NCBI GenBank assembly: GCA_028704885.1 | Contig: JAQWEN010000001.1 | Location: 109,172-173,171, forward strand | Direction: 5' to 3' | Length of the DNA: 64,000 nt | Source of the DNA: Candidatus Shapirobacteria bacterium | Lineage (GTDB): Bacteria > Patescibacteriota > Microgenomatia > UBA12405 | Shown here: one piece after another, positions 1 through 64,000 of the stretch | Layout: each line of letters starts with the position of its first letter | Position numbering within the stretch: the stretch's first letter is position 1 | Notes under the pieces: generated by a model | Told to the model about the DNA's origin: nothing | The model's database searches: none | What the model saw: only the letters and a program-made list of their open reading frames with translations | Translations under genes and position numbers: made by a program

Positions 1-480
1 GCAGATAAATTGTTGATTGGTTTGATTGAGATAAAGGGCCAAATCGCTTATAGTTTTGTTGGTGCAACCACCAGAGTTATCTAAACAAATAGTGCCAATA
101 GGTTTATCGTTGGCCTGACCAAGGAGAACATCTTTAATTATTTTGCCTTTAAGACAGGATTGAGTATTGTTGAAAGTAGATCTGGAACCGGGATAGGCAT
201 GTTTTTCCTTATATTCTGGAGAATCAACATTACCAAAATCTGAAACATCTTCAGCTTTTATAATTTCGCTACGATTTGTGTCGATATCGTATGGTTTTTC
301 AAAAAGACTAGTAATCCAAGCCCAGATTATGGCAAGAATATTAGGGTCGGTGTATTTTATGAATTTACAAGTGTAAGTTGGAGTTGGAGTTTCAGCAAAA
401 ATAGGAGTGACTTGAAAGAGAGGGATGATTAAAAAAAATAAAACAAAAATTAGGCGATAAAAAGCTAATTTAAGAGACAT
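1..480 (-). CDS. Hypothetical secreted protein, N-terminal part; the ORF runs off the window start so the C-terminus is outside
   Basis: My own translation of the reverse strand from the ATG at 480 gives MSLKLAFYRLIFVLFFLIIPLFQVTPIFAETPTPTY..., a signal-peptide-like hydrophobic N-terminus. The frame stays open to position 1. It is not in the ORF track because it is truncated. Confidence 0.4.
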   Translation of the reverse strand, partial: MSLKLAFYRLIFVLFFLIIPLFQVTPIFAETPTPTYTCKFIKYTDPNILAIIWAWITSLFEKPYDIDTNRSEIIKAEDVSDFGNVDSPEYKEKHAYPGSRSTFNNTQSCLKGKIIKDVLLGQANDKPIGTICLDNSGGCTNKTISDLALYLNQTNQQFIC

Positions 481-502
481 GATTAATTATAGCAGTTGAA
501 AA

Positions 503-943
503 TTAAAAACCTCGACCGCCACCGCCATGAATTACACCAGAAGAACTGGTGTGAGTAGTAGAAGAGCTGGGAATAATAAAATCAAAAACATTAACACCAG
601 TAAAATTGCCAATAAATTTGATAATTAAGAAAGAAAGAATGACACCGACTAGACCAATAACTGAGGTGGTGAGAGTGGAAGTAGCTTTGGCGGTTTTTTT
701 GGGATCACCACCAGAAGTAAGATATAGAAAGCCACCTTTGAGGAGCATAATAAAAAAGGCAATTCCAGCAAAATAGACTATAACTTGGGCAATATTAGCA
801 AAAATACATTCAAAACCCTGAATATTGGCAATTTTGTCACCATTGCTGTCGAGGTTATAACAGGTGCTATTCCAAGCATCTTGGGCATAAACTGGAGAGG
901 GAGAGAGGATATTTGAGAGTAAATTCATGGTGTAATTATACAT
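503..943 (-). CDS. TrbC/VirB2-like (T4SS-type) pilin family small membrane protein, paralog 1 of 6
   Basis: Two hydrophobic helices flank a conserved 'TSGGDPKKT' motif. Five downstream paralogs share the architecture. Short pilins of this kind are typical in CPR. Confidence 0.6.
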   Translation of the reverse strand: MYNYTMNLLSNILSPSPVYAQDAWNSTCYNLDSNGDKIANIQGFECIFANIAQVIVYFAGIAFFIMLLKGGFLYLTSGGDPKKTAKATSTLTTSVIGLVGVILSFLIIKFIGNFTGVNVFDFIIPSSSTTHTSSSGVIHGGGGRGF

Positions 944-1005
944 TAAATCCTCTCTGTCTCGCTACTGCGAGACATCTCCCCTTAACAAAGGGAGAAGCCT
1001 TTAAC

Positions 1006-1032
1006 GAAAAACCCCTCCAGTTTTGGAGGGGT
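1006..1032 (-). terminator. Rho-independent terminator for the pilin gene at 1056..1433
   Basis: Hairpin cccctcca-gtttt-ggagggg. On the minus strand it is followed by a T-run, the complement of aaaaa at 1006-1011. Confidence 0.55.
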
Positions 1033-1055
1033 TTAAAAATCAATCTGATTTTAAA

Positions 1056-1433
1056 TTAGAAAGGTTTGATGGTTAGATCACCAAGGATGCTAATACCAAA
1101 AACTGTTCCAATTAATTGCATTATGGCCCAAGCTGCGAAAACAATGACTAAACCAATTAGAGCATTGGTAATTTGAGCACGAGCAGCAGCAACTTTCTTT
1201 TCATCACCACCAGAAGTAATCCATTTAAGACCACCAATGACAAGAATAAAGAAGAAAATTAAAGAAACGACGATTAAAACTAAGCTGATAGCACCGGAAA
1301 CCATACGATTGACAGTTAAACCTTCGAGATTTTTAAAGGTTCCGTCTCCGGCAGTTAACTTTAGGCTGTCAGCTGCATAGATTGGAGCGGCAATGGCAGC
1401 GAACTGAATTTTATTTTTGATTTGTTTAATCAT
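1056..1433 (-). CDS. TrbC/VirB2-like pilin family protein, paralog 2
   Basis: N-terminal hydrophobic segment, 'ITSGGDEKKVAAARA' motif, second TM helix. Confidence 0.6.
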   Translation of the reverse strand: MIKQIKNKIQFAAIAAPIYAADSLKLTAGDGTFKNLEGLTVNRMVSGAISLVLIVVSLIFFFILVIGGLKWITSGGDEKKVAAARAQITNALIGLVIVFAAWAIMQLIGTVFGISILGDLTIKPF

Positions 1434-1472
1434 TTTTATTTTAATAATTATTAACTAATTTTAGCAGTAAAT

Positions 1473-1844
1473 TTAAATAGTTGGCCATTTAATTTCTAAG
1501 GTGCCTAGTCCGTCGATACCAAAAATATAACCAACTAGTTTAAGAAGAGCGAGAACTGAGAAAATAATAACAATACCGACTAGGGAATAAAGAAGGGCAT
1601 GTTGGGCTTCTTCATATTTTTTAGGATCACCCATGGAAGAAATCATATGATAACCAGCGAGAATAAAATGATAGACAAAATAAATGACACCAAAAACAAA
1701 TAAAACAGAAATTATTGTTTGAATAGCACTATTAATATAGCCAGTGGGATTTTCACTTACATTTATGTTATCTTTGTTGGTTAAAACAGGATTAATTATT
1801 TGGGCGTAGATTGGTTGAATTAAAGTCATATCTTTATTGAGCAA
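1473..1844 (-). CDS. TrbC/VirB2-like pilin family protein, paralog 3
   Basis: 'SSMGDPKKYEEAQ' motif between two TM helices. Confidence 0.6.
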   Translation of the reverse strand: MLNKDMTLIQPIYAQIINPVLTNKDNINVSENPTGYINSAIQTIISVLFVFGVIYFVYHFILAGYHMISSMGDPKKYEEAQHALLYSLVGIVIIFSVLALLKLVGYIFGIDGLGTLEIKWPTI

Positions 1845-2196
1845 TCGTTTTACTAAAAAATGTTTGTAAATTGAAAACAGAACTCATACCAAGAAGATTG
1901 GCAATTAGAGCACCGAGACCATAGGCAAGGATAATGATGGCTAAACCCATAACATTTGTGGTTAATCGTTTTTTGGCTGATTCAAGTTCTTTTGGATCAC
2001 CTTGGGAAGCGATCATAGTAAAACCAGCTAAAATTATTTGGATAGTAAAATAAATGACACCGATGATAGTCATAATACCGATGATGGCACTAATAATGTT
2101 TTCGATTTGAGGAGCTGATCCAACATTTGTATCGCTTGGTTGGATACCTGGACCAGTAAGAGGATAGGCTAATAATTTATTGGTTAATTGGTTCAT
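1834..2196 (-). CDS. TrbC/VirB2-like pilin family protein, paralog 4
   Basis: 'ASQGDPKELESAKK' motif between two TM helices. Overlaps the neighbouring paralog by 11 nt. Confidence 0.6.
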   Translation of the reverse strand: MNQLTNKLLAYPLTGPGIQPSDTNVGSAPQIENIISAIIGIMTIIGVIYFTIQIILAGFTMIASQGDPKELESAKKRLTTNVMGLAIIILAYGLGALIANLLGMSSVFNLQTFFSKTIAQ

Positions 2197-2198
2197 AA

Positions 2199-2525
2199 TT
2201 ATATTTCTGGATTAAGAATGTTTAAGCCGAGCCAATGACCAATGGTATTGGTAAGGACAAAGGCAGAGGCAACAATAACAATACCAATAAGACTTTGCCA
2301 AATAGTGGCCCAAGCTTGAGCAGTTTTTTTCTCGTCACCGTTGGCAGAAAGATAAGTATAACCGGCAATAATAATTTGAATGACGAAATAGATGCCGGCA
2401 ATAGTGCCAGCTAGTTTAAAAATAGCACTTAAAAAAACGAAAATTCCATTACCACCACCACCGCCAGCATTTTCAAAATCCTGAATTGCTTTAGGAGCTT
2501 GAATGTTTCCAAAAATTCCTATCAT
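2199..2525 (-). CDS. TrbC/VirB2-like pilin family protein, paralog 5
   Basis: 'LSANGDEKKTAQAW' motif between two TM helices. A Gly-rich stretch GGGGGNG follows the N-terminus. Confidence 0.6.
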   Translation of the reverse strand: MIGIFGNIQAPKAIQDFENAGGGGGNGIFVFLSAIFKLAGTIAGIYFVIQIIIAGYTYLSANGDEKKTAQAWATIWQSLIGIVIVASAFVLTNTIGHWLGLNILNPEI

Positions 2526-2535
2526 ATTTTTATTT

Positions 2536-2871
2536 TTATAAGGTTGACTCTAAAATATTAAGTCCAGTAATAACTTCGATTATTTTAATAATGGAATAAG
2601 CCAAAAAAACAACGGCAAATCCAATTGCGGCATTGGTGATAGCCGATTTACCTTGGCTGGCTTTTTTAGGATCACCTTTGCCTGCGTTCATTATAACTGT
2701 AATTCCGCCAAAAATCAAAAGAGAGAGGAGAATAATGCCGGCGAGCATTAGAGAATATTTAAGAACAGCTGAAACAAGAATGCTGACACCGCCAGTTCCA
2801 TAAGTAGTTTCTAGGTTTTTACCTGTTCCAAGATTAATTTCGCCTATGTTGAAGGCTAACAACTGTTTCAT
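2536..2871 (-). CDS. TrbC/VirB2-like pilin family protein, paralog 6
   Basis: 'NAGKGDPKKASQGK' motif between two TM helices. Confidence 0.6.
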   Translation of the reverse strand: MKQLLAFNIGEINLGTGKNLETTYGTGGVSILVSAVLKYSLMLAGIILLSLLIFGGITVIMNAGKGDPKKASQGKSAITNAAIGFAVVFLAYSIIKIIEVITGLNILESTL

Positions 2872-2966
2872 TCTGTAAAATTATACTATATTTAAGGCTT
2901 AAAAAGAGGGTTTATTTTAATTAATAATTAAGAATTAATAATTAAGAATTTTTTTAATAAAAACGG

Positions 2967-2975
2967 TGTTATAAT
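2967..2975 (+). promoter_or_regulatory. Extended -10 promoter element (TGtTATAAT) upstream of the membrane-protein/ATP-grasp operon
   Basis: tgttataat sits about 50 nt upstream of the ATG at 3028. The AT-rich intergenic region carries tandem 'aataattaagaatt' words, also seen at 5385-5400. Confidence 0.4.
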
Positions 2976-3027
2976 ACGCAACAAATTAGTTCTTCAAGTT
3001 ATCAAGTTATAAAGTAGAATAAGTTAT

Positions 3028-3906
3028 ATGAAAAAAATAGTCGCCCCACTATTAATAGTATTTGGTGTTTTGTATTTATTACTTGGCACAAGACCGATTG
3101 AAGCTAAGGCGGTAAAGATTCTTCCAACTAAAACAGCAACTCCGACAGCAACCTTAATTCCAACAGCAATTCCAACAATAACCAATATTACCGAAGCAAA
3201 AAGCAATAAAATTGATTATAAGGTGGGAAAATGGAATGGTTTGAATAGTATGAGATGGATGATTAGACTGGCGATTGAAAGAGGGGTGTCGACTAATACA
3301 ATAGTTTTACTTTTATTACTGCCATTAATTGCAACTTTGGTGTCATTTTTGCATTATGTGGTGGGTTTGTCCGGTTATGGAATTTTTATGCCAACAATGA
3401 TTGCAGTGGCTTTTTTGGCAACTGGTTTCTTTGGTGGATTATTACTTTTTGCTTTAATTTTGATTATTTCTTTGGTTGGTGATTTTATTTTGAAAAAATT
3501 GAAGATTCATTTTTGGCCAGCTAGAGCCATTAATTTAATGTTTATTTCGGTGGCTGTTTTTGGGTTAATGTTATTGACTAGTTTTGTAGATTTGATTGAT
3601 ATTAGTTCAATTTCTATTTTCCCAATCTTATTTATGATACTTTTAGCAGAAGAATTTGTGAGAACACAATTGGTTAAAAGTAAAAGTGAGGCTAAAAATC
3701 TAATGATAGGAACAATTGTATTGGCTATTAGTGGAGGAGTCTTGATGAATTTTAGTTCGGTTCAAAATTTGGTTTTGAGATATCCAGAACTAGTTATATT
3801 AGTAGTATTGGTGGCAAATTTATTGATTGGAAATTATTCAGGAATAAGGTTGACAGAAATAAAAAGATTTAAAGGGGCGATACGTTCTAAACCCACCACC
3901 CGATAA
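3028..3906 (+). CDS. Polytopic membrane protein with about 6-7 TM helices and a signal/anchor plus Thr/Pro-rich linker; possible 7TM partner of the ATP-grasp system
   Basis: N-terminal hydrophobic segment, T/P-rich low-complexity stretch, then six to seven predicted TM helices. The C-terminal 'SKPTTR' tail is encoded by an RPE-like repeat. Confidence 0.55.
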   Translation: MKKIVAPLLIVFGVLYLLLGTRPIEAKAVKILPTKTATPTATLIPTAIPTITNITEAKSNKIDYKVGKWNGLNSMRWMIRLAIERGVSTNTIVLLLLLPLIATLVSFLHYVVGLSGYGIFMPTMIAVAFLATGFFGGLLLFALILIISLVGDFILKKLKIHFWPARAINLMFISVAVFGLMLLTSFVDLIDISSISIFPILFMILLAEEFVRTQLVKSKSEAKNLMIGTIVLAISGGVLMNFSSVQNLVLRYPELVILVVLVANLLIGNYSGIRLTEIKRFKGAIRSKPTTR

Positions 3907-3954
3907 ATCGGGAGCCTCCCTTGAAGAAGGGAGGCCTTAATTAATTTAATTAAT

Positions 3955-5319
3955 ATGTTTAATTTAAGAAAATATCGACAATTTTTGACCAAAAATGAGA
4001 GAAATAAGGTCTATTTGAGAAAAAATAGTGCCAGTGGTAAGGCAATTGCTGATAGTAAATTTAAAACAAAAAGAATTATTTCTAAAGCTGGAGTGTCGGT
4101 ACCAAAGCTGATAGCCAGATTCAAAACAGAACAAGATTTGGCTAAATTCAGATGGGAAGATTTGGAAGGTAATTTTGTAATAAAACCGGAATCTGGTTAT
4201 GGTGGAGATGGAATTTTAATTATTCGAAAAAGAGGAAAATGGGCTGGGGAATGGCAAAAAATGAATGGAGAAATTGTAAAAAGTTACGATTTGAATATGC
4301 AGTGTGAGGAAATTTTGGCAGGAAAATATAGTTTACATACTATGCCAGATAGAGTATTGATTGAAGAAAGAATTAAAATTCATCCGATGTTCTTATCGTT
4401 GACTAAGTCAGGAACTCCAGATATTAGAGTGATTGTTTACAACAATGTGCCTGTGATGGCGATGTTTAGAATTCCGACTGAAAAAAGTGGAGGTAAGGCT
4501 AATTTACAACAAGGGGCAATGGGACTGGGGATTGATTTAGCAACAGGAATTACAACTTTTGGAATTGAAGGAAAAGGAGAAGAAATCTATCGAATTTATG
4601 ATTTTGGTAAGAAAAAAAATAGAAAAGTGAATGGAATTAAAATTCCTTTTTGGAGAGAAATATTAGAAACGGCGATTAATTGTCAAAAAGCGGTTCCAAC
4701 TTTGGGATTTATGGGGGTGGATGTGGTTTTGGATAAAGAGAAGGGGCCAATGGTGCTGGAAGTAAATGCCAGACCGGGACTTTCGATTCAAATTTGTAAT
4801 AAAGCGGGGTTAAAAGCCAGAATAGAAAAAGTTGACGGGATAACAGTTCGAAGTATTGATCATGCGGTTACTTTGGCTAAATATTTATTTGGAGAAAGTT
4901 TTTTTGAAAAAGTTGAAGAAAAAGAGAAAAAACAAACAGTGGCACCAATAGAAATAATTAAAGTTAAAATTCCAAAAGGGTTTAAACCGCTTTTACAAAA
5001 AAGTCCGATTCTTAAGCAAGGAAAGCATAGAGTGGTGGATGTTAGAGCTAAAGTTGATACTGGAGCATTTAGAAGTTCGATTGATAGAAATTTGGCTGAA
5101 AAATTGGGTTTATTAACTAAAGATAGAATTTTATATTATCGAAATTATAAGTCGAGTTTGGGAAAACATCACGATCGACCGGTAATCGGGATTACTTTTT
5201 GGCTTAATGGCAGAAAAGTGATAACGGCAGTGAATGTAGCGGATAGAGATAAATTGAGAACTAAATTTTTATTAGGTAGAAAGGATCTAGGAGGATTCTT
5301 GGTTAGTGCTAAAAAATAA
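3955..5319 (+). CDS. RimK-related ATP-grasp ligase (alpha-L-glutamate-ligase-like) fused to a C-terminal RimB-type retropepsin-like domain ('ATP-dependent Zn protease', PF05618-like)
   Basis: The N-terminal 'RNKVYLRKNSASGKAIADSKFKTKRIISKAGVSVPKL' is typical of the TIGR02291-like ligase family; ATP-grasp core follows. The C-terminal 'RAKVDTGAFRSSID...LLGRKDLGGFLV' matches the DTGA-containing retropepsin-like domain that partners RimK. Confidence 0.65.
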   Translation: MFNLRKYRQFLTKNERNKVYLRKNSASGKAIADSKFKTKRIISKAGVSVPKLIARFKTEQDLAKFRWEDLEGNFVIKPESGYGGDGILIIRKRGKWAGEWQKMNGEIVKSYDLNMQCEEILAGKYSLHTMPDRVLIEERIKIHPMFLSLTKSGTPDIRVIVYNNVPVMAMFRIPTEKSGGKANLQQGAMGLGIDLATGITTFGIEGKGEEIYRIYDFGKKKNRKVNGIKIPFWREILETAINCQKAVPTLGFMGVDVVLDKEKGPMVLEVNARPGLSIQICNKAGLKARIEKVDGITVRSIDHAVTLAKYLFGESFFEKVEEKEKKQTVAPIEIIKVKIPKGFKPLLQKSPILKQGKHRVVDVRAKVDTGAFRSSIDRNLAEKLGLLTKDRILYYRNYKSSLGKHHDRPVIGITFWLNGRKVITAVNVADRDKLRTKFLLGRKDLGGFLVSAKK

Positions 5320-5322
5320 TAA

Positions 5323-5372
5323 TCCTCTCTGTCCCGCTGTTGCGGGACATCTCCCCTTAACAAAGGGAGAAA
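5323..5372. repeat. RPE-like palindromic repeat (family 1)
   Basis: aatcctctctgtcCCGCTGTTGCGGGacatctccCCTTaacaAAGGgagaa. The copy at 7376 is nearly identical. Confidence 0.8.
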
Positions 5373-5415
5373 ATAAATTAATAATTAAGAATTAAAAATT
5401 AATAATATATAAAAT

Positions 5416-6387
5416 ATGACCAAAATAGCAGTGTTTTTTGGAGGGAAAATTAGTCAACATTTGGTGTTGGTGAAAAAGGCGGCAAAGAAATTGGGAGTTA
5501 AATTGGATTTAATTTCTTATAATAAAATTTGCTTTGATACGGAAAGTAGCAAAATTTTAATAAGACCAAATTTGGTCGGCGAAAGCAGAATTAAACAATT
5601 TGATGATTTTCAAAAAGTCGATGATTATGATGTGTTATTTTTTAGAACCACCGGAAAACATTGGGAAGAGGTCGATCTTATTATTAATCAAATTAATAAG
5701 GGCGACCACAAGAGTCGCCCGTACATAGTTGATCCATTGGTGGAAAGTGGAAAACCATCGATGGCTTGTAAAGCTTGGCAAATGTTGGCTTTGAAAGAAG
5801 CGGGAATAGAGGTACCAAAAACGGTTTATGGGAGTTTGTGGTATTTGTATGAACAAATGCGGGCAGACACATCGGTCTGCCCTTACACTTGGCCAGTGAT
5901 AATTAAAGGATCGGGTGGAGATAGAGGAACAAGAGTTTTTAAGGCGGATAATTTAAAACAATTGGAAAAATTAGTTAGAGATTTGAGAAAAAGTGAAACT
6001 GAAGAGGGCCGAAGATATATGCTACAAGAATTTATTCCTAATGATGGTGATTTTAGAGTTTTGGTTTTGGGAGAAAAAGTGTTGGGAGTGATGAAAAGAA
6101 GCAGTCAATCGGTGGCCGAATTTAAGAATAATTATTCGGCCGGGGGAAAAGTAGAAGTGGCTGATTTGCCGGAAGAAATTAAACAATTAGCGGTTAAGGC
6201 GGCGAAAGTTTGCGGATTGGCAGTGGCGGGAGTGGATGTGGCTTTTAGAGATTTTGATCTTAAAAAACCAGTAATTTGGGAAGTTAATAAAGGACCTCAA
6301 TTTAAAGGTTTTATGCAGGCAACTGGAATTGATGTACCAGCAGAAATAGTTAAATTTTTAGTAAGTTTAAAACCCCTCTGTCGATAA
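5416..6387 (+). CDS. RimK-family ATP-grasp ligase
   Basis: Pre-ATP-grasp N-terminus. ATP-grasp motifs 'WPVIIKGSGGDRGTRVF', 'MLQEFIPNDGDFRVLVLGEKVLGVMKRS' and 'AGVDVAF...WEVNKGPQFKGF'. The C-terminal 'KPLCR' is encoded by a repeat copy. Confidence 0.75.
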   Translation: MTKIAVFFGGKISQHLVLVKKAAKKLGVKLDLISYNKICFDTESSKILIRPNLVGESRIKQFDDFQKVDDYDVLFFRTTGKHWEEVDLIINQINKGDHKSRPYIVDPLVESGKPSMACKAWQMLALKEAGIEVPKTVYGSLWYLYEQMRADTSVCPYTWPVIIKGSGGDRGTRVFKADNLKQLEKLVRDLRKSETEEGRRYMLQEFIPNDGDFRVLVLGEKVLGVMKRSSQSVAEFKNNYSAGGKVEVADLPEEIKQLAVKAAKVCGLAVAGVDVAFRDFDLKKPVIWEVNKGPQFKGFMQATGIDVPAEIVKFLVSLKPLCR

Positions 6388-6417
6388 ATCGACATCTCCC
6401 CTTGAAGAAGGGGAGAA
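6372..6417. repeat. RPE-like palindromic repeat (family 1); the central hairpin is a cgATAAAtcg variant
   Basis: cccctctgtCGATAAATCGacatctccCCTTgaagAAGGggagaa. Confidence 0.75.
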
Positions 6418-6438
6418 ATATAAATTAAATATATAAAA

Positions 6439-7377
6439 ATGAATAAAAAAATAGTCACATTTACAATGTCGTTAAAACAAAGCCAATTTGAGGTAGATAG
6501 ATTGGAGACTGAAGCTAAAAAACTGGGAGTAGAGGTAAACAGATCGCTTTATAAAGATCTAACTTTTAATTTGGAAAATGGGAAAACCAAAGTTTTGATT
6601 AGAGAAGAAGAAATTAATGGAGAAAATACTTTGGGAATGTGGTTTAGAGTGGCGGGAACAGTGTCGGGAAAATATACTGAGGGTCGAAATTTGGCGATAA
6701 GACTTTTACAAAATGAAGTGTTTGCGGCCAATCATACAGGATATTTGAATTGGACCAGAATGGGAAAAATTAGTCAACATGGATTATTTCTAGAAAACAA
6801 TATTCCAGTGGTACCGACTAAAATATTTTATACAAAAGAACAAATTCAAAACCCCTCTGTCCTTCGGACATCTCCCCTTGATGAAAGGGAGACTTTTGGG
6901 GATTGGGAATTTCCAATTATTGCGAAGCATGAAAAGGGCTATCAAGGTAAAAGTGTGAGGAAATTTGAATCTATAAAAGAAGTTAGAAAGTTTGTAAAGA
7001 GAATTAATGAAAAGAATATTGGAATGTTTTTGTGGCAAAAATGTTTACCAACCAGATGGGATTTGAGAATTATTGTGTTGGACGGAAAGGCAATTGGGGC
7101 CATGAAAAGATCGGCAGTCGGTGATGAATTTAGAAGCAATTTTAGCTTGGGGGGAAATGTTGAAGCATGGAATTTGTCGGAAACTGATAGAGAAATTGCG
7201 GAAAAGGTGGCTAAAGTTTGTGGATTGGATTATTGTGGAGTAGATATTATGAAAGACAATGATGACAATAGTTTTGTATTGGAAGTAAACCGACAATGCC
7301 AATTTCAGGGTTTTGAAAAGTCGACGGGAATTAATGTGGCTAAATTAGTAGTGGAAATGTTTTTGAAAAAGAAATAA
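6439..7377 (+). CDS. RimK-family ATP-grasp ligase carrying an in-frame RPE-like repeat insertion
   Basis: 'FPIIAKHEKGYQGKSVRKF', 'DLRIIVLDGKAIGAMKRS' and 'GVDIM...LEVNRQCQFQGF' are ATP-grasp motifs. Residues 'NPSVLRTSPLDERE' are translated from the repeat copy at 6850-6893. Confidence 0.7.
   Translation: MNKKIVTFTMSLKQSQFEVDRLETEAKKLGVEVNRSLYKDLTFNLENGKTKVLIREEEINGENTLGMWFRVAGTVSGKYTEGRNLAIRLLQNEVFAANHTGYLNWTRMGKISQHGLFLENNIPVVPTKIFYTKEQIQNPSVLRTSPLDERETFGDWEFPIIAKHEKGYQGKSVRKFESIKEVRKFVKRINEKNIGMFLWQKCLPTRWDLRIIVLDGKAIGAMKRSAVGDEFRSNFSLGGNVEAWNLSETDREIAEKVAKVCGLDYCGVDIMKDNDDNSFVLEVNRQCQFQGFEKSTGINVAKLVVEMFLKKK
6850..6893. repeat. RPE-like repeat (family 1) inserted in-frame inside the ATP-grasp CDS
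   Basis: aacccctctgtCCTTCGGacatctccCCTTgatgaAAGGgagac. The frame is uninterrupted. Confidence 0.7.
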
Positions 7378-7426
7378 TCCTCTCTGTCCCGCTGCTGCGG
7401 GACATCTCCCCTTAACAAAGGGAGAA
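7376..7426. repeat. RPE-like palindromic repeat (family 1)
   Basis: aatcctctctgtcCCGCTGCTGCGGGacatctccCCTTaacaAAGGgagaa. Confidence 0.8.
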
Positions 7427-7489
7427 TTTTTTTATTTTTACGGGTATTTTAATTTTAGTAGGTTACTGTTAAAATAGGTTTACTTTTGA

Positions 7490-7563
7490 GGGTGATTAGC
7501 TCAGTTGGTTAGAGCACCGTCCTGATAAGACGGGGGTCGGAGGTTCGAGTCCTCCATCACCCA
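7490..7563 (+). tRNA. tRNA-Ile (anticodon GAT)
   Basis: The cloverleaf folds by hand. Acceptor stem GGGTGAT/ATCACCC. Anticodon stem CCGTC/GACGG with loop CTGATAA. T-arm GGAGG-TTCGAGT-CCTCC. CCA is not encoded. Confidence 0.85.
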
Positions 7564-7573
7564 CAGATACAAA

Positions 7574-7626
7574 ATCCCTCTCGTTCGCCAGCTGGCGAAC
7601 GCATCTCCCTTTGATAAAAGGGAGAA
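7574..7626. repeat. RPE-like repeat (family 1); the central hairpin is a gttcgccagctggcgaac variant
   Basis: aatccctctcGTTCGCCAGCTGGCGAACgcatctccCTTTgataAAAGggagaa. It lies immediately 3' of tRNA-Ile. Confidence 0.7.
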
Positions 7627-7655
7627 ATTGTTTTTGTTTTGTTAGAATTAAAGAC

Positions 7656-8771
7656 ATGAAGAAGTGGATTTTAAGATTAGGATTGATTCTTATATTAGTT
7701 GGTGGGTTTTTGGGATGGGGTTTTTTGAATAATAAAATTGAGATTTTAAATCCATTGTCCAATAAAAAAACTGTTGTTAATCATAAAAAAAACATGAAAG
7801 TGGTGGGTTTTTTACCTACTTGGAATATTGGTAAAACAATTGAATATACAGATGAAATTAGCCATTTGATATTTTTGGGAATAGAAATTGATGAAAAAGG
7901 AAACTTGATCTGGGATACTCAGAGTAAAAAAATAAATAATGAAAATTATCTAAAACAAAAAGAATTAATTTGGAAAAATGGAGGTAAAAATATTTTGGGA
8001 ATTAAATTATTTGAAGATGAAAATATTGATAAATTGATGGCTTCGGAGGAGGCCCAGGATAACTTGCTTAATCAATTAGCTGAATTATTAAAAACAAATA
8101 AGTTTGATGGGGTTAATGTTGATTTTGAATATATGGGGAATCCAACAGCAATTTTATCGGAAGAAATTGTTGGTTTTTTAAATAAATTAAAAGAAGAAAA
8201 TTTAGGCGAAATCAGTTTAGATGTATTTGCCAATACTATTATTAAAGGTGATCAAGAGAATTTATTAAAATTAATGGCCGAAGTTGATTATTTAATAGTG
8301 ATGGCTTATGACTTTCATCGACCAGGAGTGGATTTTGCTGGACCGGTGGCACCAATTAGGGCATCAGTAGGAGAGAGAAGTATTTTGGAAGTGATAGAAA
8401 AAATAGGAATTTCTGGTTTAGACAAAACTAAAATGGTGTTGGCATATCCCTTATATGGTTATGAATGGAAAACTTATAACAATGAATTTGGGGCAGCGGT
8501 TAAAAGAGGCTGGTCGGCTTTGGCTTCGTATAAAAGGATGAAAGAGATGATAGATACTGCCGACACTAAAGCTATGGCGGTTAAATGGGATGAGGAATCG
8601 ATGACACCGTGGATGTCTTTTGAAGAAAATGGGGTAATTCACCAGATTTATTTTGAAAATTTGGAAAGTATTACCAGGAAAATTGAATTGGCAAAAAATA
8701 ATCAGATGGGAGGAATTGGTTTTTGGGCGTTAGGTTATGAAGGAGAAAATAGTGAAGTTTGGGAATTTTAG
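7656..8771 (+). CDS. Glycoside hydrolase family 18 (chitinase-like) protein with an N-terminal membrane anchor
   Basis: The GH18 catalytic motif 'FDGVNVDFEY' fits the DGxDxDxE pattern. 'LIVMAYDFH' and 'GGIGFWALGYEG' are present. I chose the start at MKKWILRLGLILILVGG (7656); the track start at 7611 would read through the repeat. Confidence 0.7.
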   Translation: MKKWILRLGLILILVGGFLGWGFLNNKIEILNPLSNKKTVVNHKKNMKVVGFLPTWNIGKTIEYTDEISHLIFLGIEIDEKGNLIWDTQSKKINNENYLKQKELIWKNGGKNILGIKLFEDENIDKLMASEEAQDNLLNQLAELLKTNKFDGVNVDFEYMGNPTAILSEEIVGFLNKLKEENLGEISLDVFANTIIKGDQENLLKLMAEVDYLIVMAYDFHRPGVDFAGPVAPIRASVGERSILEVIEKIGISGLDKTKMVLAYPLYGYEWKTYNNEFGAAVKRGWSALASYKRMKEMIDTADTKAMAVKWDEESMTPWMSFEENGVIHQIYFENLESITRKIELAKNNQMGGIGFWALGYEGENSEVWEF

Positions 8772-9412
8772 CTATTTTTTTTAAGCCATTTTTCTCGTTT
8801 AAGAAAAAGGAATCCCAAAATTAGACCAGCACCGACAACAGTGAGAACACTTTCGATTTTATCTAGACCATGAGCTAGACCAGTAAAAGCTTCGCCCATT
8901 TGAAAACCGATAAAGCCTAAAATAATGGCACGAACAATAAGGGCTAAAAACATAATAGGATAAAATTTGGCTGGTTTAAAGCGGAAAGCACCACAGAAAC
9001 CAGACATTAAAGAAACTGGGACAACGGGAATAATGACAGCAATAAAAATAAAGAGTTCATCTTTGATGGTTTTTTGAAAATCGGCTCTAATTTTTTCAAT
9101 TAAAGGCCAAGAAATACCAACATATTTACCAAATTTATCAACTAATGGTCGACCACCAAAATAAGCGATTAAAAAAACCATACTGGTACCAATAACGGCA
9201 CCAATGGAATAAGGAAGGGAAACTTTGGAAATTATTTCCCAAAGAGCTTGAAAAATGGAAACATTATGAGAAACAAGAAAGGCGCCACCGGACATAGTAA
9301 TAATAGGGGATGGAATAGGAACTATGATTTGTTCAACTATACCGCCAATGAACATAGATAAAGATCCATGGGTTTTGACCATGTCGAGAATAATTTGAAG
9401 AATTTGAGTCAT
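8768..9412 (-). CDS. DedA/TVP38-family membrane protein
   Basis: 'GGIVEQIIVPIPSPIITMSGGAFL' matches the DedA signature 'e.i.PiP.e.l...aG'. 'GGRPLVDKFGKY' is present. Multiple TM helices. Confidence 0.65.
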   Translation of the reverse strand: MTQILQIILDMVKTHGSLSMFIGGIVEQIIVPIPSPIITMSGGAFLVSHNVSIFQALWEIISKVSLPYSIGAVIGTSMVFLIAYFGGRPLVDKFGKYVGISWPLIEKIRADFQKTIKDELFIFIAVIIPVVPVSLMSGFCGAFRFKPAKFYPIMFLALIVRAIILGFIGFQMGEAFTGLAHGLDKIESVLTVVGAGLILGFLFLKREKWLKKNS

Positions 9413-9484
9413 GGCTTAATATTATCGTCAAAATGAATTATTGTCTAGCGAACTTTTAGAGATAAACTGAGCTATATTTAGTTG

Positions 9485-9513
9485 TTGACGTGTCTGTTCA
9501 AATTAGGTAGAAT
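9485..9513 (+). promoter_or_regulatory. Near-consensus sigma70 promoter: TTGACG, 17-nt spacer, TAGAAT
   Basis: ttgacg at 9485-9490, tagaat at 9508-9513, spacer exactly 17 nt. Confidence 0.6.
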
Positions 9514-9616
9514 ACTTCCACTTATCGAGATGCTGAAAGTCAACCTAAAAAACAATAAAAACTTTATTAAAGGGGGATTGCCCGCTTAAGAAAGTAAATT
9601 GTAAATGGAATATTGA

Positions 9617-9644
9617 CCGAAAGCTCCGAGCTTTCGGTTTTTTT
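9617..9644 (+). terminator. Intrinsic terminator closing the roughly 130-nt unit that begins at the promoter
   Basis: ccgaaagc-tccga-gctttcgg followed by ttttttt. Confidence 0.6.
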
Positions 9645-9680
9645 ATGACCAAAAGCAGTACTTTAAAGAGGATAGCATTT

Positions 9681-9754
9681 GGGCCTGTGGCTTAGTTGGT
9701 TATAGCGCCTCATTTGCAATGAGGAGGTCGGGAGTTCGACTCTCCCCAGGTCCA
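9681..9754 (+). tRNA. tRNA-Ala (anticodon TGC)
   Basis: Acceptor stem GGGCCTG/CAGGTCC includes a G3:U70 wobble, the alanine identity element. Anticodon stem CCTCA/TGAGG with loop TTTGCAA. T-arm GGGAG-TTCGACT-CTCCC. Confidence 0.85.
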
Positions 9755-9928
9755 CCTACGCATAAAGCTACGGTGGATAAATCCACTAATAAATGGTTAG
9801 AAATAAGGAGACAAAGAAATTTATCTCCTTAAACTAAGTATTTGTACATTAACAATTTATTGAATCGAAAGTAATTTAATTTCAATTTCGTTTATTCTTG
9901 GCAACTAAATTGAGTTGCCAAATATTGA

Positions 9929-12855
<2,927 letters not shown>

Positions 12856-13061
12856 GATTTAAGCTAAGTAGAGAGAAGATTGAAGAAACTTTTTCAATAT
12901 GTTTGGCTTTTAGCCCCAATCAAAATTTGGGATTAAAAGCTGAATGGGCAACTCAATTTAGAGGCCAAGAAGAAGAACTTTAGAGCTTTAGTTCGCTAGA
13001 GCTTTAGATTTTAGAAATTAGAAATTATAATTACATTTTCGATCAAATTTAGTTTTTGAAC

Positions 13062-13178
13062 TCTGGTCATTGGAGCGAAGTGGACCCACCTCTTCCCATT
13101 TCGAACAGAGAAGTGAAACTCTTTAGCGCTGACAATAGTCTTTCCGCAAGGGATCTTGAAGATAGGTCGTGGCCAGAA
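13062..13178 (+). rRNA. rrf: 5S ribosomal RNA
   Basis: 'cttcccatttcgaacagagaagtgaaactctttagcgctgacaatagt' matches the 5S loop-B/C consensus '...CCCATnCCGAACnnGGAAGTnAAGC...'. Terminal helix ctggtca/tggccag. Confidence 0.85.
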
Positions 13179-13210
13179 TTCAGAAACTAAATTGATAGGT
13201 TGTTTAAAAC

Positions 13211-13292
13211 CTCATCACAAAATTTTTTATAATCGGTGAGATCTGCGTAGCAGGCTCAATATTATAAAAAATTGTGATTTCGGATTTAAACA
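13211..13292. repeat. MITE-like palindromic repeat (family 2), copy 1
   Basis: The arms atcacaaaattttttataat and attataaaaaattgtgat flank the core cggtgagatctgcgtagcaggctcaat. About 85% identical to the copy at 54268. Confidence 0.75.
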
Positions 13293-13357
13293 TATTTTCG
13301 ATTCAATAAGTTAAATACATATTAATAATTTATTTGGGGTAACCAATCCCGCGAAAG

Positions 13358-13384
13358 CTCCCAAGTAATTGGGAGATTTTTTTT
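13358..13384 (+). terminator. Intrinsic terminator at the end of the rRNA unit, 6 nt before the rpsA start codon
   Basis: ctcccaa-gtaa-ttgggag followed by atttttttt. Confidence 0.5.
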
Positions 13385-13390
13385 AAAAAA

Positions 13391-14506
13391 ATGGCAAAAA
13401 AAGATAAAAAAATCAAAAAAAGTGACGCTACCTTAACAATGGCGGATCTTTTGAAATTAGAAGGAGTTCAACTAACTGGTCTTAAAAAAGGACAAGAAGT
13501 TAAGGGGAAAATTACGACAATCAAAAATAAAGCAATTTTTATTGATGTTGGCGGTAAAACTGATGCAGTGGTAACAGGAAAAGAGTTTGAATTTGTTAAA
13601 GATTATGTGGCTGATTTGAAAATTAATGATGAAATTGAAGTGCAAATTAAATCTCCAGAAAATGATAAGGGACAAATTTTGGCTTCAATTAGAGGTGCTG
13701 CTAGCGGTTATGGTTGGAATTATTTTAAAGAAAAAGAAAAGAGCGGCGGCGAAGTATCGGTTTTTGCTAAGGAATTAAACCGAGGCGGAGCAGTTGTTGT
13801 AGCCCCATTTGGTTTTTTTGGATTTATTCCTGGATCTCAAATTGGAAGCAAATATGACGGTGATCCAGACAAAATGATGGGTAAGAAAATCAAAACTAAG
13901 GTTTTGGAAGTTGATCAAGCTAAAAATAGATTAGTCTTTTCAGAAAGATTAGTGTCTGAACCTGATAAAGTCGGCGAAGAAGTCGGAGCTATCGAACATT
14001 TGGATGTTGGCGACGTCTTTGATGCTGACATTATGAGAGTTGAACCTTTTGGTGTCTTTGTTAGAGTTAACTGCGATAATAAAGGCCAACCTTTGAATCT
14101 TGAAGGATTAGTTCACATTTCCGAAATTTCTTGGGAAAAGGTGAGTGATCTTTCTCAAATGTTTAAAGCTAAGGATAAAATTAAGATTAAATTAATTAAT
14201 AAAGATGATGGAAGATTACAATTTTCTATTAAAAGACTTTCTGATGATCCATGGACAACTATTGAAGAAAAATATCCAAAAGATAAAGAAGTTGATGGTG
14301 AAGTAGTCAGATTGGCTAACTTTGGAGCTTTAGTTAAATTGGAAACTGGAGTTGAAGGATTAATTCATATTTCTAAACTTACTGGTGGAATTAATTTAAA
14401 AGAAGGCGATAAAGTTCAAGTCTACATTGAAAGTATCGATGTTCAAAAGAGAAAGATATCTTTGGGAATTGTCGAAACTAATAAGAAGAATGTAATTTAC
14501 AAATAA
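13391..14506 (+). CDS. rpsA: Ribosomal protein S1-like protein with four S1 RNA-binding domains; short CPR-type form
   Basis: Repeated S1-domain cores, for example 'GQEVKGKITTIKNKAIFIDVGGKTDAVV', 'GDVFDADIMRVEPFGVFVRV' and 'VDGEVVRLANFGALVKLETGVEGLIHISKL'. Confidence 0.8.
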   Translation: MAKKDKKIKKSDATLTMADLLKLEGVQLTGLKKGQEVKGKITTIKNKAIFIDVGGKTDAVVTGKEFEFVKDYVADLKINDEIEVQIKSPENDKGQILASIRGAASGYGWNYFKEKEKSGGEVSVFAKELNRGGAVVVAPFGFFGFIPGSQIGSKYDGDPDKMMGKKIKTKVLEVDQAKNRLVFSERLVSEPDKVGEEVGAIEHLDVGDVFDADIMRVEPFGVFVRVNCDNKGQPLNLEGLVHISEISWEKVSDLSQMFKAKDKIKIKLINKDDGRLQFSIKRLSDDPWTTIEEKYPKDKEVDGEVVRLANFGALVKLETGVEGLIHISKLTGGINLKEGDKVQVYIESIDVQKRKISLGIVETNKKNVIYK

Positions 14507-14523
14507 TTTGTAATTTGTAAAAA

Positions 14524-14550
14524 AGATCCCCCAGAAATGGGGGATTTTTG
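14524..14550 (+). terminator. Intrinsic terminator after rpsA
   Basis: atccccc-agaa-atggggga-t followed by ttttt. Confidence 0.65.
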
Positions 14551-14595
14551 GTGATGTGCTAGACTGATATTAGTTATTAGTTGATTTTTATTAAA

Positions 14596-15159
14596 ATGAA
14601 AAAGAAGAAAAATATAAAGAAAGAAAAAACAATCAAAAACAAATATTTGGGGTTAGTAATAATAGTTTTATTATTAGCATTTGCAGTCGTGGGAGTTAAT
14701 CGAATTTTGGGAAACGATGAAGTTAGTTTGGTTTGTGAAGATAAGAAAGGAAATTTATTTGTACCAAGGGATAAGGATGGAAAATTAGATGATTGCGGTA
14801 AACATGGTGAGTCAGTAACTTTTAAATTTAATAATAGCACTAGTACTGGAAACGAAAAAGAAACTGGTTTTGGAAATGCTGTTGGTTCTGGTTATGCTAG
14901 ATTTGCTGATGGTAATAGTGTATTGACTAATGATGGAAAAATTTGGCAATATAAAGGAGAAGGAAATACAGTTGGTGTTTGGAAAGAGAATACTACAATA
15001 GCTCAACTTACTCCAGATGTTGTTAATAAAATAATTTTCTGGGAAAAAGATTCTTTTTTAACAAGCGATGGTTATTTTGTTTTACAAACCATTGTTGATG
15101 GTAATCCGTCTTTTTCAAAATATATAGAAGCTGGTTTACCAATAGAAACAACTCAGTAG
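14596..15159 (+). CDS. Hypothetical membrane-anchored or secreted protein
   Basis: The Lys-rich N-terminus is followed by the TM helix 'YLGLVIIVLLLAFAVVGV'. No recognisable domain. A more upstream ATG (14581) is possible. Confidence 0.5.
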   Translation: MKKKKNIKKEKTIKNKYLGLVIIVLLLAFAVVGVNRILGNDEVSLVCEDKKGNLFVPRDKDGKLDDCGKHGESVTFKFNNSTSTGNEKETGFGNAVGSGYARFADGNSVLTNDGKIWQYKGEGNTVGVWKENTTIAQLTPDVVNKIIFWEKDSFLTSDGYFVLQTIVDGNPSFSKYIEAGLPIETTQ

Positions 15160-15174
15160 TTTTTGTTTATATAT

Positions 15175-15203
15175 AAAATCCCCCTGAAAATGGGGGGTTT
15201 TGG
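15175..15203 (+). terminator. Intrinsic terminator
   Basis: aaatcccccc-tgaaaa-tggggggttttgg. Confidence 0.6.
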
Positions 15204-15320
15204 TGGTGAATGCGTGAGAGGCCCTAGAAATGAAGAAAATTTATTTTTCTATTACTTTGTAAGTAATATTTAAATTCCGTAACTTCTAATTTAAATATAT
15301 TATATTTAGTATAATTAGGA

Positions 15321-16658
15321 ATGAAAAATAAAGAGATGATTTTTGTATGTAATAATTGCGGTAATGAATTTTCAAAATGGATGGGGCAATGCAGTAGTTG
15401 TGGAGAGTGGAATACATTAAAAGAAGTAAAAAGTTTAGGAAAGGCAATAAAAGGGTCGACACATCGATCGACCCGTACATTTGAAAAATTGGAGGTGAAA
15501 AATTTGGCCGTCCTTCGTCAAGACTTCGGATCGGTAAAGGAAAATGGTGGTGTATTTTCGACGGGTATTTCCGAGTTTGATAGAGTTTTGGGTAAAGGAA
15601 TTGTTCAGGGATCGGCAGTGCTTTTTGCGGGTGAACCAGGGATTGGAAAAAGCACTTTATTGACTCAATTAATTGGAAAGATAGGTGGATTATATGTGGC
15701 AGGTGAAGAATCAGCCGAACAAATTGGACTCCGAGTAAAAAGGCTAGGTTTAAATGCTAATAATTTCGATATTTTAGGCACAAATTCAATTGATGAAATA
15801 GAAGAATTTTTGGATCGAACAAAAAATGTGTACAAAATAGCGGTAGTGGACTCGATTCAAGTGATGAGCAGTGAAAATGCGACCGGGGTAATTGGTTCAG
15901 TAGGGCAAATTAAAGAATCGACTTTTAGATTAATTCAAATTGCTAAGAAAAAAGGGATGGCAATTTTTATTGTGGGCCATGTGACGAAAGATGGGGACAT
16001 TGCTGGACCGAAACTTTTGGAACATATGGTGGACACAGTTCTTTATTTTGAAGGAGAAAAAAATGGAGACTTAAGAATTTTGCGAACTACTAAAAATCGA
16101 TTCGGACCAACTGACGAAGTTGGAGTTTTTAAAATGGAAGAAAAAGGACTTAGGGAAATTAAGTCTGAAGAAATTAATTTGATTGAAAATGGAGAAAATA
16201 AAATTGGGTCGGCGATAACAGTGACAATGGAGGGAACCAGACCAATGATGTTGGAAATTCAAGCTTTGGTGGTAGAAAGTTTTGCACCAATGCCAAAAAG
16301 AATTTTTTCGGGGATTGATTATAATCGCGGCCAATTAATGATTGCCATTGCGCAAAAAAGTTTAGGAATGCCGCTTTATAAATATGATGTATTTTTATCA
16401 GTGACTGGTGGAATAAAAATTGAAGAGACAGCGGCGGATTTGGCAGTGTTGGCGGCAATGTGGAGTAGCTACAAATCCACCCCCAACCCCTCCTTTGACA
16501 AGGAGGGGAGAAAATCACTTCCGGTTTGGGTAGGAGAGGTGAGTTTATTGGGAGAAGTTAAGAAAACAAGAAATTGGGAAAAGAGACAAAAAGAAGCTGA
16601 GACAATGGGAAGGAGAGTAGTGGAGATGAAGAATGTCAAAGAAATAAAGAATTTGTAA
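15321..16658 (+). CDS. radA: DNA repair protein RadA/Sms carrying an in-frame RPE-like insertion near the C-terminus
   Basis: Zn finger 'CNNCGNEFSKWMGQCSSCGEWNTL'. Walker A 'GEPGIGKSTLL'. 'KNRFGPTDEVGVF' is the KNRFG motif. A Lon-like C-terminal domain follows. Residues 'TPNPSFDKEGRK' come from the repeat at 16474-16512. Confidence 0.9.
   Translation: MKNKEMIFVCNNCGNEFSKWMGQCSSCGEWNTLKEVKSLGKAIKGSTHRSTRTFEKLEVKNLAVLRQDFGSVKENGGVFSTGISEFDRVLGKGIVQGSAVLFAGEPGIGKSTLLTQLIGKIGGLYVAGEESAEQIGLRVKRLGLNANNFDILGTNSIDEIEEFLDRTKNVYKIAVVDSIQVMSSENATGVIGSVGQIKESTFRLIQIAKKKGMAIFIVGHVTKDGDIAGPKLLEHMVDTVLYFEGEKNGDLRILRTTKNRFGPTDEVGVFKMEEKGLREIKSEEINLIENGENKIGSAITVTMEGTRPMMLEIQALVVESFAPMPKRIFSGIDYNRGQLMIAIAQKSLGMPLYKYDVFLSVTGGIKIEETAADLAVLAAMWSSYKSTPNPSFDKEGRKSLPVWVGEVSLLGEVKKTRNWEKRQKEAETMGRRVVEMKNVKEIKNL
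16474..16512. repeat. RPE-like repeat (family 1, short variant) inserted in-frame in radA
   Basis: aaatccacccccaaccCCTCCtttgacaaGGAGGggagaa. It aligns to the reverse complement of the copy at 53320. Confidence 0.65.
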
Positions 16659-16677
16659 ATTTGATTTTTTGTTTAAA

Positions 16678-16760
16678 TTCTCGATACGAATTTTTTATGT
16701 CTGGTGAATGTGGTTGCTCACGTTCAAGGACACAAAAAATTGCATCTTCAAATTTAAACC
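16678..16760. repeat. MITE-like repeat (family 2), diverged copy
   Basis: ttctcgatacgaattttttatgt...gaatgtggttgctcacgttc...acaaaaaattgcatcttcaaatttaaa. Confidence 0.5.
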
Positions 16761-17525
16761 AATTTAAATAAAGTTTTCCTCAAGTTTTCCACAATGACTG
16801 AAATGTTTATTAAAGTGGTGAAAATGAACCTAATTTTTATAAATAAAAAAATATAGGATGTGTGTTTTTAGAGAGGCAAATTAATATAGGATATAGACAA
16901 GGGGTAAAAGGAGGTTATACTAAATTAATGCTTCAACTAATTAAAAAAATGTTTTCTTCTAAAGGCGCGAAAAAATCCGGTAAAAAAGGTAAGGATAATT
17001 GGGCTAAGAAACAGTTTGAAGAGATGGGTAAATTAAGAGGAAAACTAATTTTGATGTAGTAGCTATACCGATAAATCGGTATCGTGTCTTTAGGCAAAAT
17101 CTTGTCGTCTTCGACTTAAGATTTTAGCTAAAGAAACGAATTTGACAATTAGATGTTGGAGAGGCGACAGTTGTTCGTTTCGAAAGATTTAGGTAGGAAA
17201 TTGGCTTATACTCCGATTTCGACTTAAGTCTCATCGGAGTTTGATAAATAGGCAAAATTTGGCTTCGCCAGCCGGCGAATTCAAATTTAGACCTATTTAA
17301 CAAAAAAAAGAAACAACATTATCGATATTCTCAAAGCAGGTGGAACACGTATATTGTTGTTTCTTCAACATCTAAAATAAGGTTTTTTGATAAAAAAGTC
17401 AAATTAACCTTGGTGGATTTATAGGCTAAATTTTTGATGTTTAGCTTTAAGAGTAGGGTTGAGAGTAGAAGAGGGGGCAGGTCTTCTACTTTCAACTTTA
17501 TTCTTAAAATGTTTTTTGTGTTTAA

Positions 17526-17592
17526 CTCTTTGTCACGAATTTTTATGTAATCGGCGAATGTGCGTCGCACGTAAAAATACCGATAAATCGGT
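17526..17592. repeat. MITE-like repeat (family 2), partial copy with the gaatgtgcgtcgcac core
   Basis: ctctttgtcacgaatttttatgtaatcggcgaatgtgcgtcgcacgt... It is joined to the ccgataaatcgg hairpin. Confidence 0.55.
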
Positions 17593-17684
17593 ATAGTGTA
17601 AATAGGCAAAATTTGGCGTTTAACTTCAAATTTAGACCTATTTAAACTAAAAATTGTGACTTCAGAGTTAAATATTAAAAAAAC

Positions 17685-17713
17685 TTGACAATGACCAGGA
17701 AAGCAGATAAAAT
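17685..17713 (+). promoter_or_regulatory. Sigma70-like promoter upstream of rho: TTGACA, 17-nt spacer, TAAAAT, with a leader of about 65-90 nt
   Basis: ttgaca at 17685-17690, taaaat at 17708-17713. Confidence 0.5.
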
Positions 17714-17777
17714 TATCTTTGAATTAAAGAAATTTCCCGTTTTTATGCTGTTTTCCAGCTAATTTATATAATTTTTA

Positions 17778-19205
17778 TTGATTATAAATTTCCCAAACAA
17801 AATGCCAAAGAAAAAAACCGATGAAGTCATCGTAGTTGAACCTGTTATTGTTCAAAACCCACCCGTTTCTGCTGTTGCAGAAACACCCTCCCTTGAAAAT
17901 GGAGGGCAAAAAAATGAACCTATTAAGACTGAAATAAAGCCAAAAGATAATAATGTGGTTAGTTTTGTGAAATCTTCTTACGCCCCTACGGGGCTTCAGA
18001 AGGACATGCCTGTTCAACAACCACAAATACAAAGACCACAATATCAACCTCAACAAGCACCAAGACCACAGGTTCATTATGCTCCACCAGCTCCAGTCCA
18101 AACTGAAACTATTGAAGGTGCATTAGAAATTATGCAGGATGGTCAAGGATTTGTGAGACCAAAATTTATTCCTAATAATAGAGATGCTTTTATCGGATCG
18201 ATGCAAATTAGACGATACGGACTTAGAGCCGGGGATATGATTTTGGGAGCAGCTAAGGCACCAAAAGAAAATGAAAAATATTGGGCAATGACAAGAATTG
18301 ATAAAGTAAATGGTTTAGATTTGGCTCAGGTTCAAAATAGACCAGAATTTAAAGATTTAGTGCCTATTTATCCGCAAAAACAGATTAAATTAGAAACTGC
18401 TTCGGATGTTTATTCAACTAGAATTATTGATTTATTTTCGCCAATTGGATTTGGACAAAGAGGAATGGTGGTGTCGCCACCTAAGGCAGGTAAAACTACT
18501 TTACTTAAAGAAATTGCAGCCGGAGTGGCAATTAATTATCCAGAGGTCCACTTGATGGCTATTTTAGTTGGAGAAAGACCAGAAGAAGTGACCGATATGC
18601 AAAGATTTATCAAAGGTGAAGTGATTGCTTCTTCTTTTGATCAAAAACCAGAAGAACAAACCAAAGCAGCGGAAATTGCCATGGAAAGAGCTAAAAGATT
18701 AGTGGAAATGGGAAAAGACGTGGTGGTTGTTTTTGATTCAATTACCAGATTAGCTCGAGCCTACAATTTAGCAATTCCGACCTCAGGAAGAACACTTTCT
18801 GGAGGTTTCGATCCAGCCGCTTTATATCCTTCAAAGAAATTTTTTGGAGCAGCTAGAAAAATTGAAAATGGTGGTTCTTTAACTATTATTGGAACTTCAC
18901 TAGTAGATACCGGTTCAAAAATGGATGAATTGATTTTTGAAGAATTCAAAGGAACTGGAAATATGGAACTTAGATTGGAAAGAAACTTAGCCGAAAGGAG
19001 AATTTTTCCAGCTTTTGATATCTTGAGATCGGGAACCAGAATGGAAAATTTACTTTTGGATCCAGCTGTAATGGCAAAAATTATTTCAATTCGTAGAATG
19101 TTTGATGCTTTGGGTAAAGCTGAAGAAACAACAGAAATGATTTTAGGGCAAATGGCCAAAACTAAAAATAATCAGGAATTTTTGGATAAAATTGGTAAAA
19201 AATAA
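17778..19205 (+). CDS. rho: Transcription termination factor Rho with a Q/P-rich N-terminal insertion
   Basis: 'RYGLRAGDMILG' lies in the RNA-binding domain. Walker A 'SPPKAGKTTLLKEIA'. 'ILVGERPEEVTDM' and C-terminal motifs are present. The low-complexity stretch is 'PQIQRPQYQPQQAPRPQ'. Confidence 0.9.
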   Translation: MIINFPNKMPKKKTDEVIVVEPVIVQNPPVSAVAETPSLENGGQKNEPIKTEIKPKDNNVVSFVKSSYAPTGLQKDMPVQQPQIQRPQYQPQQAPRPQVHYAPPAPVQTETIEGALEIMQDGQGFVRPKFIPNNRDAFIGSMQIRRYGLRAGDMILGAAKAPKENEKYWAMTRIDKVNGLDLAQVQNRPEFKDLVPIYPQKQIKLETASDVYSTRIIDLFSPIGFGQRGMVVSPPKAGKTTLLKEIAAGVAINYPEVHLMAILVGERPEEVTDMQRFIKGEVIASSFDQKPEEQTKAAEIAMERAKRLVEMGKDVVVVFDSITRLARAYNLAIPTSGRTLSGGFDPAALYPSKKFFGAARKIENGGSLTIIGTSLVDTGSKMDELIFEEFKGTGNMELRLERNLAERRIFPAFDILRSGTRMENLLLDPAVMAKIISIRRMFDALGKAEETTEMILGQMAKTKNNQEFLDKIGKK

Positions 19206-19332
19206 ATTGTCACTTGACTCGATAATATTTTTATCGTGCTCGCTACCTTCGGGCTGTCCGCTTCGCGTCACGCGTTTGCTGTGCTCGAAAAAATACTATC
19301 TTCGTCAAATTAATTGATATAATTAAACGGCT

Positions 19333-20427
19333 ATGTCGGTGTTAAAAGATAATATTGATAATGAAATTAAGTTGTGGGGGGAATTCCTTAAAGCACAGGG
19401 GGAGTTTTTGAATGGATTTGGAAAAACTTTTTTGGGTTGGGCAGAATTTCTAAAAGTGTTGACTTCAAAAATGATGTATAGACAAAGAGGTAGATTTTCC
19501 CAGACTTTTATTGGAGCCAGTATGGCAATTTTGGCCTTTTTGACAATAGTTTTTTCTAGCCAGCTCGAGGCTTTAATTAATAATAGTGATAAAGGTGAAG
19601 GAAGTACTTATTTAATTATGGCGGCTGATAGTAGCGGAGCAGATACTTTAGTTTCAGATTTACCAAAGGGAGAAATAACGGAATATAGAGTAGTTGAAGG
19701 AGACACTGTATCTTCAATTGCAATGAAATTTGGGGTGACAATAGATACGATTATGTGGGAAAACAACCTTAAATCGGTGGATGCAATTAAACCAAAACAA
19801 ATTTTAAAAATTTTGCCAGTGACTGGGGTGAGATATAAAGTAAAAAGAGGTGAAACTATTTATAGTATTGCTAAAGCTTATCAAGTCGATGCTCAAAACA
19901 TCATTGATTATCCTTTTAATACTTTCAGCAACGATGAAACTTTTGCTTTAAGTGCAGGACAAGAATTAATTATTCCAGATGGTATTAAACCAAAAGAAGT
20001 GGTTATTGATACTGCCAGATATGCGGCCAGATCGGTGGCACCAATTCCAGGAGTGGTTGGTGAAGGAAACTTTATGTGGCCAACTTCAGGTGTTATTACC
20101 CAAAGATTCTCTTGGTATCACAAGGCTGTTGATATCGCCAACCATAGCAATCCAACAATTGTGGCGGCTCAAGGCGGAACAGTTACAACTGCAGGTTGGA
20201 ATGGCGGTGGTTATGGTAATTATGTGGTGGTTAATCATGGAAATGGTTACAGCACTTTGTATGGCCATATGTTAAATAATTCAATGGTGGTTAAAGCCGG
20301 ACAAGTGGTTAAACAAGGCCAAAAATTAGGAATAATGGGAAGTACTGGTCGTTCAACTGGAACACATTTGCATTTTGAAGTTAGAACAACGAATGGAAAT
20401 ATTGATCCATTGAGTGCTTTGAGATAG
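19333..20427 (+). CDS. LysM-domain M23 family metallopeptidase (peptidoglycan endopeptidase)
   Basis: Two LysM domains: 'YRVVEGDTVSSIAMKFGV' and 'YKVKRGETIYSIAKAYQV'. M23 core 'GYGNYVVVNHGNGYSTLYGHM...GSTGRSTGTHLHFEV'. Confidence 0.85.
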   Translation: MSVLKDNIDNEIKLWGEFLKAQGEFLNGFGKTFLGWAEFLKVLTSKMMYRQRGRFSQTFIGASMAILAFLTIVFSSQLEALINNSDKGEGSTYLIMAADSSGADTLVSDLPKGEITEYRVVEGDTVSSIAMKFGVTIDTIMWENNLKSVDAIKPKQILKILPVTGVRYKVKRGETIYSIAKAYQVDAQNIIDYPFNTFSNDETFALSAGQELIIPDGIKPKEVVIDTARYAARSVAPIPGVVGEGNFMWPTSGVITQRFSWYHKAVDIANHSNPTIVAAQGGTVTTAGWNGGGYGNYVVVNHGNGYSTLYGHMLNNSMVVKAGQVVKQGQKLGIMGSTGRSTGTHLHFEVRTTNGNIDPLSALR

Positions 20428-20436
20428 TCAGATACT

Positions 20437-20476
20437 CAGTATGTCAGTATGTCAGTATGTCAGTATGTCAGTATGT
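20437..20476. repeat. Microsatellite (cagtatgt) x5
   Basis: Five perfect 8-bp tandem units, read directly from the sequence, between the M23 peptidase gene and the downstream membrane-protein gene. Confidence 0.85.
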
Positions 20477-20595
20477 CAGGTAGAGAACTGATAATCTGAA
20501 AAACTGAGAAACTAAATTAGCGGAGGAGAATGTGCGGGAAAAAGAGGGTTTTGGAGATTGTCAAAAAAAATGGCTTTTGTTATGCTGGAACTATG

Positions 20596-22602
20596 AATAC
20601 TATTCTCAAATATTATCTAAGAGCGGTTTTTTTGTTGTTTCCAATTGTTTTTATCCCGATAATTCTTGATAGTTTTGCTTTTGGTAAAAATTTAAGTCTG
20701 ATGGTGATGGCATTTTTGGCATTGGTATTATGGACAATTAAATTATTAGCAACTAAGGAAAAAACAGTAAAAACAAATAAATTATTTTGGTTATTTTTGG
20801 TGTACGTTATTTGGAGTGTAATATCATTTTTTAGATTAGATGTTGGAGTCAGAATGCAATCTTTAATGTTGCCAATGGGGATGGGGACGGTTGCTTCGCT
20901 TTTTATGTTATTTTTTGTATGGCTTCAAGTTAACAATAAAGAAGAAACAGAGAAACAATTTTTATTTTTGACAATATCAGGATTGATAATGGGATTAGTT
21001 TCTTTGATTGTGTTTATGTTGCCAGCAAGCAAATTGCCATTATTGATTCCTAAAACTTATCCATTATTATCGATTAATGCGGCTTGGTCTTTGGCTGGTT
21101 CGATTGTAGGAGAGATTATTTTATTTGCCTTTTTAATATTTGGTTGGTTAAAGAAATTGTTAACTAAAATAAAAGAAAAAGCTGAGGTAATAAATTATTT
21201 GACCGATGCAATGGCGGTAGTATTTTTTGGATTATTGTTTTTGTTGGATATTTATCGAATTTTCAAATTGGGATGGGGAATTATGGATGGAAATAGTGTC
21301 TGGGTAATTGCAGTGGAAGCTTTTAAAACAAAGCCTATATTTGGAATGGGAATCGGTAATTTCACTGAGGCTTTTAATATGTTTAGACCAGTTAGTTTTA
21401 ATTTGACTAAATATTGGACTAATGTTTTTTCAGGGTCATCAATGGGAATCTTACAGATTTGGACCGAACTTGGGATTGTTGGTTTGGCTTTGGTAACTTA
21501 TCTAGTGCTGATAGTTTTAAAAATGAAAAAGACAACTAAATTTTGGCAAGTGGTTTTATTTTTAGCAGTAGTTTTGTTTTTACAATTAGATTTAATGTCA
21601 GTCTTTTTATTAGCATGGTTATTATCGAGTGATGTATTGGAAAATAAAGAAAGTAAATTAATTTTGAATGTGGGAGAAAATAATTTTAACGTAATGCCTT
21701 ATTTGTTGGCGGTGGTGATTTTTATTGGGGTTGGTTTTGGTGGATTTTGGATGGGTAAAATGTTTTTAGGGGATTTTTATATGAGGCAATCATTAGTAGC
21801 AGCGACAAATAACGATGGTCTTAAAACATATGAATTGCAAATTAAAGCAATCGGAGTTAATCCAAATTTGGCCAGTTATAGAAAAATATATTCACAGACA
21901 AATTTGGCTTTAGCACAGAGTTTATTAAGTAATAAAGATATTACTGATACAGAAAAAGAAAAGGCTTCTACCTTGGTGCAACAAGCAGTAAGAGAGGCTA
22001 AAACAGCAATTTCTTTGAATCAAAAAAATCCAGAATATTGGTACAGTCTGGCAACTATTTATAAATCTTTAGTAGGGTTGGTTGATGGAGCAGCTGATTG
22101 GAGTTATCAAGCTTATCAACAAGCAATTATTTTGGATCCAGTTAATCCAGTTTTAAGTTTGGATATGGGTGGACTTTTTTATGCAGCGGGGAATTACGAG
22201 CAAGCTGATAGGGCTTTTGAAGAGTCAGTAACTGATAAAAGCGATTTTGCTAATGCTTGGTATAACTGGGCAAATTCGGCTTATAAATTAAAGAAGATTG
22301 ATGTGGCCGTAGCAAGATTAGAACAAGCTTTAAAACTGGTTTCAACTGATTCTGGTGATTACGAAACTGCTTCTAAAGAATTGGAAGTTTGGAAGAAAGA
22401 GTTAGCTGAGGCTGTTAAACAACAACAAGAATTATTAAAACAGCAACAGGCTGAGCAAAAACAACCAGAGACTTTGAAAACAGCAGAACCATTACCAACT
22501 GTGAATCCTGAAGAGAAGGTGAATGTGCCAAGTGAGGAATTAGAACCACCAGCAGTTGAGCCAACAGTGGAACCAACAGTGGAACCAACACCGGGAATTT
22601 AG
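20596..22602 (+). CDS. O-antigen-ligase-like (Wzy_C-type) polytopic membrane protein with a C-terminal TPR domain and a 'VEPT' repeat tail
   Basis: At least ten TM helices. The loop 'VWVIAVEAFKTKPIFGMGIGNFTEAF...ILQIWTELGIVG' resembles the O-antigen ligase signature. TPR-like helices run from about aa 450. The track start at 20530 is an alternative. Confidence 0.5.
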   Translation, partial: NTILKYYLRAVFLLFPIVFIPIILDSFAFGKNLSLMVMAFLALVLWTIKLLATKEKTVKTNKLFWLFLVYVIWSVISFFRLDVGVRMQSLMLPMGMGTVASLFMLFFVWLQVNNKEETEKQFLFLTISGLIMGLVSLIVFMLPASKLPLLIPKTYPLLSINAAWSLAGSIVGEIILFAFLIFGWLKKLLTKIKEKAEVINYLTDAMAVVFFGLLFLLDIYRIFKLGWGIMDGNSVWVIAVEAFKTKPIFGMGIGNFTEAFNMFRPVSFNLTKYWTNVFSGSSMGILQIWTELGIVGLALVTYLVLIVLKMKKTTKFWQVVLFLAVVLFLQLDLMSVFLLAWLLSSDVLENKESKLILNVGENNFNVMPYLLAVVIFIGVGFGGFWMGKMFLGDFYMRQSLVAATNNDGLKTYELQIKAIGVNPNLASYRKIYSQTNLALAQSLLSNKDITDTEKEKASTLVQQAVREAKTAISLNQKNPEYWYSLATIYKSLVGLVDGAADWSYQAYQQAIILDPVNPVLSLDMGGLFYAAGNYEQADRAFEESVTDKSDFANAWYNWANSAYKLKKIDVAVARLEQALKLVSTDSGDYETASKELEVWKKELAEAVKQQQELLKQQQAEQKQPETLKTAEPLPTVNPEEKVNVPSEELEPPAVEPTVEPTVEPTPGI

Positions 22603-22659
22603 TTTTTCAGCTATTCAGTTGATCAGATAGTCAGATAAAAAAGTGTTATCATTATCACA

Positions 22660-23019
22660 ATGATTGATAATAAATTTGAACAACTTAAGGTTTGGCAAAA
22701 AGCTCATCAATTAACTTTAGATATTTATAGAGTAACTAAAAAATTTCCAAAAGAAGAAAAATATTCTTTAGTTGATCAGATTAAAAGGTCTTCTAGTTCA
22801 ATTCCAACTAATATCGTCGAAGGAAATGAAAGAAAGACTAAAAATGAATATATCCAATTTTTATATATAGCTAAAGGTTCTTGCGCTGAGACCAAATATC
22901 ATTTACTTTTATCAAAAGATTTAAATTATCTCTCATTAGAGGAATATATCAATCTAAATGAACAAACTATTGAAATAAGTAAAATGCTTTCTAGTTTTAT
23001 TAATTTTCTTAAAAACTGA
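22660..23019 (+). CDS. Four-helix-bundle protein (TIGR02436 / 23S rRNA-IVS protein family; Avd-like)
   Basis: 'LKVWQKAHQLTLDIYRVTKKFPKEEKYSLVDQIKRSSSSIPTNIVEGNERKTKNEYIQFLYIAKGSCAETKYHL' matches the family consensus, including 'NI.EG..r' and 'A.GS..E'. Confidence 0.75.
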   Translation: MIDNKFEQLKVWQKAHQLTLDIYRVTKKFPKEEKYSLVDQIKRSSSSIPTNIVEGNERKTKNEYIQFLYIAKGSCAETKYHLLLSKDLNYLSLEEYINLNEQTIEISKMLSSFINFLKN

Positions 23020-23047
23020 CTATCTGAAGAACTGATAGTCTGACAAA

Positions 23048-24235
23048 CTAATTGATTATCCACCACTTAAATTCAATGTCTTCATTGATAGGAGAGCTGA
23101 GACCGACAGTAAATGATTCCTTCGATTTGCTCAGGACTTGGAGATTCTGATTTTTGCCACCTTTTGTTGCAGTTACATAGACTTGGGAAGTAGAAGTAAG
23201 TTGACTATTAGAGATAGAAATTTCCTTTTGATTAGATGGTAAAACAGAATTACCAGAGAGAGAATTAGAGTCGGTTTGGTTGGTGACAGCAATAGAAGTG
23301 TCTTCTTCAGGAGCGGCGACAATTAAACCACCATCAGCTAAAGCTTGAATAGTAGGAGAGTCGATGGTTGGAGCGATTGTTGGTTGGAGATTATCGATTG
23401 TCGAAGGGGAAGTATTTTTAAGATTTGGATTTTGAGAAATAAGTTTTTCAAGAGCTGACTTTTCGGATTCAACTTGAATTTTTTGAGTGGAGTCAGTAAC
23501 AATACTTATAAGGCGATTGTAGGTTTCTAATGCTTGAGGGAAAAGACCGACTTGTTGTTGAATCTTGGCTAAGTCATAAAAATTTTGAGCTTTAGTTGGT
23601 TCAAGAGCGACGGTTTGATTTAAATAGAGAATAGTATTTTGAGCATCGCCTTTTTTGGCATAGAGAGAAGCAAGGGTGTGAGTTATTTCAGCAGAAGAAG
23701 GATTTAATTTTTGAGCAGCGGCAATATCAGATATAGATTGATCTATAAGTTTAGGTTGTGAATCAGTAAGTGACTGGTAGATTCGACCGCGTTGTTGGTA
23801 GCCACGATAGTCGTCTGGGAATTCTTTTATGGCTTCAGTAGCAGCTAATATGGATTTATTGAGCAAATCGATGGTTAATGATTGATCTTTTTGGTTTTGA
23901 AGAGCTTGGGTAAATAATTGTTGTGATGTTAAAAGATAATGTTGGATAGATTTAGGTACTTGTGTTGGAGTAGGAGAGTTAGATCTCAGTTTATCAGATG
24001 TCGGTTGATCAGTTAAAACGGTTGAAGAATGACCTTTTAAAATAATTAGGCCGGAAAAAGAAAGAAGAGTGAGACCAGAGATGGAAAGTAAAGGAAAAAT
24101 TGGGAGAGTCAATTTAGATTTCAGTTTGTCAGTTGTCAGTTGTTCAGTTTTTAAAAATTCATTATTTTGATTTGAATCTTTGATGTCAATGCCGAGGGAT
24201 TTTAATTTTTCAATTTGATCGGGGGTGTAATCCAT
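23048..24235 (-). CDS. Membrane-anchored TPR-repeat protein whose C-terminal 'WWIIN' domain is shared with the adjacent giant protein
   Basis: One TM helix 'LPIFPLLSISGLTLLSFSGLIIL', TPR-like repeats and the C-terminus '...SKSKESFTVGLSSPINEDIEFKWWIIN'. Confidence 0.6.
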   Translation of the reverse strand: MDYTPDQIEKLKSLGIDIKDSNQNNEFLKTEQLTTDKLKSKLTLPIFPLLSISGLTLLSFSGLIILKGHSSTVLTDQPTSDKLRSNSPTPTQVPKSIQHYLLTSQQLFTQALQNQKDQSLTIDLLNKSILAATEAIKEFPDDYRGYQQRGRIYQSLTDSQPKLIDQSISDIAAAQKLNPSSAEITHTLASLYAKKGDAQNTILYLNQTVALEPTKAQNFYDLAKIQQQVGLFPQALETYNRLISIVTDSTQKIQVESEKSALEKLISQNPNLKNTSPSTIDNLQPTIAPTIDSPTIQALADGGLIVAAPEEDTSIAVTNQTDSNSLSGNSVLPSNQKEISISNSQLTSTSQVYVTATKGGKNQNLQVLSKSKESFTVGLSSPINEDIEFKWWIIN

Positions 24236-24253
24236 ACTTAATTTTAATAACTT

Positions 24254-27200
24254 TTAGTTAATAATCCACCAGTTAATAATAATGTCTTGATCTAAATAGT
24301 TGTCTAAAGCAATAGTAAAAGAGGATTCTGATTCAGAAACAACTTTGGATTTAACGTATGGAACTTGGTTTTTGGTGGAACCGACTGGAGTGAGATAAAC
24401 CATAGAATTTGGAGTGATTTTATTATTACTAATAATTATTTCAGTTTTGCCGGCTGGAAGGGTGGCAGTGCCAGCGGTGGCATTGGAGGTTAATTGAGAA
24501 GAACTGGTAGCAATGGCACCGAAACCGGATTCAGCAATAATGGTTTGAGCACTATCAGTTGAGATTTTCAGTTTATCAGATATCAGTTCTTCAGATGTTA
24601 ATTTTTTGGTTTGGATTTCGTCGGCAGTAATTAAATTGGCCATTAAACTGCCAGAGACTTTAAGATTGCCGGTGATTTCAACTTCGCCATTTTCGGCAAT
24701 AACCAAAGTGTCGCCCATGATATGAACAGAACCAGTAGAAGATGGTTGAATGAAAAGAGCGGAGTTGGTAGTTTCAATTAAATTATCTTTAATAGCAATT
24801 TCACCAGTAGTGAAAGTGCCAGTGACAAAGGCATTACCAAGTTCGGTGTCGCCTTGGACCATAAGTTTGGCACCGACAACAAGATTATTAGTAAGAGCGA
24901 GATCGCCGTTTATTTTAGCCGAATCACTGGCAATATTCATTGACCAATCAGAAGATTGAGACATAATTGAGCTGCCAGTGATGGCAGAGGATGAGGCTTC
25001 GTTTGTAGAAATTAATTTTTTAAGTTCATCGCGGAGAGAACTAACCTTGGCGGTCATTAAATCACCAAAAGAACCTTCTTTGGAAATAATGTTGTCGGCA
25101 TATAAAGTAGATACGCTCGCTTCGCGGGCTGTCAGTTTGTCAGATATCAGTTCGTCAGTTGTTAAGGTTCCGGAAATGGTGGCAGTGGTAGCAGTTAATT
25201 CGTCAATGTTGGCTTTTGGAGAAATAATTTTTTCAGCGACTAAGTTTTTAGTAACTATATTAGTAGCGGAAATTAAACCAGCTTTGATTTTAGCGGAAGC
25301 GATTTCGGCAAATTGTCCCATGCGAGTGACAGTAGCGCCAAGAGTATCCGTTAGAGAATAAGTGGCTGCCTCGATTTCATTTTTGGCACCATCGTAACCG
25401 AGAGAAGCGAGAACTTCATCGGAAACATTATAATTGACATTAATTTCGCCAGTAGCAGTAATAGAAAGATCTTTATTGAGATTGGTAACTTTAGCATCAA
25501 CTTCTTGAATGCCACGGATGGCTAAAGGAATCATACCAATATAGTTAATACTCTTATAACCATCGCTGCCAGTATTAACGAAACTTGGAAGAATTTGTTC
25601 AACATCTTGGGCAATGAAACCGTATTGTCGTTGAGCCATCTCTTGAGGATTAGTTATACCAACTTTGTCAGCATAAGCTTGGTTCCAATTGAAACTGACT
25701 GGATTAAGACTATTAAGAACGGAAAGACTGTCAAAAATTTCAATATTAGGGTTGGAGCTAGAACCAAGTCCAATGTTAACAACATCATCTTTAAGTCGTT
25801 GATCGGAAAGCCAGCTGGTACTAGAACTCCAGTCAGGAGAATTACTAGAGTAAAAAGGTCGACCATTAGTATCCATACCAATTTGTCGATTGGCATGAGT
25901 AAAACATAATTCATCACCGTTACCGCCAGAGACAGTACATTGAGAGATTGTCCAGCTGCCGATAGTAAAAGCATCACCTTGAGCAACATAAGTATATTCG
26001 GTACTACCGTTGAAGGCACGAATACGATCAGCATGGGTATGAATGTTCCAAATGTTGGCTGTGGTTTCATCTTTAACATTGATACCACCAGCTGATTGGC
26101 TGGAAGGAGTACCAGAGATATAAAGAGCACCGCCGGTTATTTCCATTTTACCGTAGGTAGCATTAGGACTAGCGGTGCCGACACCGACATTGCCACTACC
26201 AGTAAGAGATAAAGCCATTGATTCTCCAGCATTTGGGTATGATTTAACATAAAAACTTAGATTTGTTAAATTAGCACCAGAACCACTAGCAGTGAAGGCT
26301 GATCTGGCGTAATAGCTTGTAGGTTCATTACTATAACTCCATCTTAAGTTAGGACCACTAGAGGAAATATCTAAATTTGATTGAGGATTAGTAGTTCCAA
26401 TGCCGACATTGCCACCAAGAGGATTTAACATTAAAGGAAAAGTAAAATTATCGCTTTCTCTCATTGCTTGTAGCCAAGATCCATAAGTTGGACCTCCAGC
26501 CAGAGTACCAATATGGACACCAGCGTCACCTCCTAAAAATTTTGCAACTGCATTGACAGAAGTTATTGTATTATTTTGTGATCCTTTTACGTCCAATTTA
26601 GCTCCTGGATTGGTGGTGCCGATGCCGACGAGGCCAGTATCAGTGATGATCATTCTATCAGTTGTTCCAGCGTCGGCGTTAGCAGTAGCGAATATTATGG
26701 AACCAGATCCATAATTTGCAGCTCCTCTTTTAACCCAAATTGAGGCATTGTTGGCAGTGTTACCTGTGTTTCTCCAAAATATTTGACCTAAGTTGTTATA
26801 AGAACTGCCACCAGAACTTTTTAGTGCTATATTTCCTGCAACTTCTAATTTTTCCAAAGGATTGGTGGTGCCGATGCCGACTTTGCCAGCGAAATAATTA
26901 TTTCCAGTACCGACAGTACTGATTTCACCAGCAATTTGGAAATCACCGTTACCACTTAGAGCAGCAATATTAGTGGTGGCTAGTTGCCAAATCCAACCTC
27001 GGGTGGTGGCACCAGAAAAACGATTGTATAAAGCCCAATCGTTAGTAACTGGACCATAAGTTCCATAACCAGCGGTGGCAGTGGTTTGCATTTGAGTGAA
27101 ATAACCATTACCTAATGAGCCATAATAACTGAGGGATCTATTACTGCTAGCGGTTAGTTCAATACTAGTTCCAACAACAAGAGAGGTGCCAACATTGAGG

Positions 27201-30200
27201 GAAGTAGAAATATTACCATTGCCAATAACATGTAATTTACTAGTTGGATTAGTGGTGCCGATGCCGACATAACCACCACTTGGTTGTAGAGATAAATTAT
27301 AAGCGACAGCTGTTCCACCAACATTTTGAGATTGTATAAAACCGCTTCCATTGGTTAAAATACCCGAAATTAAACCACTGTTGTTTTCGGCTAATAATCC
27401 AAATTGACCCCAATTATATCCTAGAACTGGAGAATCAGAACTATACTGCCAGACACTTAATGGATAATCATGGGCGGTGGTTCCAATGGCAACATGGCCT
27501 TCAGCAATTGTCATAGCAATAGTTTCATTAGACCAATCATTGGTTGAAAATTGAAGATGACCATATGGGGAGGCAAACCCAGACCAATCAGTATAGGATT
27601 TGATGGTTCCGGTTGGGAAATTATAGCCAGGATTGCCAGTGCGGAATTCAATGGCAGTAGCGTTACCGACAGCCATAGTGGCACTGTTATTAAGAGTTAT
27701 AACTGGACCTAGTCCAGCACTAACAGATTTTTCTAAATGGAGAAGAGTTGTTGGATTGGTGGTGCCGATACCGACATAACCTCCGGTTTTTAAAAATAAT
27801 TGATTATCCCAACCAGTAACAGCGGTACCGGCAGTAGTGGTACCACTGGAAGCAATTAATAAACCGTTAGTGAAATTTTGAATTCTTGAGGCAGCACCAG
27901 CGGTAATGTGATTGCCATTGTCGTTATAATTAAATCTAATTGAACCAATATAAGAAAGAGAAAGAGAACTATTGGTAGTGCTGGCATTGGCTGAATCTAA
28001 TCCAAATTGAGTATCGCCAACATCTAAGAATTTTTGACCAATAACATTATTACTAGCTTTAATATTACCAACAACGTCAAGTTTTTCGATAGGATTGGTG
28101 TTGCCGATACCGACATAACCAGAGGCTAGAATTCTTAAAGCTTCGACAGCACCAACTGAGAGAGATAAATTATTGGTGGTTGGTCTCCAAAGGCCAGTGT
28201 CAGTGTCGGTGATAAAAGAATATCCAGGAGCAGAAACAGTACCATTGGCAGCTAAATGAATTTTAGAAGAACTAATGACAGTGGTACCGCCAATATTAAT
28301 ATTTCCAACTACATTAAGAGAAGTACCAACTGCTAATGAAGTAGTGATATTTCCATTACCAACAACATTGAAAGTAGCAGTACCAGTAGCGCCAACACCA
28401 AATTTACCTGAAATTAAAGCATTGCCGTTAACATGGAGATTGTAAAGAGGATTAGTGGTGCCAATACCGACATAACCAGAGGCTAGAATTCTTAAAGCGT
28501 CGACAGCACCAACTGAGAGAGATAAATTATTGGTGGTTGGTCTCCAAAGGCCGGTGTCAGTGTCGGTGATAAAAGAATATCCGGGAGCAGAAACAGTACC
28601 ATTGGCAGCTAAATGAATTTTAGAAGAACTAATGACAGTGGTACCGCCAACATTAACATTTCCAACTACATTAAGAGAAGTACCAACTGCTAATGAAGTA
28701 GTGATATTTCCATTACCAACAACATTGAAAGTAGCAGTACCAGTAGCGCCAACACCAAATTTACCTGAAATTAAAGCATTGCCGTTAACATGGAGATTGT
28801 AAAGAGGATTAGTGGTGCCGATACCGACATAACCAGAAGTTCCTGGTAAAAGATTAATATCACCCGTGCTGAATGTTGTTGTAAGAGTTAAATTACCAGT
28901 ACTACCATTGTAGAGTTCTATACCACCATACGAACCAGCACCGGCATTATTCCCGTATATTGATTGGGTAGCATCTAACAAAATAGAACCTCCAGCAATA
29001 TCTAATTTTGCTCCAGGGTTGGTGGTGCCGATACCGAAATTGGTGCCGTCTGTCCAAAGATTAGAAGAATTTAAAATTATTTTGCCAGCGTTATAGGTTT
29101 GTAAGGTTAAATTACTGGAACCAAAAACTTCACCGGTATTGATGGCGATTGGGCCGGCGGTGTTAATATTGGCTCCAGTTGAATTAGTAAAATTCAAATC
29201 ATAAGCAATGGAAACATCACCGTTGGAAAGGAAAGCGGTGGGGTTATAAAAAGTATTACCGGCACTAGAGAAAGAAGCAAAAGTAGACCCAGCATCAGAA
29301 AAGGTTAAAGAGAAACCAGAGAGACCAATATCAGTATTTTGAGATAGAAGACCACCAAGACCAAAAGTAATGGAAGTTCCAGAACCAAGAGTGGTAAGAC
29401 CATTGAGACCAGTGAAACTAAGAGTAGAACCGTTACCTATGGAAAGATTATTAGCGCCAATTTTAGCAACCCAACCAAAGGAAGCATTGTTCATGAAAGC
29501 TAGATCTCCTAAAGCTCTTTTAGTAATGGTGCCATTGGAAGCAATGAAGAGAGCAGTAGTACCAACAGAAGTAACATTAGTACCAGTTAGACTAAGAGTA
29601 CCAGCAATACCAACATTATTAAGAGCTGATCGACCAGTAACAGATAAAGTACCACCAATAGAGCCATTAGTACCAACAGTAAGAGAAGTACCAACTGCTA
29701 ATGAAGTAGTGATATTTCCATTACCAACAACATGTAATTTACTAGTTGGATTAGTGGTGCCAATACCGACGTTACCATCGCCAGTAATGCGCATTTTTTC
29801 AACAGGAGAGGAAGCTGCAGTAGGGTTAACAAAGAAAGAAAGATCTATTCTATTTGCCCAACCAGTACCTGCTACAGCCGCAATACCAGCCCATTTATTT
29901 AATTCATTTGGTCCTGCTTCACTACTTATTTTTAATTTTAGACCAGCACCATAATTAGTTAAATTTGCATTTCCTTCATTTTTAATATCCTGACCCCAAA
30001 GTATTTGACTACTATCGGAGCCGGCATATACTTCTAATTCACTTGCTGGGTTGGTGGTGCCGATGCCGACATTACCTGTGTTTCTTTGAATGAATAGAGG
30101 AGTATTCCAAGATGAATCTAAGTTTCCAGCGTTACCGTTATGAATTTGAAATGATAAATCAGATGATCTTGTACTTGCAGCATATCCCGTTTGAAGAATT

Positions 30201-33200
30201 CTTGCTCCATATCCACCCATAGTACCTCCATATCCCATATAAATAGCATTTCCATTATTGTCAGCAGTATTATTATTTTGTAAATATAAAGAATTAACAA
30301 CTGCAGCATAACCACTGTCTGAAATGGTTACTAATGCAGATGTTCCATTTGTTCCCATTACACTTAATTTACTTCCTGGATTAATTGTTCCAACGCCAAC
30401 GTTGCCATCACTTCTGATAACCATTTTGGTATTGGCCAAGGTGTTGGGGGTAGCTGCTTGAGATAAACCAAAAGCTAAAAGTTCATTAGTCCCATCGTAG
30501 TATTCAAATAATCCGGCTGCTCTCATGGTGGCAGCACTATATCTGGACAATATTAGTCCAGGCCCGGGAGTATTAGAACCCGTTTGTAAGGAATAAATTT
30601 CCAATTTTTCGTTTGGACTGGTTGTCCCAATGCCTACATTGCCAGAAGTAAACTGAAGATACATAACCTCAGTAGAACCAATGTTTAAGCGAGTATTTTC
30701 AGTAAGAGCATTGCCTAATTTGAATTGATTTCCGGTACCTAAAGTAATACCGTTGCCAGCAGTGTAGACAGTCCCAGCAGGTAGTGCCACTTGACCAGCA
30801 GTAGTTAATCGTCCTTGAGCATCAACAGTGAAAGTAGGAATAGAAGTACCAGAACCAAAAGAACCAGCAGTGACAGAAGTATTAGCTAAGTTAATATTAC
30901 GACTAACACCAGTACCAGTAATACTGATACCAACTCCATTAGTAAGAGTAGTAATGAAATTACCAGTAGAACCAACACCAACAAAACCAGTACTTTCGAT
31001 ACCATCTAATAAGTCGGCATCTAGGGTGGAAGTTGAACCATCATTATTAGAATTCCAACTTTCGTACCATGATCCCCAGTTGGTGACACCTATTCCCATT
31101 CTGGTCCAAAGGTTACCATTATCGGTATAAGCGATCTGAATTGGGTAACCACCAGACATATCGGTTGTGGCCCCATATTTTCTAAAAGTTAAAACACCAT
31201 GGTAGGTACCACCATCAGACAAACCATCTGTAGTATTGGCTTTGAAATCAGCGTATAAACCGGCATCTCTATCGTCTGGATCATAGTTGTTATTACGAGT
31301 ATCGGAACTAATCATACTGTTTTCGGTTGAAGCTCGACGAGTAAAATAAGTACTGCTAACGCCATCAAGTAAATCAGCATTTAGATTTGTAACTACAGTA
31401 GTATTTTGAGCATTAGTAGCTTTAAGAGTGGTGGTGGTAAGAGTGCCGCCAACCTCAAGATTAGTAGAAAAAGAAGCATTACCAATAACTTCGAGTTTGT
31501 GAGTTGGATTAGTGGTGCCGATACCGACATTGCCAGTAGAAAGATTACCGTAAATAATTGGACTTTGATTATTACCAATATAGAGACGATCATTGTAAGC
31601 ACCAGTGGCACCATTACTATTACCGATGAAAATATTATTGGAACCAGAAGTGAGATTCATGCCAGCCTGATAACCAATAGCGATATTTGAACTTAAAGTG
31701 GTACCAGAACGAAGTGCAGACGTACCTAAAGCAGTATTATAGCTACCGCTAACATTGGCACTAAGCGAATAATGACCCAAGCTGGAGTTACTAGAACTAG
31801 TATTAGCTTGTTGTGAATAAAAACCAATAGCAGTGTTGTAACTACCACTAACATTACTATAAAGAGAGATTGTTCCAGCAGCAACATTCTGACTACCAGT
31901 GGCATTACTATAGAGAGATTTGAAGCCAAAGGCGGTATTACTACTACCACTAGTATTGGAATATAAAGCTTGATAACCAAAACCACTGCCAGAGGATGCG
32001 GTATTGGTTCTACCAACGCCAACTCCAACGAAGGTACTGTGAGATGTATCATCACTGTCGGCTCGAATTTCTAAATTAACAGTACCGTTGGCATTAAGAA
32101 TATTGAAGGCTGGAGTTGTAGAATTTATTGAAGCAACTGTTAATTTAGCAAGAGGATTAGTAGTGCCAATACCGACGTTGCCAGAATTTGGATTAATAAG
32201 AACGTCACCAAAAGCACTACCAGCTGCGTTTACACCTTGAATCATAGCTTTTGCATTAGATTGTCCCATAAGAAAACCAGCTGATGAACTCTTAAACCAA
32301 GTATTATATCCAGATGAATCATTACCTTGAAAAATGGCAGCTTTTTCATTTACATTACTAATAACTTCCAACTTCGCTCCTGGACTGGTAGTCCCAATAC
32401 CCACATTACCACTAGCATATTGCAGGTACATAACCTCAGTAGAACCAATATTTAATCGAGTATTTTGAGTTAGAGCACCACCAAGTTGAAAAATATTATC
32501 AACAGTTTTAGTAATACCGTTATTGGAATTGTAAGTAGTGCCAATAGAAGTATTGTTAATCGTAATACTTGATCCAGATTGAACAAGAGAAATACCAACA
32601 CCATTATTGAAAGTGACAGTGGAACCAGTATCAATAGCAGTAGCAGCACCACTATTAGCTTGAAGCATCCAGTTTTGATAATCATCAGCACTAGATTTAT
32701 CCCAACCAACGGTACTGATGTAACCCATCAAACCACTATTACCACTTAAGAAAGCAGCAACAGAAGAACCACCAATAGCAGTATTACTGATATTTAATGA
32801 AGCAGTAGTAGTGGTAGTACCGACAGCTAAAGAAGTAGTGAAATTTCCATTGCCAACCACATTGAAAGTAGCAGTACCAGTAGCACCAACACCAAACTTA
32901 GACACTAAACCAGTACCAGAGATCCAGAAGTTAGAAGTAGATTGAGCAGAAGCAAATTGATTTTGAATGTAACGAGTATCAAAATTAACAGTAGCTAAAC
33001 TAGTTAAATGACCTAAACCATCAAGAGTAATATCTTGAATAACAGTACCGTTACTATTATCAGAGGAAGCTTGAGAAGAAGTATCAGCATGAGAGATAGT
33101 AGTACCAACTCCAGTACCAGTAATGACCATGGAAGTACCAGCTTGAAGATTGAGATTATTTTCAAAAGCTAAAGTACCAAGAACTCTTTTGGTAACAGTC

Positions 33201-35941
33201 CCATTAGCAGCAATCATTAAAGCAGTAGTACCAGTACCAGTATTAGTACCAGTAAGAGTTAAAGTGCCACCAACCGAAAGATTACCGGCAAAAGTAGAAG
33301 TGCCAGAAACACCAATACCACCAGCAGAGATAGTTAAACCAGCAAAGAGAGGAGTCGAAGAAGTGGTTAAGTGTTGTCCAGTATTGTAAGCCAATTGAGC
33401 ATCACCAATAGAATCACCAACGATAGCAAGCGACATACCAACACCTTCACCAGCAGCTCCAGTAACTGAAATTTGACCATTACCAATAATGGTAGAAACA
33501 TAATTACCATTGGTTTGAGTACCAAGAATGACATCTCCCCAGTTAAGATCACCATGCATTAATTGATTAGCAGTTCCAGAAGTACCAATAGTTTGATTAC
33601 TAGCATTGGTTCTCAGAAGAGTATTAGCAGTAACGCCACTAAGAGTTAAAGTACCACCAACTGTAGCATTGGCAAAAGTTTGAAGTGCTGTCCAAGTATT
33701 AGTAGAGCCAAGATTAAGAGAAAAGATATTATCAGAAGATAAACTTAAACCAGCACCGGCGAGATAGGTGGTACCAATTCCAGTATCAGGAGCCCAAAAA
33801 GAATTACCTGAAGAGTCAGAAGTTAAAATATAACCATTGAAAGCGCCTTGAGTTAAAGATAAAGTGCCACCAATGGTTAAATTACCAGAGATAATATCAC
33901 CAGTTTTTTTAACAAAAACACCTTCACCTGGGTCATATTGTTGCAAACGACTATTTTTATATTGATAAATTGGATGATACTGAAAAAGTCTTATTCCAGT
34001 GGTTGAGTACATTTGACCTAGTAAAATATAGACGAAACCATCATCTGTGGTAGGAAGAGTTTGAGTCATAAAACTGGTGTAGGAAGTATTATCTAAAACA
34101 AAATTACCAGAACTATTAATGGTTCCTTTAAGATAGATTGGAAGTTGATTTGTCCATGAGGCTTGGTTGGCAGTGTAATTTAAATAGGTGGTAGCGATAT
34201 CGCTGTAAACGTTGCTGAGAGTACCATTGATAGCAATATCAGTGGTACTGGAGTAATAGAGAATAGGGGAATTAATAGTAAATTCTTGAGTGGAAACAGT
34301 TTTAGTGTTAGTAGTGCCGGTTTGTAAGGTTAAGGGATACCATTTGCCATTTGAGGCTTGCATTATAAGTTTATAATCATAAATTGCAGCACCAGCGGTA
34401 ATAGCGTTGTTCCAATACATACTGGAATAAGTATCAGTATCAGAAGTTCGTTGAGAACCCATCATTTGGTAGTAAGTGCCATCATAGTAAAGTAAAACGG
34501 TGGAACTTGATCCAATAGACATAGTAGTGGTGGAGGCATCAGTGTTTCCAAGTCTAATTTTTTTAGCTCCAGTACTATTGAGATTTAAAGTAGGAGTAGA
34601 GACTGAATTACCATTAGCAAACATGACGGAAATTAAATCACCAGGAGTGAGAGTATAGTTAGCGGGGCCAGTACCAACTTTAGCAGCTGTGGCAGCAGGG
34701 GTATTGACACTAACTTTAACCGTAACGTTACGAATTGTTCCATTGGCTTTTATATCTCCAGAAACGGTTAAAGTGCCACCGACAAAAGTATTGCCGTTGG
34801 CATCAACTGAAAAACGAGAAGCATAATTACTAGTACTGGGATTAAAATTTTGAAAATCAATGAAATTATAGCCACGATTATCATTGCCGATTTGACCATA
34901 AAAAAGATTACCGGTAGATAAATTGGAATTAGTGGCAACAATAGCATTACTGGAACCGTTACCAGTGGTATTTAATTGAATGGCGCCATTAGGATTAACT
35001 GGATCAATTTTAATATTAGCAGTAGCTAAACTATTAGTGGCAGTGAACAATAAAGCCTGACCTTCAATTCCGAGAGTGCCGGAAGTGGATTTGATAGTAG
35101 GGGAAGTTTCACTTAACTTTAGGTTACCGTTGTCATCAATAACTAGCACTGTATTTTTTAGACCGCTAGCAGATGGAGGTAGACCTTGCAAAGTTTCAGT
35201 ATTTAAAGCATAGGCAACAGTAGCGATTGGTTGACGAGGATTCATAACTTCACCACCGGCAGTGATTTCGAGCCAGACTTCAGCGTTTTCAGAAAAAACA
35301 TTTGAAGGAATAGTGGTGCCATGGCTTTGACCAATGGTGACAGAAAAGATGCCATTTTCATCTGGAATAACAGTATTACTATTGCCAGATTCGGAAGTGT
35401 AAAGGGTAGTGCCAACTCCAGTAGTGCCAACATTGTAGAGTTTAAAAATGATACCAGTGGAAGATATTATAGGATTACCAGATGAATCAGTTAAACGACC
35501 TTGAAAAGATAAAAAATGGCCACCAGTAATTGGGGAAGTGGCAGTGGAATATGCTAGATTTTTTTGAGATTGAAGAAAGGCTTGACGGTAAAGGGTAAAA
35601 CCGAGACCGGCACCAACAGCAAAGAGGATAAAAATAGCAAGATATTTTGAAACCCACCTCCCCGCTGGTGAGGGGCCTCCTCCCTTGAAAAGGGAGGATA
35701 TTCTTTTTTCTTTTAAAAAAGGTAATTTTATTTTTTTTGGTAGCCATCCCTTTTCAAGGGAGGGTGCCAGAAGGGCGGGTGGGTTTTGAGCTTCAATTAA
35801 TTTCTTTTTGACGAGAAATTTTTGGAAAGAAGAAAGAGAAGAAAGCTTACGTTGAATACTGGCATCGGAAAGATTAGTGCTTTTTAGATAAGCAGCGTAT
35901 TGATTAAAATGAGACTGATTAAATAAATTATTTAGCTCCAC
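24254..35941 (-). CDS. Giant (3,895 aa) surface protein: N-terminal integrase-SAM-like domain, TM helix, tail-fibre-like repeats, an internal Peptidase_S74-like intramolecular-chaperone domain, a helical stalk and a C-terminal 'WWIIN' domain
   Basis: More than 20 'GxVGIGTTNPxxKLxV' repeats. 'SDQRLKDDVVNI...PVSFNWNQ...YGFIAQDVEQILPSFV...GYKSINYIGMIPLAIRGIQEV' matches the endosialidase-chaperone (S74) consensus. The C-terminus is 'SESESSFTIALDNYLDQDIIINWWIIN'. The N-terminal 'YAAYLKSTNLSDASIQRKLSSLSSFQKFL' is XerC/D-core-binding-like. Confidence 0.8.
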   Translation of the reverse strand: MELNNLFNQSHFNQYAAYLKSTNLSDASIQRKLSSLSSFQKFLVKKKLIEAQNPPALLAPSLEKGWLPKKIKLPFLKEKRISSLFKGGGPSPAGRWVSKYLAIFILFAVGAGLGFTLYRQAFLQSQKNLAYSTATSPITGGHFLSFQGRLTDSSGNPIISSTGIIFKLYNVGTTGVGTTLYTSESGNSNTVIPDENGIFSVTIGQSHGTTIPSNVFSENAEVWLEITAGGEVMNPRQPIATVAYALNTETLQGLPPSASGLKNTVLVIDDNGNLKLSETSPTIKSTSGTLGIEGQALLFTATNSLATANIKIDPVNPNGAIQLNTTGNGSSNAIVATNSNLSTGNLFYGQIGNDNRGYNFIDFQNFNPSTSNYASRFSVDANGNTFVGGTLTVSGDIKANGTIRNVTVKVSVNTPAATAAKVGTGPANYTLTPGDLISVMFANGNSVSTPTLNLNSTGAKKIRLGNTDASTTTMSIGSSSTVLLYYDGTYYQMMGSQRTSDTDTYSSMYWNNAITAGAAIYDYKLIMQASNGKWYPLTLQTGTTNTKTVSTQEFTINSPILYYSSTTDIAINGTLSNVYSDIATTYLNYTANQASWTNQLPIYLKGTINSSGNFVLDNTSYTSFMTQTLPTTDDGFVYILLGQMYSTTGIRLFQYHPIYQYKNSRLQQYDPGEGVFVKKTGDIISGNLTIGGTLSLTQGAFNGYILTSDSSGNSFWAPDTGIGTTYLAGAGLSLSSDNIFSLNLGSTNTWTALQTFANATVGGTLTLSGVTANTLLRTNASNQTIGTSGTANQLMHGDLNWGDVILGTQTNGNYVSTIIGNGQISVTGAAGEGVGMSLAIVGDSIGDAQLAYNTGQHLTTSSTPLFAGLTISAGGIGVSGTSTFAGNLSVGGTLTLTGTNTGTGTTALMIAANGTVTKRVLGTLAFENNLNLQAGTSMVITGTGVGTTISHADTSSQASSDNSNGTVIQDITLDGLGHLTSLATVNFDTRYIQNQFASAQSTSNFWISGTGLVSKFGVGATGTATFNVVGNGNFTTSLAVGTTTTTASLNISNTAIGGSSVAAFLSGNSGLMGYISTVGWDKSSADDYQNWMLQANSGAATAIDTGSTVTFNNGVGISLVQSGSSITINNTSIGTTYNSNNGITKTVDNIFQLGGALTQNTRLNIGSTEVMYLQYASGNVGIGTTSPGAKLEVISNVNEKAAIFQGNDSSGYNTWFKSSSAGFLMGQSNAKAMIQGVNAAGSAFGDVLINPNSGNVGIGTTNPLAKLTVASINSTTPAFNILNANGTVNLEIRADSDDTSHSTFVGVGVGRTNTASSGSGFGYQALYSNTSGSSNTAFGFKSLYSNATGSQNVAAGTISLYSNVSGSYNTAIGFYSQQANTSSSNSSLGHYSLSANVSGSYNTALGTSALRSGTTLSSNIAIGYQAGMNLTSGSNNIFIGNSNGATGAYNDRLYIGNNQSPIIYGNLSTGNVGIGTTNPTHKLEVIGNASFSTNLEVGGTLTTTTLKATNAQNTTVVTNLNADLLDGVSSTYFTRRASTENSMISSDTRNNNYDPDDRDAGLYADFKANTTDGLSDGGTYHGVLTFRKYGATTDMSGGYPIQIAYTDNGNLWTRMGIGVTNWGSWYESWNSNNDGSTSTLDADLLDGIESTGFVGVGSTGNFITTLTNGVGISITGTGVSRNINLANTSVTAGSFGSGTSIPTFTVDAQGRLTTAGQVALPAGTVYTAGNGITLGTGNQFKLGNALTENTRLNIGSTEVMYLQFTSGNVGIGTTSPNEKLEIYSLQTGSNTPGPGLILSRYSAATMRAAGLFEYYDGTNELLAFGLSQAATPNTLANTKMVIRSDGNVGVGTINPGSKLSVMGTNGTSALVTISDSGYAAVVNSLYLQNNNTADNNGNAIYMGYGGTMGGYGARILQTGYAASTRSSDLSFQIHNGNAGNLDSSWNTPLFIQRNTGNVGIGTTNPASELEVYAGSDSSQILWGQDIKNEGNANLTNYGAGLKLKISSEAGPNELNKWAGIAAVAGTGWANRIDLSFFVNPTAASSPVEKMRITGDGNVGIGTTNPTSKLHVVGNGNITTSLAVGTSLTVGTNGSIGGTLSVTGRSALNNVGIAGTLSLTGTNVTSVGTTALFIASNGTITKRALGDLAFMNNASFGWVAKIGANNLSIGNGSTLSFTGLNGLTTLGSGTSITFGLGGLLSQNTDIGLSGFSLTFSDAGSTFASFSSAGNTFYNPTAFLSNGDVSIAYDLNFTNSTGANINTAGPIAINTGEVFGSSNLTLQTYNAGKIILNSSNLWTDGTNFGIGTTNPGAKLDIAGGSILLDATQSIYGNNAGAGSYGGIELYNGSTGNLTLTTTFSTGDINLLPGTSGYVGIGTTNPLYNLHVNGNALISGKFGVGATGTATFNVVGNGNITTSLAVGTSLNVVGNVNVGGTTVISSSKIHLAANGTVSAPGYSFITDTDTGLWRPTTNNLSLSVGAVDALRILASGYVGIGTTNPLYNLHVNGNALISGKFGVGATGTATFNVVGNGNITTSLAVGTSLNVVGNINIGGTTVISSSKIHLAANGTVSAPGYSFITDTDTGLWRPTTNNLSLSVGAVEALRILASGYVGIGNTNPIEKLDVVGNIKASNNVIGQKFLDVGDTQFGLDSANASTTNSSLSLSYIGSIRFNYNDNGNHITAGAASRIQNFTNGLLIASSGTTTAGTAVTGWDNQLFLKTGGYVGIGTTNPTTLLHLEKSVSAGLGPVITLNNSATMAVGNATAIEFRTGNPGYNFPTGTIKSYTDWSGFASPYGHLQFSTNDWSNETIAMTIAEGHVAIGTTAHDYPLSVWQYSSDSPVLGYNWGQFGLLAENNSGLISGILTNGSGFIQSQNVGGTAVAYNLSLQPSGGYVGIGTTNPTSKLHVIGNGNISTSLNVGTSLVVGTSIELTASSNRSLSYYGSLGNGYFTQMQTTATAGYGTYGPVTNDWALYNRFSGATTRGWIWQLATTNIAALSGNGDFQIAGEISTVGTGNNYFAGKVGIGTTNPLEKLEVAGNIALKSSGGSSYNNLGQIFWRNTGNTANNASIWVKRGAANYGSGSIIFATANADAGTTDRMIITDTGLVGIGTTNPGAKLDVKGSQNNTITSVNAVAKFLGGDAGVHIGTLAGGPTYGSWLQAMRESDNFTFPLMLNPLGGNVGIGTTNPQSNLDISSSGPNLRWSYSNEPTSYYARSAFTASGSGANLTNLSFYVKSYPNAGESMALSLTGSGNVGVGTASPNATYGKMEITGGALYISGTPSSQSAGGINVKDETTANIWNIHTHADRIRAFNGSTEYTYVAQGDAFTIGSWTISQCTVSGGNGDELCFTHANRQIGMDTNGRPFYSSNSPDWSSSTSWLSDQRLKDDVVNIGLGSSSNPNIEIFDSLSVLNSLNPVSFNWNQAYADKVGITNPQEMAQRQYGFIAQDVEQILPSFVNTGSDGYKSINYIGMIPLAIRGIQEVDAKVTNLNKDLSITATGEINVNYNVSDEVLASLGYDGAKNEIEAATYSLTDTLGATVTRMGQFAEIASAKIKAGLISATNIVTKNLVAEKIISPKANIDELTATTATISGTLTTDELISDKLTAREASVSTLYADNIISKEGSFGDLMTAKVSSLRDELKKLISTNEASSSAITGSSIMSQSSDWSMNIASDSAKINGDLALTNNLVVGAKLMVQGDTELGNAFVTGTFTTGEIAIKDNLIETTNSALFIQPSSTGSVHIMGDTLVIAENGEVEITGNLKVSGSLMANLITADEIQTKKLTSEELISDKLKISTDSAQTIIAESGFGAIATSSSQLTSNATAGTATLPAGKTEIIISNNKITPNSMVYLTPVGSTKNQVPYVKSKVVSESESSFTIALDNYLDQDIIINWWIIN
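28091..28806. repeat. Near-identical tandem duplication of about 357 bp (2 x 119 aa) inside the giant-protein gene
   Basis: The DNA block from aggattggtgttgccgataccgacataaccagaggctagaattc to ggagattgtaaagagg recurs with a handful of point differences. The protein segment 'SGYVGIGTTNPLYNLHVNGNALISGKFGVGATGTATFNVVG...ALRILA' is repeated. Confidence 0.8.
35649..35697. repeat. RPE-like repeat (family 1), reverse-type unit, translated in-frame in the giant protein N-terminus
   Basis: aaacccacctcCCCGCTGGTGAGGGGcctcctcCCTTgaaaAGGGagga encodes '...SSLFKGGGPSPAGRW...'. Confidence 0.65.
35744..35786. repeat. RPE-like repeat (family 1), forward-type unit; it forms an inverted pair with 35649-35697
   Basis: ccatCCCTTttcaAGGGagggtgccagaagggcgggtgggtttt encodes '...NPPALLAPSLEKGW...'. 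Confidence 0.65.
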
Positions 35942-36356
35942 TTTCTACCCAATTTATAAATTGATGAATATCATTGATATAGTTACGAATAGTCGAAATG
36001 GAGAATTTTTTGGTTTCGAGCTGCTGTTGATATTGACTAATAATATTTTCAAGGTTAGTTTGTGGTTGAACTTTGAGAGCTTTGAGAAAAGGATTTTCAG
36101 AAATTAAATGTTGGTCTAAAGCAAATTGAAAGAATTTAGAGAGAGAGGCAAGAAAACGTTTATAGTTTTGGTCTTGATTAATGTTTTGAAAATAGGAAGT
36201 TAAATTATCTTGATTAAAAATTTGATCAGTTAATTGATTTTCATCTGGATTAGTAAAGAGAAAGTATTTTCGCAAATCCATTAAGTAGTTTCTGATAGTG
36301 GCATCAGAGTAAGACTTGGACAGAAGCCAATTTTTATAAGAATTGACTATTTCCAT
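35928..36356 (-). CDS. Protein made only of phage-integrase N-terminal (SAM-like/core-binding) domains, two tandem copies, with no catalytic domain
   Basis: 'YKNWLLSKSYSDATIRNYLMDLRKYFLF' and 'LETKKFSISTIRNYINDIHQFINWV' fit the XerC/D N-domain pattern f..yL....S..Ti..Y...l..f..f. There is no R..HxxR..Y catalytic region. It overlaps the giant-gene start by 14 nt. Confidence 0.6.
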   Translation of the reverse strand: MEIVNSYKNWLLSKSYSDATIRNYLMDLRKYFLFTNPDENQLTDQIFNQDNLTSYFQNINQDQNYKRFLASLSKFFQFALDQHLISENPFLKALKVQPQTNLENIISQYQQQLETKKFSISTIRNYINDIHQFINWVESGAK

Positions 36357-37114
36357 AACCAGACGAAGGTGGCGGCGATGATTAAAAAAGGAACTAACTT
36401 TTCGGCCATCAGATTGAGGTCGAATTTTTTCTGCGGTGATAAAGATTTAGGTTCGAAATTATATGTTTTATACATGGTTTATATATATTAATTATTAATA
36501 TAATAATAATATCTACTATTAGAAAAAGGCTGTCAATAGGCCATTTTTGATGTTTTGATGATCTATTTTGATAGTAGGAAAAGAGGATTTAGGTCGTAGA
36601 TTATAGATCTTAGATATTTTCACAAGAGATAACACAGCGGGTACACCTACTTACAAACGATATCATTTAAAATCAAATACATTCTTTTTGAAGATGTATA
36701 TTTTATTATCAATGCGGAGATATGCGGTTTACTCTAAAAGATATTAATTGATATACATATGTGGTGGAAAGATGATTTTATTTGAAACCCTAACTCTGCT
36801 TTTTCCCTTGATAAGGTAAGAGATTTTTTTGACTTCATCACTTGTCAAAGGAGAGCAAAAAAGAAGTTTAAATTGAATTCATTTGATATATAGGGTAGTA
36901 GATGGTAGTAATTTGTTATCTTCTTTGAAGAATTTGAGGCATAAATATTATTTATATGTATATTTTTTATTTTTGCGAGTCTAAATTAAATGATTATTGT
37001 GCCTAATTTAGCGAATCTTATTTGTTTTTCAAATGATTAGCACTTTTAAATAAATTGTGCCAAATGAGATATTTTGATGTTTGTTTTTTTAATTTTGTGC
37101 TATTATTTACTAAG

Positions 37115-37528
37115 ATGAAAGACATTAAAAAGAAAATAATAATTACCGGAAGTAGTTTTTTAGTGGTTATTGTTTTTATTTTTTATTTAGCTAGTTTTGT
37201 AGTTCCAAAAATTTTAACAACTGTTAGTAAAGCCAATGCGACAACTAAGGTTTCTATTAAAAATTCTTTTATAATTGGTGAGAAAATTATGGCTAAGGCT
37301 GATGGGGTAGAAGAATGTGTGGTCGATGTATTCGCAATCGATGCTGATGGTAAAGGAGTGGCGGGAAAACAAGTTCAATTAATGGGATTAGGGGATAATA
37401 CTGGGGTAACTGATAATTTAGGCAAGACGACCTTTAAATTGAATTCTAGCGTGGCTAAACAGTATGAGTTGACAGCTACAGTGAACGGGGCAGCTTTAGG
37501 AAAGACTTTGACGGTGACTTTTAGATAA
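37115..37528 (+). CDS. Small TM-anchored protein with one Ig-like (Big/invasin-type) domain; paralog of 42433..42846
   Basis: TM helix 'FLVVIVFIFYLASFVV'. 'VVDVFAIDADGKGVAGKQVQL...TDNLGKTTFKLNS...YELTATVNGAALGKTLTVTF' has an Ig-like beta pattern. The start was taken at MKDIKKK. Confidence 0.5.
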   Translation: MKDIKKKIIITGSSFLVVIVFIFYLASFVVPKILTTVSKANATTKVSIKNSFIIGEKIMAKADGVEECVVDVFAIDADGKGVAGKQVQLMGLGDNTGVTDNLGKTTFKLNSSVAKQYELTATVNGAALGKTLTVTFR

Positions 37529-37533
37529 AAACA

Positions 37534-37625
37534 AAACCCCTCCGCCCTTTGGGCACCTCCCCTTGAAGAATGGGAGGCTTTATGTTGAGCCCTCCCTTTT
37601 CAAGGGAGGGTGGGGGTGGGTTTTA
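37534..37625. repeat. RPE-like repeat (family 1), inverted pair of units
   Basis: aaaacccctccGCCCTTTGGGCacctccCCTTgaagaatGGGAgg ... gccCTCCCttttcaaGGGAGggtgggggtgggtttt. Confidence 0.7.
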
Positions 37626-37926
37626 AACTATAAGACGTAATTTTTAGTTTAAAAAATGAGCTTAAGTGGCTTTAATTGTTTGGTTTTGATATATTTAACT
37701 GAGTTTTGCTTAGCAGATTTTTAGTAAGAGTGCTAAGGGATGGGTTTTAGTCTTTTTCTGTTTGAAGTATGGAGAAAAATGGGATTGGAGAAGTTAATAA
37801 AGTATGGGGAAAAGTTATTTGTGAGGGATGTATCAGAAAAAAATTATGGGATAAATTATGGCATTAGAACTTTAGATCTGTAGTATATTAGATTGTAGTT
37901 TTAATTACATTAATTTATAATATTTT

Positions 37927-38241
37927 ATGGCTTATGAAATATGTATTTTAAAGGTTGAAGAGTTTAAAAAGTTTGTTAATAAATTAGATTGTGATGGTAA
38001 AGCAAGATTGACTAGAGACATAGATTTCTTAAAAGAAAATGGATCCGGTTTAAAGATGCCATTTGCCAAAAAGATTGATAAAAAGCTTTGGGAATTAAGA
38101 ACCAGTGGTAAACAAAAAATTAGAATTATTTATTCTATTGTAGGGACTCAAATATATGTGGTTAATTGGTTTATTAAAAAAACACAAAAAACTCCGATTA
38201 AAGAATTAAAGACAGCAATTAAGCGATTGACAGAGATATAG
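37927..38241 (+). CDS. RelE/ParE-superfamily toxin of the Gp49/HigB-like type
   Basis: '...KKLWELRTSGKQKIRIIYSIVGTQIYVVNWFIKKTQKTPIKELKTAIKRL' matches Gp49-like (PF05973) toxins. The toxin-first gene order is as in higBA. Confidence 0.6.
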   Translation: MAYEICILKVEEFKKFVNKLDCDGKARLTRDIDFLKENGSGLKMPFAKKIDKKLWELRTSGKQKIRIIYSIVGTQIYVVNWFIKKTQKTPIKELKTAIKRLTEI

Positions 38242-38246
38242 CGTTT

Positions 38247-38534
38247 ATGCTATATTATTTTATGGATAACTGGCAAACAATAAAAAAAGAAATATTAAGC
38301 AATTCTGAAGTAAAAAAGACCTATGATGGGTTAGATGTGGAGTATCAGATATTAAGTGATATGGTTAGAATTAGAAATAAAAAGAAAATTACCCAAAAAG
38401 AGTTAGCAAAAAAGATGGGAACAACCCAGTCGGCTTTGTCGAGATTTGAAATGGGGGATGTAAACCCTAGTTTGGATTTTTTAAAGAAAGTGGCAATTGC
38501 TTTGGGAAGTAAATTGGTGGTGAGATTGGAATAA
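38247..38534 (+). CDS. XRE-family HTH antitoxin (HigA-like)
   Basis: 'ITQKELAKKMGTTQSALSRFEMGDVNPSLDFLKKVAIALG' is a helix-turn-helix. The gene lies 5 nt downstream of the toxin gene. Confidence 0.6.
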   Translation: MLYYFMDNWQTIKKEILSNSEVKKTYDGLDVEYQILSDMVRIRNKKKITQKELAKKMGTTQSALSRFEMGDVNPSLDFLKKVAIALGSKLVVRLE

Positions 38535-38535
38535 T

Positions 38536-41500
38536 TTACCTAAAATTGACAGCGCCGTTGTTGTAGACGGTTTTAACTTGTTCTGGGGTGAGGGCGTAGT
38601 TGTAGATACGAACGTCGTCGATTTGACCATTGAATATGGCTGGTGAAGAATAATATGGACTTTTGTTTATTCCTAAATAATTACTATATTGAACAATAGG
38701 GTTAGGAACACTATTGGAAGAAGCTACTAATTTACCATTTACATAGAGATTTGCAGTTCCTCCAGCCGTGGCAGTACCGACTAAGTGGTACCAAACACCA
38801 GTATTAAAAGAGATTCTAGGGAGAGTAGCGCGTATACCATCAACAGCGAAACCAATAGTATCTGTACCTGGATCTTTAAAAAACATATAGCCATTAGTGG
38901 CTGAACTATTACTATTTTTAGCAACCAACCATTCCCATTGAGCATTATTAGTATTCCATTTAATCCAAGAGGAAACGGTAATTCCAGTAGTAGGATTCAA
39001 TATGGAATTGTTAGCTATAGTTACATAATCATCTACTCCATCAAAATTTAGTGAGGAGTTGATGTGACCGCTAGCACCATTGCCCCAAGCAGTGCCAGAA
39101 GTGGTACAAGTACCGACAGAGGTTTGAGAGCCAGAAGAACCGATATTGATTGATCCAGTGTTACCTATTCCGGATGAGTTGTTGACTACGGAACCTTGGC
39201 ATTCGTCGAGCTTCCACCAGGCAATAGGGCCTCCTTTGTTGTAATCATAGGCGATTTGGGCAGGGGTGCGGGCATAATTGTAGATTTTAACCTGATCAAT
39301 AATGGCATTTGAAGAAGCTGACCAATTACGACCAATTTGATTTACAGGGCCAGTTGATTGTGAAGAACCTACTCCTAAAGTATCACCGACTCCATCAACA
39401 TACATATCCATGGTTCTGTTGCTGTGATTTACCCAGGTTAAATAATGCCAGTTGTTGTCAGCAATATTTATATTGCCATATTCGTAAAGCCAAGCACTGT
39501 TGTAATGGGCGTAAGAAATTTTTGAGTTTGCTATACGGAGGTCATTAGCGACGGGGCCGCCACTGGAATTGGATAAAATACTACCACTGACGGTGTTTGT
39601 TTTTACCCAAGCAGAAACTGTCCAATCGTTACCGCTGACTAAATTTATAGTGGAGGTCAACGTGACTCGATCATCAATTCCATCAAATTTTAAACCAGCA
39701 CCTGTATTTTTTTTACCAACTGTCCATGCTGGAGAAGATGTACTTACACCGGCACCAAGTAATCCGTTGTTGTGAGAGGTACCAGTGTCATAAGCGATAT
39801 TTCCAGCGTTTTCTTCAAAATTCCATTCGTCGATGGGAGGTAAACAAACTGAGGTATCTCCGGGGATGCAATATTCCAAAGAAGTGGTAGTGCCACCAAT
39901 GGTTTGATTGGTGGTACCAAAAACGACAGACGAACCTTGATTGTAGTCTTGTTTAACTTCGTCGGCGGTGAGGGCGCGATTGTAAATGCGTGGTTCGTCT
40001 AAAATCATTCCTCTTCCTGAATTGTTTAATCCTATATTGGAAATATTTCCAGTAGCCGAATCAATTAAATAATTAGATAAACCAGTAATTTCAACACTTT
40101 GATATAAAACACCATTCTTATACATTTTGGCGAAATGGGTAGCACTGTCGTAGGTGTAAACAATATGGTACCAATTCCCATCGAAAGGAACTGGAACAGT
40201 TGCTGCCCCTTTTCTAACACCATCAATATAAACATCTCCATGAATTAATCCCGTATTGTAAGAGTCGTAAAAATACCATGCATTTGGTGGTGATAAAAGC
40301 ATTACATCAGTTAACTGGTTATAACCAGTTGTTCTTTTCATCCAGATTGAAACCGTAACAGCATTTCTAAAATTTGGTTTATAGGGAATAATTAAAGAAT
40401 CATTTACTCCAGAAAAAGCAATTCCAGAATTATATTTACCAGTAGTCCAAGTTGGTTTGGTTGTACCAGCAAGATAACCATTTGTTTTATTTATTGAAGA
40501 ATCAAAGACACTAGTTCCAATATTTTCGTTAAGCTTCCAATAAGCGACTAAACTTGAATTTAAATCTGGAGCAGTGGAGGATTTGATGCCTAAATTGACT
40601 GAGGAACCAGATAAAGATCCACGAGAATTATAATCTTGTTTGATTTGATCGGCAGTGCGAGCATAAGGATAAATTTTTGGTTCATCAATCCAGCCGTTAA
40701 AAGCGAAATAACCACCAGCATAAGTTTCTCGGCCAATCGTAGTGTTGGCGGCAGTGCTACCAATATTACCAGTAGTGCCAGTAAAAGGGGAACCAATTTG
40801 TTTTCCGTTAGTATAGGCAGTGATTTTAGTACTAGCTCGAGTGATACAAACATGTGTCCATTGATTGAGTGAAAAAGTGTAATTCCAAGTAGGGGTGTTT
40901 ACTCCGTCGGCTTTTCGGGCTTCAATTCTAGTATTGGCTTGATTTAAGGTAAAACCCCAATAAGAATTATTCCAATTACCGGAAGACATAATGGTACCAG
41001 AATAATTTTTATGGTTACCTTTAATATTTATCCAAGCACACATAGTGTAATCGGTTAATTCAGTAAAATTATTATTAATACTGACACCGTCATCAACATT
41101 ATCAAAGGCTAAACATTTTCCAGAGACACATTCACTTTCGTTTTTCCAAATGGGAGCACTTAAAAAAGTCCCAGTATTATTTTGACTTGTTGAATCGTAA
41201 GCAGTAGTACCAACACCTTCGTCGAATTTCCAATAAGCAATTGGACCACCACCGACTTCTTCAGAAGATATGGATTCTATTGATTGACTACTATTTAATG
41301 TAATAGCACTTTCACGAACATAAACACTAGATTCTTGATATTGGTATAAAGATAAATGCAAACCAGAATCTGTGGGGGTAGTTGTACGAGAATTAGAGCA
41401 ATAATTACCACCACTAGTACAACCTAATTCTGTACTGGCAAAAGAACTTCTAGGTGTACAAGTCGGTGATCCGCCTCCTAGATACAGATAATCAATAGAT

Positions 41501-42414
41501 GAAATATCAATGCAGGTATAAAAAAAACGCCAACTATTACCATAACCATACATAAAATAATTATTAGTTAAATTAATATTTTGAACTCCACTAAGATTAT
41601 GAAATGTTGCTTTTGGACTGGAAGCATCTGAAGCAACATGAACCTGATTAAAATAAGTACGAATAGAACTACCAAGCATAGCTGTTTGTGTAACAGTGTC
41701 GACAACATTGAAATTTAAATTAGTACCCTCAACTCGCATGTCATTAAAAATAATATTATTACTTAAGTTAATTGTTTCGTGAGTGCTGTCATTAGCAAAA
41801 GCTTCTGATGGAAGACCATGCCAAACTTGGATCCAACCACCACTAGAATAAGTCATGTCGCAATTAACTTGAATGGAATCGGCTAAATTTCCAGTGGGAG
41901 TAATGTAGTATTGTTGAGTGCCTTTATTGTCGCTTCGATGTTGAAGAATGTTTTTACAGGAAATAGCTGGATTTTGTTGAGTACCCAATTGAGGTTCAAT
42001 ATTGGTGGCAACTGGATTACCGTAATAAACATAAATAGTATTGCCGGAGTTGGGAATAGAATCAAGTAAAACATAAATAGAAGTGGTACTAGTGTTACAA
42101 GCAAAATTGGTATTACCATCAATAAAATGAGTTAATAATTTTCCATTAATATTGGTGACTCGGATGTCGTCACAGGTATTTTTTATTTTTCCATCAGTAA
42201 TTAAAGTAGCGGTATCAAGAGTGATTTTTATATATTGATTAGTTGTGCTAGCTCCGGAATTTCCTATATTAATGGCTTTTCGATAACTCCAACTATCATT
42301 CCACCAACTAGCAGAGACTTTTTTACTAGGTAAAACAAAACGAGATAAAATAACAACTCCAATTAGGAGAAAAAAGAGAATAGTAAAAAGAGATTTGTAA
42401 GAAAGTTTAGACAC
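38536..42414 (-). CDS. Giant (1,292 aa) secreted or anchored protein with four LamG/ConA-like lectin domains
   Basis: Four repeats of the type 'FDG(V/I)DD.V.I.....L.....T(V/M)S.W(I/V)K.......(I/L)....S.......Y........G...Y.NG.......DEP.IYN.ALT..(E/Q)(V/I)K..YN' match the Laminin_G_3 family. N-terminal signal anchor. Cys-rich N-terminal region. Confidence 0.75.
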   Translation of the reverse strand: MSKLSYKSLFTILFFLLIGVVILSRFVLPSKKVSASWWNDSWSYRKAINIGNSGASTTNQYIKITLDTATLITDGKIKNTCDDIRVTNINGKLLTHFIDGNTNFACNTSTTSIYVLLDSIPNSGNTIYVYYGNPVATNIEPQLGTQQNPAISCKNILQHRSDNKGTQQYYITPTGNLADSIQVNCDMTYSSGGWIQVWHGLPSEAFANDSTHETINLSNNIIFNDMRVEGTNLNFNVVDTVTQTAMLGSSIRTYFNQVHVASDASSPKATFHNLSGVQNINLTNNYFMYGYGNSWRFFYTCIDISSIDYLYLGGGSPTCTPRSSFASTELGCTSGGNYCSNSRTTTPTDSGLHLSLYQYQESSVYVRESAITLNSSQSIESISSEEVGGGPIAYWKFDEGVGTTAYDSTSQNNTGTFLSAPIWKNESECVSGKCLAFDNVDDGVSINNNFTELTDYTMCAWINIKGNHKNYSGTIMSSGNWNNSYWGFTLNQANTRIEARKADGVNTPTWNYTFSLNQWTHVCITRASTKITAYTNGKQIGSPFTGTTGNIGSTAANTTIGRETYAGGYFAFNGWIDEPKIYPYARTADQIKQDYNSRGSLSGSSVNLGIKSSTAPDLNSSLVAYWKLNENIGTSVFDSSINKTNGYLAGTTKPTWTTGKYNSGIAFSGVNDSLIIPYKPNFRNAVTVSIWMKRTTGYNQLTDVMLLSPPNAWYFYDSYNTGLIHGDVYIDGVRKGAATVPVPFDGNWYHIVYTYDSATHFAKMYKNGVLYQSVEITGLSNYLIDSATGNISNIGLNNSGRGMILDEPRIYNRALTADEVKQDYNQGSSVVFGTTNQTIGGTTTSLEYCIPGDTSVCLPPIDEWNFEENAGNIAYDTGTSHNNGLLGAGVSTSSPAWTVGKKNTGAGLKFDGIDDRVTLTSTINLVSGNDWTVSAWVKTNTVSGSILSNSSGGPVANDLRIANSKISYAHYNSAWLYEYGNINIADNNWHYLTWVNHSNRTMDMYVDGVGDTLGVGSSQSTGPVNQIGRNWSASSNAIIDQVKIYNYARTPAQIAYDYNKGGPIAWWKLDECQGSVVNNSSGIGNTGSINIGSSGSQTSVGTCTTSGTAWGNGASGHINSSLNFDGVDDYVTIANNSILNPTTGITVSSWIKWNTNNAQWEWLVAKNSNSSATNGYMFFKDPGTDTIGFAVDGIRATLPRISFNTGVWYHLVGTATAGGTANLYVNGKLVASSNSVPNPIVQYSNYLGINKSPYYSSPAIFNGQIDDVRIYNYALTPEQVKTVYNNGAVNFR

Positions 42415-42432
42415 TAAGCTATTTTACTATTT

Positions 42433-42846
42433 TTAGTAAAAGACCACCTTAACTTGTTGGGGGATAATGCTGTTTTTAGTTTTAGCAGTAACATCGAAAC
42501 GACCAGGAATATTGCTGGATAAATCAAAAACGGCCTTACCAGAATCGTCGGTAATGTTTTGAACTTCAGAGATACTGATTTGAGAGGAAGTAGTGAGACT
42601 AATATTTTGATTTGGGACACCGAGTCCACGACCGTCGAGAATAAAAACCGTAACGCGTATTTTTTCTTTATTATCGGCTTTGGCTTGAAGAGGAGAGGCA
42701 AAGAGATAGGAATTTTCTAAAACAACAGAAGATTGATTGCCGACTGAGGCTTTTTTAACGAAAATGGTGGTTCTTAAAACTAAAAAGACTGAGGCAATTA
42801 AAGCGATAGATAAAAAAAGAATGATAAATAAATATTTTTTATTCAC
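42433..42846 (-). CDS. Small TM-anchored Ig-like (Big-type) domain protein; paralog of 37115..37528; co-transcribed upstream of the LamG giant gene
   Basis: TM helix 'LFIILFLSIALIASVFLVL'. 'ASPLQAKADNKEKIRVTVFILDGRGLGVPNQNISL...ITDDSGKAVFDLSS...FDVTAKT...VKVVF'. Its stop lies 18 nt before the giant-gene start. Confidence 0.5.
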   Translation of the reverse strand: MNKKYLFIILFLSIALIASVFLVLRTTIFVKKASVGNQSSVVLENSYLFASPLQAKADNKEKIRVTVFILDGRGLGVPNQNISLTTSSQISISEVQNITDDSGKAVFDLSSNIPGRFDVTAKTKNSIIPQQVKVVFY

Positions 42847-42880
42847 TAGTTAAGTGTAACAAATTTTGTTTAATTTAAAT

Positions 42881-42965
42881 TCTCATTACGGAATTTTTGT
42901 GTAATCGGCGAATGTGCGTCGCACGTTCGATATTACAAAAAATTGTAATTTCGAATTTAAATTAT
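42881..42965. repeat. MITE-like repeat (family 2) with the gaatgtgcgtcgcacgttc core
   Basis: tctcattacggaatttttgtgtaatcggcgaatgtgcgtcgcacgttcgatattacaaaaaattgtaatttcgaatttaaa. Confidence 0.75.
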
Positions 42966-43871
42966 TTATTTGGCGATTTTCAGAGCGCGGGGAAGAACAT
43001 CAGGATAAACATGAGGGAAATGTTGAGTTTTGATGGCTGGGTAATAAGTGCGGAGAGCAGGGAGAAATCGAAGTCGAGAAATTCGATGATAAGTATTGGA
43101 ATTGAAAAATAAAAGTAAGAAAAAAAGGATAAGAGTAAAGATAAAAATGGGGAGAAGAACCATAAGATAAGTGTGCTGCATTAAGAATAACCAAAAAAGG
43201 GAAGGAAGAAAATAGAGCAAAGTGTTGGACTTTGGAGAATTATTACCATCATATTCGACTGAAGTATAAAGACGATAATTGCTGGAATAAGCAGTTGGTA
43301 AGTTGAGACTATAATCGCCGTTATCATCACTAACGGCTTTTAACGGGGGCAAGGAGTAGGCTAGAGCAGTTTTAGGAAATGATTTGGCAGCATCGTTAAC
43401 TTTATAAAAGAAAATAGTAATAGGAGAATTGGGAATGCTTTGACCGGAAGTAATAATAGTGGAATTGGGATTGATTTTATCTTGTTCAAGAGAAATTGTA
43501 GGGGGAAGAATTATTGGGCCAATGTCGGTGTGATAATTAGCGGCCGGAGGCGGGGGAATACAAACCAGAGTGCTATTGCGATCATAATTGTCTTTAGTCT
43601 GTAAACATAATTCGGAAGGATTCTTAGGAAGAATAATTTTATTAAATTCGAAATAACCATCATTTTGACTAAAGGTCAAAGAATAAATATTGACACCAGT
43701 TAATTCGACTTTAGAATTGGGAGAAGTGTGACCAAAGATAGTGACTTCATTTTCACCAATGGAAGCAAAAATTTTAACCGATTCTGATTGTTGTAAATCA
43801 AAAGCAAGAGAAGATGTTGGAAAAATAAAAAATAAAAATAAAAGAAAAAACCACATAATTAAGTTTAACAA
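42966..43871 (-). CDS. Secreted Ig-like-fold protein with a C-terminal TM anchor; it occupies the CscD-like position of the surface locus
   Basis: Signal peptide. Two beta-rich segments, 'VTIFGHTSPNSKVELTGVNIYSLTF' and 'ITIFFYKV...DDNGDYSLNLP'. C-terminal TM 'LFWLFLMQHTYLMVLLPIFIFTLILFFLLLFF'. Confidence 0.45.
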   Translation of the reverse strand: MLNLIMWFFLLFLFFIFPTSSLAFDLQQSESVKIFASIGENEVTIFGHTSPNSKVELTGVNIYSLTFSQNDGYFEFNKIILPKNPSELCLQTKDNYDRNSTLVCIPPPPAANYHTDIGPIILPPTISLEQDKINPNSTIITSGQSIPNSPITIFFYKVNDAAKSFPKTALAYSLPPLKAVSDDNGDYSLNLPTAYSSNYRLYTSVEYDGNNSPKSNTLLYFLPSLFWLFLMQHTYLMVLLPIFIFTLILFFLLLFFNSNTYHRISRLRFLPALRTYYPAIKTQHFPHVYPDVLPRALKIAK

Positions 43872-43898
43872 AAAACTCCCCCAGTTGCGGGGGGAGTG
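43868..43898 (-). terminator. Intrinsic terminator on the minus strand downstream of 43916..44920
   Basis: ctcccccc-agttgc-ggggggag hairpin with an adjacent run (aaaaa on the plus strand, T-run on the minus strand). Confidence 0.5.
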
Positions 43899-43915
43899 AA
43901 AGTTTAATCAAGAAA

Positions 43916-44920
43916 TTATTGATCTTTATATTTTTTCTTTAAAGTTTCGAGTTCTTTTTCAAGCTCATCAACTTTTTCATTGGTTTCTTTTTTACCACCA
44001 GTCTTTTTCTTAAGAGCAAGAATAATAACAACGATGATAATAAGGGCAGTGCCAACTAAGATAAGGAATCTCCAAGGAATAACCCAAAAGAAAATAGCAG
44101 CAGTGGCAATGCTCCCAGCAGTACCATAAACGGCGTTTAACTCGGCTTTGTAACGACCAAAAAGCCATTTTTTAGCCAATTGATTTTGGAATTCTCTGAT
44201 TTTTCCTGGGAAGATATTGGTACCATCAGCGTTGAATTTAATATCAGCAGTTTTTAGACCAAACATGTTGGTGACTTTAATACTACCAACTGGTCTGATG
44301 TGAACATCGGATAAATTTTGGATAATACTTTTGAAATCAATAGGTCCAAATTCGGAGAATTTAGGAGCGGTAAAATCTTTAACTGTGGCGTTTTGGCGAA
44401 TATTTCCAGGAATGGTGACGTAAACTAAAGTACCGACTTTGGTTTCAATAGATGCACCAGTGGAATTAACAATGGAGACTTGACTGTCTGGGCTATGAAG
44501 AACCATGGCGTAGTGACCACCAGGAAGAGCATTGGCTGGAGGCATAATAGTTAAGATTAAAGATTTAGTTTCACCACCTTTTAGTTTGACAGAAGAAGGA
44601 GAAACCTGAATCCAAGAACTGGCAGCCCAACGATTATCTTCTTTGGTAGAGGTAATAATTGTAGGAGTGCCGATATCATCATTAACAACAAAATCTTCAA
44701 CAGTAATGGTTATAATTCTTTCTTTACTAGATTCATTTCTGACTTTAATGGTTTGACTAGTAACACCATCTGGTTTGACGGTAACTTCAAGACGAGGAGG
44801 AATGGCGGTTAAACCTTCAGCACTTTGGGCTCGAACGGGGGCGGTTAGAAGAGAATAGTTCGTAGCTAAAAGAAGTAATAGAGTGCTGAGTTTGATGGTG
44901 TTTTTGGTGGCAGGTTTCAT
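43916..44920 (-). CDS. DUF916/DUF3324-like cell-surface protein (CscA-type) with a C-terminal TM anchor and a charged tail
   Basis: Signal peptide. 'LTAIPPRLEVTVKPDGVTSQTIKVRNESSKERIITITVEDF' is a chaperone-like beta domain. C-terminal TM 'FLILVGTALIIIVVIILAL' then KKKTGGKKE... The similarity is remote and judged by eye. Confidence 0.4.
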   Translation of the reverse strand: MKPATKNTIKLSTLLLLLATNYSLLTAPVRAQSAEGLTAIPPRLEVTVKPDGVTSQTIKVRNESSKERIITITVEDFVVNDDIGTPTIITSTKEDNRWAASSWIQVSPSSVKLKGGETKSLILTIMPPANALPGGHYAMVLHSPDSQVSIVNSTGASIETKVGTLVYVTIPGNIRQNATVKDFTAPKFSEFGPIDFKSIIQNLSDVHIRPVGSIKVTNMFGLKTADIKFNADGTNIFPGKIREFQNQLAKKWLFGRYKAELNAVYGTAGSIATAAIFFWVIPWRFLILVGTALIIIVVIILALKKKTGGKKETNEKVDELEKELETLKKKYKDQ

Positions 44921-44936
44921 TTTTTGTTTTTAATTT

Positions 44937-46364
44937 TTAGAAGGTAGCAGTAGCTGTATAAGTTATTTTACTTTCATAATCACCAGCTTCCTGACCAGTG
45001 TGAACGGTAATACGATAACAAACGTAGGCTGATTCTGAACTGCCAGGAAGGGCGGTTCTTTGCATAATATTTTGAGCCTGACCTGAACCAATACCAAAAG
45101 CTTTAAACTGACCGGCAGTAAAAGGAATACTACTGCCAACATTAAACATAGTGTAACCAAATTCTGATCTAGTATTACTAGCACTAGTCCAAGTTTTGGC
45201 TGTAGTGTAGTTACAACCAGTAGCATTACAGGTAGTGTCAGGAATAGTAGTAGCAGTATTAATATTTTTCATGACAGCATTTTCATAAGCAGTAACGACA
45301 TAACCACCAGAGGCATTGGTAAGACAAGATAGTCGTTGAGCTAATTGATTGGCGGTGGAACCGATGGTAAGTGATCCAAAAATAACACTGCTTGAAGTGG
45401 TATTGGCAGCACCAGAGGCTAGAGAAGTACCAAGTCCGCAGGCAGTAGAACCGATCGAATTGGCACCGACATTATCAATAGTAAAAGTGAGAGTAGGGTC
45501 GACGGTGGCAGTAACTCGGACTGATTCAACTACGGCAATTTTACCGAAAGTTTGATCGAGAACATTACTACCAGAATCTAAATGGCGGACAATGAAAGTG
45601 AGAACGTCAGCGCTACCTTCAGTGTCATTATTTTTACTAGGATTGATAAGAAGGGAACTACCAGAACCGACAATCATACTACCACCGACACCAACTGGAT
45701 TTGAACTACCAGCACCAGCAGGACATTGAATAACATGGTAATAGGAAGTAACACTGGGGCTGCCGGAAGTGACAGCAACAGTAGTACCGGCTGAGTAGGT
45801 AGCAGCACCACCATTAAAGGGGCAAGTAATAGCACCGGCGGTTAAAGCACCGGCATCAAAACCATCCATATCAGGAATTCGGTCAGTAGTACCAACACCA
45901 GTGGTGGCCTTAATTAGAAATTGCCAAAAACCACCAATAGCATTAACTTGTGGTTCAAAATAGACAGTATGAATAGCTGATCTAGTAGAAATAATACTGC
46001 CACCATAAGGAATAGCGACGGCAGAGATACCAGTGTTTAACATGATGGTTCTGGTATCACCAATATCTTTTACATAATAAGTACTTTGACTACCACCAAG
46101 ACCAATAGAGATGGTGTCACCGACGAATAAATTATTAGTAGTTTTTGAAGGGAAGGAAGCACCGAGATCAATTTTAACGATAGTACCATTGGCTGAAGTA
46201 CCAAGACCAACCCCACCATAATAGGATAATTGAGAATTAGAAATAACGTCTTTGACATTTTTAGGCGGAACAGACTTAATCTGATTTCGGTTAGCAAAGA
46301 AGGTTAAATAGATAGGTAATATTAAAACGAGGAACGTTAAAACTCGAAATAAGCCTTTTTTCAT
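44937..46364 (-). CDS. WxL-like surface protein (CscB/C-type), Ser/Thr/Gly-rich; paralogous to 51162..51926
   Basis: Shared with 51162..51926: the Cys pair plus 'K(T/V)WTS' motif, 'TTCNATGCNYTTAKTWTSAS' vs 'DTKCDSNTCSESTSDVWTSST'. Shared C-terminus: 'QEAGDYESKITYTATATF' vs 'QTAGTYQNSINYIAIPKY', resembling the WxL terminal motif aGtY.g.ltWtL. Confidence 0.4.
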   Translation of the reverse strand: MKKGLFRVLTFLVLILPIYLTFFANRNQIKSVPPKNVKDVISNSQLSYYGGVGLGTSANGTIVKIDLGASFPSKTTNNLFVGDTISIGLGGSQSTYYVKDIGDTRTIMLNTGISAVAIPYGGSIISTRSAIHTVYFEPQVNAIGGFWQFLIKATTGVGTTDRIPDMDGFDAGALTAGAITCPFNGGAATYSAGTTVAVTSGSPSVTSYYHVIQCPAGAGSSNPVGVGGSMIVGSGSSLLINPSKNNDTEGSADVLTFIVRHLDSGSNVLDQTFGKIAVVESVRVTATVDPTLTFTIDNVGANSIGSTACGLGTSLASGAANTTSSSVIFGSLTIGSTANQLAQRLSCLTNASGGYVVTAYENAVMKNINTATTIPDTTCNATGCNYTTAKTWTSASNTRSEFGYTMFNVGSSIPFTAGQFKAFGIGSGQAQNIMQRTALPGSSESAYVCYRITVHTGQEAGDYESKITYTATATF

Positions 46365-46413
46365 TTTATTTATGTAATTTAGTGATAAATAAAGATAGAT
46401 TTTTTTAATATCC

Positions 46414-46441
46414 TTGTCAAGAAGATAGTTATCTGTATAAT
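46414..46441 (+). promoter_or_regulatory. Sigma70-like promoter upstream of ppdK: TTGTCA, 16-nt spacer, TATAAT
   Basis: ttgtca at 46414-46419 and tataat at 46436-46441. Confidence 0.45.
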
Positions 46442-46477
46442 ATTGGAGCGTTAAAAGTTAATTATAAAAACAGAAAA

Positions 46478-49129
46478 ATGACGAATACAAAAAAGAATGT
46501 CTATTTTTTTGGTAAGGGAAAAGCTGAAGGCGACAAGGATATGAAATATATTCTTGGCGGTAAAGGCGCTAATTTGGCAGAAATGACCAATTTGGGAATT
46601 CCAGTACCAGCAGGATTTACTATTTCAACTGAGGTATGTCAATACTATTATAGTAATGGCAAACAATATCCAGCTGAATTGAAAAGGGATGTAGAAAAAG
46701 AAATTGCCCGTTTAGAAGAAAGCACTGGTAAAAAATTTGGTGATGACGAAAATCCATTGTTAGTATCAGTTCGATCTGGAGCAGCCGCTTCGATGCCAGG
46801 AATGATGGATACTATTTTAAATTTAGGTTTAAATGAAAAAGTGGTTGAAGGAATGGTAAGGAAAACTGGTAATGCCAGATTCGTTTGGGATTCTTATCGT
46901 CGATTTATTCAAATGTACTGCAATGTAGTAGAAAACATGGAACATGAAAAATTGGAACATGTGATTAACACTGTTAAAGCAGAAAAAGGAATTAAAGAAG
47001 ATACGGCCATGACAGCTGAAGATTGGCAAAAAGTGGTTAAAGGTTATAAAGAAATTTATAAAATTGAAAAAGGACATGATTTTCCAAGCGATGCCAACGT
47101 TCAACTTTGGGGAGCAATTGATGCTGTTTTTGGTTCATGGAATAATCCACGAGCAATAATTTATCGTCAATTAAATAAAATTGATGAGAAAAAAATCTTT
47201 GGAACTGCAGTGAATGTTCAATCGATGGTTTTTGGAAATATGGGTGATGACTGTGGCACAGGAGTAGCTTTTACCCGTAACCCATCAACCGGAGAAAATA
47301 TAGCTTATGGAGAATATTTGATGAATGCCCAAGGTGAAGATGTGGTGGCAGGAATCAGAACTCCAAAGAAATTGGAATCTTTAAAAGAAGACAATGAAGT
47401 TGTCTACAATGAATTAATGGCAATCTTCGATAAGTTGGAAAAACATTACAAGGATATGCAGGATGTGGAATTTACTATTGAAAATAGTAAATTGTTTGTT
47501 CTTCAAACCAGAAATGCTAAAAGAACTGCTCCAGCTATGGTTAAAGTAGCTGTTGATTTAGTTAAAGAAGGTATGATTGATGAAAAAACAGCTCTAACTA
47601 GAGTTGAGGCTGACAAATTAGATCAATTACTTCATCCAGCTTTAGATCCAAAAGAAAAATCTAAATTCCAATTAATTACTAAAGGTTTACCAGCTTCTCC
47701 AGGCGCGGCTTCTGGTCAAGTGGTTTTTAATGCGGAAACAGCTTTGGAATGGGTAGAAAATGGTAAAAAAGTGATTTTGGTTAGAGCAGAAACTTCGCCT
47801 GAAGATATTGCGGGAATGAATGTGGCAGCTGGTATTTTAACTGCTAGAGGCGGAATGACTTCTCACGCAGCAGTTGTGGCTCGAGGTATGGGTCGATGTT
47901 GTGTGGCTGGTTGTGAATCTTTAACTGTAATGGAAAGTTCTAAGCTATTTAAAGTAGGTGATATTGAAGTCAAAGAAGGTGACTTAATCACTTTAGATGG
48001 AACTGCCGGTGAAGTTTTCTTGGGTAAAGTGCCAACTATGGAAGCTCAATTAAGTGATGATTTTGCTCAATTAATGAAATGGGCTGATGAAACTCGAAAA
48101 TTGGAAGTCAGAACTAATGCTGATACTCCAAAAGATGCTAAAACAGCTCGAGGATTTGGAGCTCAAGGTATTGGTCTTTGTCGAACTGAACACATGTTTT
48201 TTGAAGAAGACAAAATTTTTGCTATTCGACAAATGATTATTTCCGATACGGTCGAACAAAGAGAAGCCGCTTTGGCTAAAATTTTCCCAATGCAGAAAAA
48301 TGATTTCAAACAATTATTTGACATCATGAAAGGTCTTCCAGTCAAAATTCGATTATTAGATCCACCTCTACATGAATTTGTACCTCATGAAGATAAAGAT
48401 ATTGAAGCATTGGCTAAAGAAATGGGAATTTCTTTTGAGAAATTAAAAGAAAAAGTGGAATCACTTCATGAAGCTAATCCAATGATGGGTCATCGTGGAT
48501 GTCGTTTAGGGGTAACTTTCCCAGAAATCAATCAAATGCAAGTTAAAGCCATAATGAGCGCTGCCTGCGAATTGAAGAAAGAGCAAAATGCAGAAATCGT
48601 TCCAGAAATCATGATTCCATTAATTGCTGATGTGGAAGAATTAAAATGGCTTAAAGCAAAATTAATTCCAGTTATCGAAGAAACCATGAAATCTTATGGA
48701 GTGACTTTGAAATATGAAATTGGAACCATGATTGAAATTCCACGAGCAGCAGTGACTGCTGATGAAATTGGAGCAGAAGCTGAATTCTTCTCTTTTGGAA
48801 CTAATGATTTAACTCAAATGACTTATGGATTTAGCCGAGATGATGCTGGCAAATTCATTAAAGAATATTTGGCTCAAAAAATCTTAGTAGAAGATCCATT
48901 CAAGAGTGTTGACCAAAAAGGTGTTGGTAAACTCATGGAAATGGCGGTTAAATTAGGTCGAGCTGGTAATCCACATTTGAATATTGGTATTTGTGGAGAA
49001 CAGGGTGGAGATCCAGATACAGTTAAATTCTGTCACAGAATTGGACTAAATTATGTGTCTTGCAGCCCTTACCGAGTACCAATTGCTAGATTGGCTGCAG
49101 CTCAGGCGGTGGTGGAATCTAGTAAATAA
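46478..49129 (+). CDS. ppdK: Pyruvate, phosphate dikinase
   Basis: 'YILGGKGANLAEM' lies in the N-terminal ATP-grasp region. 'RGGMTSHAAVVARGMGRCCVAGC' carries the phospho-His. 'NIGICGEQGGDP' is in the PEP-utilizing TIM barrel. The 883-aa length is typical. Confidence 0.95.
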   Translation: MTNTKKNVYFFGKGKAEGDKDMKYILGGKGANLAEMTNLGIPVPAGFTISTEVCQYYYSNGKQYPAELKRDVEKEIARLEESTGKKFGDDENPLLVSVRSGAAASMPGMMDTILNLGLNEKVVEGMVRKTGNARFVWDSYRRFIQMYCNVVENMEHEKLEHVINTVKAEKGIKEDTAMTAEDWQKVVKGYKEIYKIEKGHDFPSDANVQLWGAIDAVFGSWNNPRAIIYRQLNKIDEKKIFGTAVNVQSMVFGNMGDDCGTGVAFTRNPSTGENIAYGEYLMNAQGEDVVAGIRTPKKLESLKEDNEVVYNELMAIFDKLEKHYKDMQDVEFTIENSKLFVLQTRNAKRTAPAMVKVAVDLVKEGMIDEKTALTRVEADKLDQLLHPALDPKEKSKFQLITKGLPASPGAASGQVVFNAETALEWVENGKKVILVRAETSPEDIAGMNVAAGILTARGGMTSHAAVVARGMGRCCVAGCESLTVMESSKLFKVGDIEVKEGDLITLDGTAGEVFLGKVPTMEAQLSDDFAQLMKWADETRKLEVRTNADTPKDAKTARGFGAQGIGLCRTEHMFFEEDKIFAIRQMIISDTVEQREAALAKIFPMQKNDFKQLFDIMKGLPVKIRLLDPPLHEFVPHEDKDIEALAKEMGISFEKLKEKVESLHEANPMMGHRGCRLGVTFPEINQMQVKAIMSAACELKKEQNAEIVPEIMIPLIADVEELKWLKAKLIPVIEETMKSYGVTLKYEIGTMIEIPRAAVTADEIGAEAEFFSFGTNDLTQMTYGFSRDDAGKFIKEYLAQKILVEDPFKSVDQKGVGKLMEMAVKLGRAGNPHLNIGICGEQGGDPDTVKFCHRIGLNYVSCSPYRVPIARLAAAQAVVESSK

Positions 49130-49157
49130 GTTTGTCAGTTTTTCAGATTGTCAGATA

Positions 49158-49185
49158 AAAAGCCCCCGAAAGGGGGCTTTTTGAT
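49158..49185 (+). terminator. Intrinsic terminator after ppdK
   Basis: aaagccccc-gaaa-gggggcttttt. Confidence 0.7.
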
Positions 49186-49196
49186 ATCATGATTGT

Positions 49197-49739
49197 ATGG
49201 ATTATCACAGAAGATCAATTCGATTGGATGGATTCGATTATTCAAACAATAGATATTATTTTGTGACGGTTTGTTGTCAAAACAGAGAAAAAATATTTGG
49301 TGAAATTGGTGTAGGGGCGGGTCTTGTGCCCGCCCTTATGGAAAATAAAATGATTTTGAATGATGTTGGGATTATGGTGAAAAAAATTATTTTGGAATAT
49401 TTTAATAAAAATAAATTAATTTTTTTGGATGAATTTATTATTATGTCTGATCATATTCATATGATTGTGGTGATTAAAAATAAATTTATAAATAATGATG
49501 TGAACGATGAAATAAATACAAGGGCGGGCACAAGACCCGCCCCTACATTGGGAATGATTATGGGTGAATTTAAATCAATAATTACCAATGAATATATTAA
49601 AAATATAAAAGAAAATAATTGGCCACGTTTTAATAAACGATTGTGGCAACGTAATTATTACGAAAGAATAATTCGCAATGAAAAAGAATATTTAATGATT
49701 AAAAAATATATTAAAGATAACCCTATAAATAAAAAGTAA
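49197..49739 (+). CDS. REP-associated tyrosine transposase (RAYT; IS200/Y1 HUH family) with two in-frame REP-like hairpin insertions
   Basis: 'YYFVTVCCQNRE' and 'SDHIHMIVV' give the HuH motif. 'LWQRNYYERIIRNEKEYL' is the catalytic Tyr region typical of RAYT/TnpA-REP. The segments 'GVGAGLVPAL' and 'TRAGTRPAPT' are encoded by GC-rich palindromes. Confidence 0.75.
   Translation: MDYHRRSIRLDGFDYSNNRYYFVTVCCQNREKIFGEIGVGAGLVPALMENKMILNDVGIMVKKIILEYFNKNKLIFLDEFIIMSDHIHMIVVIKNKFINNDVNDEINTRAGTRPAPTLGMIMGEFKSIITNEYIKNIKENNWPRFNKRLWQRNYYERIIRNEKEYLMIKKYIKDNPINKK
49311..49335. repeat. REP-like GC-rich hairpin (GTAG-gggcggg-tcttgtg-cccgccc) inside the RAYT gene
   Basis: gtaggggcgggtcttgtgcccgccc. Its inverted partner lies at 49523-49546. 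Confidence 0.75.
49523..49546. repeat. REP-like GC-rich hairpin, inverted copy ending ...CTAC; together with 49311-49335 it forms a REPIN-like pair
   Basis: gggcgggcacaagacccgcccctac is the exact reverse complement of the first copy. Confidence 0.75.
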
Positions 49740-49757
49740 TAGTGATAATATTGGGTT

Positions 49758-50060
49758 ATGAACGCAGAAAAACTGGTGAATAGTTTTGAAGAGTATTCAG
49801 AGACAGGGGGACAGTTGAACCAAGAAGGTTTTAATAAAGCAATGGAAATTAGAAAAATAATAAGTGGTCAAAGAGTTAAGGATTTTGGACCATCTTTTCA
49901 TCAAGTAAAAGGAATGGCGGAGAGATATAAAGTAGAAATTACTGAAGAACAAATTAATTTTTATATCTTATTAAGAGAAAGTAATGTTGGTGGTGAAAAT
50001 GGTGGAGTATGTGATAGGGTAATTTTTGATGAAACTCGTCGTTTATTGACTGGAGTATAA
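49758..50060 (+). CDS. Hypothetical protein
   Basis: 100-aa ORF with no recognisable motif. It sits tightly between the RAYT gene and the next ORF. Confidence 0.35.
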   Translation: MNAEKLVNSFEEYSETGGQLNQEGFNKAMEIRKIISGQRVKDFGPSFHQVKGMAERYKVEITEEQINFYILLRESNVGGENGGVCDRVIFDETRRLLTGV

Positions 50061-50067
50061 TTAAATT

Positions 50068-50307
50068 ATGAAAAAAGAAATAAAAACAGCGGAATGCTGC
50101 GAAAAAAAAGATCAAAAAAAATACCGCTGTAATTGCGGTGGAAATAATGGTTCAAATGGAGCTATTTATGGATTAAGCGTAATCGGAGCGCTGTTTTACT
50201 TTTTAAGTAAAGCAACTGGTTTTAGTATGGTGATGGTCGGAATTGGGAAATCAATTTTCTGGCCAGCAGTATTGATGTTTAAATTGCTGACTTATTTAGG
50301 GATGTAA
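50068..50307 (+). CDS. Small Cys-rich membrane protein, hypothetical
   Basis: 'CCEKKDQKKYRCNCGG' is followed by two hydrophobic helices. Confidence 0.35.
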   Translation: MKKEIKTAECCEKKDQKKYRCNCGGNNGSNGAIYGLSVIGALFYFLSKATGFSMVMVGIGKSIFWPAVLMFKLLTYLGM

Positions 50308-51153
50308 TTTTAGTTTTTTGATTTTTTTAATCCCCAAAATTATTCCAGCGATTAGTAACAAAAATAAAATAGGGGAGATGGGGAGGACGTAAAAAGAAGT
50401 ATCAAGAGGCGGGGTATTGAGAGCGGGATTTAAGACAACAGAGACTTTGTAGTGGCCGGGCCAAAGGGGAGGATTAAGGGAACAAGAACTTTCATTTAAA
50501 CAACTGATGTTACGGCTGTGGTGATTTAAAACATTGTCGGGACTTAATTCAAATTCTTTAATGGTTTTATCATTTTTAGTAATGGTAATTTTGCCATTAG
50601 TTTTAAAAAAGAAGTCGGAATTATTTTTAATTTGGCCGTTAATAGTGATGGAATTAAAAAAGACATCTTTTATTTTTGGGGAAATGGAAAAATTTTGAAT
50701 GGCGGATTCGACTTTGGGATTTTCGACATTAGAAACAGTTAATAAAAGATGGGAACCGATTTTGCCGGTGGCTTGGCTAAAATTATCATTAGATTCAATA
50801 GCATTTTGATTTTGAAAAACAAAAAAAGTGTAATAGTTGTCGGATAAGTCGGTATTAGAGTTAGTTTTTATTTTTAAAACTAATTGTTGTTTGGAATGGG
50901 CAGCTAAAGTAAAAGGTTGACCGATTTTAATATCAGAATTAGCCAGAGAAAAATCAATATTAGGATTATTAACGGCTTGATTATAATTAACCGAGCCGTC
51001 GGTACCACTGGGAATCCAAGGTAAAATTTCAGTATTAAGAGTAATTTCGGAATCAGAATTATTGAAAATGTCGTAGGCCTGGACAAGATTAATGCCGGGT
51101 TTTAAAACGTATTCTGATTGAGCTGGAGAGATGGATAAATTAAAGTTAGACAT
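50296..51153 (-). CDS. DUF916/DUF3324-like cell-surface protein (CscA-type), second locus
   Basis: The N-terminal 'SISPAQSEYVLKPGINLVQAYDIFNNSDSEITLNTEILPW' is a beta-rich domain. C-terminal TM 'ISPILFLLLIAGIILGI' then KKIKKLK. Same architecture as 43916..44920. Confidence 0.4.
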   Translation of the reverse strand: MSNFNLSISPAQSEYVLKPGINLVQAYDIFNNSDSEITLNTEILPWIPSGTDGSVNYNQAVNNPNIDFSLANSDIKIGQPFTLAAHSKQQLVLKIKTNSNTDLSDNYYTFFVFQNQNAIESNDNFSQATGKIGSHLLLTVSNVENPKVESAIQNFSISPKIKDVFFNSITINGQIKNNSDFFFKTNGKITITKNDKTIKEFELSPDNVLNHHSRNISCLNESSCSLNPPLWPGHYKVSVVLNPALNTPPLDTSFYVLPISPILFLLLIAGIILGIKKIKKLKLHP

Positions 51154-51161
51154 AGAGGGGT

Positions 51162-51926
51162 TTAATATTTTGGGATGGCGATGTAATTAATAGAATTTTG
51201 ATAAGTGCCGGCAGTTTGATCTGGAGAAATATTAACTTTATAAGTAATCGTGGCGATGTGATCCTTGACGGGAATATTTTCGGACATAATAATTTTGGCA
51301 GTTTCGCCGGCAGAATTATCAGCAAATTGACGGAAATAAGTGGAATTAGAGAAAAAACTAGAAGTACCATCACCACTGCCATTAAGACCAAAACCGTAAG
51401 CGGTACTGCTGGTCCAAACATCTGATGTTGATTCGGAGCAAGTATTAGAATCGCATTTAGTGTCAGGGATAGTAGAATTACCACCAATAGTTTTTAAGGG
51501 ATGATTGGCAATAGTAAGAATGTCATAGCCATGAGCGGTGGGAGTGCTGATGGTTAAAGTATTAGAGACAGTCGAGCCAACGCTAGGAACCAAATTGCCA
51601 AAATTTAAATCAAGATTACTAATTTGAAAAGAGAAAGGAATATTACTTTCGTAGATATATTGAAAACCAGCTTTGACAGTATAACCAGTGCTGTCATATT
51701 GACCGGGAGCATTTTGGCCAACAGAGTCGGTTAGAGTGTAAGTACTAGAAGTTTTTTTGCCACCAGTCATATTAAAGTTACCGAATTCAATATGGAAATT
51801 GTTGGAATCAAAAGTCTGAGCAAATAAGATGTTAGATCGTAGATGATAGATCGTAGATAAAAATAAAAAGGTTATAAAAAAAATAAGGGGTTTTTTATTC
51901 ATCTGATTCTTGATCAATTTGGGCAA
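51162..51926 (-). CDS. WxL-like surface protein (CscB/C-type), second locus
   Basis: Signal peptide. 'FHIEFGNFNMTG'. The Cys pair plus 'DVWTSST'. C-terminal 'AGTYQNSINYIAIPKY'. Paralogous to 44937..46364. Confidence 0.4.
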   Translation of the reverse strand: MPKLIKNQMNKKPLIFFITFLFLSTIYHLRSNILFAQTFDSNNFHIEFGNFNMTGGKKTSSTYTLTDSVGQNAPGQYDSTGYTVKAGFQYIYESNIPFSFQISNLDLNFGNLVPSVGSTVSNTLTISTPTAHGYDILTIANHPLKTIGGNSTIPDTKCDSNTCSESTSDVWTSSTAYGFGLNGSGDGTSSFFSNSTYFRQFADNSAGETAKIIMSENIPVKDHIATITYKVNISPDQTAGTYQNSINYIAIPKY

Positions 51927-52554
51927 TTAATTGTTCGGAAGAATTTAGAAGGGATTTGGCAGAATCTTTAATTTTTTTGGCTTTTTCTTTTTGACTAGGA
52001 GAAATAGAAGAAGATAAAAGTTCTGAACTGCTATCAATAATTTGGCAAAGACCGGTTTTAAGTTTTAAAGAGTGCCAAAGTAAAACATCGGTTTCGTCGG
52101 CAGAAATGATTTGATCATCTTTAATTTTGGCTAAAAATTGTTTGCCGATAAACCAGGCCAGAGGAGTGATTAATAAAAGAGAAGAGAGAGAAATGACAGA
52201 AAGGAAGGAATTGAGTGATTGTGATAGAATTAGAACTAGAAAAAAGGAATAAGAAAGAGTGGTGGTGGCTGGGTTTTGAAAGGCAATGAAAAATAAAAGG
52301 AAATAAATAAGAAAGAAAAAAGGAGAATTTAGGCCGTTGGTGGCGAAGACAATGATGTTGACTAAAAGAGCAATTAAATGAATAGAAAGAGTTTTTTTGG
52401 TGAAATAGAGAATTAGAAGGGTAATTGAGACTAGAGCGATTAATTGGGGAGCAAAATAAAGAAAATTAGAGACGGAAAAAAAGAAGGAAAATAAAGAAAT
52501 TAAAAAAAATAAAATAATACTAATAATCTGAGACATCATTATAGTATTAATCAT
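51895..52554 (-). CDS. Hypothetical polytopic membrane protein with a C-terminal Ser/Glu-rich cytoplasmic tail
   Basis: About five TM helices, then 'ISADETDVLLWHSLKL...KEKAKKIKDSAKSLL'. Confidence 0.4.
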   Translation of the reverse strand: MINTIMMSQIISIILFFLISLFSFFFSVSNFLYFAPQLIALVSITLLILYFTKKTLSIHLIALLVNIIVFATNGLNSPFFFLIYFLLFFIAFQNPATTTLSYSFFLVLILSQSLNSFLSVISLSSLLLITPLAWFIGKQFLAKIKDDQIISADETDVLLWHSLKLKTGLCQIIDSSSELLSSSISPSQKEKAKKIKDSAKSLLNSSEQLIAQIDQESDE

Positions 52555-52601
52555 TTGAGGTTGAGTATCAAGTTTTTGGTCGAAAATGATAAGATTTATT
52601 A

Positions 52602-53213
52602 ATGAGGTTGTTAGAAAAGATACAGAAATTAAAGATTGTAGATGGATTATTGGTGATCGGATTTTTGTTGGTGATTTTAGGAATCGGAATGAATTTTAAA
52701 GATCAGTTTTTGACAAAAGAAGAAACAAAAATAATATCAAAAGATGTTGGTTCTACTAGTAAAAATGATGTACAAGTTGATAGTGAAGTAGTTATTGATA
52801 TATCTGGTGAGGTGGAAAAAACTGGGGTTTATAAACTAAAAAATGGGTCAAGAATTGAAGATGTTTTAATAATGGCGGGAGGATTGAGTGCTAAGGCAGA
52901 TCGAGATTGGGTGGATAAAAATTTAAATAGAGCCGAAAAAGTTTATGATGGACAGAAGATATATATACCTAAAGTTGGGGATAATGTGATGATTAGTAGC
53001 ACCCCGCTGGTGCGGGGTGCTACTGTGGTGAGGCTTAATTCGGCAAGTTTGGAAGAACTGGATAAATTGGATGGAGTTGGTCCAGCAATTGCCCAAAGAA
53101 TTATTGATTATCGAACTGAAAATGGGGGATTTAAAAGTGTGGAGGAAATTAAATTAGTCCCAGGAATTGGCGATAAAATGTTTGAAAAAATAAAAAATGA
53201 AATTCAATTATAA
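52602..53213 (+). CDS. comEA: Competence protein ComEA (SLBB domain plus tandem helix-hairpin-helix)
   Basis: TM anchor. SLBB-like 'VVIDISGEVEKTGVYKLKNGSRIEDVLIMAGG'. HhH pair 'LNSASLEELDKLDGVGPAIAQRIIDYRTENGGFKSVEEIKLVPGIGDKMFEKI'. Confidence 0.85.
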   Translation: MRLLEKIQKLKIVDGLLVIGFLLVILGIGMNFKDQFLTKEETKIISKDVGSTSKNDVQVDSEVVIDISGEVEKTGVYKLKNGSRIEDVLIMAGGLSAKADRDWVDKNLNRAEKVYDGQKIYIPKVGDNVMISSTPLVRGATVVRLNSASLEELDKLDGVGPAIAQRIIDYRTENGGFKSVEEIKLVPGIGDKMFEKIKNEIQL

Positions 53214-53225
53214 ATTTAAGTCAAA

Positions 53226-53302
53226 CTCTCATTACGATTTTTTTACGATCGGCGAATGTGCGTCGCACGTTCGATATCTTAAAAAAATGTAATTTCGACT
53301 TT
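53226..53302. repeat. MITE-like repeat (family 2) with the gaatgtgcgtcgcacgttc core
   Basis: ctctcattacgatttttttacgatcggcgaatgtgcgtcgcacgttcgatatcttaaaaaaatgtaatttcgact. Confidence 0.75.
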
Positions 53303-53319
53303 GACTATTTATTTTTTAA

Positions 53320-53362
53320 GCCCTCCTTGTCAAGGGAGGGTGGTCGAAGACCGGGTGGGTTT
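53320..53362. repeat. RPE-like repeat (family 1), forward-type unit
   Basis: gCCCTCCttgtcaaGGGAGGgtggtcgaagaccgggtgggttt. It lies immediately upstream of the comEC ATG. Confidence 0.65.
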
Positions 53363-53364
53363 AA

Positions 53365-54288
53365 ATGGAAAAATGGAAGAAATATTTAATTTGGTTAGGA
53401 ATATTTTTAGTAGTTATTTTTATATACAAGTTTATAGATAAGCAGGATTTGATACGGGTTATTTTTAAAAATTTACCACCGAGAGAAGCGTCATTAATGG
53501 CGGGAATGGTCTTTGGAGATAAAAATAATTTTGATAAAAATACCATTTTAAATTTTCAGGTGAGTGGGGTAATTCATATTATGGTGGTCAGTGGAACTAA
53601 TATAGTATTAGTGTTTAGAGGTTTAGTAGAAAGAATCGCTAGTTGGATAGGGCGGAAAAGAGCCATAATTTTGGGATTTGGAGTGACTTTGGTTTATATA
53701 AATTGGGTGGGATGGGAAATTCCGGCGGTCAGAGCTTTTTTGTTAATGAGTATTTTTTATTGGGCGCAACTTTTGGGAAGAAAATTTAGCCTATTTAGAG
53801 CCATAATGTTGATTATTTTAATAATGGTTTTGGCCGATTATCGAGTATTTTTGAGCGGCAGTTTTTATTTAAGTTTTGTGGCATTTGGAGCAGTGGTAAT
53901 TAATCTAAATAAGGAAAGAAGATGGTGGAGTGATTTATGGAATTCTTTTTGGGTGTCTCTATGGATTTTGCCGATATTAGTTTTATTTTTTGGAAAAATA
54001 AGCCTGGTGGCGCCATTAACCAATGCTTTAATTTTATTTTTAGTCGAAATAATTACGATTTTGGGGGTTTTGGGAAGTTTAATGGGATTAGTAATTCCGA
54101 TTTTGGGAAAAATTGTTTTATGGATAAGTTATCCATTATTAAAATACATACTATTAATAGTAGATGGGCTTTCCAGTTTTAAATTTGCTAGTATGGAAAT
54201 TAAATTTAATTGGATTTTTTTAGTTGGGTGGTATTTGGTATTAATATGTTTATTTATTAAAAAATCTTCATTACGGAATTTTTTATAA
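53365..54288 (+). CDS. comEC: ComEC membrane ('Competence') domain protein, the N-terminal part of a split comEC
   Basis: 'EASLMAGMVFGDKNNFDKNTILNFQVSGVIHIMVVSGTNIVLVF' matches the ComEC competence-domain signature 'LLlGd.s.l.....F...G..HllaiSGlhv'. Multiple TM helices. The last residues and the stop codon lie inside a family-2 repeat. Confidence 0.7.
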   Translation: MEKWKKYLIWLGIFLVVIFIYKFIDKQDLIRVIFKNLPPREASLMAGMVFGDKNNFDKNTILNFQVSGVIHIMVVSGTNIVLVFRGLVERIASWIGRKRAIILGFGVTLVYINWVGWEIPAVRAFLLMSIFYWAQLLGRKFSLFRAIMLIILIMVLADYRVFLSGSFYLSFVAFGAVVINLNKERRWWSDLWNSFWVSLWILPILVLFFGKISLVAPLTNALILFLVEIITILGVLGSLMGLVIPILGKIVLWISYPLLKYILLIVDGLSSFKFASMEIKFNWIFLVGWYLVLICLFIKKSSLRNFL

Positions 54289-54346
54289 TCGGTGAGATCT
54301 GCGGTGCAGGCTCAATATTATAAAAAATTGTAATTTCAGATTTTTT
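54268..54346. repeat. MITE-like repeat (family 2) lying between the two comEC ORFs
   Basis: tcattacggaattttttataatcggtgagatctgcggtgcaggctcaatattataaaaaattgtaatttcaga. Nearly identical to copy 1 at 13211. Confidence 0.8.
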
Positions 54347-54351
54347 AAATT

Positions 54352-55077
54352 ATGAAAATTAGAATTATTTTATTTGCGTCATTAATAGTTTTAGTGGTTT
54401 TATTTTGGGTGACTTTACCGGCGAAAAAAGTGGAAGTAATATTTTGTGATGTGGGTCAGGGCGATGCGACTTTAGTGACTTATAAAAACTGGCAGATGTT
54501 AATTGACACGGGTCCAAATAATAAAAAAGTGTTGACTTGCTTGAGTCGAAATATGCCGTTTTGGGACAAGACAATTGAATTATTAATGATCACCCATGGA
54601 GATAGTGATCATACCGGAGGATTAACAGATATTTCTAAATATTATAAAATTGAACAAAGTATTTACTCTAAAAATGTGAAACAGTTTGATTTAATTAGGA
54701 CTGATTGGATGACTTTTGAGGTGGTCAATTCTGGGCTGATTGATGATAATGAAAACTCAATCGCAGGTATTTTAAATTATAAAAATACTAAGATTTTTTT
54801 TAGCGGAGATATAACAGCGGAGGTAGAAAAAAAATTAGTGTGGCAAGGAATTTTAAAAGAGTCGGTAGATATTTTAAAGGTGAGTCATCATGGATCGAAA
54901 GACGGAACGAGTGAAGAATTATTAAATGTATTAAAACCGAAATTGGCAGTGATAAGTGTGGGGGCAAAAAATAGATTTGGTCATCCAACTAAAGAGGTAT
55001 TGAACCGCTTAAAAGAAAAAGGAATTGAAATTAAAAGAACTGACCAAGATGGAGAAGTGCATGTAATAGATAATTAA
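54352..55077 (+). CDS. comEC: ComEC C-terminal metallo-beta-lactamase-fold domain protein, the second half of the split comEC
   Basis: 'VIFCDVGQGDATLV', 'ITHGDSDHTGG' and 'VSHHGSKDG' are MBL motifs. 'VISVGAKNRFGHP' is the ComEC C-terminal signature. Confidence 0.75.
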   Translation: MKIRIILFASLIVLVVLFWVTLPAKKVEVIFCDVGQGDATLVTYKNWQMLIDTGPNNKKVLTCLSRNMPFWDKTIELLMITHGDSDHTGGLTDISKYYKIEQSIYSKNVKQFDLIRTDWMTFEVVNSGLIDDNENSIAGILNYKNTKIFFSGDITAEVEKKLVWQGILKESVDILKVSHHGSKDGTSEELLNVLKPKLAVISVGAKNRFGHPTKEVLNRLKEKGIEIKRTDQDGEVHVIDN

Positions 55078-55110
55078 GAACATAAAGAAGTAATAGATTT
55101 ACCCCTTGAT

Positions 55111-55440
55111 ATGGATGTAATAGATGCGCTAGACTGGATCGTGGAGAAGTGGATTTATAAAATTCGCAGATTGAGTTTGAACCAATTAAAGGCGTTGGAG
55201 GTTTTGGTGTCGGATAGAAACGGAATAATTGAAGCGAATGATTCCAGTAAAGAATTAAATCTAAAAGGAAAGAATTTAGGAGGAATATTTTCATCGTTAT
55301 CGAGACAGCAAATTGGAGGAGAAAGTATAATTTTAGCTTGGGGAAGGGCTAAAGGCGGGAGAGGTTTAAGATGGAAGTTGAACGAAAAAATAATAAATAA
55401 AGTAGAACTAAAAAAGTTAATAAAGGAGATTTTAAGATGA
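55111..55440 (+). CDS. Hypothetical small protein; the stop/start overlap (ATGA) shows translational coupling to the downstream giant gene
   Basis: 109-aa ORF. Its stop TGA shares a base with the ATG of 55437..62570. Confidence 0.4.
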   Translation: MDVIDALDWIVEKWIYKIRRLSLNQLKALEVLVSDRNGIIEANDSSKELNLKGKNLGGIFSSLSRQQIGGESIILAWGRAKGGRGLRWKLNEKIINKVELKKLIKEILR

Positions 55441-58400
55441 AATGGAGTAAAGTCTTTTTATTAGCCTGGATATTTTTTATCAGCAGTTTAATTTCGGCTC
55501 GAGTTTTTTATAGTAAATTTAAAACAGTTTTTGCAGCCCAAAAAATAATAACTTCAAGAGTAGATTTTGATTCGGGTTATTTTGAAGGAACGGAGAGTCA
55601 AAGTAAGGAAGGAGATTTGAAATTAAAAGCCAATGGAACTTGGAATCCAATGGTGTTTAAAACCCCAAAAGTGACATTGGTTAACCAATCAGCAATTACG
55701 ACAGATGGAAAAGATGTTTATTTATTGGCTGGAGGCGACAGATATTTTGCTAAATATATTTCAAACGAAGATAGATGGTTAACTTTGGAAAATGCACCTC
55801 ATTTGGTTTCCAATGGAGCAGATTTAGTGATGTTGGGAAACTATATCTATGCAATTTATGGAAGTTATACAAAAAATTTCAGCCGTTATTCAATAGCGAG
55901 CAACAGTTGGGAAGAAAAAAGTGATATGCCAGATTTATCGGCCAATGGATCGACTATTGAAACTGATGGAACTTATATTTATGCCTTAAGAGGAGGTGGA
56001 AATTCTGATTTTTGGAGATATAACCCGTCTAATGATAAGTGGTCTAGCTTAACAGCGCCACCAGCAACGATAAGTTCAGGAGCCAGTTTGGTTTATAAAG
56101 ATGGTTATTTGTATACTGCCAGAGGAGCTTCAACTCAAACTTTTTACAGGTACAACATTAGCAGTGGTGTTTGGTCAATGATGCAAAACATACCGGCGAC
56201 AGTAGGAAGTAATCATAAGTCAACAGTTTTAGGAAATTATATTTATGTAAATAGAGATACTAATACCAATAGTTTTTATCGATTTAATATTGGAACAACA
56301 GCTTGGGAAACAATTGCCAATTTACCACAAACGGCTCAATATGTGGGAGCGGTGGCGGTTGGGGATACAGCCACTGGTTTTGTTTATGTATTTAGAGGAA
56401 ATACTACTTATGATTTTTGGAAATATAATCCTAGAAATAATAGTTTTGTAGGTTTAAATGATTTACCAGGGGCACCAAATACTGGAGCTGATTTACTTTA
56501 TATGAATAATTATGTTTATTTCAGAAGAGGAGCAAGTGTCAATTCGTTTTATCGATATAATACGGCGGTGGGAGGAACTTGGGTAACGATGGCTAATGCG
56601 CCGGCAACTTTTGCGGATGATACCAGGGGAGTAAAGGCGGGAAATTATTTATATTATTTGAGAGGGAGCGGAGCAACAACTTTTTATCGATATGATCCTA
56701 ATAGTGGTGTTGGTGGAACTTGGGCGACAATGTTAGGTACACCAGCAGCTTTGGCGATTGGGGCCGGTGGAGCCTTGGCTTATCCAGGTTCAGGAAATTA
56801 TATTTATGCCACCAGAGGTGGAAGTTTTAAAACTTTTATGAGATATACGATTGGAGTTGGAGAAACTTGGGATGATGCAGTGGCAGCCGACTTACCAGAT
56901 AATGCCGAGAGTGGTTATGGTTCAAGGCTGATAAGTGATGGAACTGATATTTATTATATTTCAGGAAGCGGAATAACAAAAATTTATAAATACACGATTA
57001 TTGATAATACTTGGACTGAATTAGGTAATTTACCTTTTTCGCCTTATTACGGGACAGATATTAGTTATTATAATGGTAAAATTTATGCCCTGGCAGGTAA
57101 TTTGAAGGCTGATTATTGGGAATATACAATTTCGACTAACACTTGGAGATTACTGCCACCAATTCAAAATTATGGATTAACCGAAATTGGGGTTTGGAAT
57201 GGGGGATCGATAGCCGGTGATGGTAATGGAACTTTTTATATTGAAGCGGGGAATAATAATACTAGATTTTTTAGTTATAGCGTGGGAGCAAATAATTATC
57301 CGACCAGTGGAATTTGGACTAGTTCGACTCAAGATCTAAATTATGTTTCCAGTTGGGCACCAATGGGAATAGAAGCGAATCTGCCAAGTGGAAGCGGAGT
57401 AATCTGGGAAACTAGAACCAGCAGCGATCGAATAAATTGGGAAAATTGGAAAACTGGAGTGGGAACAAGTATAACTTCAACTCCAAATAGATATATTCAA
57501 ATAAGAGTAACTTTGACTTCTGACGGCAATCAGAGTCCAACTTTGAATTCAATAAATATTAATTACAATGGTGATATAACGGCGCCGAGCAACCCGACAA
57601 GGGTAGTTGGTTTATCTCAACAGGTGAGTGGAATTGGTTTGACTAACGGTCAAACTTATGCTTATTTAGCACCTCATTTTAATTGGAGCGGAGGATCTGA
57701 CATTCAAACTGGAATATCGGGATATTATGTTTATTTTGGTCCATCAGCTGAGGCTGATCCAGAAATTGAAGGTTCTTTTAGGACTGAGGCAAGTTATTTG
57801 GTAAGTGATCCAATGGAACAAAAAGCTTATTATTTAAGATTAAAAACGGTTGATGGAGCTGGTAATAAAAGTGAAGCAACAACAATTTTTACTTATATTT
57901 ATAACGGAGTATCGCCACCAACAATTTTAAATCAAAGTTTAACAAGTCATTTTGGATTAGGAACAACTAGCAATGTAAATATTAGCAATGATCAAATTAA
58001 ATTGGCGGCTAAGTCAGGATTTTGGCAACAGGAAAGACTAGGTCAATTATCAGGGACGATTAATTACGGGTCTGGTTTTGCTTATTCAGCATCGAGAAAT
58101 AAATTGTATATTTTAAAAGGAAATGCAACTTCTTTTTATCAATATGATTTGAAAACCAATGTGGGGTCAACTTTGGCTAATGCACCGGCAGTGGCTTATC
58201 ATGGTAGTGATTTAGTGGAGGGTCCAAGTGGGTATTTATATGCCTTGAGAGGAAATAATACTAATGGTTTTTGGTGTTATGATTTGGCAAATAATACTTG
58301 GTCTGATGTGATGGCAGCGGATACGCCACAACCAGTTTATTATGGAGGATCTTTGATTTTTGATGGAGATAGATATATTTATGCTTTGAAAGGAAATACG

Positions 58401-61400
58401 GATGACACTTTTATGAGGTATGACACGATGACTGATAATTGGGAAATATTAGAAAATATTAATTTTGGAGCGCCAACAGAACAATTAAATAACAATGTTT
58501 ATGATGGAGCCGATTTGGTTTTTGACGGTAATCATAATATTTATGCCACTCAGGGTGGAAGCCGAACTGGATTTGCAGCTTACAACATTAGCAGCGGTAA
58601 ATGGAGTCAATTGGAAAATCTGCCGGTGATTGCAGGACCAGGATCTCAAATAGAATATGATTCGGATACTAATGCAATTTATTATGTGTCTGGTTCTAGT
58701 AAAACTTTTTTCTATAAATATAGTCTAGAAACAAGAAGTTGGAGTGAATTGAATGAAGTACCAAATTTAGTTTCTGCTGGAGCGGCTCTTAAAAAGGTGG
58801 GAGGAAATTTATATTTGGCCATCGGTGGTGGAAGTGCCAATATGTATAAATATAATGTGGCCAAAAATGCCTGGTCGGTGCCAACCATGAATTTATTTGG
58901 TGGGTGGTTTAGAAATAGTTATAGTCGACCATTTGGAGCGGGGACAGATATTATCAAAGGGGATGGAGATAACTATTATATGACCAGAGGAAATTATGAT
59001 AATTTGTTTGCAAGATACAATTCTAAAACAGGGGAAATAACAAAAATGGCTGATGCACCAGCTGGTTTTACCAGTGGAGGCGACTTGGTTTATGAAAGTG
59101 TCCACAATAAAATTTATGCCGTAACTAATCCTTATTATCGAAAATTATTTATTTACGATGTGGCAACTGATGTATGGAGCGAAGAAATAGACGATCCGCC
59201 TCCGGTTGACCCGGCTGACGGTGGGGCGATGTCTTTTGATGGGTCTAGATATATTTATTGGACTAGAGGAATAGGTCAAAGTTTTTATAAATTTGATACT
59301 CAAGGAGTGGGAACTAGTAAATGGTCGGTTCAACCAAATGTACCTCTAGCAATCGGAGCTGGTGGAGATTTAGTAGCTAAAGGAGATTATGTTTATGCCT
59401 TGAGAGGAGCAACAACAAATGGATTTTTGAGATATACAATTGGGACGACAACATGGTCAGACGTAGCAGTGGCTGACTTACCGGCTGGAGTTAATGTGGC
59501 GGCTGATGGATTTTTGGTTGATTTAGGCGGTGATAAGTTGATGGCTTGTCGAGGAGCGACAACAACGGTTTGCTATGAATATTCAATTAGTGGTAATAAT
59601 TGGCAGTTAGTTAATGGAACTTTTGCTCCCTATATTTATGCTGGAGCGGCTGGAGCTAGCAATGGAGAAGGTCAGGCTTTTATAATACCAGGTAATGGAA
59701 ATTTAAATAGTTCAAGTAATGGATTATATGGATATATCAGCCAAAATGAAAATTCATCATTTGAAGAAAGTGGAAGTTATATAAGTCCGAGTCATGATTT
59801 AGGAATGGTTTACCGATTTGCCAATCTTAAGGTGGGAGTATCGATGGCAAATAATACTAATCTAGATGTTTACACTCGAACTTCAAATGATAATGTGACA
59901 TGGAATGATTGGACTGAGGCCAGTGATAAAAAAATAATTGGAAATGATTGGGTCTATAAAATTAATTCGAGCTCTGGGCGATATTTGATGGTAAAACTGA
60001 ATTTATCAACTGGGGATGGAATAAAAACAGGAATAATTAATGATTACCAGATCAGTTATTATCAAGATGAAATAGCGCCAAATAACCCAAGTGAATTAAA
60101 GGTTTATCAAAACTTAAATAAAGGAAGCACTTTAGTGTCTGGAGTTTGGAATAATAGCACGGCGCCTTATTTTGAATGGAATAATGGAAGCGATGGTGAA
60201 AGTGGATCAGGAGTGGCGGGATATTATACATATTTGGGGTTAGGGGAAACGGCTGATCCGGCAGTTTTAGGAACTTATACAACAGCGGTTAATTCTATTG
60301 GAGTAACACTAACTAGTGGTCAAACTTATTTTTTCAGATTAAAAACCAAAGATAATGCCAATAATGTTAGTAGTGAAGTAGGAACAACTTTTGTTTATAA
60401 ACTTGACAATACACCACCAACTAATCCAAATACGATTTCAGTTGATCCACCAGGTTATACGGCAACTAATAGTTTTAATTTCACTTGGTCATCGGCTACT
60501 GATGTTGGATCTTCGATTGGTTTTTATTGTTATAAGGTAGCTGTTGGAGGAAGCGAAACTTGTATCGAAGGAATAGGAACAACTGGAGTGAACGGAGTTC
60601 AGGCTTATCAAACAGGAACTAATACTTTTTATCTAAGAACAAAAGATATAGCCGGTAATTATGCTAGCGATTATGCCACGGCTAGTTTTTATTACAGTTC
60701 AATAGCTCCAGGAGCACCGAAAAATTTAGAAGTAGGGCCAACCAGTAATTCAATTAACGAGTTCTCATTTTCTTGGCAGGCACCAGATTTATTTTATGGT
60801 CAACAATCTGGTTTAAAATATTATTATTCGATTAATGAACAACCTAAAGCTTCTAATGTTAATAAAATTGGATTGGCGGCGACTTATTTATCAAAAGGAC
60901 CATATGCAACTAGAAGAGACAGTAATACTTTTTATGTAGTGGCGATGGATGAGGCCGGAAATATTGATTATAATAATTTTGTTTCGGTTGATTTTGAGGC
61001 AAAAACTTCAGCTCCGGGAATTCCTAAAAATATTGATATTTCTGATGTATCAGTGAAAGAAACAAAAAATTGGAGATTGGCTTTGGCTTGGGAAAGTCCG
61101 GAAGCTAGCGGATCAGGAATTGCCAATTATAAGGTTTATCGATCGGGTGATACTAATGCCAATTGTAGTACTAATATAAATGATTTTACTAGTATTTCTT
61201 CGACCAGCAGTGAATCTTTTGTAGATACAAATTTAAAACAAGCAAAATATTATTATTGTGTGACAGCTTGTGATTCAACTAGTGAATGTAGTGCACCGTC
61301 AAGTACAGTGTCTTTAACTCCTGATGGAAAATGGCGAGTGGCACCAACTTTATTAGATGGACCAAATGCATCGGTTAAAACTAAATCAGCAATCATAACT

Positions 61401-62570
61401 TGGACAACCAGCAGAACGGCAAGCTCTTTTGTGAAATATGGAAAAGGTTCTGGAGATTATGGTGACGAAGTGGGAACTTCAGATCAAATTAGTGCTCATG
61501 AAATTAGTTTGTCGGGTCTAGATCCAGGAACAACATATTATTACAAGACGTTATGGACTGATGAAGATGGAAATATGGGTGAATCAGCAGAACAAAGTTT
61601 CTCAACCAATGCGGCTCCTATGGTGTCGGCGGTAAAAGTAAATAATGTGAGTTTATATTCAGCTTATGTCGACTTTACTCTTAAAAATGCAGTTAAAGCG
61701 GTGGTTCAGTATGGAAAAACTAGTAGTTATGGAAGTAATCAGGAAATCACCACTTCAAAAACAGAGGGAAGTTATATGGTAAAAATTGAAGAATTAGAGG
61801 AAGGAACACCTTATCATTTAAGAATTCAGGCTTTGGACGAAGAGGGAAATATTTTTACTAGTGATGATTATGTTTTTGAAACTTTACCAGTGCCAAAACT
61901 TTTAGATATTAAAACTCAACAAGTTAAAGGAATGGCCACAGCAACTCTAAGAGTATTATGGAAATCAAATACTTCAGTAAGTTCAATAATGACATATTAC
62001 CCAAGTGGTAAAACAGAGATGGCTAAAGATCAAATTAAATTAACGTTAGCAAAAAGCCACGAAATGCTTTTAAGAGATTTGTATGACGACACTGAATATA
62101 CCTTAGTTTTTAAAGGAAGAGATGCCATGGGAAATAGTGCTGAAAATGTAACTTTGAAATTCAAAACATCAGCCGATATGAGACCGCCAGTAATTTCCGG
62201 TTTAAGGCTAGAGTCGGTGGTTGATGGAATCGGTGAAGAGGCAAAGGCTCAAGTGGTGGTTTATTGGAACACTGATGAACCGGCGACTTCACAAGTAGAA
62301 TATGGTCAGGGAACTGGGAGTGATTATCCAAGTAAAAGCCAAAAAGATTCTAAATTAACTTTGAATCACAGTTTAACAATTCCAGAATTAAAACCGTCAG
62401 AAGTTTATCACTTTAGAGTGGTGACTGAAGATAAAATTGGAAATATAAATATGTCTTACGACAATGTGGTGATAACTTCAAAAGAGACTAAATCTGCTTT
62501 AAACTTAGTAATTGAAAATTTATCTAAGAGTTTTGGGTTCGTCAGTAATTTATCGGGGGTAGCCAAATGA
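55437..62570 (+). CDS. Giant (2,377 aa) secreted protein with about 25 or more Kelch-like beta-propeller blade repeats and several fibronectin-III-like domains
   Basis: Signal peptide 'MKWSKVFLLAWIFFISSLISA'. Recurrent blades of about 48 aa: 'G(N/D)YIY...G.....F(Y/W)RYN....W'. FN3-like segments include 'APSNPTRVVGLSQQVSG...YYVYFG' and 'ASVKTKSAIITWTTSRTASSFVKYG...TTYYYKT'. Confidence 0.75.
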   Translation: MKWSKVFLLAWIFFISSLISARVFYSKFKTVFAAQKIITSRVDFDSGYFEGTESQSKEGDLKLKANGTWNPMVFKTPKVTLVNQSAITTDGKDVYLLAGGDRYFAKYISNEDRWLTLENAPHLVSNGADLVMLGNYIYAIYGSYTKNFSRYSIASNSWEEKSDMPDLSANGSTIETDGTYIYALRGGGNSDFWRYNPSNDKWSSLTAPPATISSGASLVYKDGYLYTARGASTQTFYRYNISSGVWSMMQNIPATVGSNHKSTVLGNYIYVNRDTNTNSFYRFNIGTTAWETIANLPQTAQYVGAVAVGDTATGFVYVFRGNTTYDFWKYNPRNNSFVGLNDLPGAPNTGADLLYMNNYVYFRRGASVNSFYRYNTAVGGTWVTMANAPATFADDTRGVKAGNYLYYLRGSGATTFYRYDPNSGVGGTWATMLGTPAALAIGAGGALAYPGSGNYIYATRGGSFKTFMRYTIGVGETWDDAVAADLPDNAESGYGSRLISDGTDIYYISGSGITKIYKYTIIDNTWTELGNLPFSPYYGTDISYYNGKIYALAGNLKADYWEYTISTNTWRLLPPIQNYGLTEIGVWNGGSIAGDGNGTFYIEAGNNNTRFFSYSVGANNYPTSGIWTSSTQDLNYVSSWAPMGIEANLPSGSGVIWETRTSSDRINWENWKTGVGTSITSTPNRYIQIRVTLTSDGNQSPTLNSININYNGDITAPSNPTRVVGLSQQVSGIGLTNGQTYAYLAPHFNWSGGSDIQTGISGYYVYFGPSAEADPEIEGSFRTEASYLVSDPMEQKAYYLRLKTVDGAGNKSEATTIFTYIYNGVSPPTILNQSLTSHFGLGTTSNVNISNDQIKLAAKSGFWQQERLGQLSGTINYGSGFAYSASRNKLYILKGNATSFYQYDLKTNVGSTLANAPAVAYHGSDLVEGPSGYLYALRGNNTNGFWCYDLANNTWSDVMAADTPQPVYYGGSLIFDGDRYIYALKGNTDDTFMRYDTMTDNWEILENINFGAPTEQLNNNVYDGADLVFDGNHNIYATQGGSRTGFAAYNISSGKWSQLENLPVIAGPGSQIEYDSDTNAIYYVSGSSKTFFYKYSLETRSWSELNEVPNLVSAGAALKKVGGNLYLAIGGGSANMYKYNVAKNAWSVPTMNLFGGWFRNSYSRPFGAGTDIIKGDGDNYYMTRGNYDNLFARYNSKTGEITKMADAPAGFTSGGDLVYESVHNKIYAVTNPYYRKLFIYDVATDVWSEEIDDPPPVDPADGGAMSFDGSRYIYWTRGIGQSFYKFDTQGVGTSKWSVQPNVPLAIGAGGDLVAKGDYVYALRGATTNGFLRYTIGTTTWSDVAVADLPAGVNVAADGFLVDLGGDKLMACRGATTTVCYEYSISGNNWQLVNGTFAPYIYAGAAGASNGEGQAFIIPGNGNLNSSSNGLYGYISQNENSSFEESGSYISPSHDLGMVYRFANLKVGVSMANNTNLDVYTRTSNDNVTWNDWTEASDKKIIGNDWVYKINSSSGRYLMVKLNLSTGDGIKTGIINDYQISYYQDEIAPNNPSELKVYQNLNKGSTLVSGVWNNSTAPYFEWNNGSDGESGSGVAGYYTYLGLGETADPAVLGTYTTAVNSIGVTLTSGQTYFFRLKTKDNANNVSSEVGTTFVYKLDNTPPTNPNTISVDPPGYTATNSFNFTWSSATDVGSSIGFYCYKVAVGGSETCIEGIGTTGVNGVQAYQTGTNTFYLRTKDIAGNYASDYATASFYYSSIAPGAPKNLEVGPTSNSINEFSFSWQAPDLFYGQQSGLKYYYSINEQPKASNVNKIGLAATYLSKGPYATRRDSNTFYVVAMDEAGNIDYNNFVSVDFEAKTSAPGIPKNIDISDVSVKETKNWRLALAWESPEASGSGIANYKVYRSGDTNANCSTNINDFTSISSTSSESFVDTNLKQAKYYYCVTACDSTSECSAPSSTVSLTPDGKWRVAPTLLDGPNASVKTKSAIITWTTSRTASSFVKYGKGSGDYGDEVGTSDQISAHEISLSGLDPGTTYYYKTLWTDEDGNMGESAEQSFSTNAAPMVSAVKVNNVSLYSAYVDFTLKNAVKAVVQYGKTSSYGSNQEITTSKTEGSYMVKIEELEEGTPYHLRIQALDEEGNIFTSDDYVFETLPVPKLLDIKTQQVKGMATATLRVLWKSNTSVSSIMTYYPSGKTEMAKDQIKLTLAKSHEMLLRDLYDDTEYTLVFKGRDAMGNSAENVTLKFKTSADMRPPVISGLRLESVVDGIGEEAKAQVVVYWNTDEPATSQVEYGQGTGSDYPSKSQKDSKLTLNHSLTIPELKPSEVYHFRVVTEDKIGNINMSYDNVVITSKETKSALNLVIENLSKSFGFVSNLSGVAK

Positions 62571-63376
62571 TGAATAAAAATAAAGAAATAATTTTAAAAA
62601 TTGAAAATGTAAAAATGGATTTTAATGTGGGAGGTCAAATTGTACCGGTATTAAAAGGAATTAGTTTAGATATCAACCAAGGCGACTTTGCAGTTATTTT
62701 TGGACCGTCTGGCTGTGGCAAATCAACCCTTTTACATTGTATTTTAGGAATGGAAAAACCAACTTCCGGAAAAGTTTTAATTGAGGGGACGGAAATGGGG
62801 GCAATGATTGAAGATGATGTGGTTAGGTTTAGAAAAACTAGAATTGGAATTGTGTTTCAGCAATCGATTTGGATCAAATCTTTAAATGTACTAGAGAATG
62901 TAAGTTTTCCTAATTTATTGAAAGGAATGACTAAAGAGGAGGCTCAAAGACTGGCATTAGAGACTCTTAAAGACGTTAAATTAGATAATTGGGCTAATTA
63001 TAATCCAAGTTCATTGTCTGGCGGTCAACAGCAAAGAGTAAGTTTAGCTAGAGCTTTAACTTTGGATCCAGCAATAATAGTAGCTGATGAACCAACGGGA
63101 AATTTAGATACAGTGGCTGGTGATGAATTGATAAATTTATTGGTAAATTTAAATAAAGAGAAAGGAAAAACAATTGTGATGGTTACCCATGATTTGGAAT
63201 ATTTAAAATTTGCCAATAAATTATTTCATATTATTGATGGTGAATTAGTGGAACAATTTGATAATGCTGGGGCAATAAAAATGTCAGGTTCTCTAAGAAC
63301 TAAAAAGGGAGAAAGAACACAAAAAACAGTTTGTCATAAGGATTATTTAGAATCTAAAGGTACAACATGCAAATAA
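62567..63376 (+). CDS. ABC transporter ATP-binding protein (MacB/LolD/FtsE-like)
   Basis: Walker A 'GPSGCGKSTLL'. ABC signature 'LSGGQQQRVSLARAL'. Walker B 'IIVADEPTGNLD'. H-loop 'MVTHD'. The start overlaps the giant-gene stop (ATGA). Confidence 0.85.
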   Translation: MMNKNKEIILKIENVKMDFNVGGQIVPVLKGISLDINQGDFAVIFGPSGCGKSTLLHCILGMEKPTSGKVLIEGTEMGAMIEDDVVRFRKTRIGIVFQQSIWIKSLNVLENVSFPNLLKGMTKEEAQRLALETLKDVKLDNWANYNPSSLSGGQQQRVSLARALTLDPAIIVADEPTGNLDTVAGDELINLLVNLNKEKGKTIVMVTHDLEYLKFANKLFHIIDGELVEQFDNAGAIKMSGSLRTKKGERTQKTVCHKDYLESKGTTCK

Positions 63377-64000
63377 TTAATAAAATAAAATCGTTTAGTT
63401 TAAAGGCATTTTTGGCTAGGTTTAAATCATCGGTTTTATTTATCTGGTCCAATATTGTATTTTTGGCAGTGCTTTTTGTTTATGTAATTAGAGGTTTGTT
63501 GAAATATTTTACGAGAATGAAATTGTTAGGGAAATTGTTTTTGCTAATAAAAACTGAAGTTTTGATTAATTTATTGACTAAATTAATGTATAAAATTGAT
63601 GTTAATGAAGATGGTGGAGTAACCAAAAGTTATTTAATAGAGTTGGCTTTTAGAAATATGAAAGCTAAAAGAAATAGGGCGATAGTGACAGTGGGAGGAG
63701 TCGCCTTAGGGGTAGGAGCAATTGTGTTTTTGGTGTCAATTGGCTATGGTTTGGAACAATTGGTAATTAGTAGAGTGGCAAAATTGGATGAATTAAAAAT
63801 AGCTGATGTAAGTTTGGGTAAAGCTTTAACTGTAAAACTTAATGATGAAACAATAGAAAAAATAAAATCTTTTAAAGATGTAGATCAGGTAATTCCGGTG
63901 GTATCGATGGTATCAAAAATAAATTACAATAATTCAGTTTTTGATGTAATGTCGTTTGGAGTAGACGAAAGATATATAAAAATGACCAATCCAGTATTTG
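63367..64000 (+). CDS. FtsX/MacB-type ABC transporter permease; 5' part, it continues beyond the window
   Basis: I translated from the ATG overlapping the ATPase stop. 'FRNMKAKRNRAIVTVGGVALGVGAIVFLVSIGYGLEQ' is the first TM and start of the periplasmic domain typical of the MacB/FtsX family. No stop codon before position 64000. Confidence 0.6.
   Translation, partial: MQIINKIKSFSLKAFLARFKSSVLFIWSNIVFLAVLFVYVIRGLLKYFTRMKLLGKLFLLIKTEVLINLLTKLMYKIDVNEDGGVTKSYLIELAFRNMKAKRNRAIVTVGGVALGVGAIVFLVSIGYGLEQLVISRVAKLDELKIADVSLGKALTVKLNDETIEKIKSFKDVDQVIPVVSMVSKINYNNSVFDVMSFGVDERYIKMTNPVF

What the first reader, a model, noticed from the sequence alone, without database searches (positions are those of the whole stretch)
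35640..36356. Integrase N-terminal (SAM-like, core-binding) domains without a catalytic domain: two tandem copies in a standalone ORF and a third fused ahead of the TM helix of the giant protein
35928..36356 encodes two copies of the XerC/D-type N-terminal DNA-binding domain and nothing else. The giant gene that overlaps it by 14 nt begins with a third copy ('YAAYLKSTNLSDASIQRKLSSLSSFQKFL'). Two RPE-like repeats translated in-frame and the first TM helix follow. No tyrosine-recombinase catalytic region (R..HxxR..Y) is present anywhere nearby. A DNA-binding module at the cytoplasmic N-terminus of a giant surface protein is unexpected. It could be a degraded integrase remnant of a prophage that delivered the tail-fibre gene. 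It could instead be a regulatory or anchoring adaptation.
Basis: partly seen in the sequence, partly recalled or inferred. Interest (0 to 1): 0.6.

Follow-up and report, generated by a model that had tools for sequence, protein, structure and literature searches.

The report
Split integrase-type domain on giant fibre
A small gene and the start of a neighbouring giant surface-fibre gene together encode two integrase-type DNA-binding domains with no recombinase part, and the second domain is cut in half between the two genes, a split kept in dozens of related uncultivated bacteria, so the halves probably click together inside the cell.

Summary
The integrase N-terminal (SAM-like, core-binding, "CB") homology is real, but there are two domains, not three. 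The 142-aa ORF (35928-36356, minus strand) holds one complete CB domain plus helices A-B of a second. The 3895-aa giant ORF (24254-35941, minus strand) starts with helices C-D of that second domain. A variable linker carrying a GC-rich palindromic repeat, one TM helix and a fibre-like ectodomain follow.

The split is not a sequencing error, a pseudogene or a prophage remnant. The same cut point occurs in 36 related Microgenomates loci and in 5 of 5 distant relatives examined. Reading frames and spacers differ (-17 to +164 nt, including in-frame stops). Both halves are conserved. Single-ORF (unsplit) versions also exist. No recombinase catalytic domain lies anywhere in the window, and the neighbouring genes are cellular and syntenic.

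Best reading: a two-gene module. The small cytoplasmic protein docks on the giant protein's cytoplasmic tip by completing the four-helix CB bundle. This gives a membrane-tethered, non-catalytic, DNA-binding-type unit. Docking is inferred, and DNA binding is untested. I found no description of it in the papers searched.

The parts
36347..36475 (-). 42-aa micro-protein gene (MYKTYNFEPKSLSPQKKFDLNLMAEKLVPFLIIAATFVWLWK). It has a C-terminal TM helix and overlaps the start of the small CB gene by 10 nt. It is probably the first gene of the operon.
   Evidence: ORF. tblastn finds it directly upstream of the small gene in about 35 related loci at 46-90% identity, including the unsplit locus L033.
35928..36356 (-). 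Small gene of 142 aa. It encodes CB domain 1 plus the first half of CB domain 2.
   Evidence: A 33-member family alignment has invariant residues in both parts. AlphaFold2 mean pLDDT is 89.6.
36111..36344 (-). Complete core-binding (SAM-like) domain 1, residues 5-82.
   Evidence: Covers Pfam PF02899 profile positions 2-82 of 83. Four helices at 2-13, 18-35, 49-59 and 65-81. Foldseek: XerD 1a0p, probability 1.00, rmsd 2.8 A over 92 columns; also lambda Int CB domain 2oxo.
35943..36053 (-). Helices A and B of CB domain 2 (residues 102-138), the last structured part of the small protein.
   Evidence: Covers PF13495 profile positions 3-34 of 85 only. Helices at 102-115 and 120-138, pLDDT about 97.
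35801..35920 (-). Helices C and D of CB domain 2 (giant residues 8-47), the cytoplasmic N-terminus of the giant protein.
   Evidence: Covers PF02899 profile positions 44-83 of 83 only. Mean column conservation over 36 loci is 0.64 for giant residues 1-52, against 0.22 for the linker.
35650..35786 (-). 137-nt GC-rich palindromic repeat element (two inverted double-hairpin arms). It is translated in frame within the variable cytoplasmic linker (NPPALLAPSLEKGW ... SSLFKGGGPSPAGRWV).
   Evidence: Inverted repeats I1 and I2. RNA fold -64.4 kcal/mol, z = -7. It belongs to a dispersed family in the window. It is absent from the same place in the closest relatives L001 and L002.
35588..35644 (-). Single transmembrane helix (YLAIFILFAVGAGLGFTLY, giant residues 100-118).
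   Evidence: Read directly from the sequence. The preceding linker has net charge +7, so the positive-inside rule puts the N-terminus in the cytoplasm. Column conservation is 0.62.
24254..35941 (-). Giant gene of 3895 aa with a GTG start. It encodes half a CB domain, a linker, a TM helix and a fibre-like ectodomain.
25577..25807 (-). Peptidase_S74 domain (intramolecular chaperone of tail fibres and endosialidases), residues 3379-3455.
   Evidence: Pfam E 5.1e-12.
24257..24856 (-). Conserved C-terminal 200 aa ending in NWWIIN. It is shared with the unsplit relatives.
   Evidence: blastp E 1e-20 to 7e-14 against the C-terminal ends of L047, L044, L055 and L048. The last 80 aa also match the short complete proteins P0050 and P0053.
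36473..36567 (-). Conserved promoter/operator block directly upstream of the 42-aa ORF. TTGACAGCCTTTTTCTAATAGTAGATA (36510-36536) is nearly invariant in 14 loci (one substitution in L002).
   Evidence: (found in 39 loci). No conserved RNA structure, so it acts at the DNA level.
36615..36665 (-). Conserved upstream block 3 (TTG[AT][TA]AGTAGGTG.ACC...GTGTTA...GTGAAA).
   Evidence: Found by nhmmer in 20 loci in the same order and spacing.
36710..36781 (-). Conserved upstream block 2 (..ATCA.TTAATATCTTT.. and the invariant CCGCA..TCTCCGCA at 36713-36727).
   Evidence: Found by nhmmer in 20 loci.

Best explanation
This is a conserved two-gene module of Microgenomates (Patescibacteria/CPR) bacteria. 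It is not a broken gene and not a phage remnant.

Shown:
- The small gene makes a soluble 142-aa protein with one complete integrase-type core-binding (CB) domain plus helices A-B of a second.
- The giant gene starts, 14 nt before the small gene's stop, with helices C-D of that second domain.
- A short basic linker, one TM helix and a roughly 3770-aa fibre-like ectodomain follow. The ectodomain contains a Peptidase_S74 chaperone domain and a conserved C-terminal domain.
- There is no recombinase catalytic domain.

Inferred:
- The giant is a type II membrane protein, with its N-terminus in the cytoplasm and the fibre outside.
- The overlapping genes are translationally coupled.
- The small protein docks on the giant's cytoplasmic tip. 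Helices A-B pack against helices C-D to rebuild the four-helix CB bundle.
- Each fibre subunit therefore carries a non-covalently attached tandem CB module at the inner face of the membrane.

Most speculative step:
- The tandem CB module keeps the ancestral activity of CB domains, which is DNA binding without cutting.
- It would then tether DNA to the fibre's base or act as a membrane-bound regulator in the manner of ToxR.
- The nearly invariant operator-like blocks upstream of the operon are candidate targets.

The confidence of 0.55 refers to the conserved two-gene module with reassembly of the split domain. I put the DNA-binding step alone at about 0.35.
For: Domain arithmetic:
- Searches show 1.5 + 0.5 domains.
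- In-silico concatenation gives an end-to-end PF02899 match in the window (E 3.9e-12). It does the same in four distant lineages (E 3e-9 to 8e-15). The giant N-termini alone match only profile positions 39/40 to 81/83.

Fold:
- The AlphaFold2 model of unsplit relative P0057 has two four-helix domains with pLDDT above 90. The cut point maps just after helix B of domain 2.
- Foldseek top hits are XerD, lambda Int CB domain, XerA, IntI and Brujita Int.

Conservation of the split:
- 36 of 40 related loci show a small gene immediately followed by a giant gene cut at the same point. The other loci end at contig edges.
- Frame differences are 0, 1 and 2, and three loci have in-frame stops.
- Start codons ATG, TTG, GTG or CTG sit at the homologous position, in most loci 30 aa before RKLSS. 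Overlaps are typically -11, -14 or -17 nt.
- In 5 of 5 distant giants that start with the half domain and have upstream sequence available, the upstream gene encodes 150-170 aa of CB domain 1 plus helices A-B. Junction distances are -10, +1, +15, about +130 and +164 nt.

Selection:
- The small-protein family has invariant residues in both parts.
- The giant's half domain scores 0.64 in column conservation, against 0.22 for the linker.

Fusion and fission (Rosetta-stone logic):
- Single-ORF versions exist: L033, P0094, and the Levybacteria loci L041-L048 and L055. They have the same TM and ectodomain start and a homologous C-terminus.
- In an NJ tree, the two unsplit members of the window's clade are nested among split ones.

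Topology and context:
- The linker before the TM helix carries net charge +7.
- Neighbouring genes are cellular and syntenic.
- The DNA blocks upstream of the operon are highly conserved and show no RNA structure.
Against: - No direct test of docking was possible.
- AlphaFold2 models the small protein confidently on its own, so helices A-B might be stable without a partner.
- The domains are not markedly basic. Net charges are 0 for domain 1, 0 for half 2a and +4 for half 2b. This gives little independent support for DNA binding.
- Conserved upstream DNA blocks occur at many operons and may be bound by an unrelated regulator.
- Relatives carry 0.5, 1, 2 or possibly 3 CB units on the giant protein itself (that typing is noisy). 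A strict 1.5 + 0.5 stoichiometry is therefore not universal.
- The NJ tree has no support values.
Confidence: 0.55

Rival explanations
1. The two proteins do not reassemble. The small protein is an independent soluble factor, for example a DNA-binding regulator of the operon or a chaperone for the giant. The giant's two N-terminal helices are merely a conserved cytoplasmic cap or retention signal.
For: AlphaFold2 gives the small protein high confidence by itself. Some distant relatives have a 130-164-nt spacer between the genes, so expression could be uncoupled. Relatives carry variable numbers of CB units.
Against: The cut falls inside a compact four-helix domain at the same loop in every lineage seen. 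Both halves keep the canonical core motifs. Concatenation restores an end-to-end profile match in each case. Fused and split forms interconvert. In every locus examined that had upstream sequence, the half-type giant had the partner gene next to it.
Confidence: 0.2
2. The module reassembles as proposed, but the CB fold has been re-used for protein-protein contacts rather than DNA binding. Possible roles are clustering fibre bases, or recruiting secretion or glycosylation machinery.
For: Net charge of the domains is about neutral. There is no catalytic partner domain to form the DNA clamp. In real recombinases CB domains also make protomer-protomer contacts (general knowledge).
Against: The signature residues of the CB family are retained in both domains (T-I-[RK]-N-Y..D in helix B and R-[KR]-L-S-S-L..F in helix D). 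The only established activity of this fold is DNA binding.
Confidence: 0.3
3. One gene is interrupted by a sequencing or assembly error or a recent frameshift. Removing one A from the GAAAG run at 35943-35945 restores a single ORF, so the small ORF would be an artefact or pseudogene fragment.
For: Deleting one A gives an uninterrupted 4033-aa ORF with a complete second domain.
Against: The same split appears in 36 independently assembled loci and 5 distant ones, with different frames, in-frame stops, real spacers and conserved start codons.
Confidence: 0.03
4. Programmed +1 ribosomal frameshifting or stop-codon bypass joins the two ORFs into one protein.
For: In most close relatives the giant is in the +1 frame with a short overlap. 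Several relatives use weak start codons (GTG, TTG, CTG).
Against: Other relatives have frame differences of 0 or 2, in-frame stops followed by ATG, or spacers up to 164 nt. In the window a TAG two codons upstream of the GTG closes the giant's frame, which leaves only a 7-codon shift window with no recognisable slippery site.
Confidence: 0.05
5. A degraded integrase left by a prophage that delivered a tail-fibre gene.
For: The domain family is typical of phage integrases. The giant protein has a Peptidase_S74 tail-fibre chaperone domain.
Against: No phage genes, tRNA gene or att-like boundary were found. Synteny with cellular genes holds across many genomes. Both halves are under purifying selection. 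The phage collection gives only weak Xer N-terminus matches. NCBIfam's best families are XerC and XerD.
Confidence: 0.03

Closest known systems
Core-binding (N-terminal SAM-like) domain of XerC/XerD-type tyrosine recombinases (Pfam PF02899, PF13495, PF13102)
   Same: Same four-helix fold and signature motifs. Profile E-values reach 1e-17, and Foldseek hits XerD, lambda Int CB domain, XerA and IntI.
   Different: There is no catalytic domain anywhere. The domain is duplicated in tandem. It is attached to a membrane-anchored giant fibre. The second copy is encoded in two pieces by two genes.
ToxR/CadC/TcpP-type bitopic membrane-bound DNA-binding regulators
   Same: Same topology: a cytoplasmic N-terminal DNA-binding-type domain, one TM helix and an extracytoplasmic C-terminal part. 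This is the closest analogy for how the module might work.
   Different: The DNA-binding fold differs (CB four-helix bundle rather than OmpR-type winged helix). The outside part is a roughly 3770-aa fibre, not a small sensor domain. DNA binding and regulation are untested here. A separate subunit completes the DNA-binding module.
Phage tail-fibre and endosialidase-like trimeric fibres with a Peptidase_S74 intramolecular chaperone
   Same: The ectodomain carries an S74 domain. Its start has the LSFQGRLTD..G.PI motif that is shared by about 1200 cluster representatives.
   Different: It is chromosomally encoded, membrane-anchored by an N-terminal TM helix and has a cytoplasmic domain. It is not part of a virion.
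Naturally split proteins that reassemble (for example split DnaE inteins) and Rosetta-stone fused/split gene pairs
   Same: Adjacent genes encode complementary fragments. Fused versions exist in other genomes.
   Different: The break lies inside a small domain of about 85 residues rather than between domains. No splicing chemistry is implied.
Rickettsia palindromic elements (RPEs) and other REP/MITE-like repeats that insert in frame into genes
   Same: A dispersed GC-rich palindromic repeat is translated in frame within a tolerant linker. Related peptide stretches turn up at several positions in homologues.
   Different: It is an unrelated sequence family in an unrelated phylum. Most copies in the window sit just after gene ends, like terminators.

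Membership tests
Tyrosine recombinase / phage integrase (XerC/D type) | N-terminal core-binding (SAM-like) four-helix domain | tested here: met
   Pfam E 7.7e-12 for the small ORF and 2.3e-17 for the joined sequence. Foldseek hits XerD and lambda Int CB domain.
Tyrosine recombinase / phage integrase (XerC/D type) | C-terminal catalytic domain with the R..HxxR..Y active site (PF00589) | tested here: not met
   tblastn with five complete Xer proteins matches only their N-terminal domains, at 35612-36353, and nowhere else significantly in the 64 kb. No PF00589 hit appeared in the giant or in 9 neighbouring proteins. This is therefore not a recombinase.
Tyrosine recombinase / phage integrase (XerC/D type) | Association with a recombination site or mobile element (att/dif site, prophage) | tested here: not met
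   No tRNA gene or prophage genes nearby. The locus is syntenic in many genomes.
ToxR-like membrane-bound one-component regulators | Bitopic N-in topology with a cytoplasmic DNA-binding domain before a single TM helix | tested here: met
   CB module, then a linker with net charge +7, then one TM helix. Topology is inferred from the positive-inside rule.
ToxR-like membrane-bound one-component regulators | OmpR-type winged-helix DNA-binding domain | tested here: not met
   The fold is an integrase CB four-helix bundle.
ToxR-like membrane-bound one-component regulators | Sequence-specific DNA binding and transcriptional control | not testable with these tools
   Only circumstantial: conserved operator-like DNA blocks upstream of the operon.
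Split (two-gene) CB module on fibre proteins, the family proposed here | Small gene encoding CB domain 1 plus helices A-B, lying directly upstream of a gene that starts with helices C-D, then a TM helix and the LSFQGRLTD ectodomain start | tested here: met
   Met in the window, in 36 related loci and in 5 distant loci.
Split (two-gene) CB module on fibre proteins, the family proposed here | Physical reassembly of the two halves | not testable with these tools
Reassembly is inferred from conservation and from fused relatives.
Rickettsia palindromic elements | Sequence membership in the RPE families of Rickettsia | not tested
   Only the behaviour is similar (in-frame palindromic insertion). Rfam gave no family at gathering score.

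The most novel reading that the evidence does not exclude
The most novel reading my evidence does not exclude has these parts:
- Across much of the candidate phyla radiation, giant host-contact fibres are wired to the cell's DNA.
- A soluble 1.5-domain protein completes a half domain on the fibre's cytoplasmic tip.
- This forms a membrane-tethered tandem CB DNA-binding unit.
- The unit binds the nearly invariant operator array upstream of its own operon and possibly other sites.
- Assembly or release of the small subunit would then couple events at the cell surface, such as host attachment or fibre tension, to gene expression.
- That would be a new type of split, contact-sensing one-component system built from an exapted recombinase domain.
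Probability: 0.15. Interest if true: 0.85.

Novelty: new variant of a known kind. Interest (0 to 1): 0.62.

Why it matters
**Protein evolution.** Gene fissions usually fall between domains. A break inside an 85-residue domain that is kept at the same loop in dozens of lineages, with fused forms alongside, is a clean natural case of fragment complementation.

**A recombinase part without recombination.** It shows the DNA-binding half of tyrosine recombinases re-used without any recombination chemistry, on the cytoplasmic end of some of the largest proteins of ultra-small episymbiotic bacteria. How these cells sense and hold on to hosts is largely unknown. A cytoplasmic DNA-binding-type module on their giant fibres gives a concrete, testable link between the surface and the genome.

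**Annotation.** These small genes are now labelled 'site-specific integrase' or 'XerD'. That label wrongly suggests mobile elements.

Tried and rejected
- **Complex model.** I tried a fused or linker-joined chain in structure prediction to model the complex. I modelled an unsplit relative and the small protein separately instead.
- **Combined alignment.** A MAFFT alignment of unsplit, small and giant sequences placed the giants' half domain against domain 1. I did not use it for modelling and built A3 without the giants.
- **PDB sequence search.** The joined module gave only marginal hits (2key 'putative phage integrase', E 0.12). Fold comparison was needed.
- **Structured RNA upstream or in the palindrome.** Rfam found nothing meaningful. 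RNAalifold on 14 loci gave -1.7 kcal/mol and no covariation. I rejected an RNA element and read the blocks as DNA sites.
- **Regulon check.** The upstream motifs are not repeated elsewhere in the window in an informative way.
- **Regex and HMM typing of 0.5, 1 and 2 CB architectures** among the 150 best representatives is noisy. P0106, P0113 and P0080 were mis-typed. I use only hand-checked cases.
- **Literature.** Five searches or look-ups found no description of this architecture.
- **Prophage idea.** Rejected, as set out under the rival explanations.

Full report
**1. What is in the sequence.**

On the minus strand there is an ATG ORF of 142 aa at 35928-36356. A GTG ORF of 3895 aa lies at 24254-35941. 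The two overlap by 14 nt, and the giant is in the +1 frame relative to the small ORF.

Pfam places small-ORF residues 5-82 on positions 2-82 of the 83-position Phage_int_SAM_1 profile. Residues 107-138 fall only on positions 3-34 of 85 of Phage_int_SAM_4. Residues 8-47 of the giant fall only on positions 44-83 of 83 of Phage_int_SAM_1. NCBIfam's best families are XerC and XerD.

Deleting one A from the GAAAG run at the junction gives a continuous ORF. Its second domain then matches the profile end to end (positions 1-83; whole-protein E 2.3e-17; the domain alone gives 3.9e-12).

tblastn with five genuine Xer recombinases hits only their N-terminal domains, at 35612-36353. One of them runs through both frames in order. 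No catalytic domain appears anywhere in the 64 kb. Pfam on the giant and nine neighbours finds Peptidase_S74, TPR, Big_1, Laminin_G_3/DUF2341 and a Gp49/HTH toxin-antitoxin pair, but no integrase core and no phage genes.

The giant has no ATG, GTG or TTG in its first 150 codons other than the GTG at 35941. A TAG closes its frame two codons upstream.

**2. The split is conserved, so it is not an error.**

A protein search returned two kinds of relatives. One kind is a standalone protein of about 180-220 aa that ends just after ..T-I-[RK]-N-Y-[IL]-N-D-I-x-Q-F-I-[ND]-W. The other is the N-terminus of a giant protein that begins M-(about 10 aa)-QYAAYLKS..LS.ASI.RKLSSL.SFQKFLVKK. The 33-member small-protein alignment has invariant residues in both domain 1 and the half domain.

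A scan of one genome per species returned 58 loci. In L001-L040 (Shapirobacteria- and Woesebacteria-type MAGs) the small gene is always directly followed by the giant gene, cut at the same point. Loci that end at a contig edge are the only exceptions.

- The frame difference is 1 in most loci, but 0 or 2 in others.
- Three loci have an in-frame stop followed by ATG.
- The giant's start lies 30 aa before RKLSS in most loci. The codon at that position is ATG, TTG, GTG or CTG.
- The start typically overlaps the small gene's stop by 11, 14 or 17 nt.

Column conservation over 36 loci is 0.64 for the giant's half domain, 0.62 for the TM helix and 0.70 for the ectodomain start. It is only 0.22 for the linker.

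**3. The arrangement reaches far beyond the close relatives.**

An exhaustive HMMER search with giant residues 1-230 found 1186 cluster representatives. The best 35 or so start at residue 1 with the half domain and are 800-5500 aa long. Many much more distant giants (35-40% identity) also start with helices C-D only.

In all five such cases where upstream DNA was available (L059, L060, L062, L063, L064), the upstream gene encodes 150-170 aa. That protein is CB domain 1 plus helices A-B, ending right after the helix-B motif. Junction distances are -10, +1, +15, about +130 and +164 nt. Joining the two pieces in silico restores an end-to-end PF02899 match in four lineages (E 3e-9 to 8e-15). The giant N-termini alone match only the second half.

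**4. Unsplit versions exist.**

L033 and P0094 are single ORFs with two complete CB domains, then the TM helix and the same ectodomain start. The Levybacteria loci L041-L048 and L055, and proteins P0045-P0062, have the same layout.

The last 200 aa of the window's giant (ending NWWIIN) are homologous to the extreme C-termini of the Levybacteria proteins (E down to 1e-20). Even short complete family members of 397-420 aa keep the last 80 aa. The whole architecture is therefore shared.

In an NJ tree of the TM and ectodomain-start region, the window's clade is split-type throughout, apart from P0091 (the L033 type) and P0094. Those two are nested separately among split members, which suggests secondary fusions. 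The tree has no support values, and the automatic typing is noisy. Other family members carry one complete CB domain on the giant (P0113, P0121).

**5. Fold.**

AlphaFold2 on unsplit P0057, with a 47-sequence alignment, gives two four-helix domains with pLDDT mostly above 90. Their helices are 3-13, 18-39, 50-62 and 67-86, then 110-119, 124-149, 164-176 and 181-201. The cut point of the split genes maps just after helix B of domain 2.

The window's small protein models at mean pLDDT 89.6. It shows four helices of domain 1 and two further helices at 102-115 and 120-138. Foldseek against the PDB puts XerD (1a0p; probability 1.00; rmsd 2.8 A over 92 columns) first. Lambda Int core-binding domain, XerA, integron integrase and several standalone 'integrase-like domain' NMR structures follow. 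The P0057 model hits IntI, Brujita Int, Tn1549 Int and Cre. E-values are modest because the domain is small, but the hit list is consistent.

**6. Topology and the repeat.**

After the half domain comes a 46-residue linker with net charge +7. The helix YLAIFILFAVGAGLGFTLY follows, then AYSTATSP..LSFQGRLTDSSGNPI. By the positive-inside rule the CB module is cytoplasmic and the fibre is outside.

The linker contains a 137-nt palindrome at 35650-35786. Its two arms have the form AAACCCACC, short hairpin, CCTCCCTTGAAAAGGGAGG. As RNA it folds at -64.4 kcal/mol (z = -7). The same double-hairpin unit occurs at 976, 3915, 5351, 7406, 17887 and 37590, which makes 8 core matches against 0.12 expected. 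Most of these copies sit just after ORF ends.

The closest relatives lack the element at this site. In other relatives the same kind of sequence, translated as NPP..SL.KGG..PFFKG..RGV, forms the small protein's C-terminal tail, parts of the giant's linker, or loop insertions in domain 1. The element sits in the least conserved part of the protein, and in many relatives at the split junction itself. It may therefore have caused the fission. That is my inference.

**7. Context.**

The locus is chromosomal and syntenic. A divergent Big_1 gene, a LamG-rich 1292-aa gene and a TPR gene recur around the module in relatives, including distant ones.

A 42-aa ORF at 36347-36475 overlaps the small gene's start. 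It encodes a cytoplasmic head plus a TM helix and is conserved in about 35 loci, including unsplit L033.

It does contain three blocks that are almost invariant between genomes whose proteins are only about 45-50% identical:
- TTGACAGCCTTTTTCTAATAGTAGATA. This is a -35-like TTGACA followed by a spacer that is itself invariant.
- TTGATAGTAG-type motifs in both orientations.
- CCGCA..TCTCCGCA.

RNAalifold finds no structure and no covariation, so these are DNA-level promoter or operator elements.

**8. Interpretation.**

Shown:
- There are two CB domains and no catalytic domain.
- The second domain is encoded by two adjacent genes.
- The arrangement is ancient or recurrent, and under selection.
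- Fused forms exist.

Inferred:
- Translational coupling, from the short overlaps and weak start codons.
- N-in topology.
- Non-covalent completion of the four-helix bundle, which tethers the small protein to the fibre's cytoplasmic tip. This is the simplest way to explain three observations together. A cut inside a compact domain is tolerated. Both halves keep the canonical core motifs. Fusion and fission both occur.

Speculative:
- The tandem CB module binds DNA, which is the only known activity of the fold. It would work like a ToxR-type membrane-bound regulator or a nucleoid tether.
- The conserved operator array may be its target.

The near-neutral charge of the domains and the lack of any binding data keep this last step weak.

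The alternatives of sequencing error, programmed frameshift and prophage remnant are contradicted by the variable frames and spacers, the in-frame stops, the synteny and the weak phage matches.

**9. Novelty.**

Searches of the held literature found nothing on catalytic-less or split CB domains on membrane or giant proteins of CPR bacteria. The giant-gene preprint that came up does not mention integrase-like domains. Databases name these genes 'site-specific integrase' or 'XerD'.

I rate it a new variant of known kinds: a CB domain, and a bitopic protein with a cytoplasmic DNA-binding-type domain. It has an unusual, well-supported twist, the conserved intra-domain gene split. Its function remains open.

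Noticed in passing
window 36347-36475 (-): Conserved 42-aa micro-protein gene with a cytoplasmic head and a TM helix (..AEKLVPFLIIAATFVWLWK). It overlaps the start of the small CB gene and is present in about 35 related loci, including the unsplit one. It is likely a third subunit or operon partner.
   Followed up: partly
window 36473-36781: Three nearly invariant non-coding DNA blocks lie upstream of the operon: TTGACAGCCTTTTTCTAATAGTAGATA, TTGATAGTAG-type motifs in both orientations, and CCGCATATCTCCGCA. They are conserved in 14-39 loci with fixed order and spacing. No RNA structure or covariation was found, so they are probably a promoter plus operator sites for an unknown regulator.
   Followed up: partly
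window 976, 3915, 5351, 7406, 17887, 35650-35786, 37590: Dispersed family of GC-rich double-hairpin repeats of about 45 nt (AAACCCACC, hairpin, CCTCCCTT....AAGGGAGG). Most copies lie just after ORF ends, like terminators. One palindromic pair lies inside the giant gene, and one copy (17887) lies inside or at the start of ORF 17778-19205.
   Followed up: partly
window 7490-13178: Partial rRNA operon: tRNA-Ile (7490-7564), tRNA-Ala (9681-9756), 23S rRNA (9929-12896) and 5S rRNA (13062-13178). Two protein ORFs (7611-8771 on the plus strand, 8768-9412 on the minus strand) sit between the two spacer tRNAs, which is unusual.
   Followed up: no
L011:6505-6520 and L016:5745-5760: In two relatives the giant gene has no ATG, GTG or TTG at the conserved start position but does have CTG there. 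This suggests CTG initiation or termination-reinitiation coupling.
   Followed up: partly
P0094 (residues about 720-1040) and L064 giant gene (P0201): Some homologous giant fibre proteins carry an intein. There is a Hint-like CVTGDS...HNT insertion in P0094 and a Pfam Intein_splicing hit in the L064 giant gene.
   Followed up: no
window 37927-38534 (+): A Gp49/HigB-like toxin gene and an Xre-HTH/HigA-like antitoxin gene lie between the Big_1 gene and the LamG-rich 1292-aa surface protein gene. The pair is also present near the module in some relatives (L013).
   Followed up: no
loci L005-L012 and others, L026, L040: Many contigs carrying this clearly Microgenomates-type module are deposited under unrelated names ('uncultured Gammaproteobacteria', 'Balneolaceae', 'Candidatus Methanoperedens'). 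These are likely binning or labelling errors in public MAGs.
   Followed up: no
P0113, P0121, P0050, P0053: The family has architectural variants. Some giants have one complete CB domain. Some complete members of 397-420 aa consist of little more than two CB domains, a TM helix and the conserved C-terminal NW[LW]I[IV]N domain. Levybacteria-type members have an extra conserved juxtamembrane motif (RPNWYKKYH).
   Followed up: partly

What the first reader, a model, noticed from the sequence alone, without database searches (positions are those of the whole stretch)
42966..51926. Two Firmicutes-style WxL/DUF916-like ('Csc'-type) cell-surface gene clusters in a CPR-like genome
Cluster A runs from 42966 to 46364 (WxL-like, DUF916/DUF3324-like and an Ig-like anchored protein). 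Cluster B runs from 50296 to 51926 (WxL-like and DUF916/DUF3324-like). The clusters are paralogous. Shared features are the Cys-pair plus (T/V)WTS motif, 'AG(D/T)Y...(T/N)Y' termini, and a TM plus KK-rich tail on the CscA-like proteins. They mirror the cell-surface complex loci of lactobacilli and enterococci, which bind plant or host polysaccharides. Their presence suggests a Gram-positive-type envelope and a surface complex acquired or retained by this lineage. The RAYT and ppdK genes lie between them.
Basis: inference. Interest (0 to 1): 0.6.

Follow-up and report, generated by a model that had tools for sequence, protein, structure and literature searches.

The report
Split Pam-type pilus operon in Shapirobacteria
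The two "clusters" are two halves of one pilus operon of a recently described kind found in ultrasmall CPR bacteria, split here by inserted genes, and its membrane-anchored assembly chaperones are distant relatives of a surface protein family of lactobacilli and enterococci.

Summary
The ORFs, motifs and coordinates are as described. The genome is a Candidatus Shapirobacteria MAG (CPR).

- **WxL reading fails.** The "WxL-like" proteins A1 and B1 and 105 orthologues give no Pfam WxL hit. True WxL proteins score 1e-40 to 1e-72.
- **Pam reading fits.** B1 aligns full-length to NCBIfam PamT (1e-12). A1 and B1 carry the Pam pilin C-terminal domain. All scores are below curated cut-offs, so this is a divergent relative.
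- **DUF916 is partly right.** 42 of 50 A2 orthologues hit PF06030. Profile comparison with Firmicute WxLIP gives 92% probability, against at most 0.6% for reversed controls.
- **One operon.** Many related genomes show one contiguous operon: TM219, PamT, chapB, pilin, chapA, anchor, Big_1, and in one locus LamG. Here ppdK and RAYT split it.
- **No sign of transfer from Firmicutes.**
- **Oddity.** The tip chaperone B2 has no signal peptide in 63 loci. All 63 have the upstream TM219 gene.

Verdict: a divergent Pam-type donor-strand pilus locus.

The parts
51895..52554 (-). TM219: a conserved protein of about six TM helices with a C-terminal helical domain. It is the first gene of the operon. Its function is unknown.
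   Evidence: It lies directly upstream of the PamT-like gene and overlaps it in the Shapirobacteria-type loci, including all 63 that have a signal-peptide-less chapB. It has no Pfam or NCBIfam hit. Its C-terminal part gives only weak matches to histidine-kinase DHp domains, E 0.017-0.08.
51162..51926 (-). B1: PamT-like tip subunit, with a signal peptide, a conserved N-terminal segment and a Pam pilin C-terminal domain. The likely true start is the ATG at 51902, giving 246 aa.
   Evidence: NCBIfam CPR_pilus_PamT E 1e-12, residues 23-254 against model positions 11-241 of 241. Pam_pilin_C E 5e-9. 48 of 49 orthologues hit both models. No WxL hit. Most orthologues are about 240-250 aa.
50296..51153 (-). 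B2 (chapB): a membrane-anchored chaperone paralogue of the PapD/WxLIP type, paired with the tip subunit. It has no N-terminal signal peptide.
   Evidence: hhalign against the A2 family gives 99.9%, E 1.4e-36. Against the Firmicute WxLIP core it gives 85%, E 6e-6 over 220 columns. The ORF cannot be extended upstream. 63 related loci also lack the signal peptide.
46478..50307 (+). Insertion that splits the operon: ppdK, an IS200/RAYT-type transposase and two small ORFs, all on the opposite strand. It is not part of the pilus system.
   Evidence: In L017, L021, L023, L031, L048, L052-L054, L058, L059, L063, L066 and L067, chapB is followed directly by the pilin gene. Y1_Tnp E 1.5e-6.
46392..46420 (-). 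Promoter-like site upstream of the pilin gene, in the divergent intergenic region shared with ppdK.
   Evidence: TTGACA-17-TATCTT, 10 of 12 matches. This is a consensus match only. The number of such sites in the region does not exceed the shuffled expectation.
44937..46364 (-). A1: major pilin, with a signal peptide, an N-terminal beta-sandwich domain (residues 35-279), a conserved linker and a C-terminal Ig-like domain (290-475).
   Evidence: AF2 model with pLDDT 79.9 overall and about 90 in the C-terminal domain. Pam_pilin_C E 2e-4, and 27 of 56 orthologues hit it. hhalign of its C-terminal domain against that of B1 gives 99.3%. Foldseek hits are chaperone-usher pilins (CfaB 1e-5; CsuE, FimH) and the TasA fibre.
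45495..45530 (-). Putative donor strand of the pilin: the linker VESVRVTATVDP, residues 279-290.
   Evidence: It contains one of the densest runs of invariant columns in 56 orthologues: E280, V282, R283, A286, T287, D289, P290. It lies between the two domains and has low pLDDT in the monomer model. In the Pam pili the linker is the donated strand (paper). The assignment here is an inference.
43916..44920 (-). A2 (chapA): a membrane-anchored PapD-like / DUF916-like chaperone, with a signal peptide, two beta-sandwich domains, a TM helix at 283-306 and a charged cytoplasmic helix.
43875..43897 (-). Terminator-like hairpin between chapA and the anchor gene. It may act as an attenuator that sets stoichiometry.
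   Evidence: 8-bp stem with 6 G-C pairs followed by a T run. This is a pattern match only.
42966..43871 (-). A3: PamR-like terminator/anchor candidate, with a signal peptide, an N-terminal strand, two Ig-like domains and a C-terminal TM helix.
   Evidence: It follows chapA in 16 related CPR genome loci. Big_6 and CarboxypepD_reg hits are weak. Its mature N-terminus, ESVKIFASIGENEVTIFG (nt 43731-43787), resembles the pilin linker ESVRVTATVDPTLTFTI. No structure was predicted for it.
42433..42846 (-). A0: a small Big_1 (invasin/intimin-type Ig) protein with an N-terminal hydrophobic segment. It is a conserved downstream gene of the operon.
   Evidence: Pfam Big_1 1.8e-16. It follows A3 in 13 related loci.
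38536..42414 (-). Protein of 1292 aa with DUF2341 and four LamG domains. It is a likely adhesin on the same strand, 18 nt downstream of A0.
   Evidence: Laminin_G_3 2.4e-77, DUF2341 6.9e-9. It sits in the same position in L021. Whether it belongs to the pilus was not tested.

Best explanation
The region encodes one Pam-type pilus system, with membrane-anchored chaperones and no usher, in a Candidatus Shapirobacteria (Microgenomatia, CPR) genome. The ancestral operon is TM219, PamT-like tip, chapB, major pilin, chapA, PamR-like anchor and Big_1, followed in one locus by a LamG protein. In this genome ppdK, a RAYT transposase and two small ORFs have been inserted between chapB and the pilin gene.

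Proposed mechanism:
1. The subunits are exported by Sec.
2. Each chaperone (B2 for the tip, A2 for the pilin) is tethered to the cell membrane by its C-terminal TM helix. It completes the incomplete Ig-like C-terminal domain of its subunit with a donated beta-strand.
3. The conserved linker strand of the next pilin (VESVRVTATVDP) then displaces the chaperone strand. This donor-strand exchange extends a linear fibre from the tip subunit B1.
4. A3 ends growth and anchors the fibre by inserting its similar N-terminal strand (ESVKIFASI) into the last pilin, while its own TM helix holds it in the membrane.
5. The fibre probably mediates attachment of the epibiont to a host or a surface.

Shown here: the homologies, the folds, the domain layout, the conservation of the linker and the synteny.

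Inferred by analogy with the Ca. Mycosynbacter amalyticus Pam pili and with chaperone-usher pili: strand donation, order of assembly, the anchoring role of A3 and the biological role.

The chaperones also belong to the DUF916/WxLIP superfamily of Firmicutes.
For: - B1 aligns full-length to NCBIfam PamT (E 1e-12). A1 and B1 match Pam_pilin_C.
- The C-terminal domains of A1 and B1 are homologous: 99.3%, E 1e-20.
- The A1 model has an N-terminal domain, a linker and a C-terminal domain, and the linker sequence is invariant across orthologues.
- Foldseek of the A1 model finds donor-strand pilins and fibres: CfaB, CsuE, FimH, TasA.
- A2 and B2 are paralogues.
- Each chaperone gene follows its subunit gene. 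The whole set is contiguous on one strand in many CPR genomes.
- The mature N-terminus of A3 mimics the pilin linker.
- The published Pam operon has the same parts list: PamT, two-domain pilins, TM-anchored PapD-like PamC/PamD and TM-anchored PamR. Its homologues are reported in Microgenomatia.
Against: - All Pam HMM scores fall below NCBIfam's curated cut-offs: 48 against 240 bits for PamT, and 36 and 21 against 55 bits for Pam_pilin_C.
- No filament, complex or strand exchange was modelled or observed here.
- A3 rests on weak Ig-like hits and on a motif resemblance found with a pattern derived from the two sequences themselves.
- B2 has no signal peptide. This is hard to reconcile with an extracytoplasmic chaperone.
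- The published system is so far only a preprint.
Confidence: 0.75

Rival explanations
1. This is a genuine WxL/Csc cell-surface complex, as in lactobacilli and enterococci. It would be acquired from, or shared with, Firmicutes. WxL-domain proteins would be held non-covalently on peptidoglycan by a WxLIP (CscA) protein, binding polysaccharides rather than forming a pilus.
For: The chaperone-like proteins are remote DUF916/WxLIP relatives with the same architecture. The gene set of a small subunit, a large subunit and a TM-anchored protein of two Ig-like domains parallels WxL clusters (paper PMC10599100).
Against: PF13731 hits none of A1, B1 or 105 orthologues. An HMM built from true WxL proteins finds nothing in the window. 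Profile comparison equals the reversed controls. PF11797 is absent. No LPXTG CscD-like protein is present. The subunits match CPR Pam models instead. The operon is conserved across 80 CPR genomes and its G+C content is typical of the window.
Confidence: 0.05
2. This is a non-filamentous surface complex. The TM-anchored proteins of two Ig-like domains permanently hold one subunit each at the membrane by strand complementation, as proposed for WxLIP and WxL. They would display adhesive N-terminal domains without polymerisation.
For: Homology to WxLIP, for which a stable 1:1 complex has been proposed and crystallised (PDB 9i25, seen). No polymer was modelled here. Pam HMM scores are below threshold.
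Against: The invariant inter-domain linker of A1 has no obvious role in a 1:1 complex. A dedicated tip-like subunit without the N-terminal domain, and an anchor whose N-terminus mimics the linker, fit ordered polymerisation. The homologous Pam proteins do form filaments.
Confidence: 0.15
3. These are unrelated Ig-like surface proteins or adhesins that merely share beta-sandwich folds and low-complexity Thr/Ser-rich strands. The similarities would be convergent.
Against: With signal peptides and TM helices trimmed, the within-system homologies remain very strong: 1e-20 and 1.9e-30. Cross-family negative controls are all at or below 1%. Gene order is conserved across 80 genomes.
Confidence: 0.03

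Closest known systems
Pam pilus of Candidatus Mycosynbacter amalyticus (Saccharimonadia; Troman et al., bioRxiv 10.64898/2026.03.03.709456; NCBIfam NF058579 PamT, NF058581 Pam_pilin_C)
   Same: - A tip subunit that aligns end to end with the PamT model.
- A two-domain pilin with an N-terminal beta-sandwich, a conserved linker and a C-terminal Ig-like domain with paired cysteines.
- Two PapD-like chaperones, each with a C-terminal TM helix.
- A TM-anchored protein of two Ig-like domains with an extra N-terminal strand, like PamR.
- No usher or sortase among the operon ORFs examined.
- A CPR host.
- A giant tail-fibre-like protein nearby.
   Different: - Scores are below NCBIfam's cut-offs, so these are not equivalogs.
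- Only one major pilin was found in the window, against PamA, PamB and PamE.
- The gene order starts with the tip gene.
- Each chaperone gene directly follows its subunit gene.
- The tip chaperone lacks a signal peptide, whereas all Pam components are reported to have one.
- An extra conserved polytopic membrane protein, TM219, heads the operon.
- Big_1 and LamG proteins follow it.
- In this genome the operon is split by ppdK and RAYT.
WxL / Csc cell-surface clusters of Firmicutes (WxL PF13731; WxLIP = DUF916 PF06030 + DUF3324 PF11797; Siezen 2006, Hassan and Williamson 2023)
   Same: - The TM-anchored protein of two Ig-like domains is a remote homologue of WxLIP over both domains.
- The cluster logic is the same: a small subunit consisting of the C-terminal domain only, a large subunit with N-terminal domains, and an anchored partner predicted to insert a strand into the subunit.
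   Different: - No WxL domain is detectable by HMM or by profile comparison.
- PF11797 is not detected.
- The window's own proteins fall below the PF06030 threshold.
- There is no LPXTG protein.
- The subunits carry Pam-type domains.
- WxL proteins are described as peptidoglycan-bound rather than as filaments.
Chaperone-usher pili of Gram-negative bacteria (Pap/Fim, CFA/I, Csu)
   Different: None of the operon ORFs examined is an usher, and CPR cells are taken to lack an outer membrane. The chaperones are membrane-tethered rather than soluble. The pilins have an extra large N-terminal domain. No Pfam PapD_N hit is found in 112 family members.
Sortase-assembled pili of Gram-positive bacteria
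   Different: A1 (ends TATATF), B1 (ends IPKY) and A3 (ends with a TM helix and a tail) have no LPXTG sorting signal. No sortase gene lies in the operon.

Membership tests
Pam pilus system (CPR) | Tip subunit homologous to PamT | tested here: met
   B1 against NF058579 gives E 1e-12 and covers model positions 11-241 of 241. 48 of 49 orthologues hit it, best 3e-16.
Pam pilus system (CPR) | Reaches NCBIfam curated cut-offs (equivalog or domain-level naming) | tested here: not met
   PamT: 48 bits against 240. Pam_pilin_C: 36.3 bits (B1) and 21.3 bits (A1) against 55. This is a divergent relative, not an equivalog.
Pam pilus system (CPR) | [quoted passage not shown] | tested here: met
   The AF2 model of A1 has an N-terminal domain at 35-279, a linker at 280-290 and a C-terminal domain at 290-475 with pLDDT about 90. 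The linker columns are invariant. Whether the domain is an open, incomplete fold could not be inspected.
Pam pilus system (CPR) | PapD-like chaperones carrying a C-terminal TM helix | tested here: met
Pam pilus system (CPR) | All components carry N-terminal signal peptides | tested here: not met
   B2 starts MSNFNLSISP with no hydrophobic N-terminal segment, and its ORF cannot be extended. The same holds in 63 related loci. A1, A2, A3 and B1 do have such segments.
Pam pilus system (CPR) | PamR-like terminator/anchor: two FnIII/Ig-like domains, a C-terminal TM helix and an N-terminal donor strand | tested here: inconclusive
   A3 has a signal peptide, weak Big_6 and CarboxypepD_reg hits and a C-terminal TM helix. 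Its N-terminal strand resembles the pilin linker.
Pam pilus system (CPR) | Subunits polymerise by donor-strand exchange into a filament | not testable with these tools
   This needs multimer modelling or cryo-EM.
WxL / Csc cluster (Firmicutes) | At least two WxL-domain proteins (PF13731) | tested here: not met
   No hit at E <= 1 for A1 or B1. None of 56 and none of 49 orthologues hit at E <= 0.1. hhalign is below 1% and equal to reversed controls. Positive controls score 1e-40 to 1e-72.
WxL / Csc cluster (Firmicutes) | WxLIP first domain, DUF916 (PF06030) | tested here: inconclusive
WxL / Csc cluster (Firmicutes) | WxLIP second domain, DUF3324 (PF11797) | tested here: not met
   No PF11797 hit in A2, B2 or 112 relatives. 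The hhalign alignment does, however, run through the second domain.
WxL / Csc cluster (Firmicutes) | C-terminal TM helix with a basic tail on the WxLIP/CscA protein | tested here: met
   A2 ends ...IIIVVIILALKKKTGGKK... and B2 ends ...LLLIAGIILGIKKIKKLKLHP. The model places a helix at 283-306.
WxL / Csc cluster (Firmicutes) | LPXTG-anchored CscD-type protein in the cluster | tested here: not met
   No LPXTG motif is seen at the C-terminus of any operon protein (translations).
Classical chaperone-usher pili | PapD-like chaperone fold | tested here: met
Classical chaperone-usher pili | Outer-membrane usher and a soluble periplasmic chaperone | tested here: not met
   Both chaperones are TM-anchored. 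None of the ORFs of the conserved operon is an usher-sized beta-barrel protein. The rest of the genome was not searched.

The most novel reading that the evidence does not exclude
The CPR Pam pili and the Firmicute WxL/Csc clusters are two branches of one ancient assembly system of single-membrane bacteria, built on a membrane-anchored chaperone and no usher. On this reading WxLIP/CscA is a PapD-like donor-strand chaperone. WxL proteins of lactobacilli, enterococci and Listeria would then be assembled, and perhaps polymerised, by strand complementation rather than simply sticking to peptidoglycan. In addition, the Shapirobacteria branch would export or insert its signal-peptide-less tip chaperone by an unknown route that depends on the co-occurring TM219 membrane protein.
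Probability: 0.3. Interest if true: 0.75.

Novelty: new variant of a known kind. Interest (0 to 1): 0.5.

Why it matters
CPR/Patescibacteria make up a large share of bacterial diversity and appear to live attached to other cells. Their attachment machinery is mostly unknown.

- **Spread of the system.** This locus shows that the recently described Pam pilus extends, in a divergent and well-conserved form, through Shapirobacteria and related Microgenomatia.
- **Parts list.** It gives a clean set of components for that branch: a tip subunit with its own chaperone, a pilin with its own chaperone, an anchor, and associated adhesin-like proteins.
- **Link to Firmicutes.** The chaperones link by sequence to the DUF916/WxLIP family. 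The preprint does not mention this link and describes the system as CPR-exclusive. The link bears on the origin of both systems and suggests a testable assembly mechanism for WxL surface proteins in gut and food bacteria.
- **Export puzzle.** The signal-peptide-less, C-terminally anchored chaperone is a concrete puzzle in protein export.

Tried and rejected
1. **Programmed -1 frameshift.** B1 ends atC CCA AAA TAT TAA, a canonical X_XXY_YYZ slippery site, and B2 lies in the -1 frame 8 nt downstream. A shift would fuse B1 to B2 and so explain the missing signal peptide. Rejected: across 76 related loci the spacing between the two genes ranges from 0 to 534 nt, and all three relative frames occur.
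2. **An upstream start for B2.** Rejected: there is an in-frame TAA 39 nt upstream with no start codon between.
3. **WxL domain related to the Pam C-terminal domain.** By eye, three motifs line up: PLSIDF..FG with PFSFQI..FG, GWxL with G(Y)x(V/I), and YxTxLTWxL with YxxxI(T/N)Y(T/I)A. hhalign in local, global and low-mact modes gives scores no better than reversed profiles. The idea is unsupported.
4. **Foldseek hit of the pilin model to 9i25_C.** This looked like a possible WxL match. Chain C turned out to be the WxLIP chain, so it says nothing about WxL.
5. **Sequence searches of the PDB.** Single proteins and the chaperone-family profile found nothing useful. A true small WxL protein found no chain either.
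8. **NCBIfam and Pfam scans of A3, TM219 and signal-peptide-bearing chapB relatives.** Nothing informative.
9. **Raw hhalign runs with signal peptides left in.** These inflated scores; for example, PamT against chapA gave 74% over 26 signal-peptide columns. All quoted values therefore use trimmed alignments.

Full report
**What is there.** On the minus strand the window carries A1 (44937-46364, 475 aa), A2 (43916-44920, 334 aa), A3 (42966-43871, 301 aa), B1 (51162-51926, 254 aa) and B2 (50296-51153, 285 aa). An 883-aa ORF that I read as ppdK from its sequence (46478-49129), an IS200/Y1-type transposase (49197-49739) and two small ORFs lie between them on the plus strand. Exact matches in the protein collection carry the tags PHE32_00780, PHE32_00785 and PHE32_00815 of a Candidatus Shapirobacteria MAG, on a 735-kb contig. 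The CPR assignment is therefore right. G+C content is about 0.34-0.40 across the region, like the rest of the window.

- Pfam finds no WxL (PF13731) and no DUF3324 (PF11797) in any of the five proteins.
- PF06030 (DUF916, now WxLIP_PGBD) appears only in A2 and below threshold: E 0.036, 14.5 bits against a cut-off of 27.3.
- NCBIfam instead aligns B1 end to end with CPR_pilus_PamT (E 1e-12, model positions 11-241 of 241).
- It also places the Pam_pilin_C domain at the C-terminus of B1 (5e-9) and of A1 (2e-4). All these scores are below the curated cut-offs.

The PamT and Pam_pilin_C model names match the Pam pili of Ca. Mycosynbacter amalyticus, described in a 2026 preprint. That system has two-domain pilins joined by a donated linker strand, a single-domain tip PamT, PapD-like chaperones PamC and PamD with C-terminal TM helices, and a TM-anchored RbmA-like PamR. 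The preprint reports homologues in Saccharimonadia and Microgenomatia.

**Family-level evidence for the subunits.**
- Of 49 members of the B1 family alignment, 48 hit PamT (best 3e-16) and Pam_pilin_C (best 2e-10). None hits WxL.
- Of 56 members of the A1 family alignment, 27 hit Pam_pilin_C and none hits WxL.
- The C-terminal domains of A1 and B1 are homologous: BLASTP 8e-14, hhalign 99.3% and E 1e-20 on trimmed alignments.
- The AF2 model of A1 (pLDDT 79.9) has an N-terminal beta-rich domain (35-279), a short low-confidence linker (281-286) and a well-predicted C-terminal domain (290-475).
- The linker VESVRVTATVDP holds one of the densest runs of invariant columns in the family. The preprint reports the same for the donated strand.

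**The chaperone-like proteins.**
- The AF2 model of A2 (pLDDT 78.5) has two beta-sandwich domains, a TM helix (283-306) and a charged helix.
- B2 shows no BLASTP similarity to A2. A representative-library search found 465 relatives of B2. Their alignment matches the A2 family at 99.9%, E 1.4e-36 over 271 columns, and at 1.9e-30 after trimming the signal peptide and TM helix.

**How right was 'DUF916-like'?**
- 42 of 50 A2 orthologues hit PF06030 at E <= 0.01, best 8.6e-8. So do 8 of 62 B2 relatives. None hits PapD_N or PF11797.
- To compare profiles I retrieved true WxL clusters from metagenomes with the WxLIP motif NQIDKxxxYFDLK, which gave 29 loci. I confirmed them as positive controls: PF06030 plus PF11797 at 1e-40 to 1e-54, and PF13731 at 1e-40 to 1e-72.
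- With signal peptides and TM helices removed, the WxLIP core against the chapB core gives 85%, E 6e-6 over 220 columns covering both domains.
- Against the combined chapA and chapB profile it gives 91.7%, E 7.8e-7. Reversed-profile and cross-family controls give at most 1%.
- The WxL domain against either pilin C-terminal domain cannot be told apart from reversed controls.
- An HMM built from true WxL proteins finds nothing in the window.

The anchored partner is therefore a remote WxLIP relative. The subunits are not detectably WxL.

**One operon, not two clusters.** A scan of 185,579 species genomes with the B1 family returned 80 loci. About half are labelled Shapirobacteria, Woesebacteria, Pacebacteria, Parcubacteria, Microgenomates or Patescibacteria; most of the rest carry labels such as 'uncultured Gammaproteobacteria' or 'Pseudomonadales' that look wrong. 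Mapping the four family HMMs plus A3, A0, LamG and the upstream ORF onto them shows one order on one strand: TM219, PamT, chapB, pilin, chapA, A3 and Big_1. The run is contiguous in L017, L021, L023, L031, L048, L052-L054, L058, L059, L063, L066, L067 and others. LamG follows in L021; the other loci end before that point. In the window, ppdK, RAYT and the two small ORFs sit between chapB and the pilin gene. Other genomes have different inserts of 0.6 to 4.9 kb at the same junction. The window holds no further pilin or chaperone paralogues.

**A3.** It has a signal peptide, weak Ig-like hits (Big_6, CarboxypepD_reg) and a C-terminal TM helix. It follows chapA in 16 related CPR genome loci. Its mature N-terminus, ESVKIFASIGENEVTIFG, resembles the pilin linker ESVRVTATVDPTLTFTI. 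A pattern written from these two sequences occurs nowhere else in ORFs longer than 120 aa in the window. That test is circular and is only a lead. It does fit PamR, whose N-terminal strand is proposed to cap the last pilin.

**Mechanism.**
- Shown: the homologies, folds, domain layout, linker conservation and synteny.
- Inferred: Sec export; complementation of the subunit C-terminal domains by the membrane-tethered chaperones; donor-strand exchange with the pilin linker to build a linear fibre from the B1 tip; termination and anchoring by A3; and a role in attachment.
- A promoter-like site lies upstream of A1 (46392-46420). A terminator-like hairpin lies between A2 and A3 (43875-43897). Both are pattern matches only.

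**An unexplained feature.** B2 has no signal peptide and its ORF cannot be extended. A -1 frameshift fusion with B1 looked possible at the slippery site C_CCA_AAA. It is refuted by the variable spacing and frames in relatives. In 63 loci chapB lacks a signal peptide, and all 63 have TM219 upstream. Twelve more distant loci have a chapB with a signal peptide by inspection, and none has TM219. The script scored 11 of these; L076 fell just under its hydropathy threshold. The association is perfect but is confounded by phylogeny. TM219 has about six predicted TM helices. Its C-terminal helical part gives only weak matches to histidine-kinase DHp domains, E 0.017-0.08.

**Comparison and novelty.** The locus works like, and is a divergent relative of, the Pam pilus. 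It is not a WxL/Csc cluster, because the defining WxL domain was tested and is absent. It is not a classical chaperone-usher system, because none of the operon ORFs examined is an usher and the chaperones are tethered to the membrane. The preprint does not mention WxL or DUF916 and calls Pam exclusive to CPR. No paper in the library links WxL with donor-strand assembly or with CPR. The chaperone-to-WxLIP link is therefore the most interesting by-product. I rate the locus a new variant of a known kind, interest 0.5.

Noticed in passing
window 50296-51153 and 51895-52554; loci L002-L081: The tip chaperone B2 has no signal peptide although it has a C-terminal TM anchor. In 63 related loci the same holds, and all 63 have the TM219 membrane-protein gene upstream. 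Twelve loci whose chapB has a signal peptide all lack TM219. How B2 reaches the outer face of the membrane is unexplained.
   Followed up: partly
window 46365-50307; L003, L006, L008, L018, L040, L041, L049, L050, L062, L064: The junction between chapB and the pilin gene is a recurrent insertion point. This genome has ppdK, RAYT and two small ORFs there. Other genomes have unrelated inserts of 0.6 to 4.9 kb, and many have none.
   Followed up: partly
window 51162-51926: The NCBI record annotates B1 (PHE32_00815) as 202 aa, which removes the signal peptide. Most orthologues are about 240-250 aa, which supports the ATG at 51902. The TTG at 51926 overlaps the end of TM219.
   Followed up: partly
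window 24254-35941 and 35928-36356: A 3895-aa protein carries a Peptidase_S74 (endosialidase / tail-fibre chaperone) domain. An overlapping upstream 142-aa ORF has only the N-terminal SAM-like domain of a phage integrase. The Pam preprint notes a tail-fibre-like protein that co-localises with pam operons.
   Followed up: no
window 55437-62570: A 2377-aa protein with Kelch repeats and fibronectin-III domains is another giant putative surface protein close to the operon.
   Followed up: no
window 43875-43897: A strong terminator-like hairpin (8-bp stem, 6 G-C pairs, T run) lies between the chaperone gene A2 and the anchor gene A3. It might lower expression of the anchor relative to the pilin.
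   Followed up: no
window 49515-49549: A 15-bp G+C-rich palindrome lies inside the RAYT/IS200-like ORF. It looks like a REP-type element and encodes the odd Gly/Ala/Pro-rich stretches of that protein.
   Followed up: no
window 37055-37528 and 42433-42846: There are two small Big_1 (invasin-type Ig) proteins. One follows the anchor gene. The other lies on the opposite strand beyond the LamG gene. Related loci also show a Big_1 gene followed by a convergent Big_1-like gene.
   Followed up: no
loci L004, L005, L007, L013, L063, L069, L074 and others: Many genome records that carry this CPR operon are labelled 'uncultured Gammaproteobacteria', 'Pseudomonadales', 'Candidatus Methanoperedens' or 'Limisphaerales'. 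These labels look like mislabelled or mis-binned MAGs.
   Followed up: no
window 51895-52554 (C-terminal 80 residues): The cytoplasmic tail of TM219 weakly resembles histidine-kinase DHp domains (PDB 4mt8 E 0.017, 7n0e 0.05). It lacks a conserved histidine and has no catalytic domain.
   Followed up: partly

What the first reader, a model, noticed from the sequence alone, without database searches (positions are those of the whole stretch)
55111..64000. Kelch/FN3 giant protein translationally coupled on both sides: to a small upstream ORF and to a MacB-type ABC transporter
The start codon of 55437..62570 overlaps the stop of a 109-aa ORF (ATGA). Its own stop overlaps the start of an ABC ATPase (ATGA), whose stop in turn overlaps the FtsX-like permease start. 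MacB-type transporters energise export or extracytoplasmic processing. Tight coupling suggests that the transporter serves the giant β-propeller protein, in secretion, release or assembly. All three giant genes in the window have a small co-transcribed upstream ORF of 142, 137 and 109 aa.
Basis: partly seen in the sequence, partly recalled or inferred. Interest (0 to 1): 0.5.

Follow-up and report, generated by a model that had tools for sequence, protein, structure and literature searches.

The report
Giant surface protein with dedicated ABC motor
In an uncultured ultra-small bacterium (Candidatus Shapirobacteria), a 2,377-residue secreted Kelch/FN3 protein is always encoded directly in front of its own MacB-type ABC machine, a pairing kept throughout the Microgenomates group and not described in the papers searched, which suggests an ATP-driven device that holds, moves or assembles this giant cell-surface protein.

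Summary
The ORFs and the two ATGA overlaps are exactly as stated; the ATPase/permease overlap is 10 nt. A second copy of the contig (L001) shows a complete 699-aa permease followed by a convergent gene.

In 80 species-representative genomes carrying a related permease, every locus with enough upstream DNA (74/74) has giant homologue -> ATPase -> permease. Flanking genes differ. Searching from the giant's C-terminus gives the same result: 26/26 clear orthologues are followed by the ATPase.

The transporter has the type VII (MacB/FtsX) fold. It scores far below the curated Lol, FtsEX and MacB cut-offs, and no adaptor or TolC-like gene accompanies it. Its extracytoplasmic domain of about 430 aa carries a lineage-specific beta insert.

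The giant has a Sec signal peptide, no membrane anchor, and a conserved C-terminal amphipathic helix.

The small upstream ORF is a real gene, probably 99 aa starting at GTG 55141. It is a MarR-like winged-helix protein found in about a quarter of loci, behind an array of ATAGAT repeats.

The three small ORFs upstream of the window's giant genes are unrelated to each other.

Most likely this is a Sec-exported surface protein held and actuated, or assembled, by a dedicated mechanotransmitting ABC machine. The genetic coupling is shown; the mechanism is inferred.

The parts
55063..55125 (+). Three exact GTAATAGAT direct repeats (55063, 55090, 55117) spaced 27 nt apart, just upstream of the probable GTG start of the winged-helix gene. 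Candidate operator or iteron array. The first copy lies in the last codons of the ComEC MBL-domain gene.
   Evidence: Only 4 exact copies occur in 64 kb and 3 are here. Related loci L008 and L009 have 7 WATAGAT copies each, at spacings that are multiples of 9 nt. The mean is 1.81 copies per 240 nt upstream of the small gene (16 loci), against 0.05 expected and 0.18 in 38 loci lacking the gene. Binding has not been tested.
55111..55440 (+). Small winged-helix (MarR-like fold) protein, an accessory member of the cassette. The ORF call is 109 aa from ATG 55111; the probable true start is GTG 55141 (99 aa). It has no signal peptide or TM segment.
   Evidence: No Pfam or NCBIfam family. There are 62 homologue clusters, all 'hypothetical', and only 100 representatives in 1.84 billion proteins. 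AF2 model pLDDT 87.7, topology H-H-b-H-H-wing-H. Foldseek top hits are MarR-family regulators (Rv0880, ZitR, AdcR, MepR; prob 1.0, TM about 0.55-0.6, E about 1e-3). It lies directly upstream of the giant in 14/52 loci and nowhere else in those loci. Start codon argument.
55437..62570 (+). Giant secreted protein, 2377 aa. Order of elements: N-terminal Sec-type signal peptide (about aa 1-33); two diverged units of about 800 aa, each Kelch propeller blades + beta-sandwich + FN3-like; a C-terminal array of FN3/Pur_ac_phosph_N-type domains; and a conserved C-terminal amphipathic helix.
   Evidence: Pfam Kelch_1/3/4/6 above cut-off, fn3, Pur_ac_phosph_N. Seven D-x-x-G-N domain-end motifs. Internal duplication is visible through homologues (ref 8-847 versus 905-1662). 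The only hydrophobic segment is aa 3-24. An AxA-type cleavage site precedes a conserved mature N-terminus in 31 orthologues. Identity is about 50% along the whole length across Microgenomates. An AAGGAG Shine-Dalgarno lies 8 nt upstream of the ATG.
60012..62570 (+). C-terminal core of the giant (aa 1526-2377: beta-sandwich + FN3 array + tail). This is the only part shared by all transporter-linked variants of the giant (1,400-2,990 aa).
   Evidence: Variant giants align only to ref about 1526-2372. The most conserved stretch is aa 1850-2100.
62481..62546 (+). Conserved C-terminal amphipathic helix of the giant (..TKSALNLVIENLSKSFGFV..; family consensus TPK-S-T-K-D-A-L-N-L-V-I-x-N-L-S-K-T-F-G-F-L), followed by a short basic tail. 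Not hydrophobic enough for a TM, and no sortase or other known sorting motif.
   Evidence: Alignment of 32 C-termini. Helical hydrophobic moment is in the 99.7th percentile of all 21-mers of the protein, with mean hydropathy about 0.1. No NCBIfam sorting-signal model matches. The same motif is also present in ABC-less FN3 proteins P0224 and P0219.
62567..63376 (+). ABC ATPase of the LolD/FtsE/MacB type, 269 aa. Walker A (GPSGCGKST), signature (LSGGQQQR), Walker B (IIVADEPTGNLD) and H-loop (VTHD) are intact. The start overlaps the giant's stop (ATGA).
   Evidence: PF00005 at 3e-34. The best NCBIfam hits (LolD 211 bits, FtsE 180, MacB 179) are all below their curated cut-offs. Motifs were read from the translation. 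It lies directly upstream of the permease in 76/80 loci; of the other four, three sit at a contig edge and one is a fusion.
63367..64000 (+). N-terminal 211 aa of the type VII (MacB/FtsX-fold) permease, cut by the window end; complete length 699 aa in L001 8498-10597. Four canonical TM helices, one extra N-terminal hydrophobic segment (aa 23-41), and an extracytoplasmic domain of about 430 aa (Porter/Sabre core, all-beta insert of about 120 aa, disordered linker).

Best explanation
The region is a cassette of a Candidatus Shapirobacteria (Microgenomates, CPR/Patescibacteria) genome with four parts:
(i) an optional small winged-helix regulator behind an array of ATAGAT repeats;
(ii) a 2,377-aa Kelch/beta-sandwich/FN3 protein;
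(iii) an ABC ATPase;
(iv) a MacB/FtsX-fold (type VII) permease with an unusually large extracytoplasmic domain.

Shown: the giant-ATPase-permease triad is an obligatory, tightly packed unit throughout Microgenomates. It duplicates as a unit and has no adaptor or outer-membrane partner.

Inferred mechanism:
- The giant is exported by Sec, using its N-terminal signal peptide with an AxA site. After cleavage it has no membrane anchor of its own.
- Its invariant C-terminal FN3 core engages the permease's extracytoplasmic domain.
- ATP binding and hydrolysis by the cytoplasmic ATPase are transmitted through the long stalk helices (mechanotransmission, as in FtsEX-EnvC/PcsB and MacB). This holds and moves, or activates, the giant on the cell surface.
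- The ABC is therefore the anchor and actuator of the giant, not a channel for it.
- The winged-helix protein, where present, probably (auto)regulates the cassette by binding the repeat array.
For: Gene order. 399 species-representative genomes encode a related permease. In the best 80 loci, 74/74 with upstream DNA have giant -> ATPase -> permease, with junction gaps mostly -4 to +5 nt. Only these three families are universal; flanks differ, with more than 10 different upstream neighbour families.

Reverse search from the giant's C-terminus. All 26 loci with at least about 36% identity and downstream DNA have the ATPase next. More distant ones keep it even with a short permease, a convergent orientation, or ATPase-permease fusions.

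Duplication. Two divergent complete modules lie in tandem in L053, each with its own ABC, which implies pair specificity.

Conservation. The giant is as conserved as the ATPase and more than the permease (median 51/52/39% identity), so it is not a fast-evolving adhesin.

Transporter. MacB/FtsX fold with an intact ATPase, and not a Lol, FtsEX or MacB equivalog.

Giant. One N-terminal hydrophobic segment with an AxA site before a conserved mature N-terminus, and no TM, sortase or other anchor.

Established knowledge (my own, not from a tool): MacB-fold transporters lack a transmembrane substrate channel and do mechanical work on extracytoplasmic partners, e.g. FtsEX-EnvC/PcsB/CwlO, LolCDE, MacAB.

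Regulator. Winged-helix fold and a roughly 36-fold enrichment of WATAGAT repeats upstream.
Against: - No physical interaction, expression or localisation data exist; everything rests on genomic context, sequence and predicted structure.
- The C-terminal amphipathic helix also occurs in smaller FN3 proteins that have no ABC neighbour (P0224, P0219, L123, L130, L133). The tail is therefore not an ABC-specific docking signal.
- A few distant homologues of the giant lack the ABC (L116, L119).
- Distant modules work with a short permease lacking the insert (L118, L120, L129). The enlarged extracytoplasmic domain is therefore not essential to the pairing.
- Known FtsEX partners are usually not translationally coupled to ftsEX. 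Adjacency of a large secreted protein and an ABC fits a substrate/processing relation equally well.
- The extra N-terminal hydrophobic segment of the permease (aa 23-41) is unexplained and could alter topology.
Confidence: 0.5

Rival explanations
1. Lol-like release or assembly device. After Sec export the giant stays attached to the outer leaflet, by its uncleaved signal peptide or by the C-terminal amphipathic helix. The MacB-type machine extracts this handle and releases or inserts the giant into the wall or surface layer, acting catalytically on a substrate rather than forming a stable complex.
For: - Same genomic evidence as the best explanation.
- The tail is a strongly amphipathic helix that could lie in the membrane interface.
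- LolCDE and YbbAP are among the structural matches.
- Own knowledge: in other systems a large secreted protein gene is often followed by its dedicated ABC, e.g. the S-layer protein RsaA and RTX adhesins.
Against: - ABC-less FN3 proteins carry the same tail, so the tail does not need this machine.
- Translational coupling in about 75 lineages suggests similar production levels rather than abundant substrate and scarce transporter.
- There is a single permease gene and no LolA-like acceptor. LolCE and LolD models score far below cut-off.
Confidence: 0.25
2. Functionally independent neighbours. The ABC is an envelope-stress or efflux/cell-wall-homeostasis transporter (YtrEF-like or an antimicrobial-peptide pump) that is merely co-regulated with the giant envelope protein, without physical interaction.
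For: - Overexpression of YtrBCDEF thickens the cell wall and blocks competence (PMC8060467).
- Source databases label relatives 'antimicrobial peptide transport system permease'.
- ABC-less relatives of the giant's C-terminus exist.
Against: - 74/74 linkage with 4-nt overlaps across class-level divergence, while all other neighbours change.
- Whole modules duplicate together and diverge in parallel (L053).
- The permease has a lineage-specific extracytoplasmic insert with no small-molecule-pump precedent.
- Only 21% identity to YtrF.
Confidence: 0.15
3. The ABC itself translocates the giant across the membrane, i.e. a type-I-like secretion system for a giant adhesin or S-layer protein.
For: The giant gene is immediately followed by ABC genes, and its C-terminal motif is conserved.
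Against: - The giant has an N-terminal Sec-type signal with an AxA site in all orthologues.
- The permease has the 4-TM FtsX/MacB fold, not the 6-TM exporter fold of HlyB-type T1SS ABCs.
- No membrane-fusion or outer-membrane partner accompanies it.
- The same tail occurs without any ABC.
Confidence: 0.05
4. Chance adjacency: a housekeeping Lol/FtsEX operon that happens to lie next to a giant gene in this genome.
For: The ATPase's best NCBIfam hits are LolD and FtsE. Short overlaps are common in compact genomes.
Against: - All of those hits are below the curated cut-offs. FtsX models score 27-30 bits against cut-offs of 225-255.
- The pair is never found without the giant in 74 testable loci.
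- Synteny outside the triad is not conserved.
Confidence: 0.02

Closest known systems
FtsEX with its extracytoplasmic partners (EnvC in Gram-negatives; PcsB, CwlO, RipC in monoderms)
   Same: - Type VII ABC: FtsX-fold permease plus LolD/FtsE-type ATPase.
- No substrate channel (own knowledge).
- ATP hydrolysis is used to change the conformation of a secreted partner bound to the extracytoplasmic domain (own knowledge).
- No adaptor or outer-membrane protein is needed in monoderms (own knowledge).
   Different: - FtsX models score 27-30 bits against cut-offs of 225-255.
- The extracytoplasmic domain here is about 430 aa of MacB_PCD type with an extra beta insert, against about 100 aa in FtsX.
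- The partner is a 260-kDa Kelch/FN3 protein, not a coiled-coil regulator of a peptidoglycan hydrolase.
- The partner is encoded in the same, overlapping operon in every lineage.
B. subtilis YtrEF (ytrGABCDEF operon; PDB 9o9x)
   Same: - A monoderm MacB-type permease with a separate ATPase.
- The operon carries its own winged-helix repressor (YtrA, GntR family) and is linked to cell-envelope properties (PMC8060467).
   Different: - Only 21% identity.
- YtrF is 436 aa and lacks the insert.
- No giant protein in the ytr operon, and no YtrBCD-like genes here.
- The small regulator here is an unclassified 99-aa winged-helix protein, not GntR.
MacAB-TolC and the Gram-positive MacB-like pumps (Spr0693-0695, YknXYZ)
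   Same: - MacB_PCD (Porter/Sabre) extracytoplasmic core, 4-TM FtsX domain and long stalk helices.
- Some family members (L087, L103) even have the ATPase fused to the permease, as in MacB.
- Own knowledge: MacB substrates such as enterotoxin STII are first exported by Sec, as inferred here for the giant.
   Different: - No MacA/HlyD-type adaptor or TolC is conserved next to the module.
- The MacB equivalog scores 73 bits against a cut-off of 966.
- CPR bacteria are generally regarded as lacking an outer membrane (own knowledge).
- The partner is a giant protein rather than a small molecule or peptide.
LolCDE lipoprotein extractor
   Same: Structural match to LolC/LolE, and the ATPase's best NCBIfam hit is LolD. 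It offers the concept of pulling a membrane-embedded handle of a Sec-exported protein out of the outer leaflet.
   Different: - One permease gene instead of LolC plus LolE.
- LolCE scores 69 bits against 362; LolD scores 211 against 308.
- No lipobox in the giant's signal peptide (sequence).
- No LolA or LolB.
Giant adhesin or S-layer genes followed by their ABC exporter (RsaA-RsaDE, LapA-LapBCE type I secretion)
   Same: A very large repetitive surface protein gene directly followed by dedicated ABC genes, with a conserved C-terminal element.
   Different: A different ABC class (type VII 4-TM rather than the HlyB-type exporter), an N-terminal Sec signal instead of a C-terminal secretion signal alone, and no membrane-fusion or outer-membrane components.

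Membership tests
Type VII ABC transporters (MacB/FtsX-fold superfamily) | Permease with an FtsX domain (4 TM helices; TM1 separated from TM2-4 by an extracytoplasmic domain) | tested here: met
   PF02687 FtsX + PF12704 MacB_PCD. Hydropathy shows the four canonical segments. The AF2 model matches MacB, LolC/E, YtrF and FtsX.
Type VII ABC transporters (MacB/FtsX-fold superfamily) | Cognate LolD/FtsE/MacB-type ATPase with intact catalytic motifs | tested here: met
   PF00005 at 3e-34. The best NCBIfam hits are LolD, FtsE and MacB. Walker A, signature, Walker B and H-loop were read from the translation.
Type VII ABC transporters (MacB/FtsX-fold superfamily) | Mechanotransmission: ATP-driven movement of the extracytoplasmic domain without transmembrane substrate passage | not testable with these tools
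   Inferred from the fold only. Long stalk helices are present in the model (H63-98, H509-552, H567-611 of P0001).
MacAB-TolC tripartite efflux pump | MacB equivalog-level similarity | tested here: not met
   NF007826 scores 73 bits for the permease (cut-off 966) and 179 bits for the ATPase.
MacAB-TolC tripartite efflux pump | Membrane-fusion adaptor (MacA/HlyD) and TolC-like outer-membrane duct | tested here: not met
   Only giant, ATPase and permease are conserved in the 80 loci. Recurrent neighbour families identified by Pfam are a rhodanese-like protein, a prepilin peptidase and a sortase; others (M16 peptidase, beta-lactamase-like) were identified from other calls or by eye. In this genome the next gene is convergent.
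LolCDE | LolC/LolE and LolD equivalog-level similarity, and two distinct permease subunits | tested here: not met
   TIGR02212 scores 69 bits (cut-off 362) and TIGR02211 scores 211 bits (cut-off 308). Only one permease gene per module.
FtsEX | FtsX and FtsE equivalog-level similarity, and a small (about 100 aa) extracytoplasmic domain | tested here: not met
   FtsX models score 27-30 bits (cut-offs 225-255); FtsE scores 180 bits (cut-off 265). The extracytoplasmic domain here is about 430 aa.
FtsEX | Role in cell division or activation of a peptidoglycan hydrolase | not testable with these tools
   No hydrolase or coiled-coil partner is in the module.
YtrEF-type transporter | Close similarity to YtrF and the ytrGABCDEF operon context | tested here: inconclusive
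   [not shown]
MarR-family winged-helix regulators (small ORF) | Winged helix-turn-helix fold with flanking helices | tested here: met
   AF2 pLDDT 87.7. Foldseek top 50 hits are almost all MarR-family proteins (prob about 1.0, TM 0.5-0.6).
MarR-family winged-helix regulators (small ORF) | Match to the Pfam MarR/MarR_2/HTH_27 models; length of about 140-150 aa with a full dimerisation domain | tested here: not met
   No Pfam or NCBIfam hit. Only one distant member gives a sub-threshold MarR_2 hit (18 bits). The protein is 99 aa.
MarR-family winged-helix regulators (small ORF) | Sequence-specific DNA binding at its own promoter | not testable with these tools
   A candidate site exists: GTAATAGAT x3 at 27-nt spacing, and ATAGAT arrays in relatives.
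Kelch-repeat beta-propeller proteins (giant) | Multiple Kelch motifs above the Pfam gathering score | tested here: met
   Kelch_6 96 bits, Kelch_1 64, Kelch_3 53, Kelch_4 50. They are distributed over aa about 65-640 and 880-1500. PDB: KLHL20 1.6e-10.
Type I secretion substrates (RTX adhesins, RsaA-type S-layer proteins) | No N-terminal signal peptide; C-terminal secretion signal recognised by a HlyB-type ABC with a membrane-fusion protein and an outer-membrane protein | tested here: not met
   An N-terminal Sec-type signal with an AxA site is present in all orthologues. The ABC has the FtsX fold. No membrane-fusion or outer-membrane protein is present.

The most novel reading that the evidence does not exclude
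Microgenomates possess a lineage-wide, previously undescribed surface machine. In it a MacB-type ABC motor, sitting in the single membrane, uses cytoplasmic ATP to mechanically swing or extend a 260-kDa double-Kelch/FN3 arm that it also anchors. This could be an energy-driven apparatus for grabbing a host cell or substrate, or for remodelling the envelope. It would be a new functional class of type VII ABC partner, and possibly a core piece of the episymbiotic lifestyle of these ultra-small bacteria.
Probability: 0.3. Interest if true: 0.75.

Novelty: new variant of a known kind. Interest (0 to 1): 0.55.

Why it matters
Microgenomates are a large, uncultured branch of the CPR/Patescibacteria whose cell-surface biology is essentially unknown. 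This work identifies a giant surface protein that is conserved at about 50% identity over 2,377 residues across the class. It is always encoded with its own ATP-driven, channel-less ABC machine.

If the pair forms a complex, three things follow:
- The mechanotransmission principle known from FtsEX, LolCDE and MacB would extend to a new kind of partner, a giant beta-propeller/FN3 protein.
- It would give a concrete candidate for the envelope or host-contact apparatus of these organisms.
- It would offer several hundred paired orthologues for co-evolution and structure prediction.

It also gives annotators a rule. These permeases are currently labelled 'antimicrobial peptide' or 'lipoprotein release' permeases and the giants 'hypothetical' or 'FN3 domain-containing'. 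All the papers returned by the seven full-text searches concerned other subjects.

Tried and rejected
- Promoter and terminator consensus scans around the cassette start and end. Counts were not above shuffled background and no terminator was found, so they are uninformative in this AT-rich DNA.
- Inverted-repeat search upstream of the small gene: none. The signal there is direct repeats instead.
- PDB sequence search with the giant's C-terminal 877 aa: no hit. The N-terminal part gave only generic Kelch (KLHL20).
- blastp of the giant against itself at E<=1e-3 gave no internal repeat. The duplication shows only through homologues.
- Pfam on distant members of the small-protein family: only one sub-threshold MarR_2 hit.
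- Literature searches: Microgenomates + Kelch + ABC; Patescibacteria + Kelch; CPR + MacB; YtrF/YtrE/cryo-EM; YtrEF; Microgenomates + FtsX; Patescibacteria + giant proteins. None returned a paper on this module, and no paper for the YtrEF structure is held.
It was repeated with the identical partial protein P0001, which lacks the first 39 aa.
- Rejected idea: that the three small ORFs upstream of the window's giant genes form one family.
- Rejected idea: that the membrane rhodanese-like protein found after the permease in 34/80 loci is a module member. It is absent from this lineage and from the window.

Full report
**1. The observation**

The ORF list shows 55111..55440 (109 aa), 55437..62570 (2377 aa) and 62567..63376 (269 aa) on the + strand. 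The DNA shows ..AAGATGAAATGG.. at 55437 and ..CCAAATGATGAAT.. at 62567, so both ATGA stop/start overlaps are real. The next ORF starts at ATG 63367, inside the last codons of the ATPase (ATGCAAATAA, a 10-nt overlap in another frame), and runs off the window.

An exact-sequence look-up found the same contig in another assembly (L001). There the permease is complete at 699 aa and is followed at once by a convergent gene, so the cassette ends there.

Pfam gives many Kelch motifs and FN3/Pur_ac_phosph_N domains in the giant, ABC_tran in the ATPase, and MacB_PCD plus FtsX in the permease.

Short overlaps are not exceptional in this window: 5 of 32 same-strand pairs overlap, and the only two -4 overlaps are these two. 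The overlaps alone therefore prove little. Names attached to near-identical proteins place the organism in Candidatus Shapirobacteria, within Microgenomates/CPR.

**2. Is the gene order conserved?**

A search with the full permease returned 157 relatives (E <= 1e-5) among 8,000 scored candidates; those that carry a source name are from Microgenomates lineages or labelled only Patescibacteria or metagenome. Three contexts at 80%, 65% and 51% permease identity all showed giant Kelch/FN3 gene -> ATPase -> permease.

A scan of one genome per species (GTDB representatives) with a permease alignment found 399 loci, and the best 80 were fetched with 10-kb flanks. I compared all ORFs of these loci with the window's proteins:
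- The ATPase is directly upstream in 76 loci. Three of the others start at a contig edge, and one (L087) has ATPase and permease fused.
- A homologue of the giant lies directly upstream of the ATPase in 73 loci. The three exceptions again sit at contig edges.
- Counting L087, every testable locus (74/74) has the triad.
- Junction distances cluster at -4 to +5 nt.

Clustering all 849 flanking genes shows that only these three families are universal. The next most frequent family occurs in 34 loci, and more than ten different families sit upstream of the giant, some divergently oriented. The ComEA/ComEC genes that precede the cassette in the window are neighbours only in the closest relatives. 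The linkage is therefore not residual synteny.

**3. The reverse test**

An alignment of the giant's C-terminal 430 aa was used to scan metagenome contigs. Results:
- All 26 loci with clear orthologues and downstream DNA (L088-L113) have the ATPase next, usually with the permease.
- More distant modules keep the pairing in altered forms: a short permease of 406-419 aa without the insert (L118, L120, L129), a convergent ABC pair (L117), or an ATPase fused to the permease in one ORF (L103; L121 also has one long ORF with an N-terminal ATPase match).
- Exceptions appear only among distant relatives. L116 (34% identity) is followed by unrelated genes that I read as hydrogenase-like. L119 has about 1 kb downstream without an ABC. 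Hits at or below 31% identity are generic FN3 arrays.
- Two named distant homologues have no ABC neighbour: P0224, a 455-aa signal peptide + 4 FN3 + tail protein, and P0219.
- L053 carries two complete, divergent modules in tandem, each giant with its own ATPase and permease. L007 looks like a partly collapsed duplication.

Duplication and divergence as whole units argues for pair-specific function.

**4. The transporter**

The ATPase has intact Walker A, signature, Walker B and H-loop motifs. Its best NCBIfam hits are LolD, FtsE and MacB, all below their curated cut-offs.

The permease scores 73 bits against the MacB equivalog (cut-off 966), 69 against LolCE (362) and 27-30 against FtsX models (225-255). 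It belongs to the superfamily but not to any named system.

Hydropathy finds a fifth hydrophobic segment at aa 23-41, ahead of the canonical TM1. I cannot explain it.

No HlyD-type adaptor or TolC-like gene is conserved nearby. That is expected for a bacterium without an outer membrane.

**5. The giant**

It has a single hydrophobic segment, at the N-terminus. In 31 full-length orthologues this is followed by an AxA-type site directly before a conserved mature N-terminus (..TITSRVDFDxG..SKEGEIKLK..). This is the signature of a cleaved Sec signal peptide (inference).

The body consists of two diverged units of about 800 aa (Kelch blades, a beta-sandwich, an FN3-like domain), then an FN3 array.

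Identity to orthologues is about 50% along the whole length. The medians for giant, ATPase and permease are 51%, 52% and 39%. The giant is thus at least as constrained as its ATPase, unlike typical fast-evolving adhesins.

All transporter-linked variants (1,400-2,990 aa) share only the C-terminal 850 aa or so.

The last 30 residues or so form a conserved, strongly amphipathic helix (consensus ALNLVIxNLSKTFGFL; hydrophobic moment in the 99.7th percentile) with a short basic tail. It matches no known sorting signal. Because the same tail occurs on ABC-less FN3 proteins, it cannot be a signal specific to this transporter.

**6. The small upstream ORF**

It is a real gene: 62 homologue clusters, all unannotated, and only 100 representatives among 1.84 billion proteins. 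Its AlphaFold2 model (pLDDT 87.7) is a winged helix, and the best structural matches are MarR-family regulators. No Pfam or NCBIfam model matches.

An HMM of the family finds it directly upstream of the giant in 14 of 52 loci with enough upstream DNA, scattered over the tree, and nowhere else in those loci. It is therefore an accessory but exclusive member of the cassette.

Aligning the upstream DNA of close relatives shows an in-frame TGA just before a conserved ATCGTGGA, so the true start is probably GTG 55141 (99 aa).

The same alignment revealed direct repeats. GTAATAGAT occurs exactly at 55063, 55090 and 55117, with only one other exact copy in 64 kb. L008 and L009 each carry seven WATAGAT copies spaced by multiples of 9 nt. 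Upstream of the small gene the motif is about 36-fold enriched over background, and it is rare where the gene is absent. This is a plausible operator array; binding is untested.

**7. How it most likely works**

Shown: an obligatory, tightly packed giant-ATPase-permease unit; a MacB-fold machine with an active-looking ATPase and an enlarged extracytoplasmic domain; a giant with a Sec-type signal and no anchor.

From established knowledge of the fold (my own, not a tool result), MacB-type transporters have no transmembrane substrate path. They transmit ATP-driven movements to their extracytoplasmic domains to act on partners already outside: FtsEX on EnvC/PcsB/CwlO, LolCDE on lipoproteins, MacB on Sec-exported STII.

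My preferred reading (0.5) is that the giant is exported by Sec. It is then held and actuated, or positioned, by the permease, which serves as its membrane anchor.

Rival readings:
- A Lol-like release or assembly step acting on a membrane-associated handle (0.25).
- An independent YtrEF-like envelope transporter that is merely co-regulated (0.15).
- Direct translocation of the giant by the ABC (0.05).
- Chance adjacency of a housekeeping operon (0.02).

The genomic data exclude only the last. The N-terminal signal and the fold argue against direct translocation.

**8. Comparison with known systems, and novelty**

The module works like the FtsEX/Lol/MacB class but fails the membership tests for each named system. 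It combines features not reported together:
- a 699-aa permease with a lineage-specific insert;
- a giant Kelch/FN3 partner encoded in overlapping reading frames;
- an optional private winged-helix regulator.

Public annotations call the parts 'antimicrobial peptide/lipoprotein release permease', 'hypothetical' or 'FN3 domain-containing'. Seven full-text searches returned no paper on it.

I rate it a new variant of a known kind. The genetic coupling is firmly established, and the mechanism is inferred from context, sequence and predicted structure only.

Noticed in passing
window 24254-35941 (-) and 35928-36356 (-): The 3,895-aa giant ORF has a single Pfam hit, Peptidase_S74 (the intramolecular chaperone of phage tail-spike and endosialidase proteins), at aa 3378-3454. 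It is overlapped at its start by a 142-aa ORF made only of integrase N-terminal SAM-like domains, with no catalytic domain. This may be a phage-derived fibre or a surface fibre with an autoproteolytic C-terminus.
   Followed up: no
window 53365-54288 and 54352-55077 (+): ComEC is split into two separate ORFs, one with the Competence domain (307 aa) and one with the metallo-beta-lactamase domain (241 aa), preceded by ComEA (52602-53213). The same split is seen in relatives L003 and L008, while L005 appears to keep only the MBL part.
   Followed up: partly
L053 (two modules, 699-11833 and 11830-21830); L007 6811-12043; L087 9143-12043; L103 7274-10141: Module variants: two divergent complete giant-ATPase-permease modules in tandem (L053); a chimeric ORF joining the permease N-terminus to the giant's C-terminal FN3 between two ATPase genes (L007); and ATPase-permease fusions resembling canonical MacB (L087, L103).
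   Followed up: partly
L021-L086, gene directly downstream of the permease (e.g. L046 34-702): A membrane-anchored rhodanese-like protein of about 217 aa follows the permease on the same strand in most of 34/80 loci, mostly in lineages where the permease is about 40% identical to the window's (some titled Roizmanbacteria). It sits upstream of the giant in three loci. It is absent from the window and from the Shapirobacteria-type loci.
   Followed up: partly
P0224 (L168 8001-9368), P0219 (L169 1-1851), L123, L130, L133: The C-terminal amphipathic motif (hydrophobic-x-x-hydrophobic-I-x-x-L-x-x-x-F-G-W/F-L) also ends smaller or unrelated FN3-array proteins that have no ABC neighbour. It may be a wider, undescribed C-terminal element of CPR surface proteins.
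   Followed up: partly
L001 8564-8620 (permease aa 23-41); window 63433-63489: The permease has a fifth strongly hydrophobic segment ahead of the canonical TM1, after a positively charged N-terminus. If it spans the membrane, the standard MacB topology would be inverted, so it may be a re-entrant or hairpin element. The N-terminal 90 aa are poorly conserved.
   Followed up: no
window 7490-13178: 23S rRNA (9929-12896) and 5S rRNA (13062-13178) with tRNA-Ala (9681) just upstream. tRNA-Ile (7490) is separated from them by a GH18 gene and a VTT-domain gene, and no 16S rRNA lies in the window. A '23S rRNA-intervening sequence protein' gene sits at 22660-23019.
   Followed up: no
window 3028-7377 (+): A cluster of a 7TM_transglut membrane protein, an ATPgrasp_ST protein with a Zn-protease-like C-terminus, and two RimK-like ATP-grasp ligases. 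This is a possible peptide or amino-acid ligation system.
   Followed up: no
window 49197-52554: An IS200-like Y1 transposase fragment (49197-49739, weak hit), followed by three minus-strand ORFs (285, 254 and 219 aa) without any Pfam family, between pyruvate phosphate dikinase and ComEA.
   Followed up: no
window 36900-42846: The 1,292-aa giant (38536-42414, -) is a Laminin_G_3 x4 / DUF2341 protein. Small Big_1-domain proteins lie on both sides (42433-42846 - and 37055-37528 +), and a Gp49/HigB-like toxin gene is at 37927-38241.
   Followed up: no
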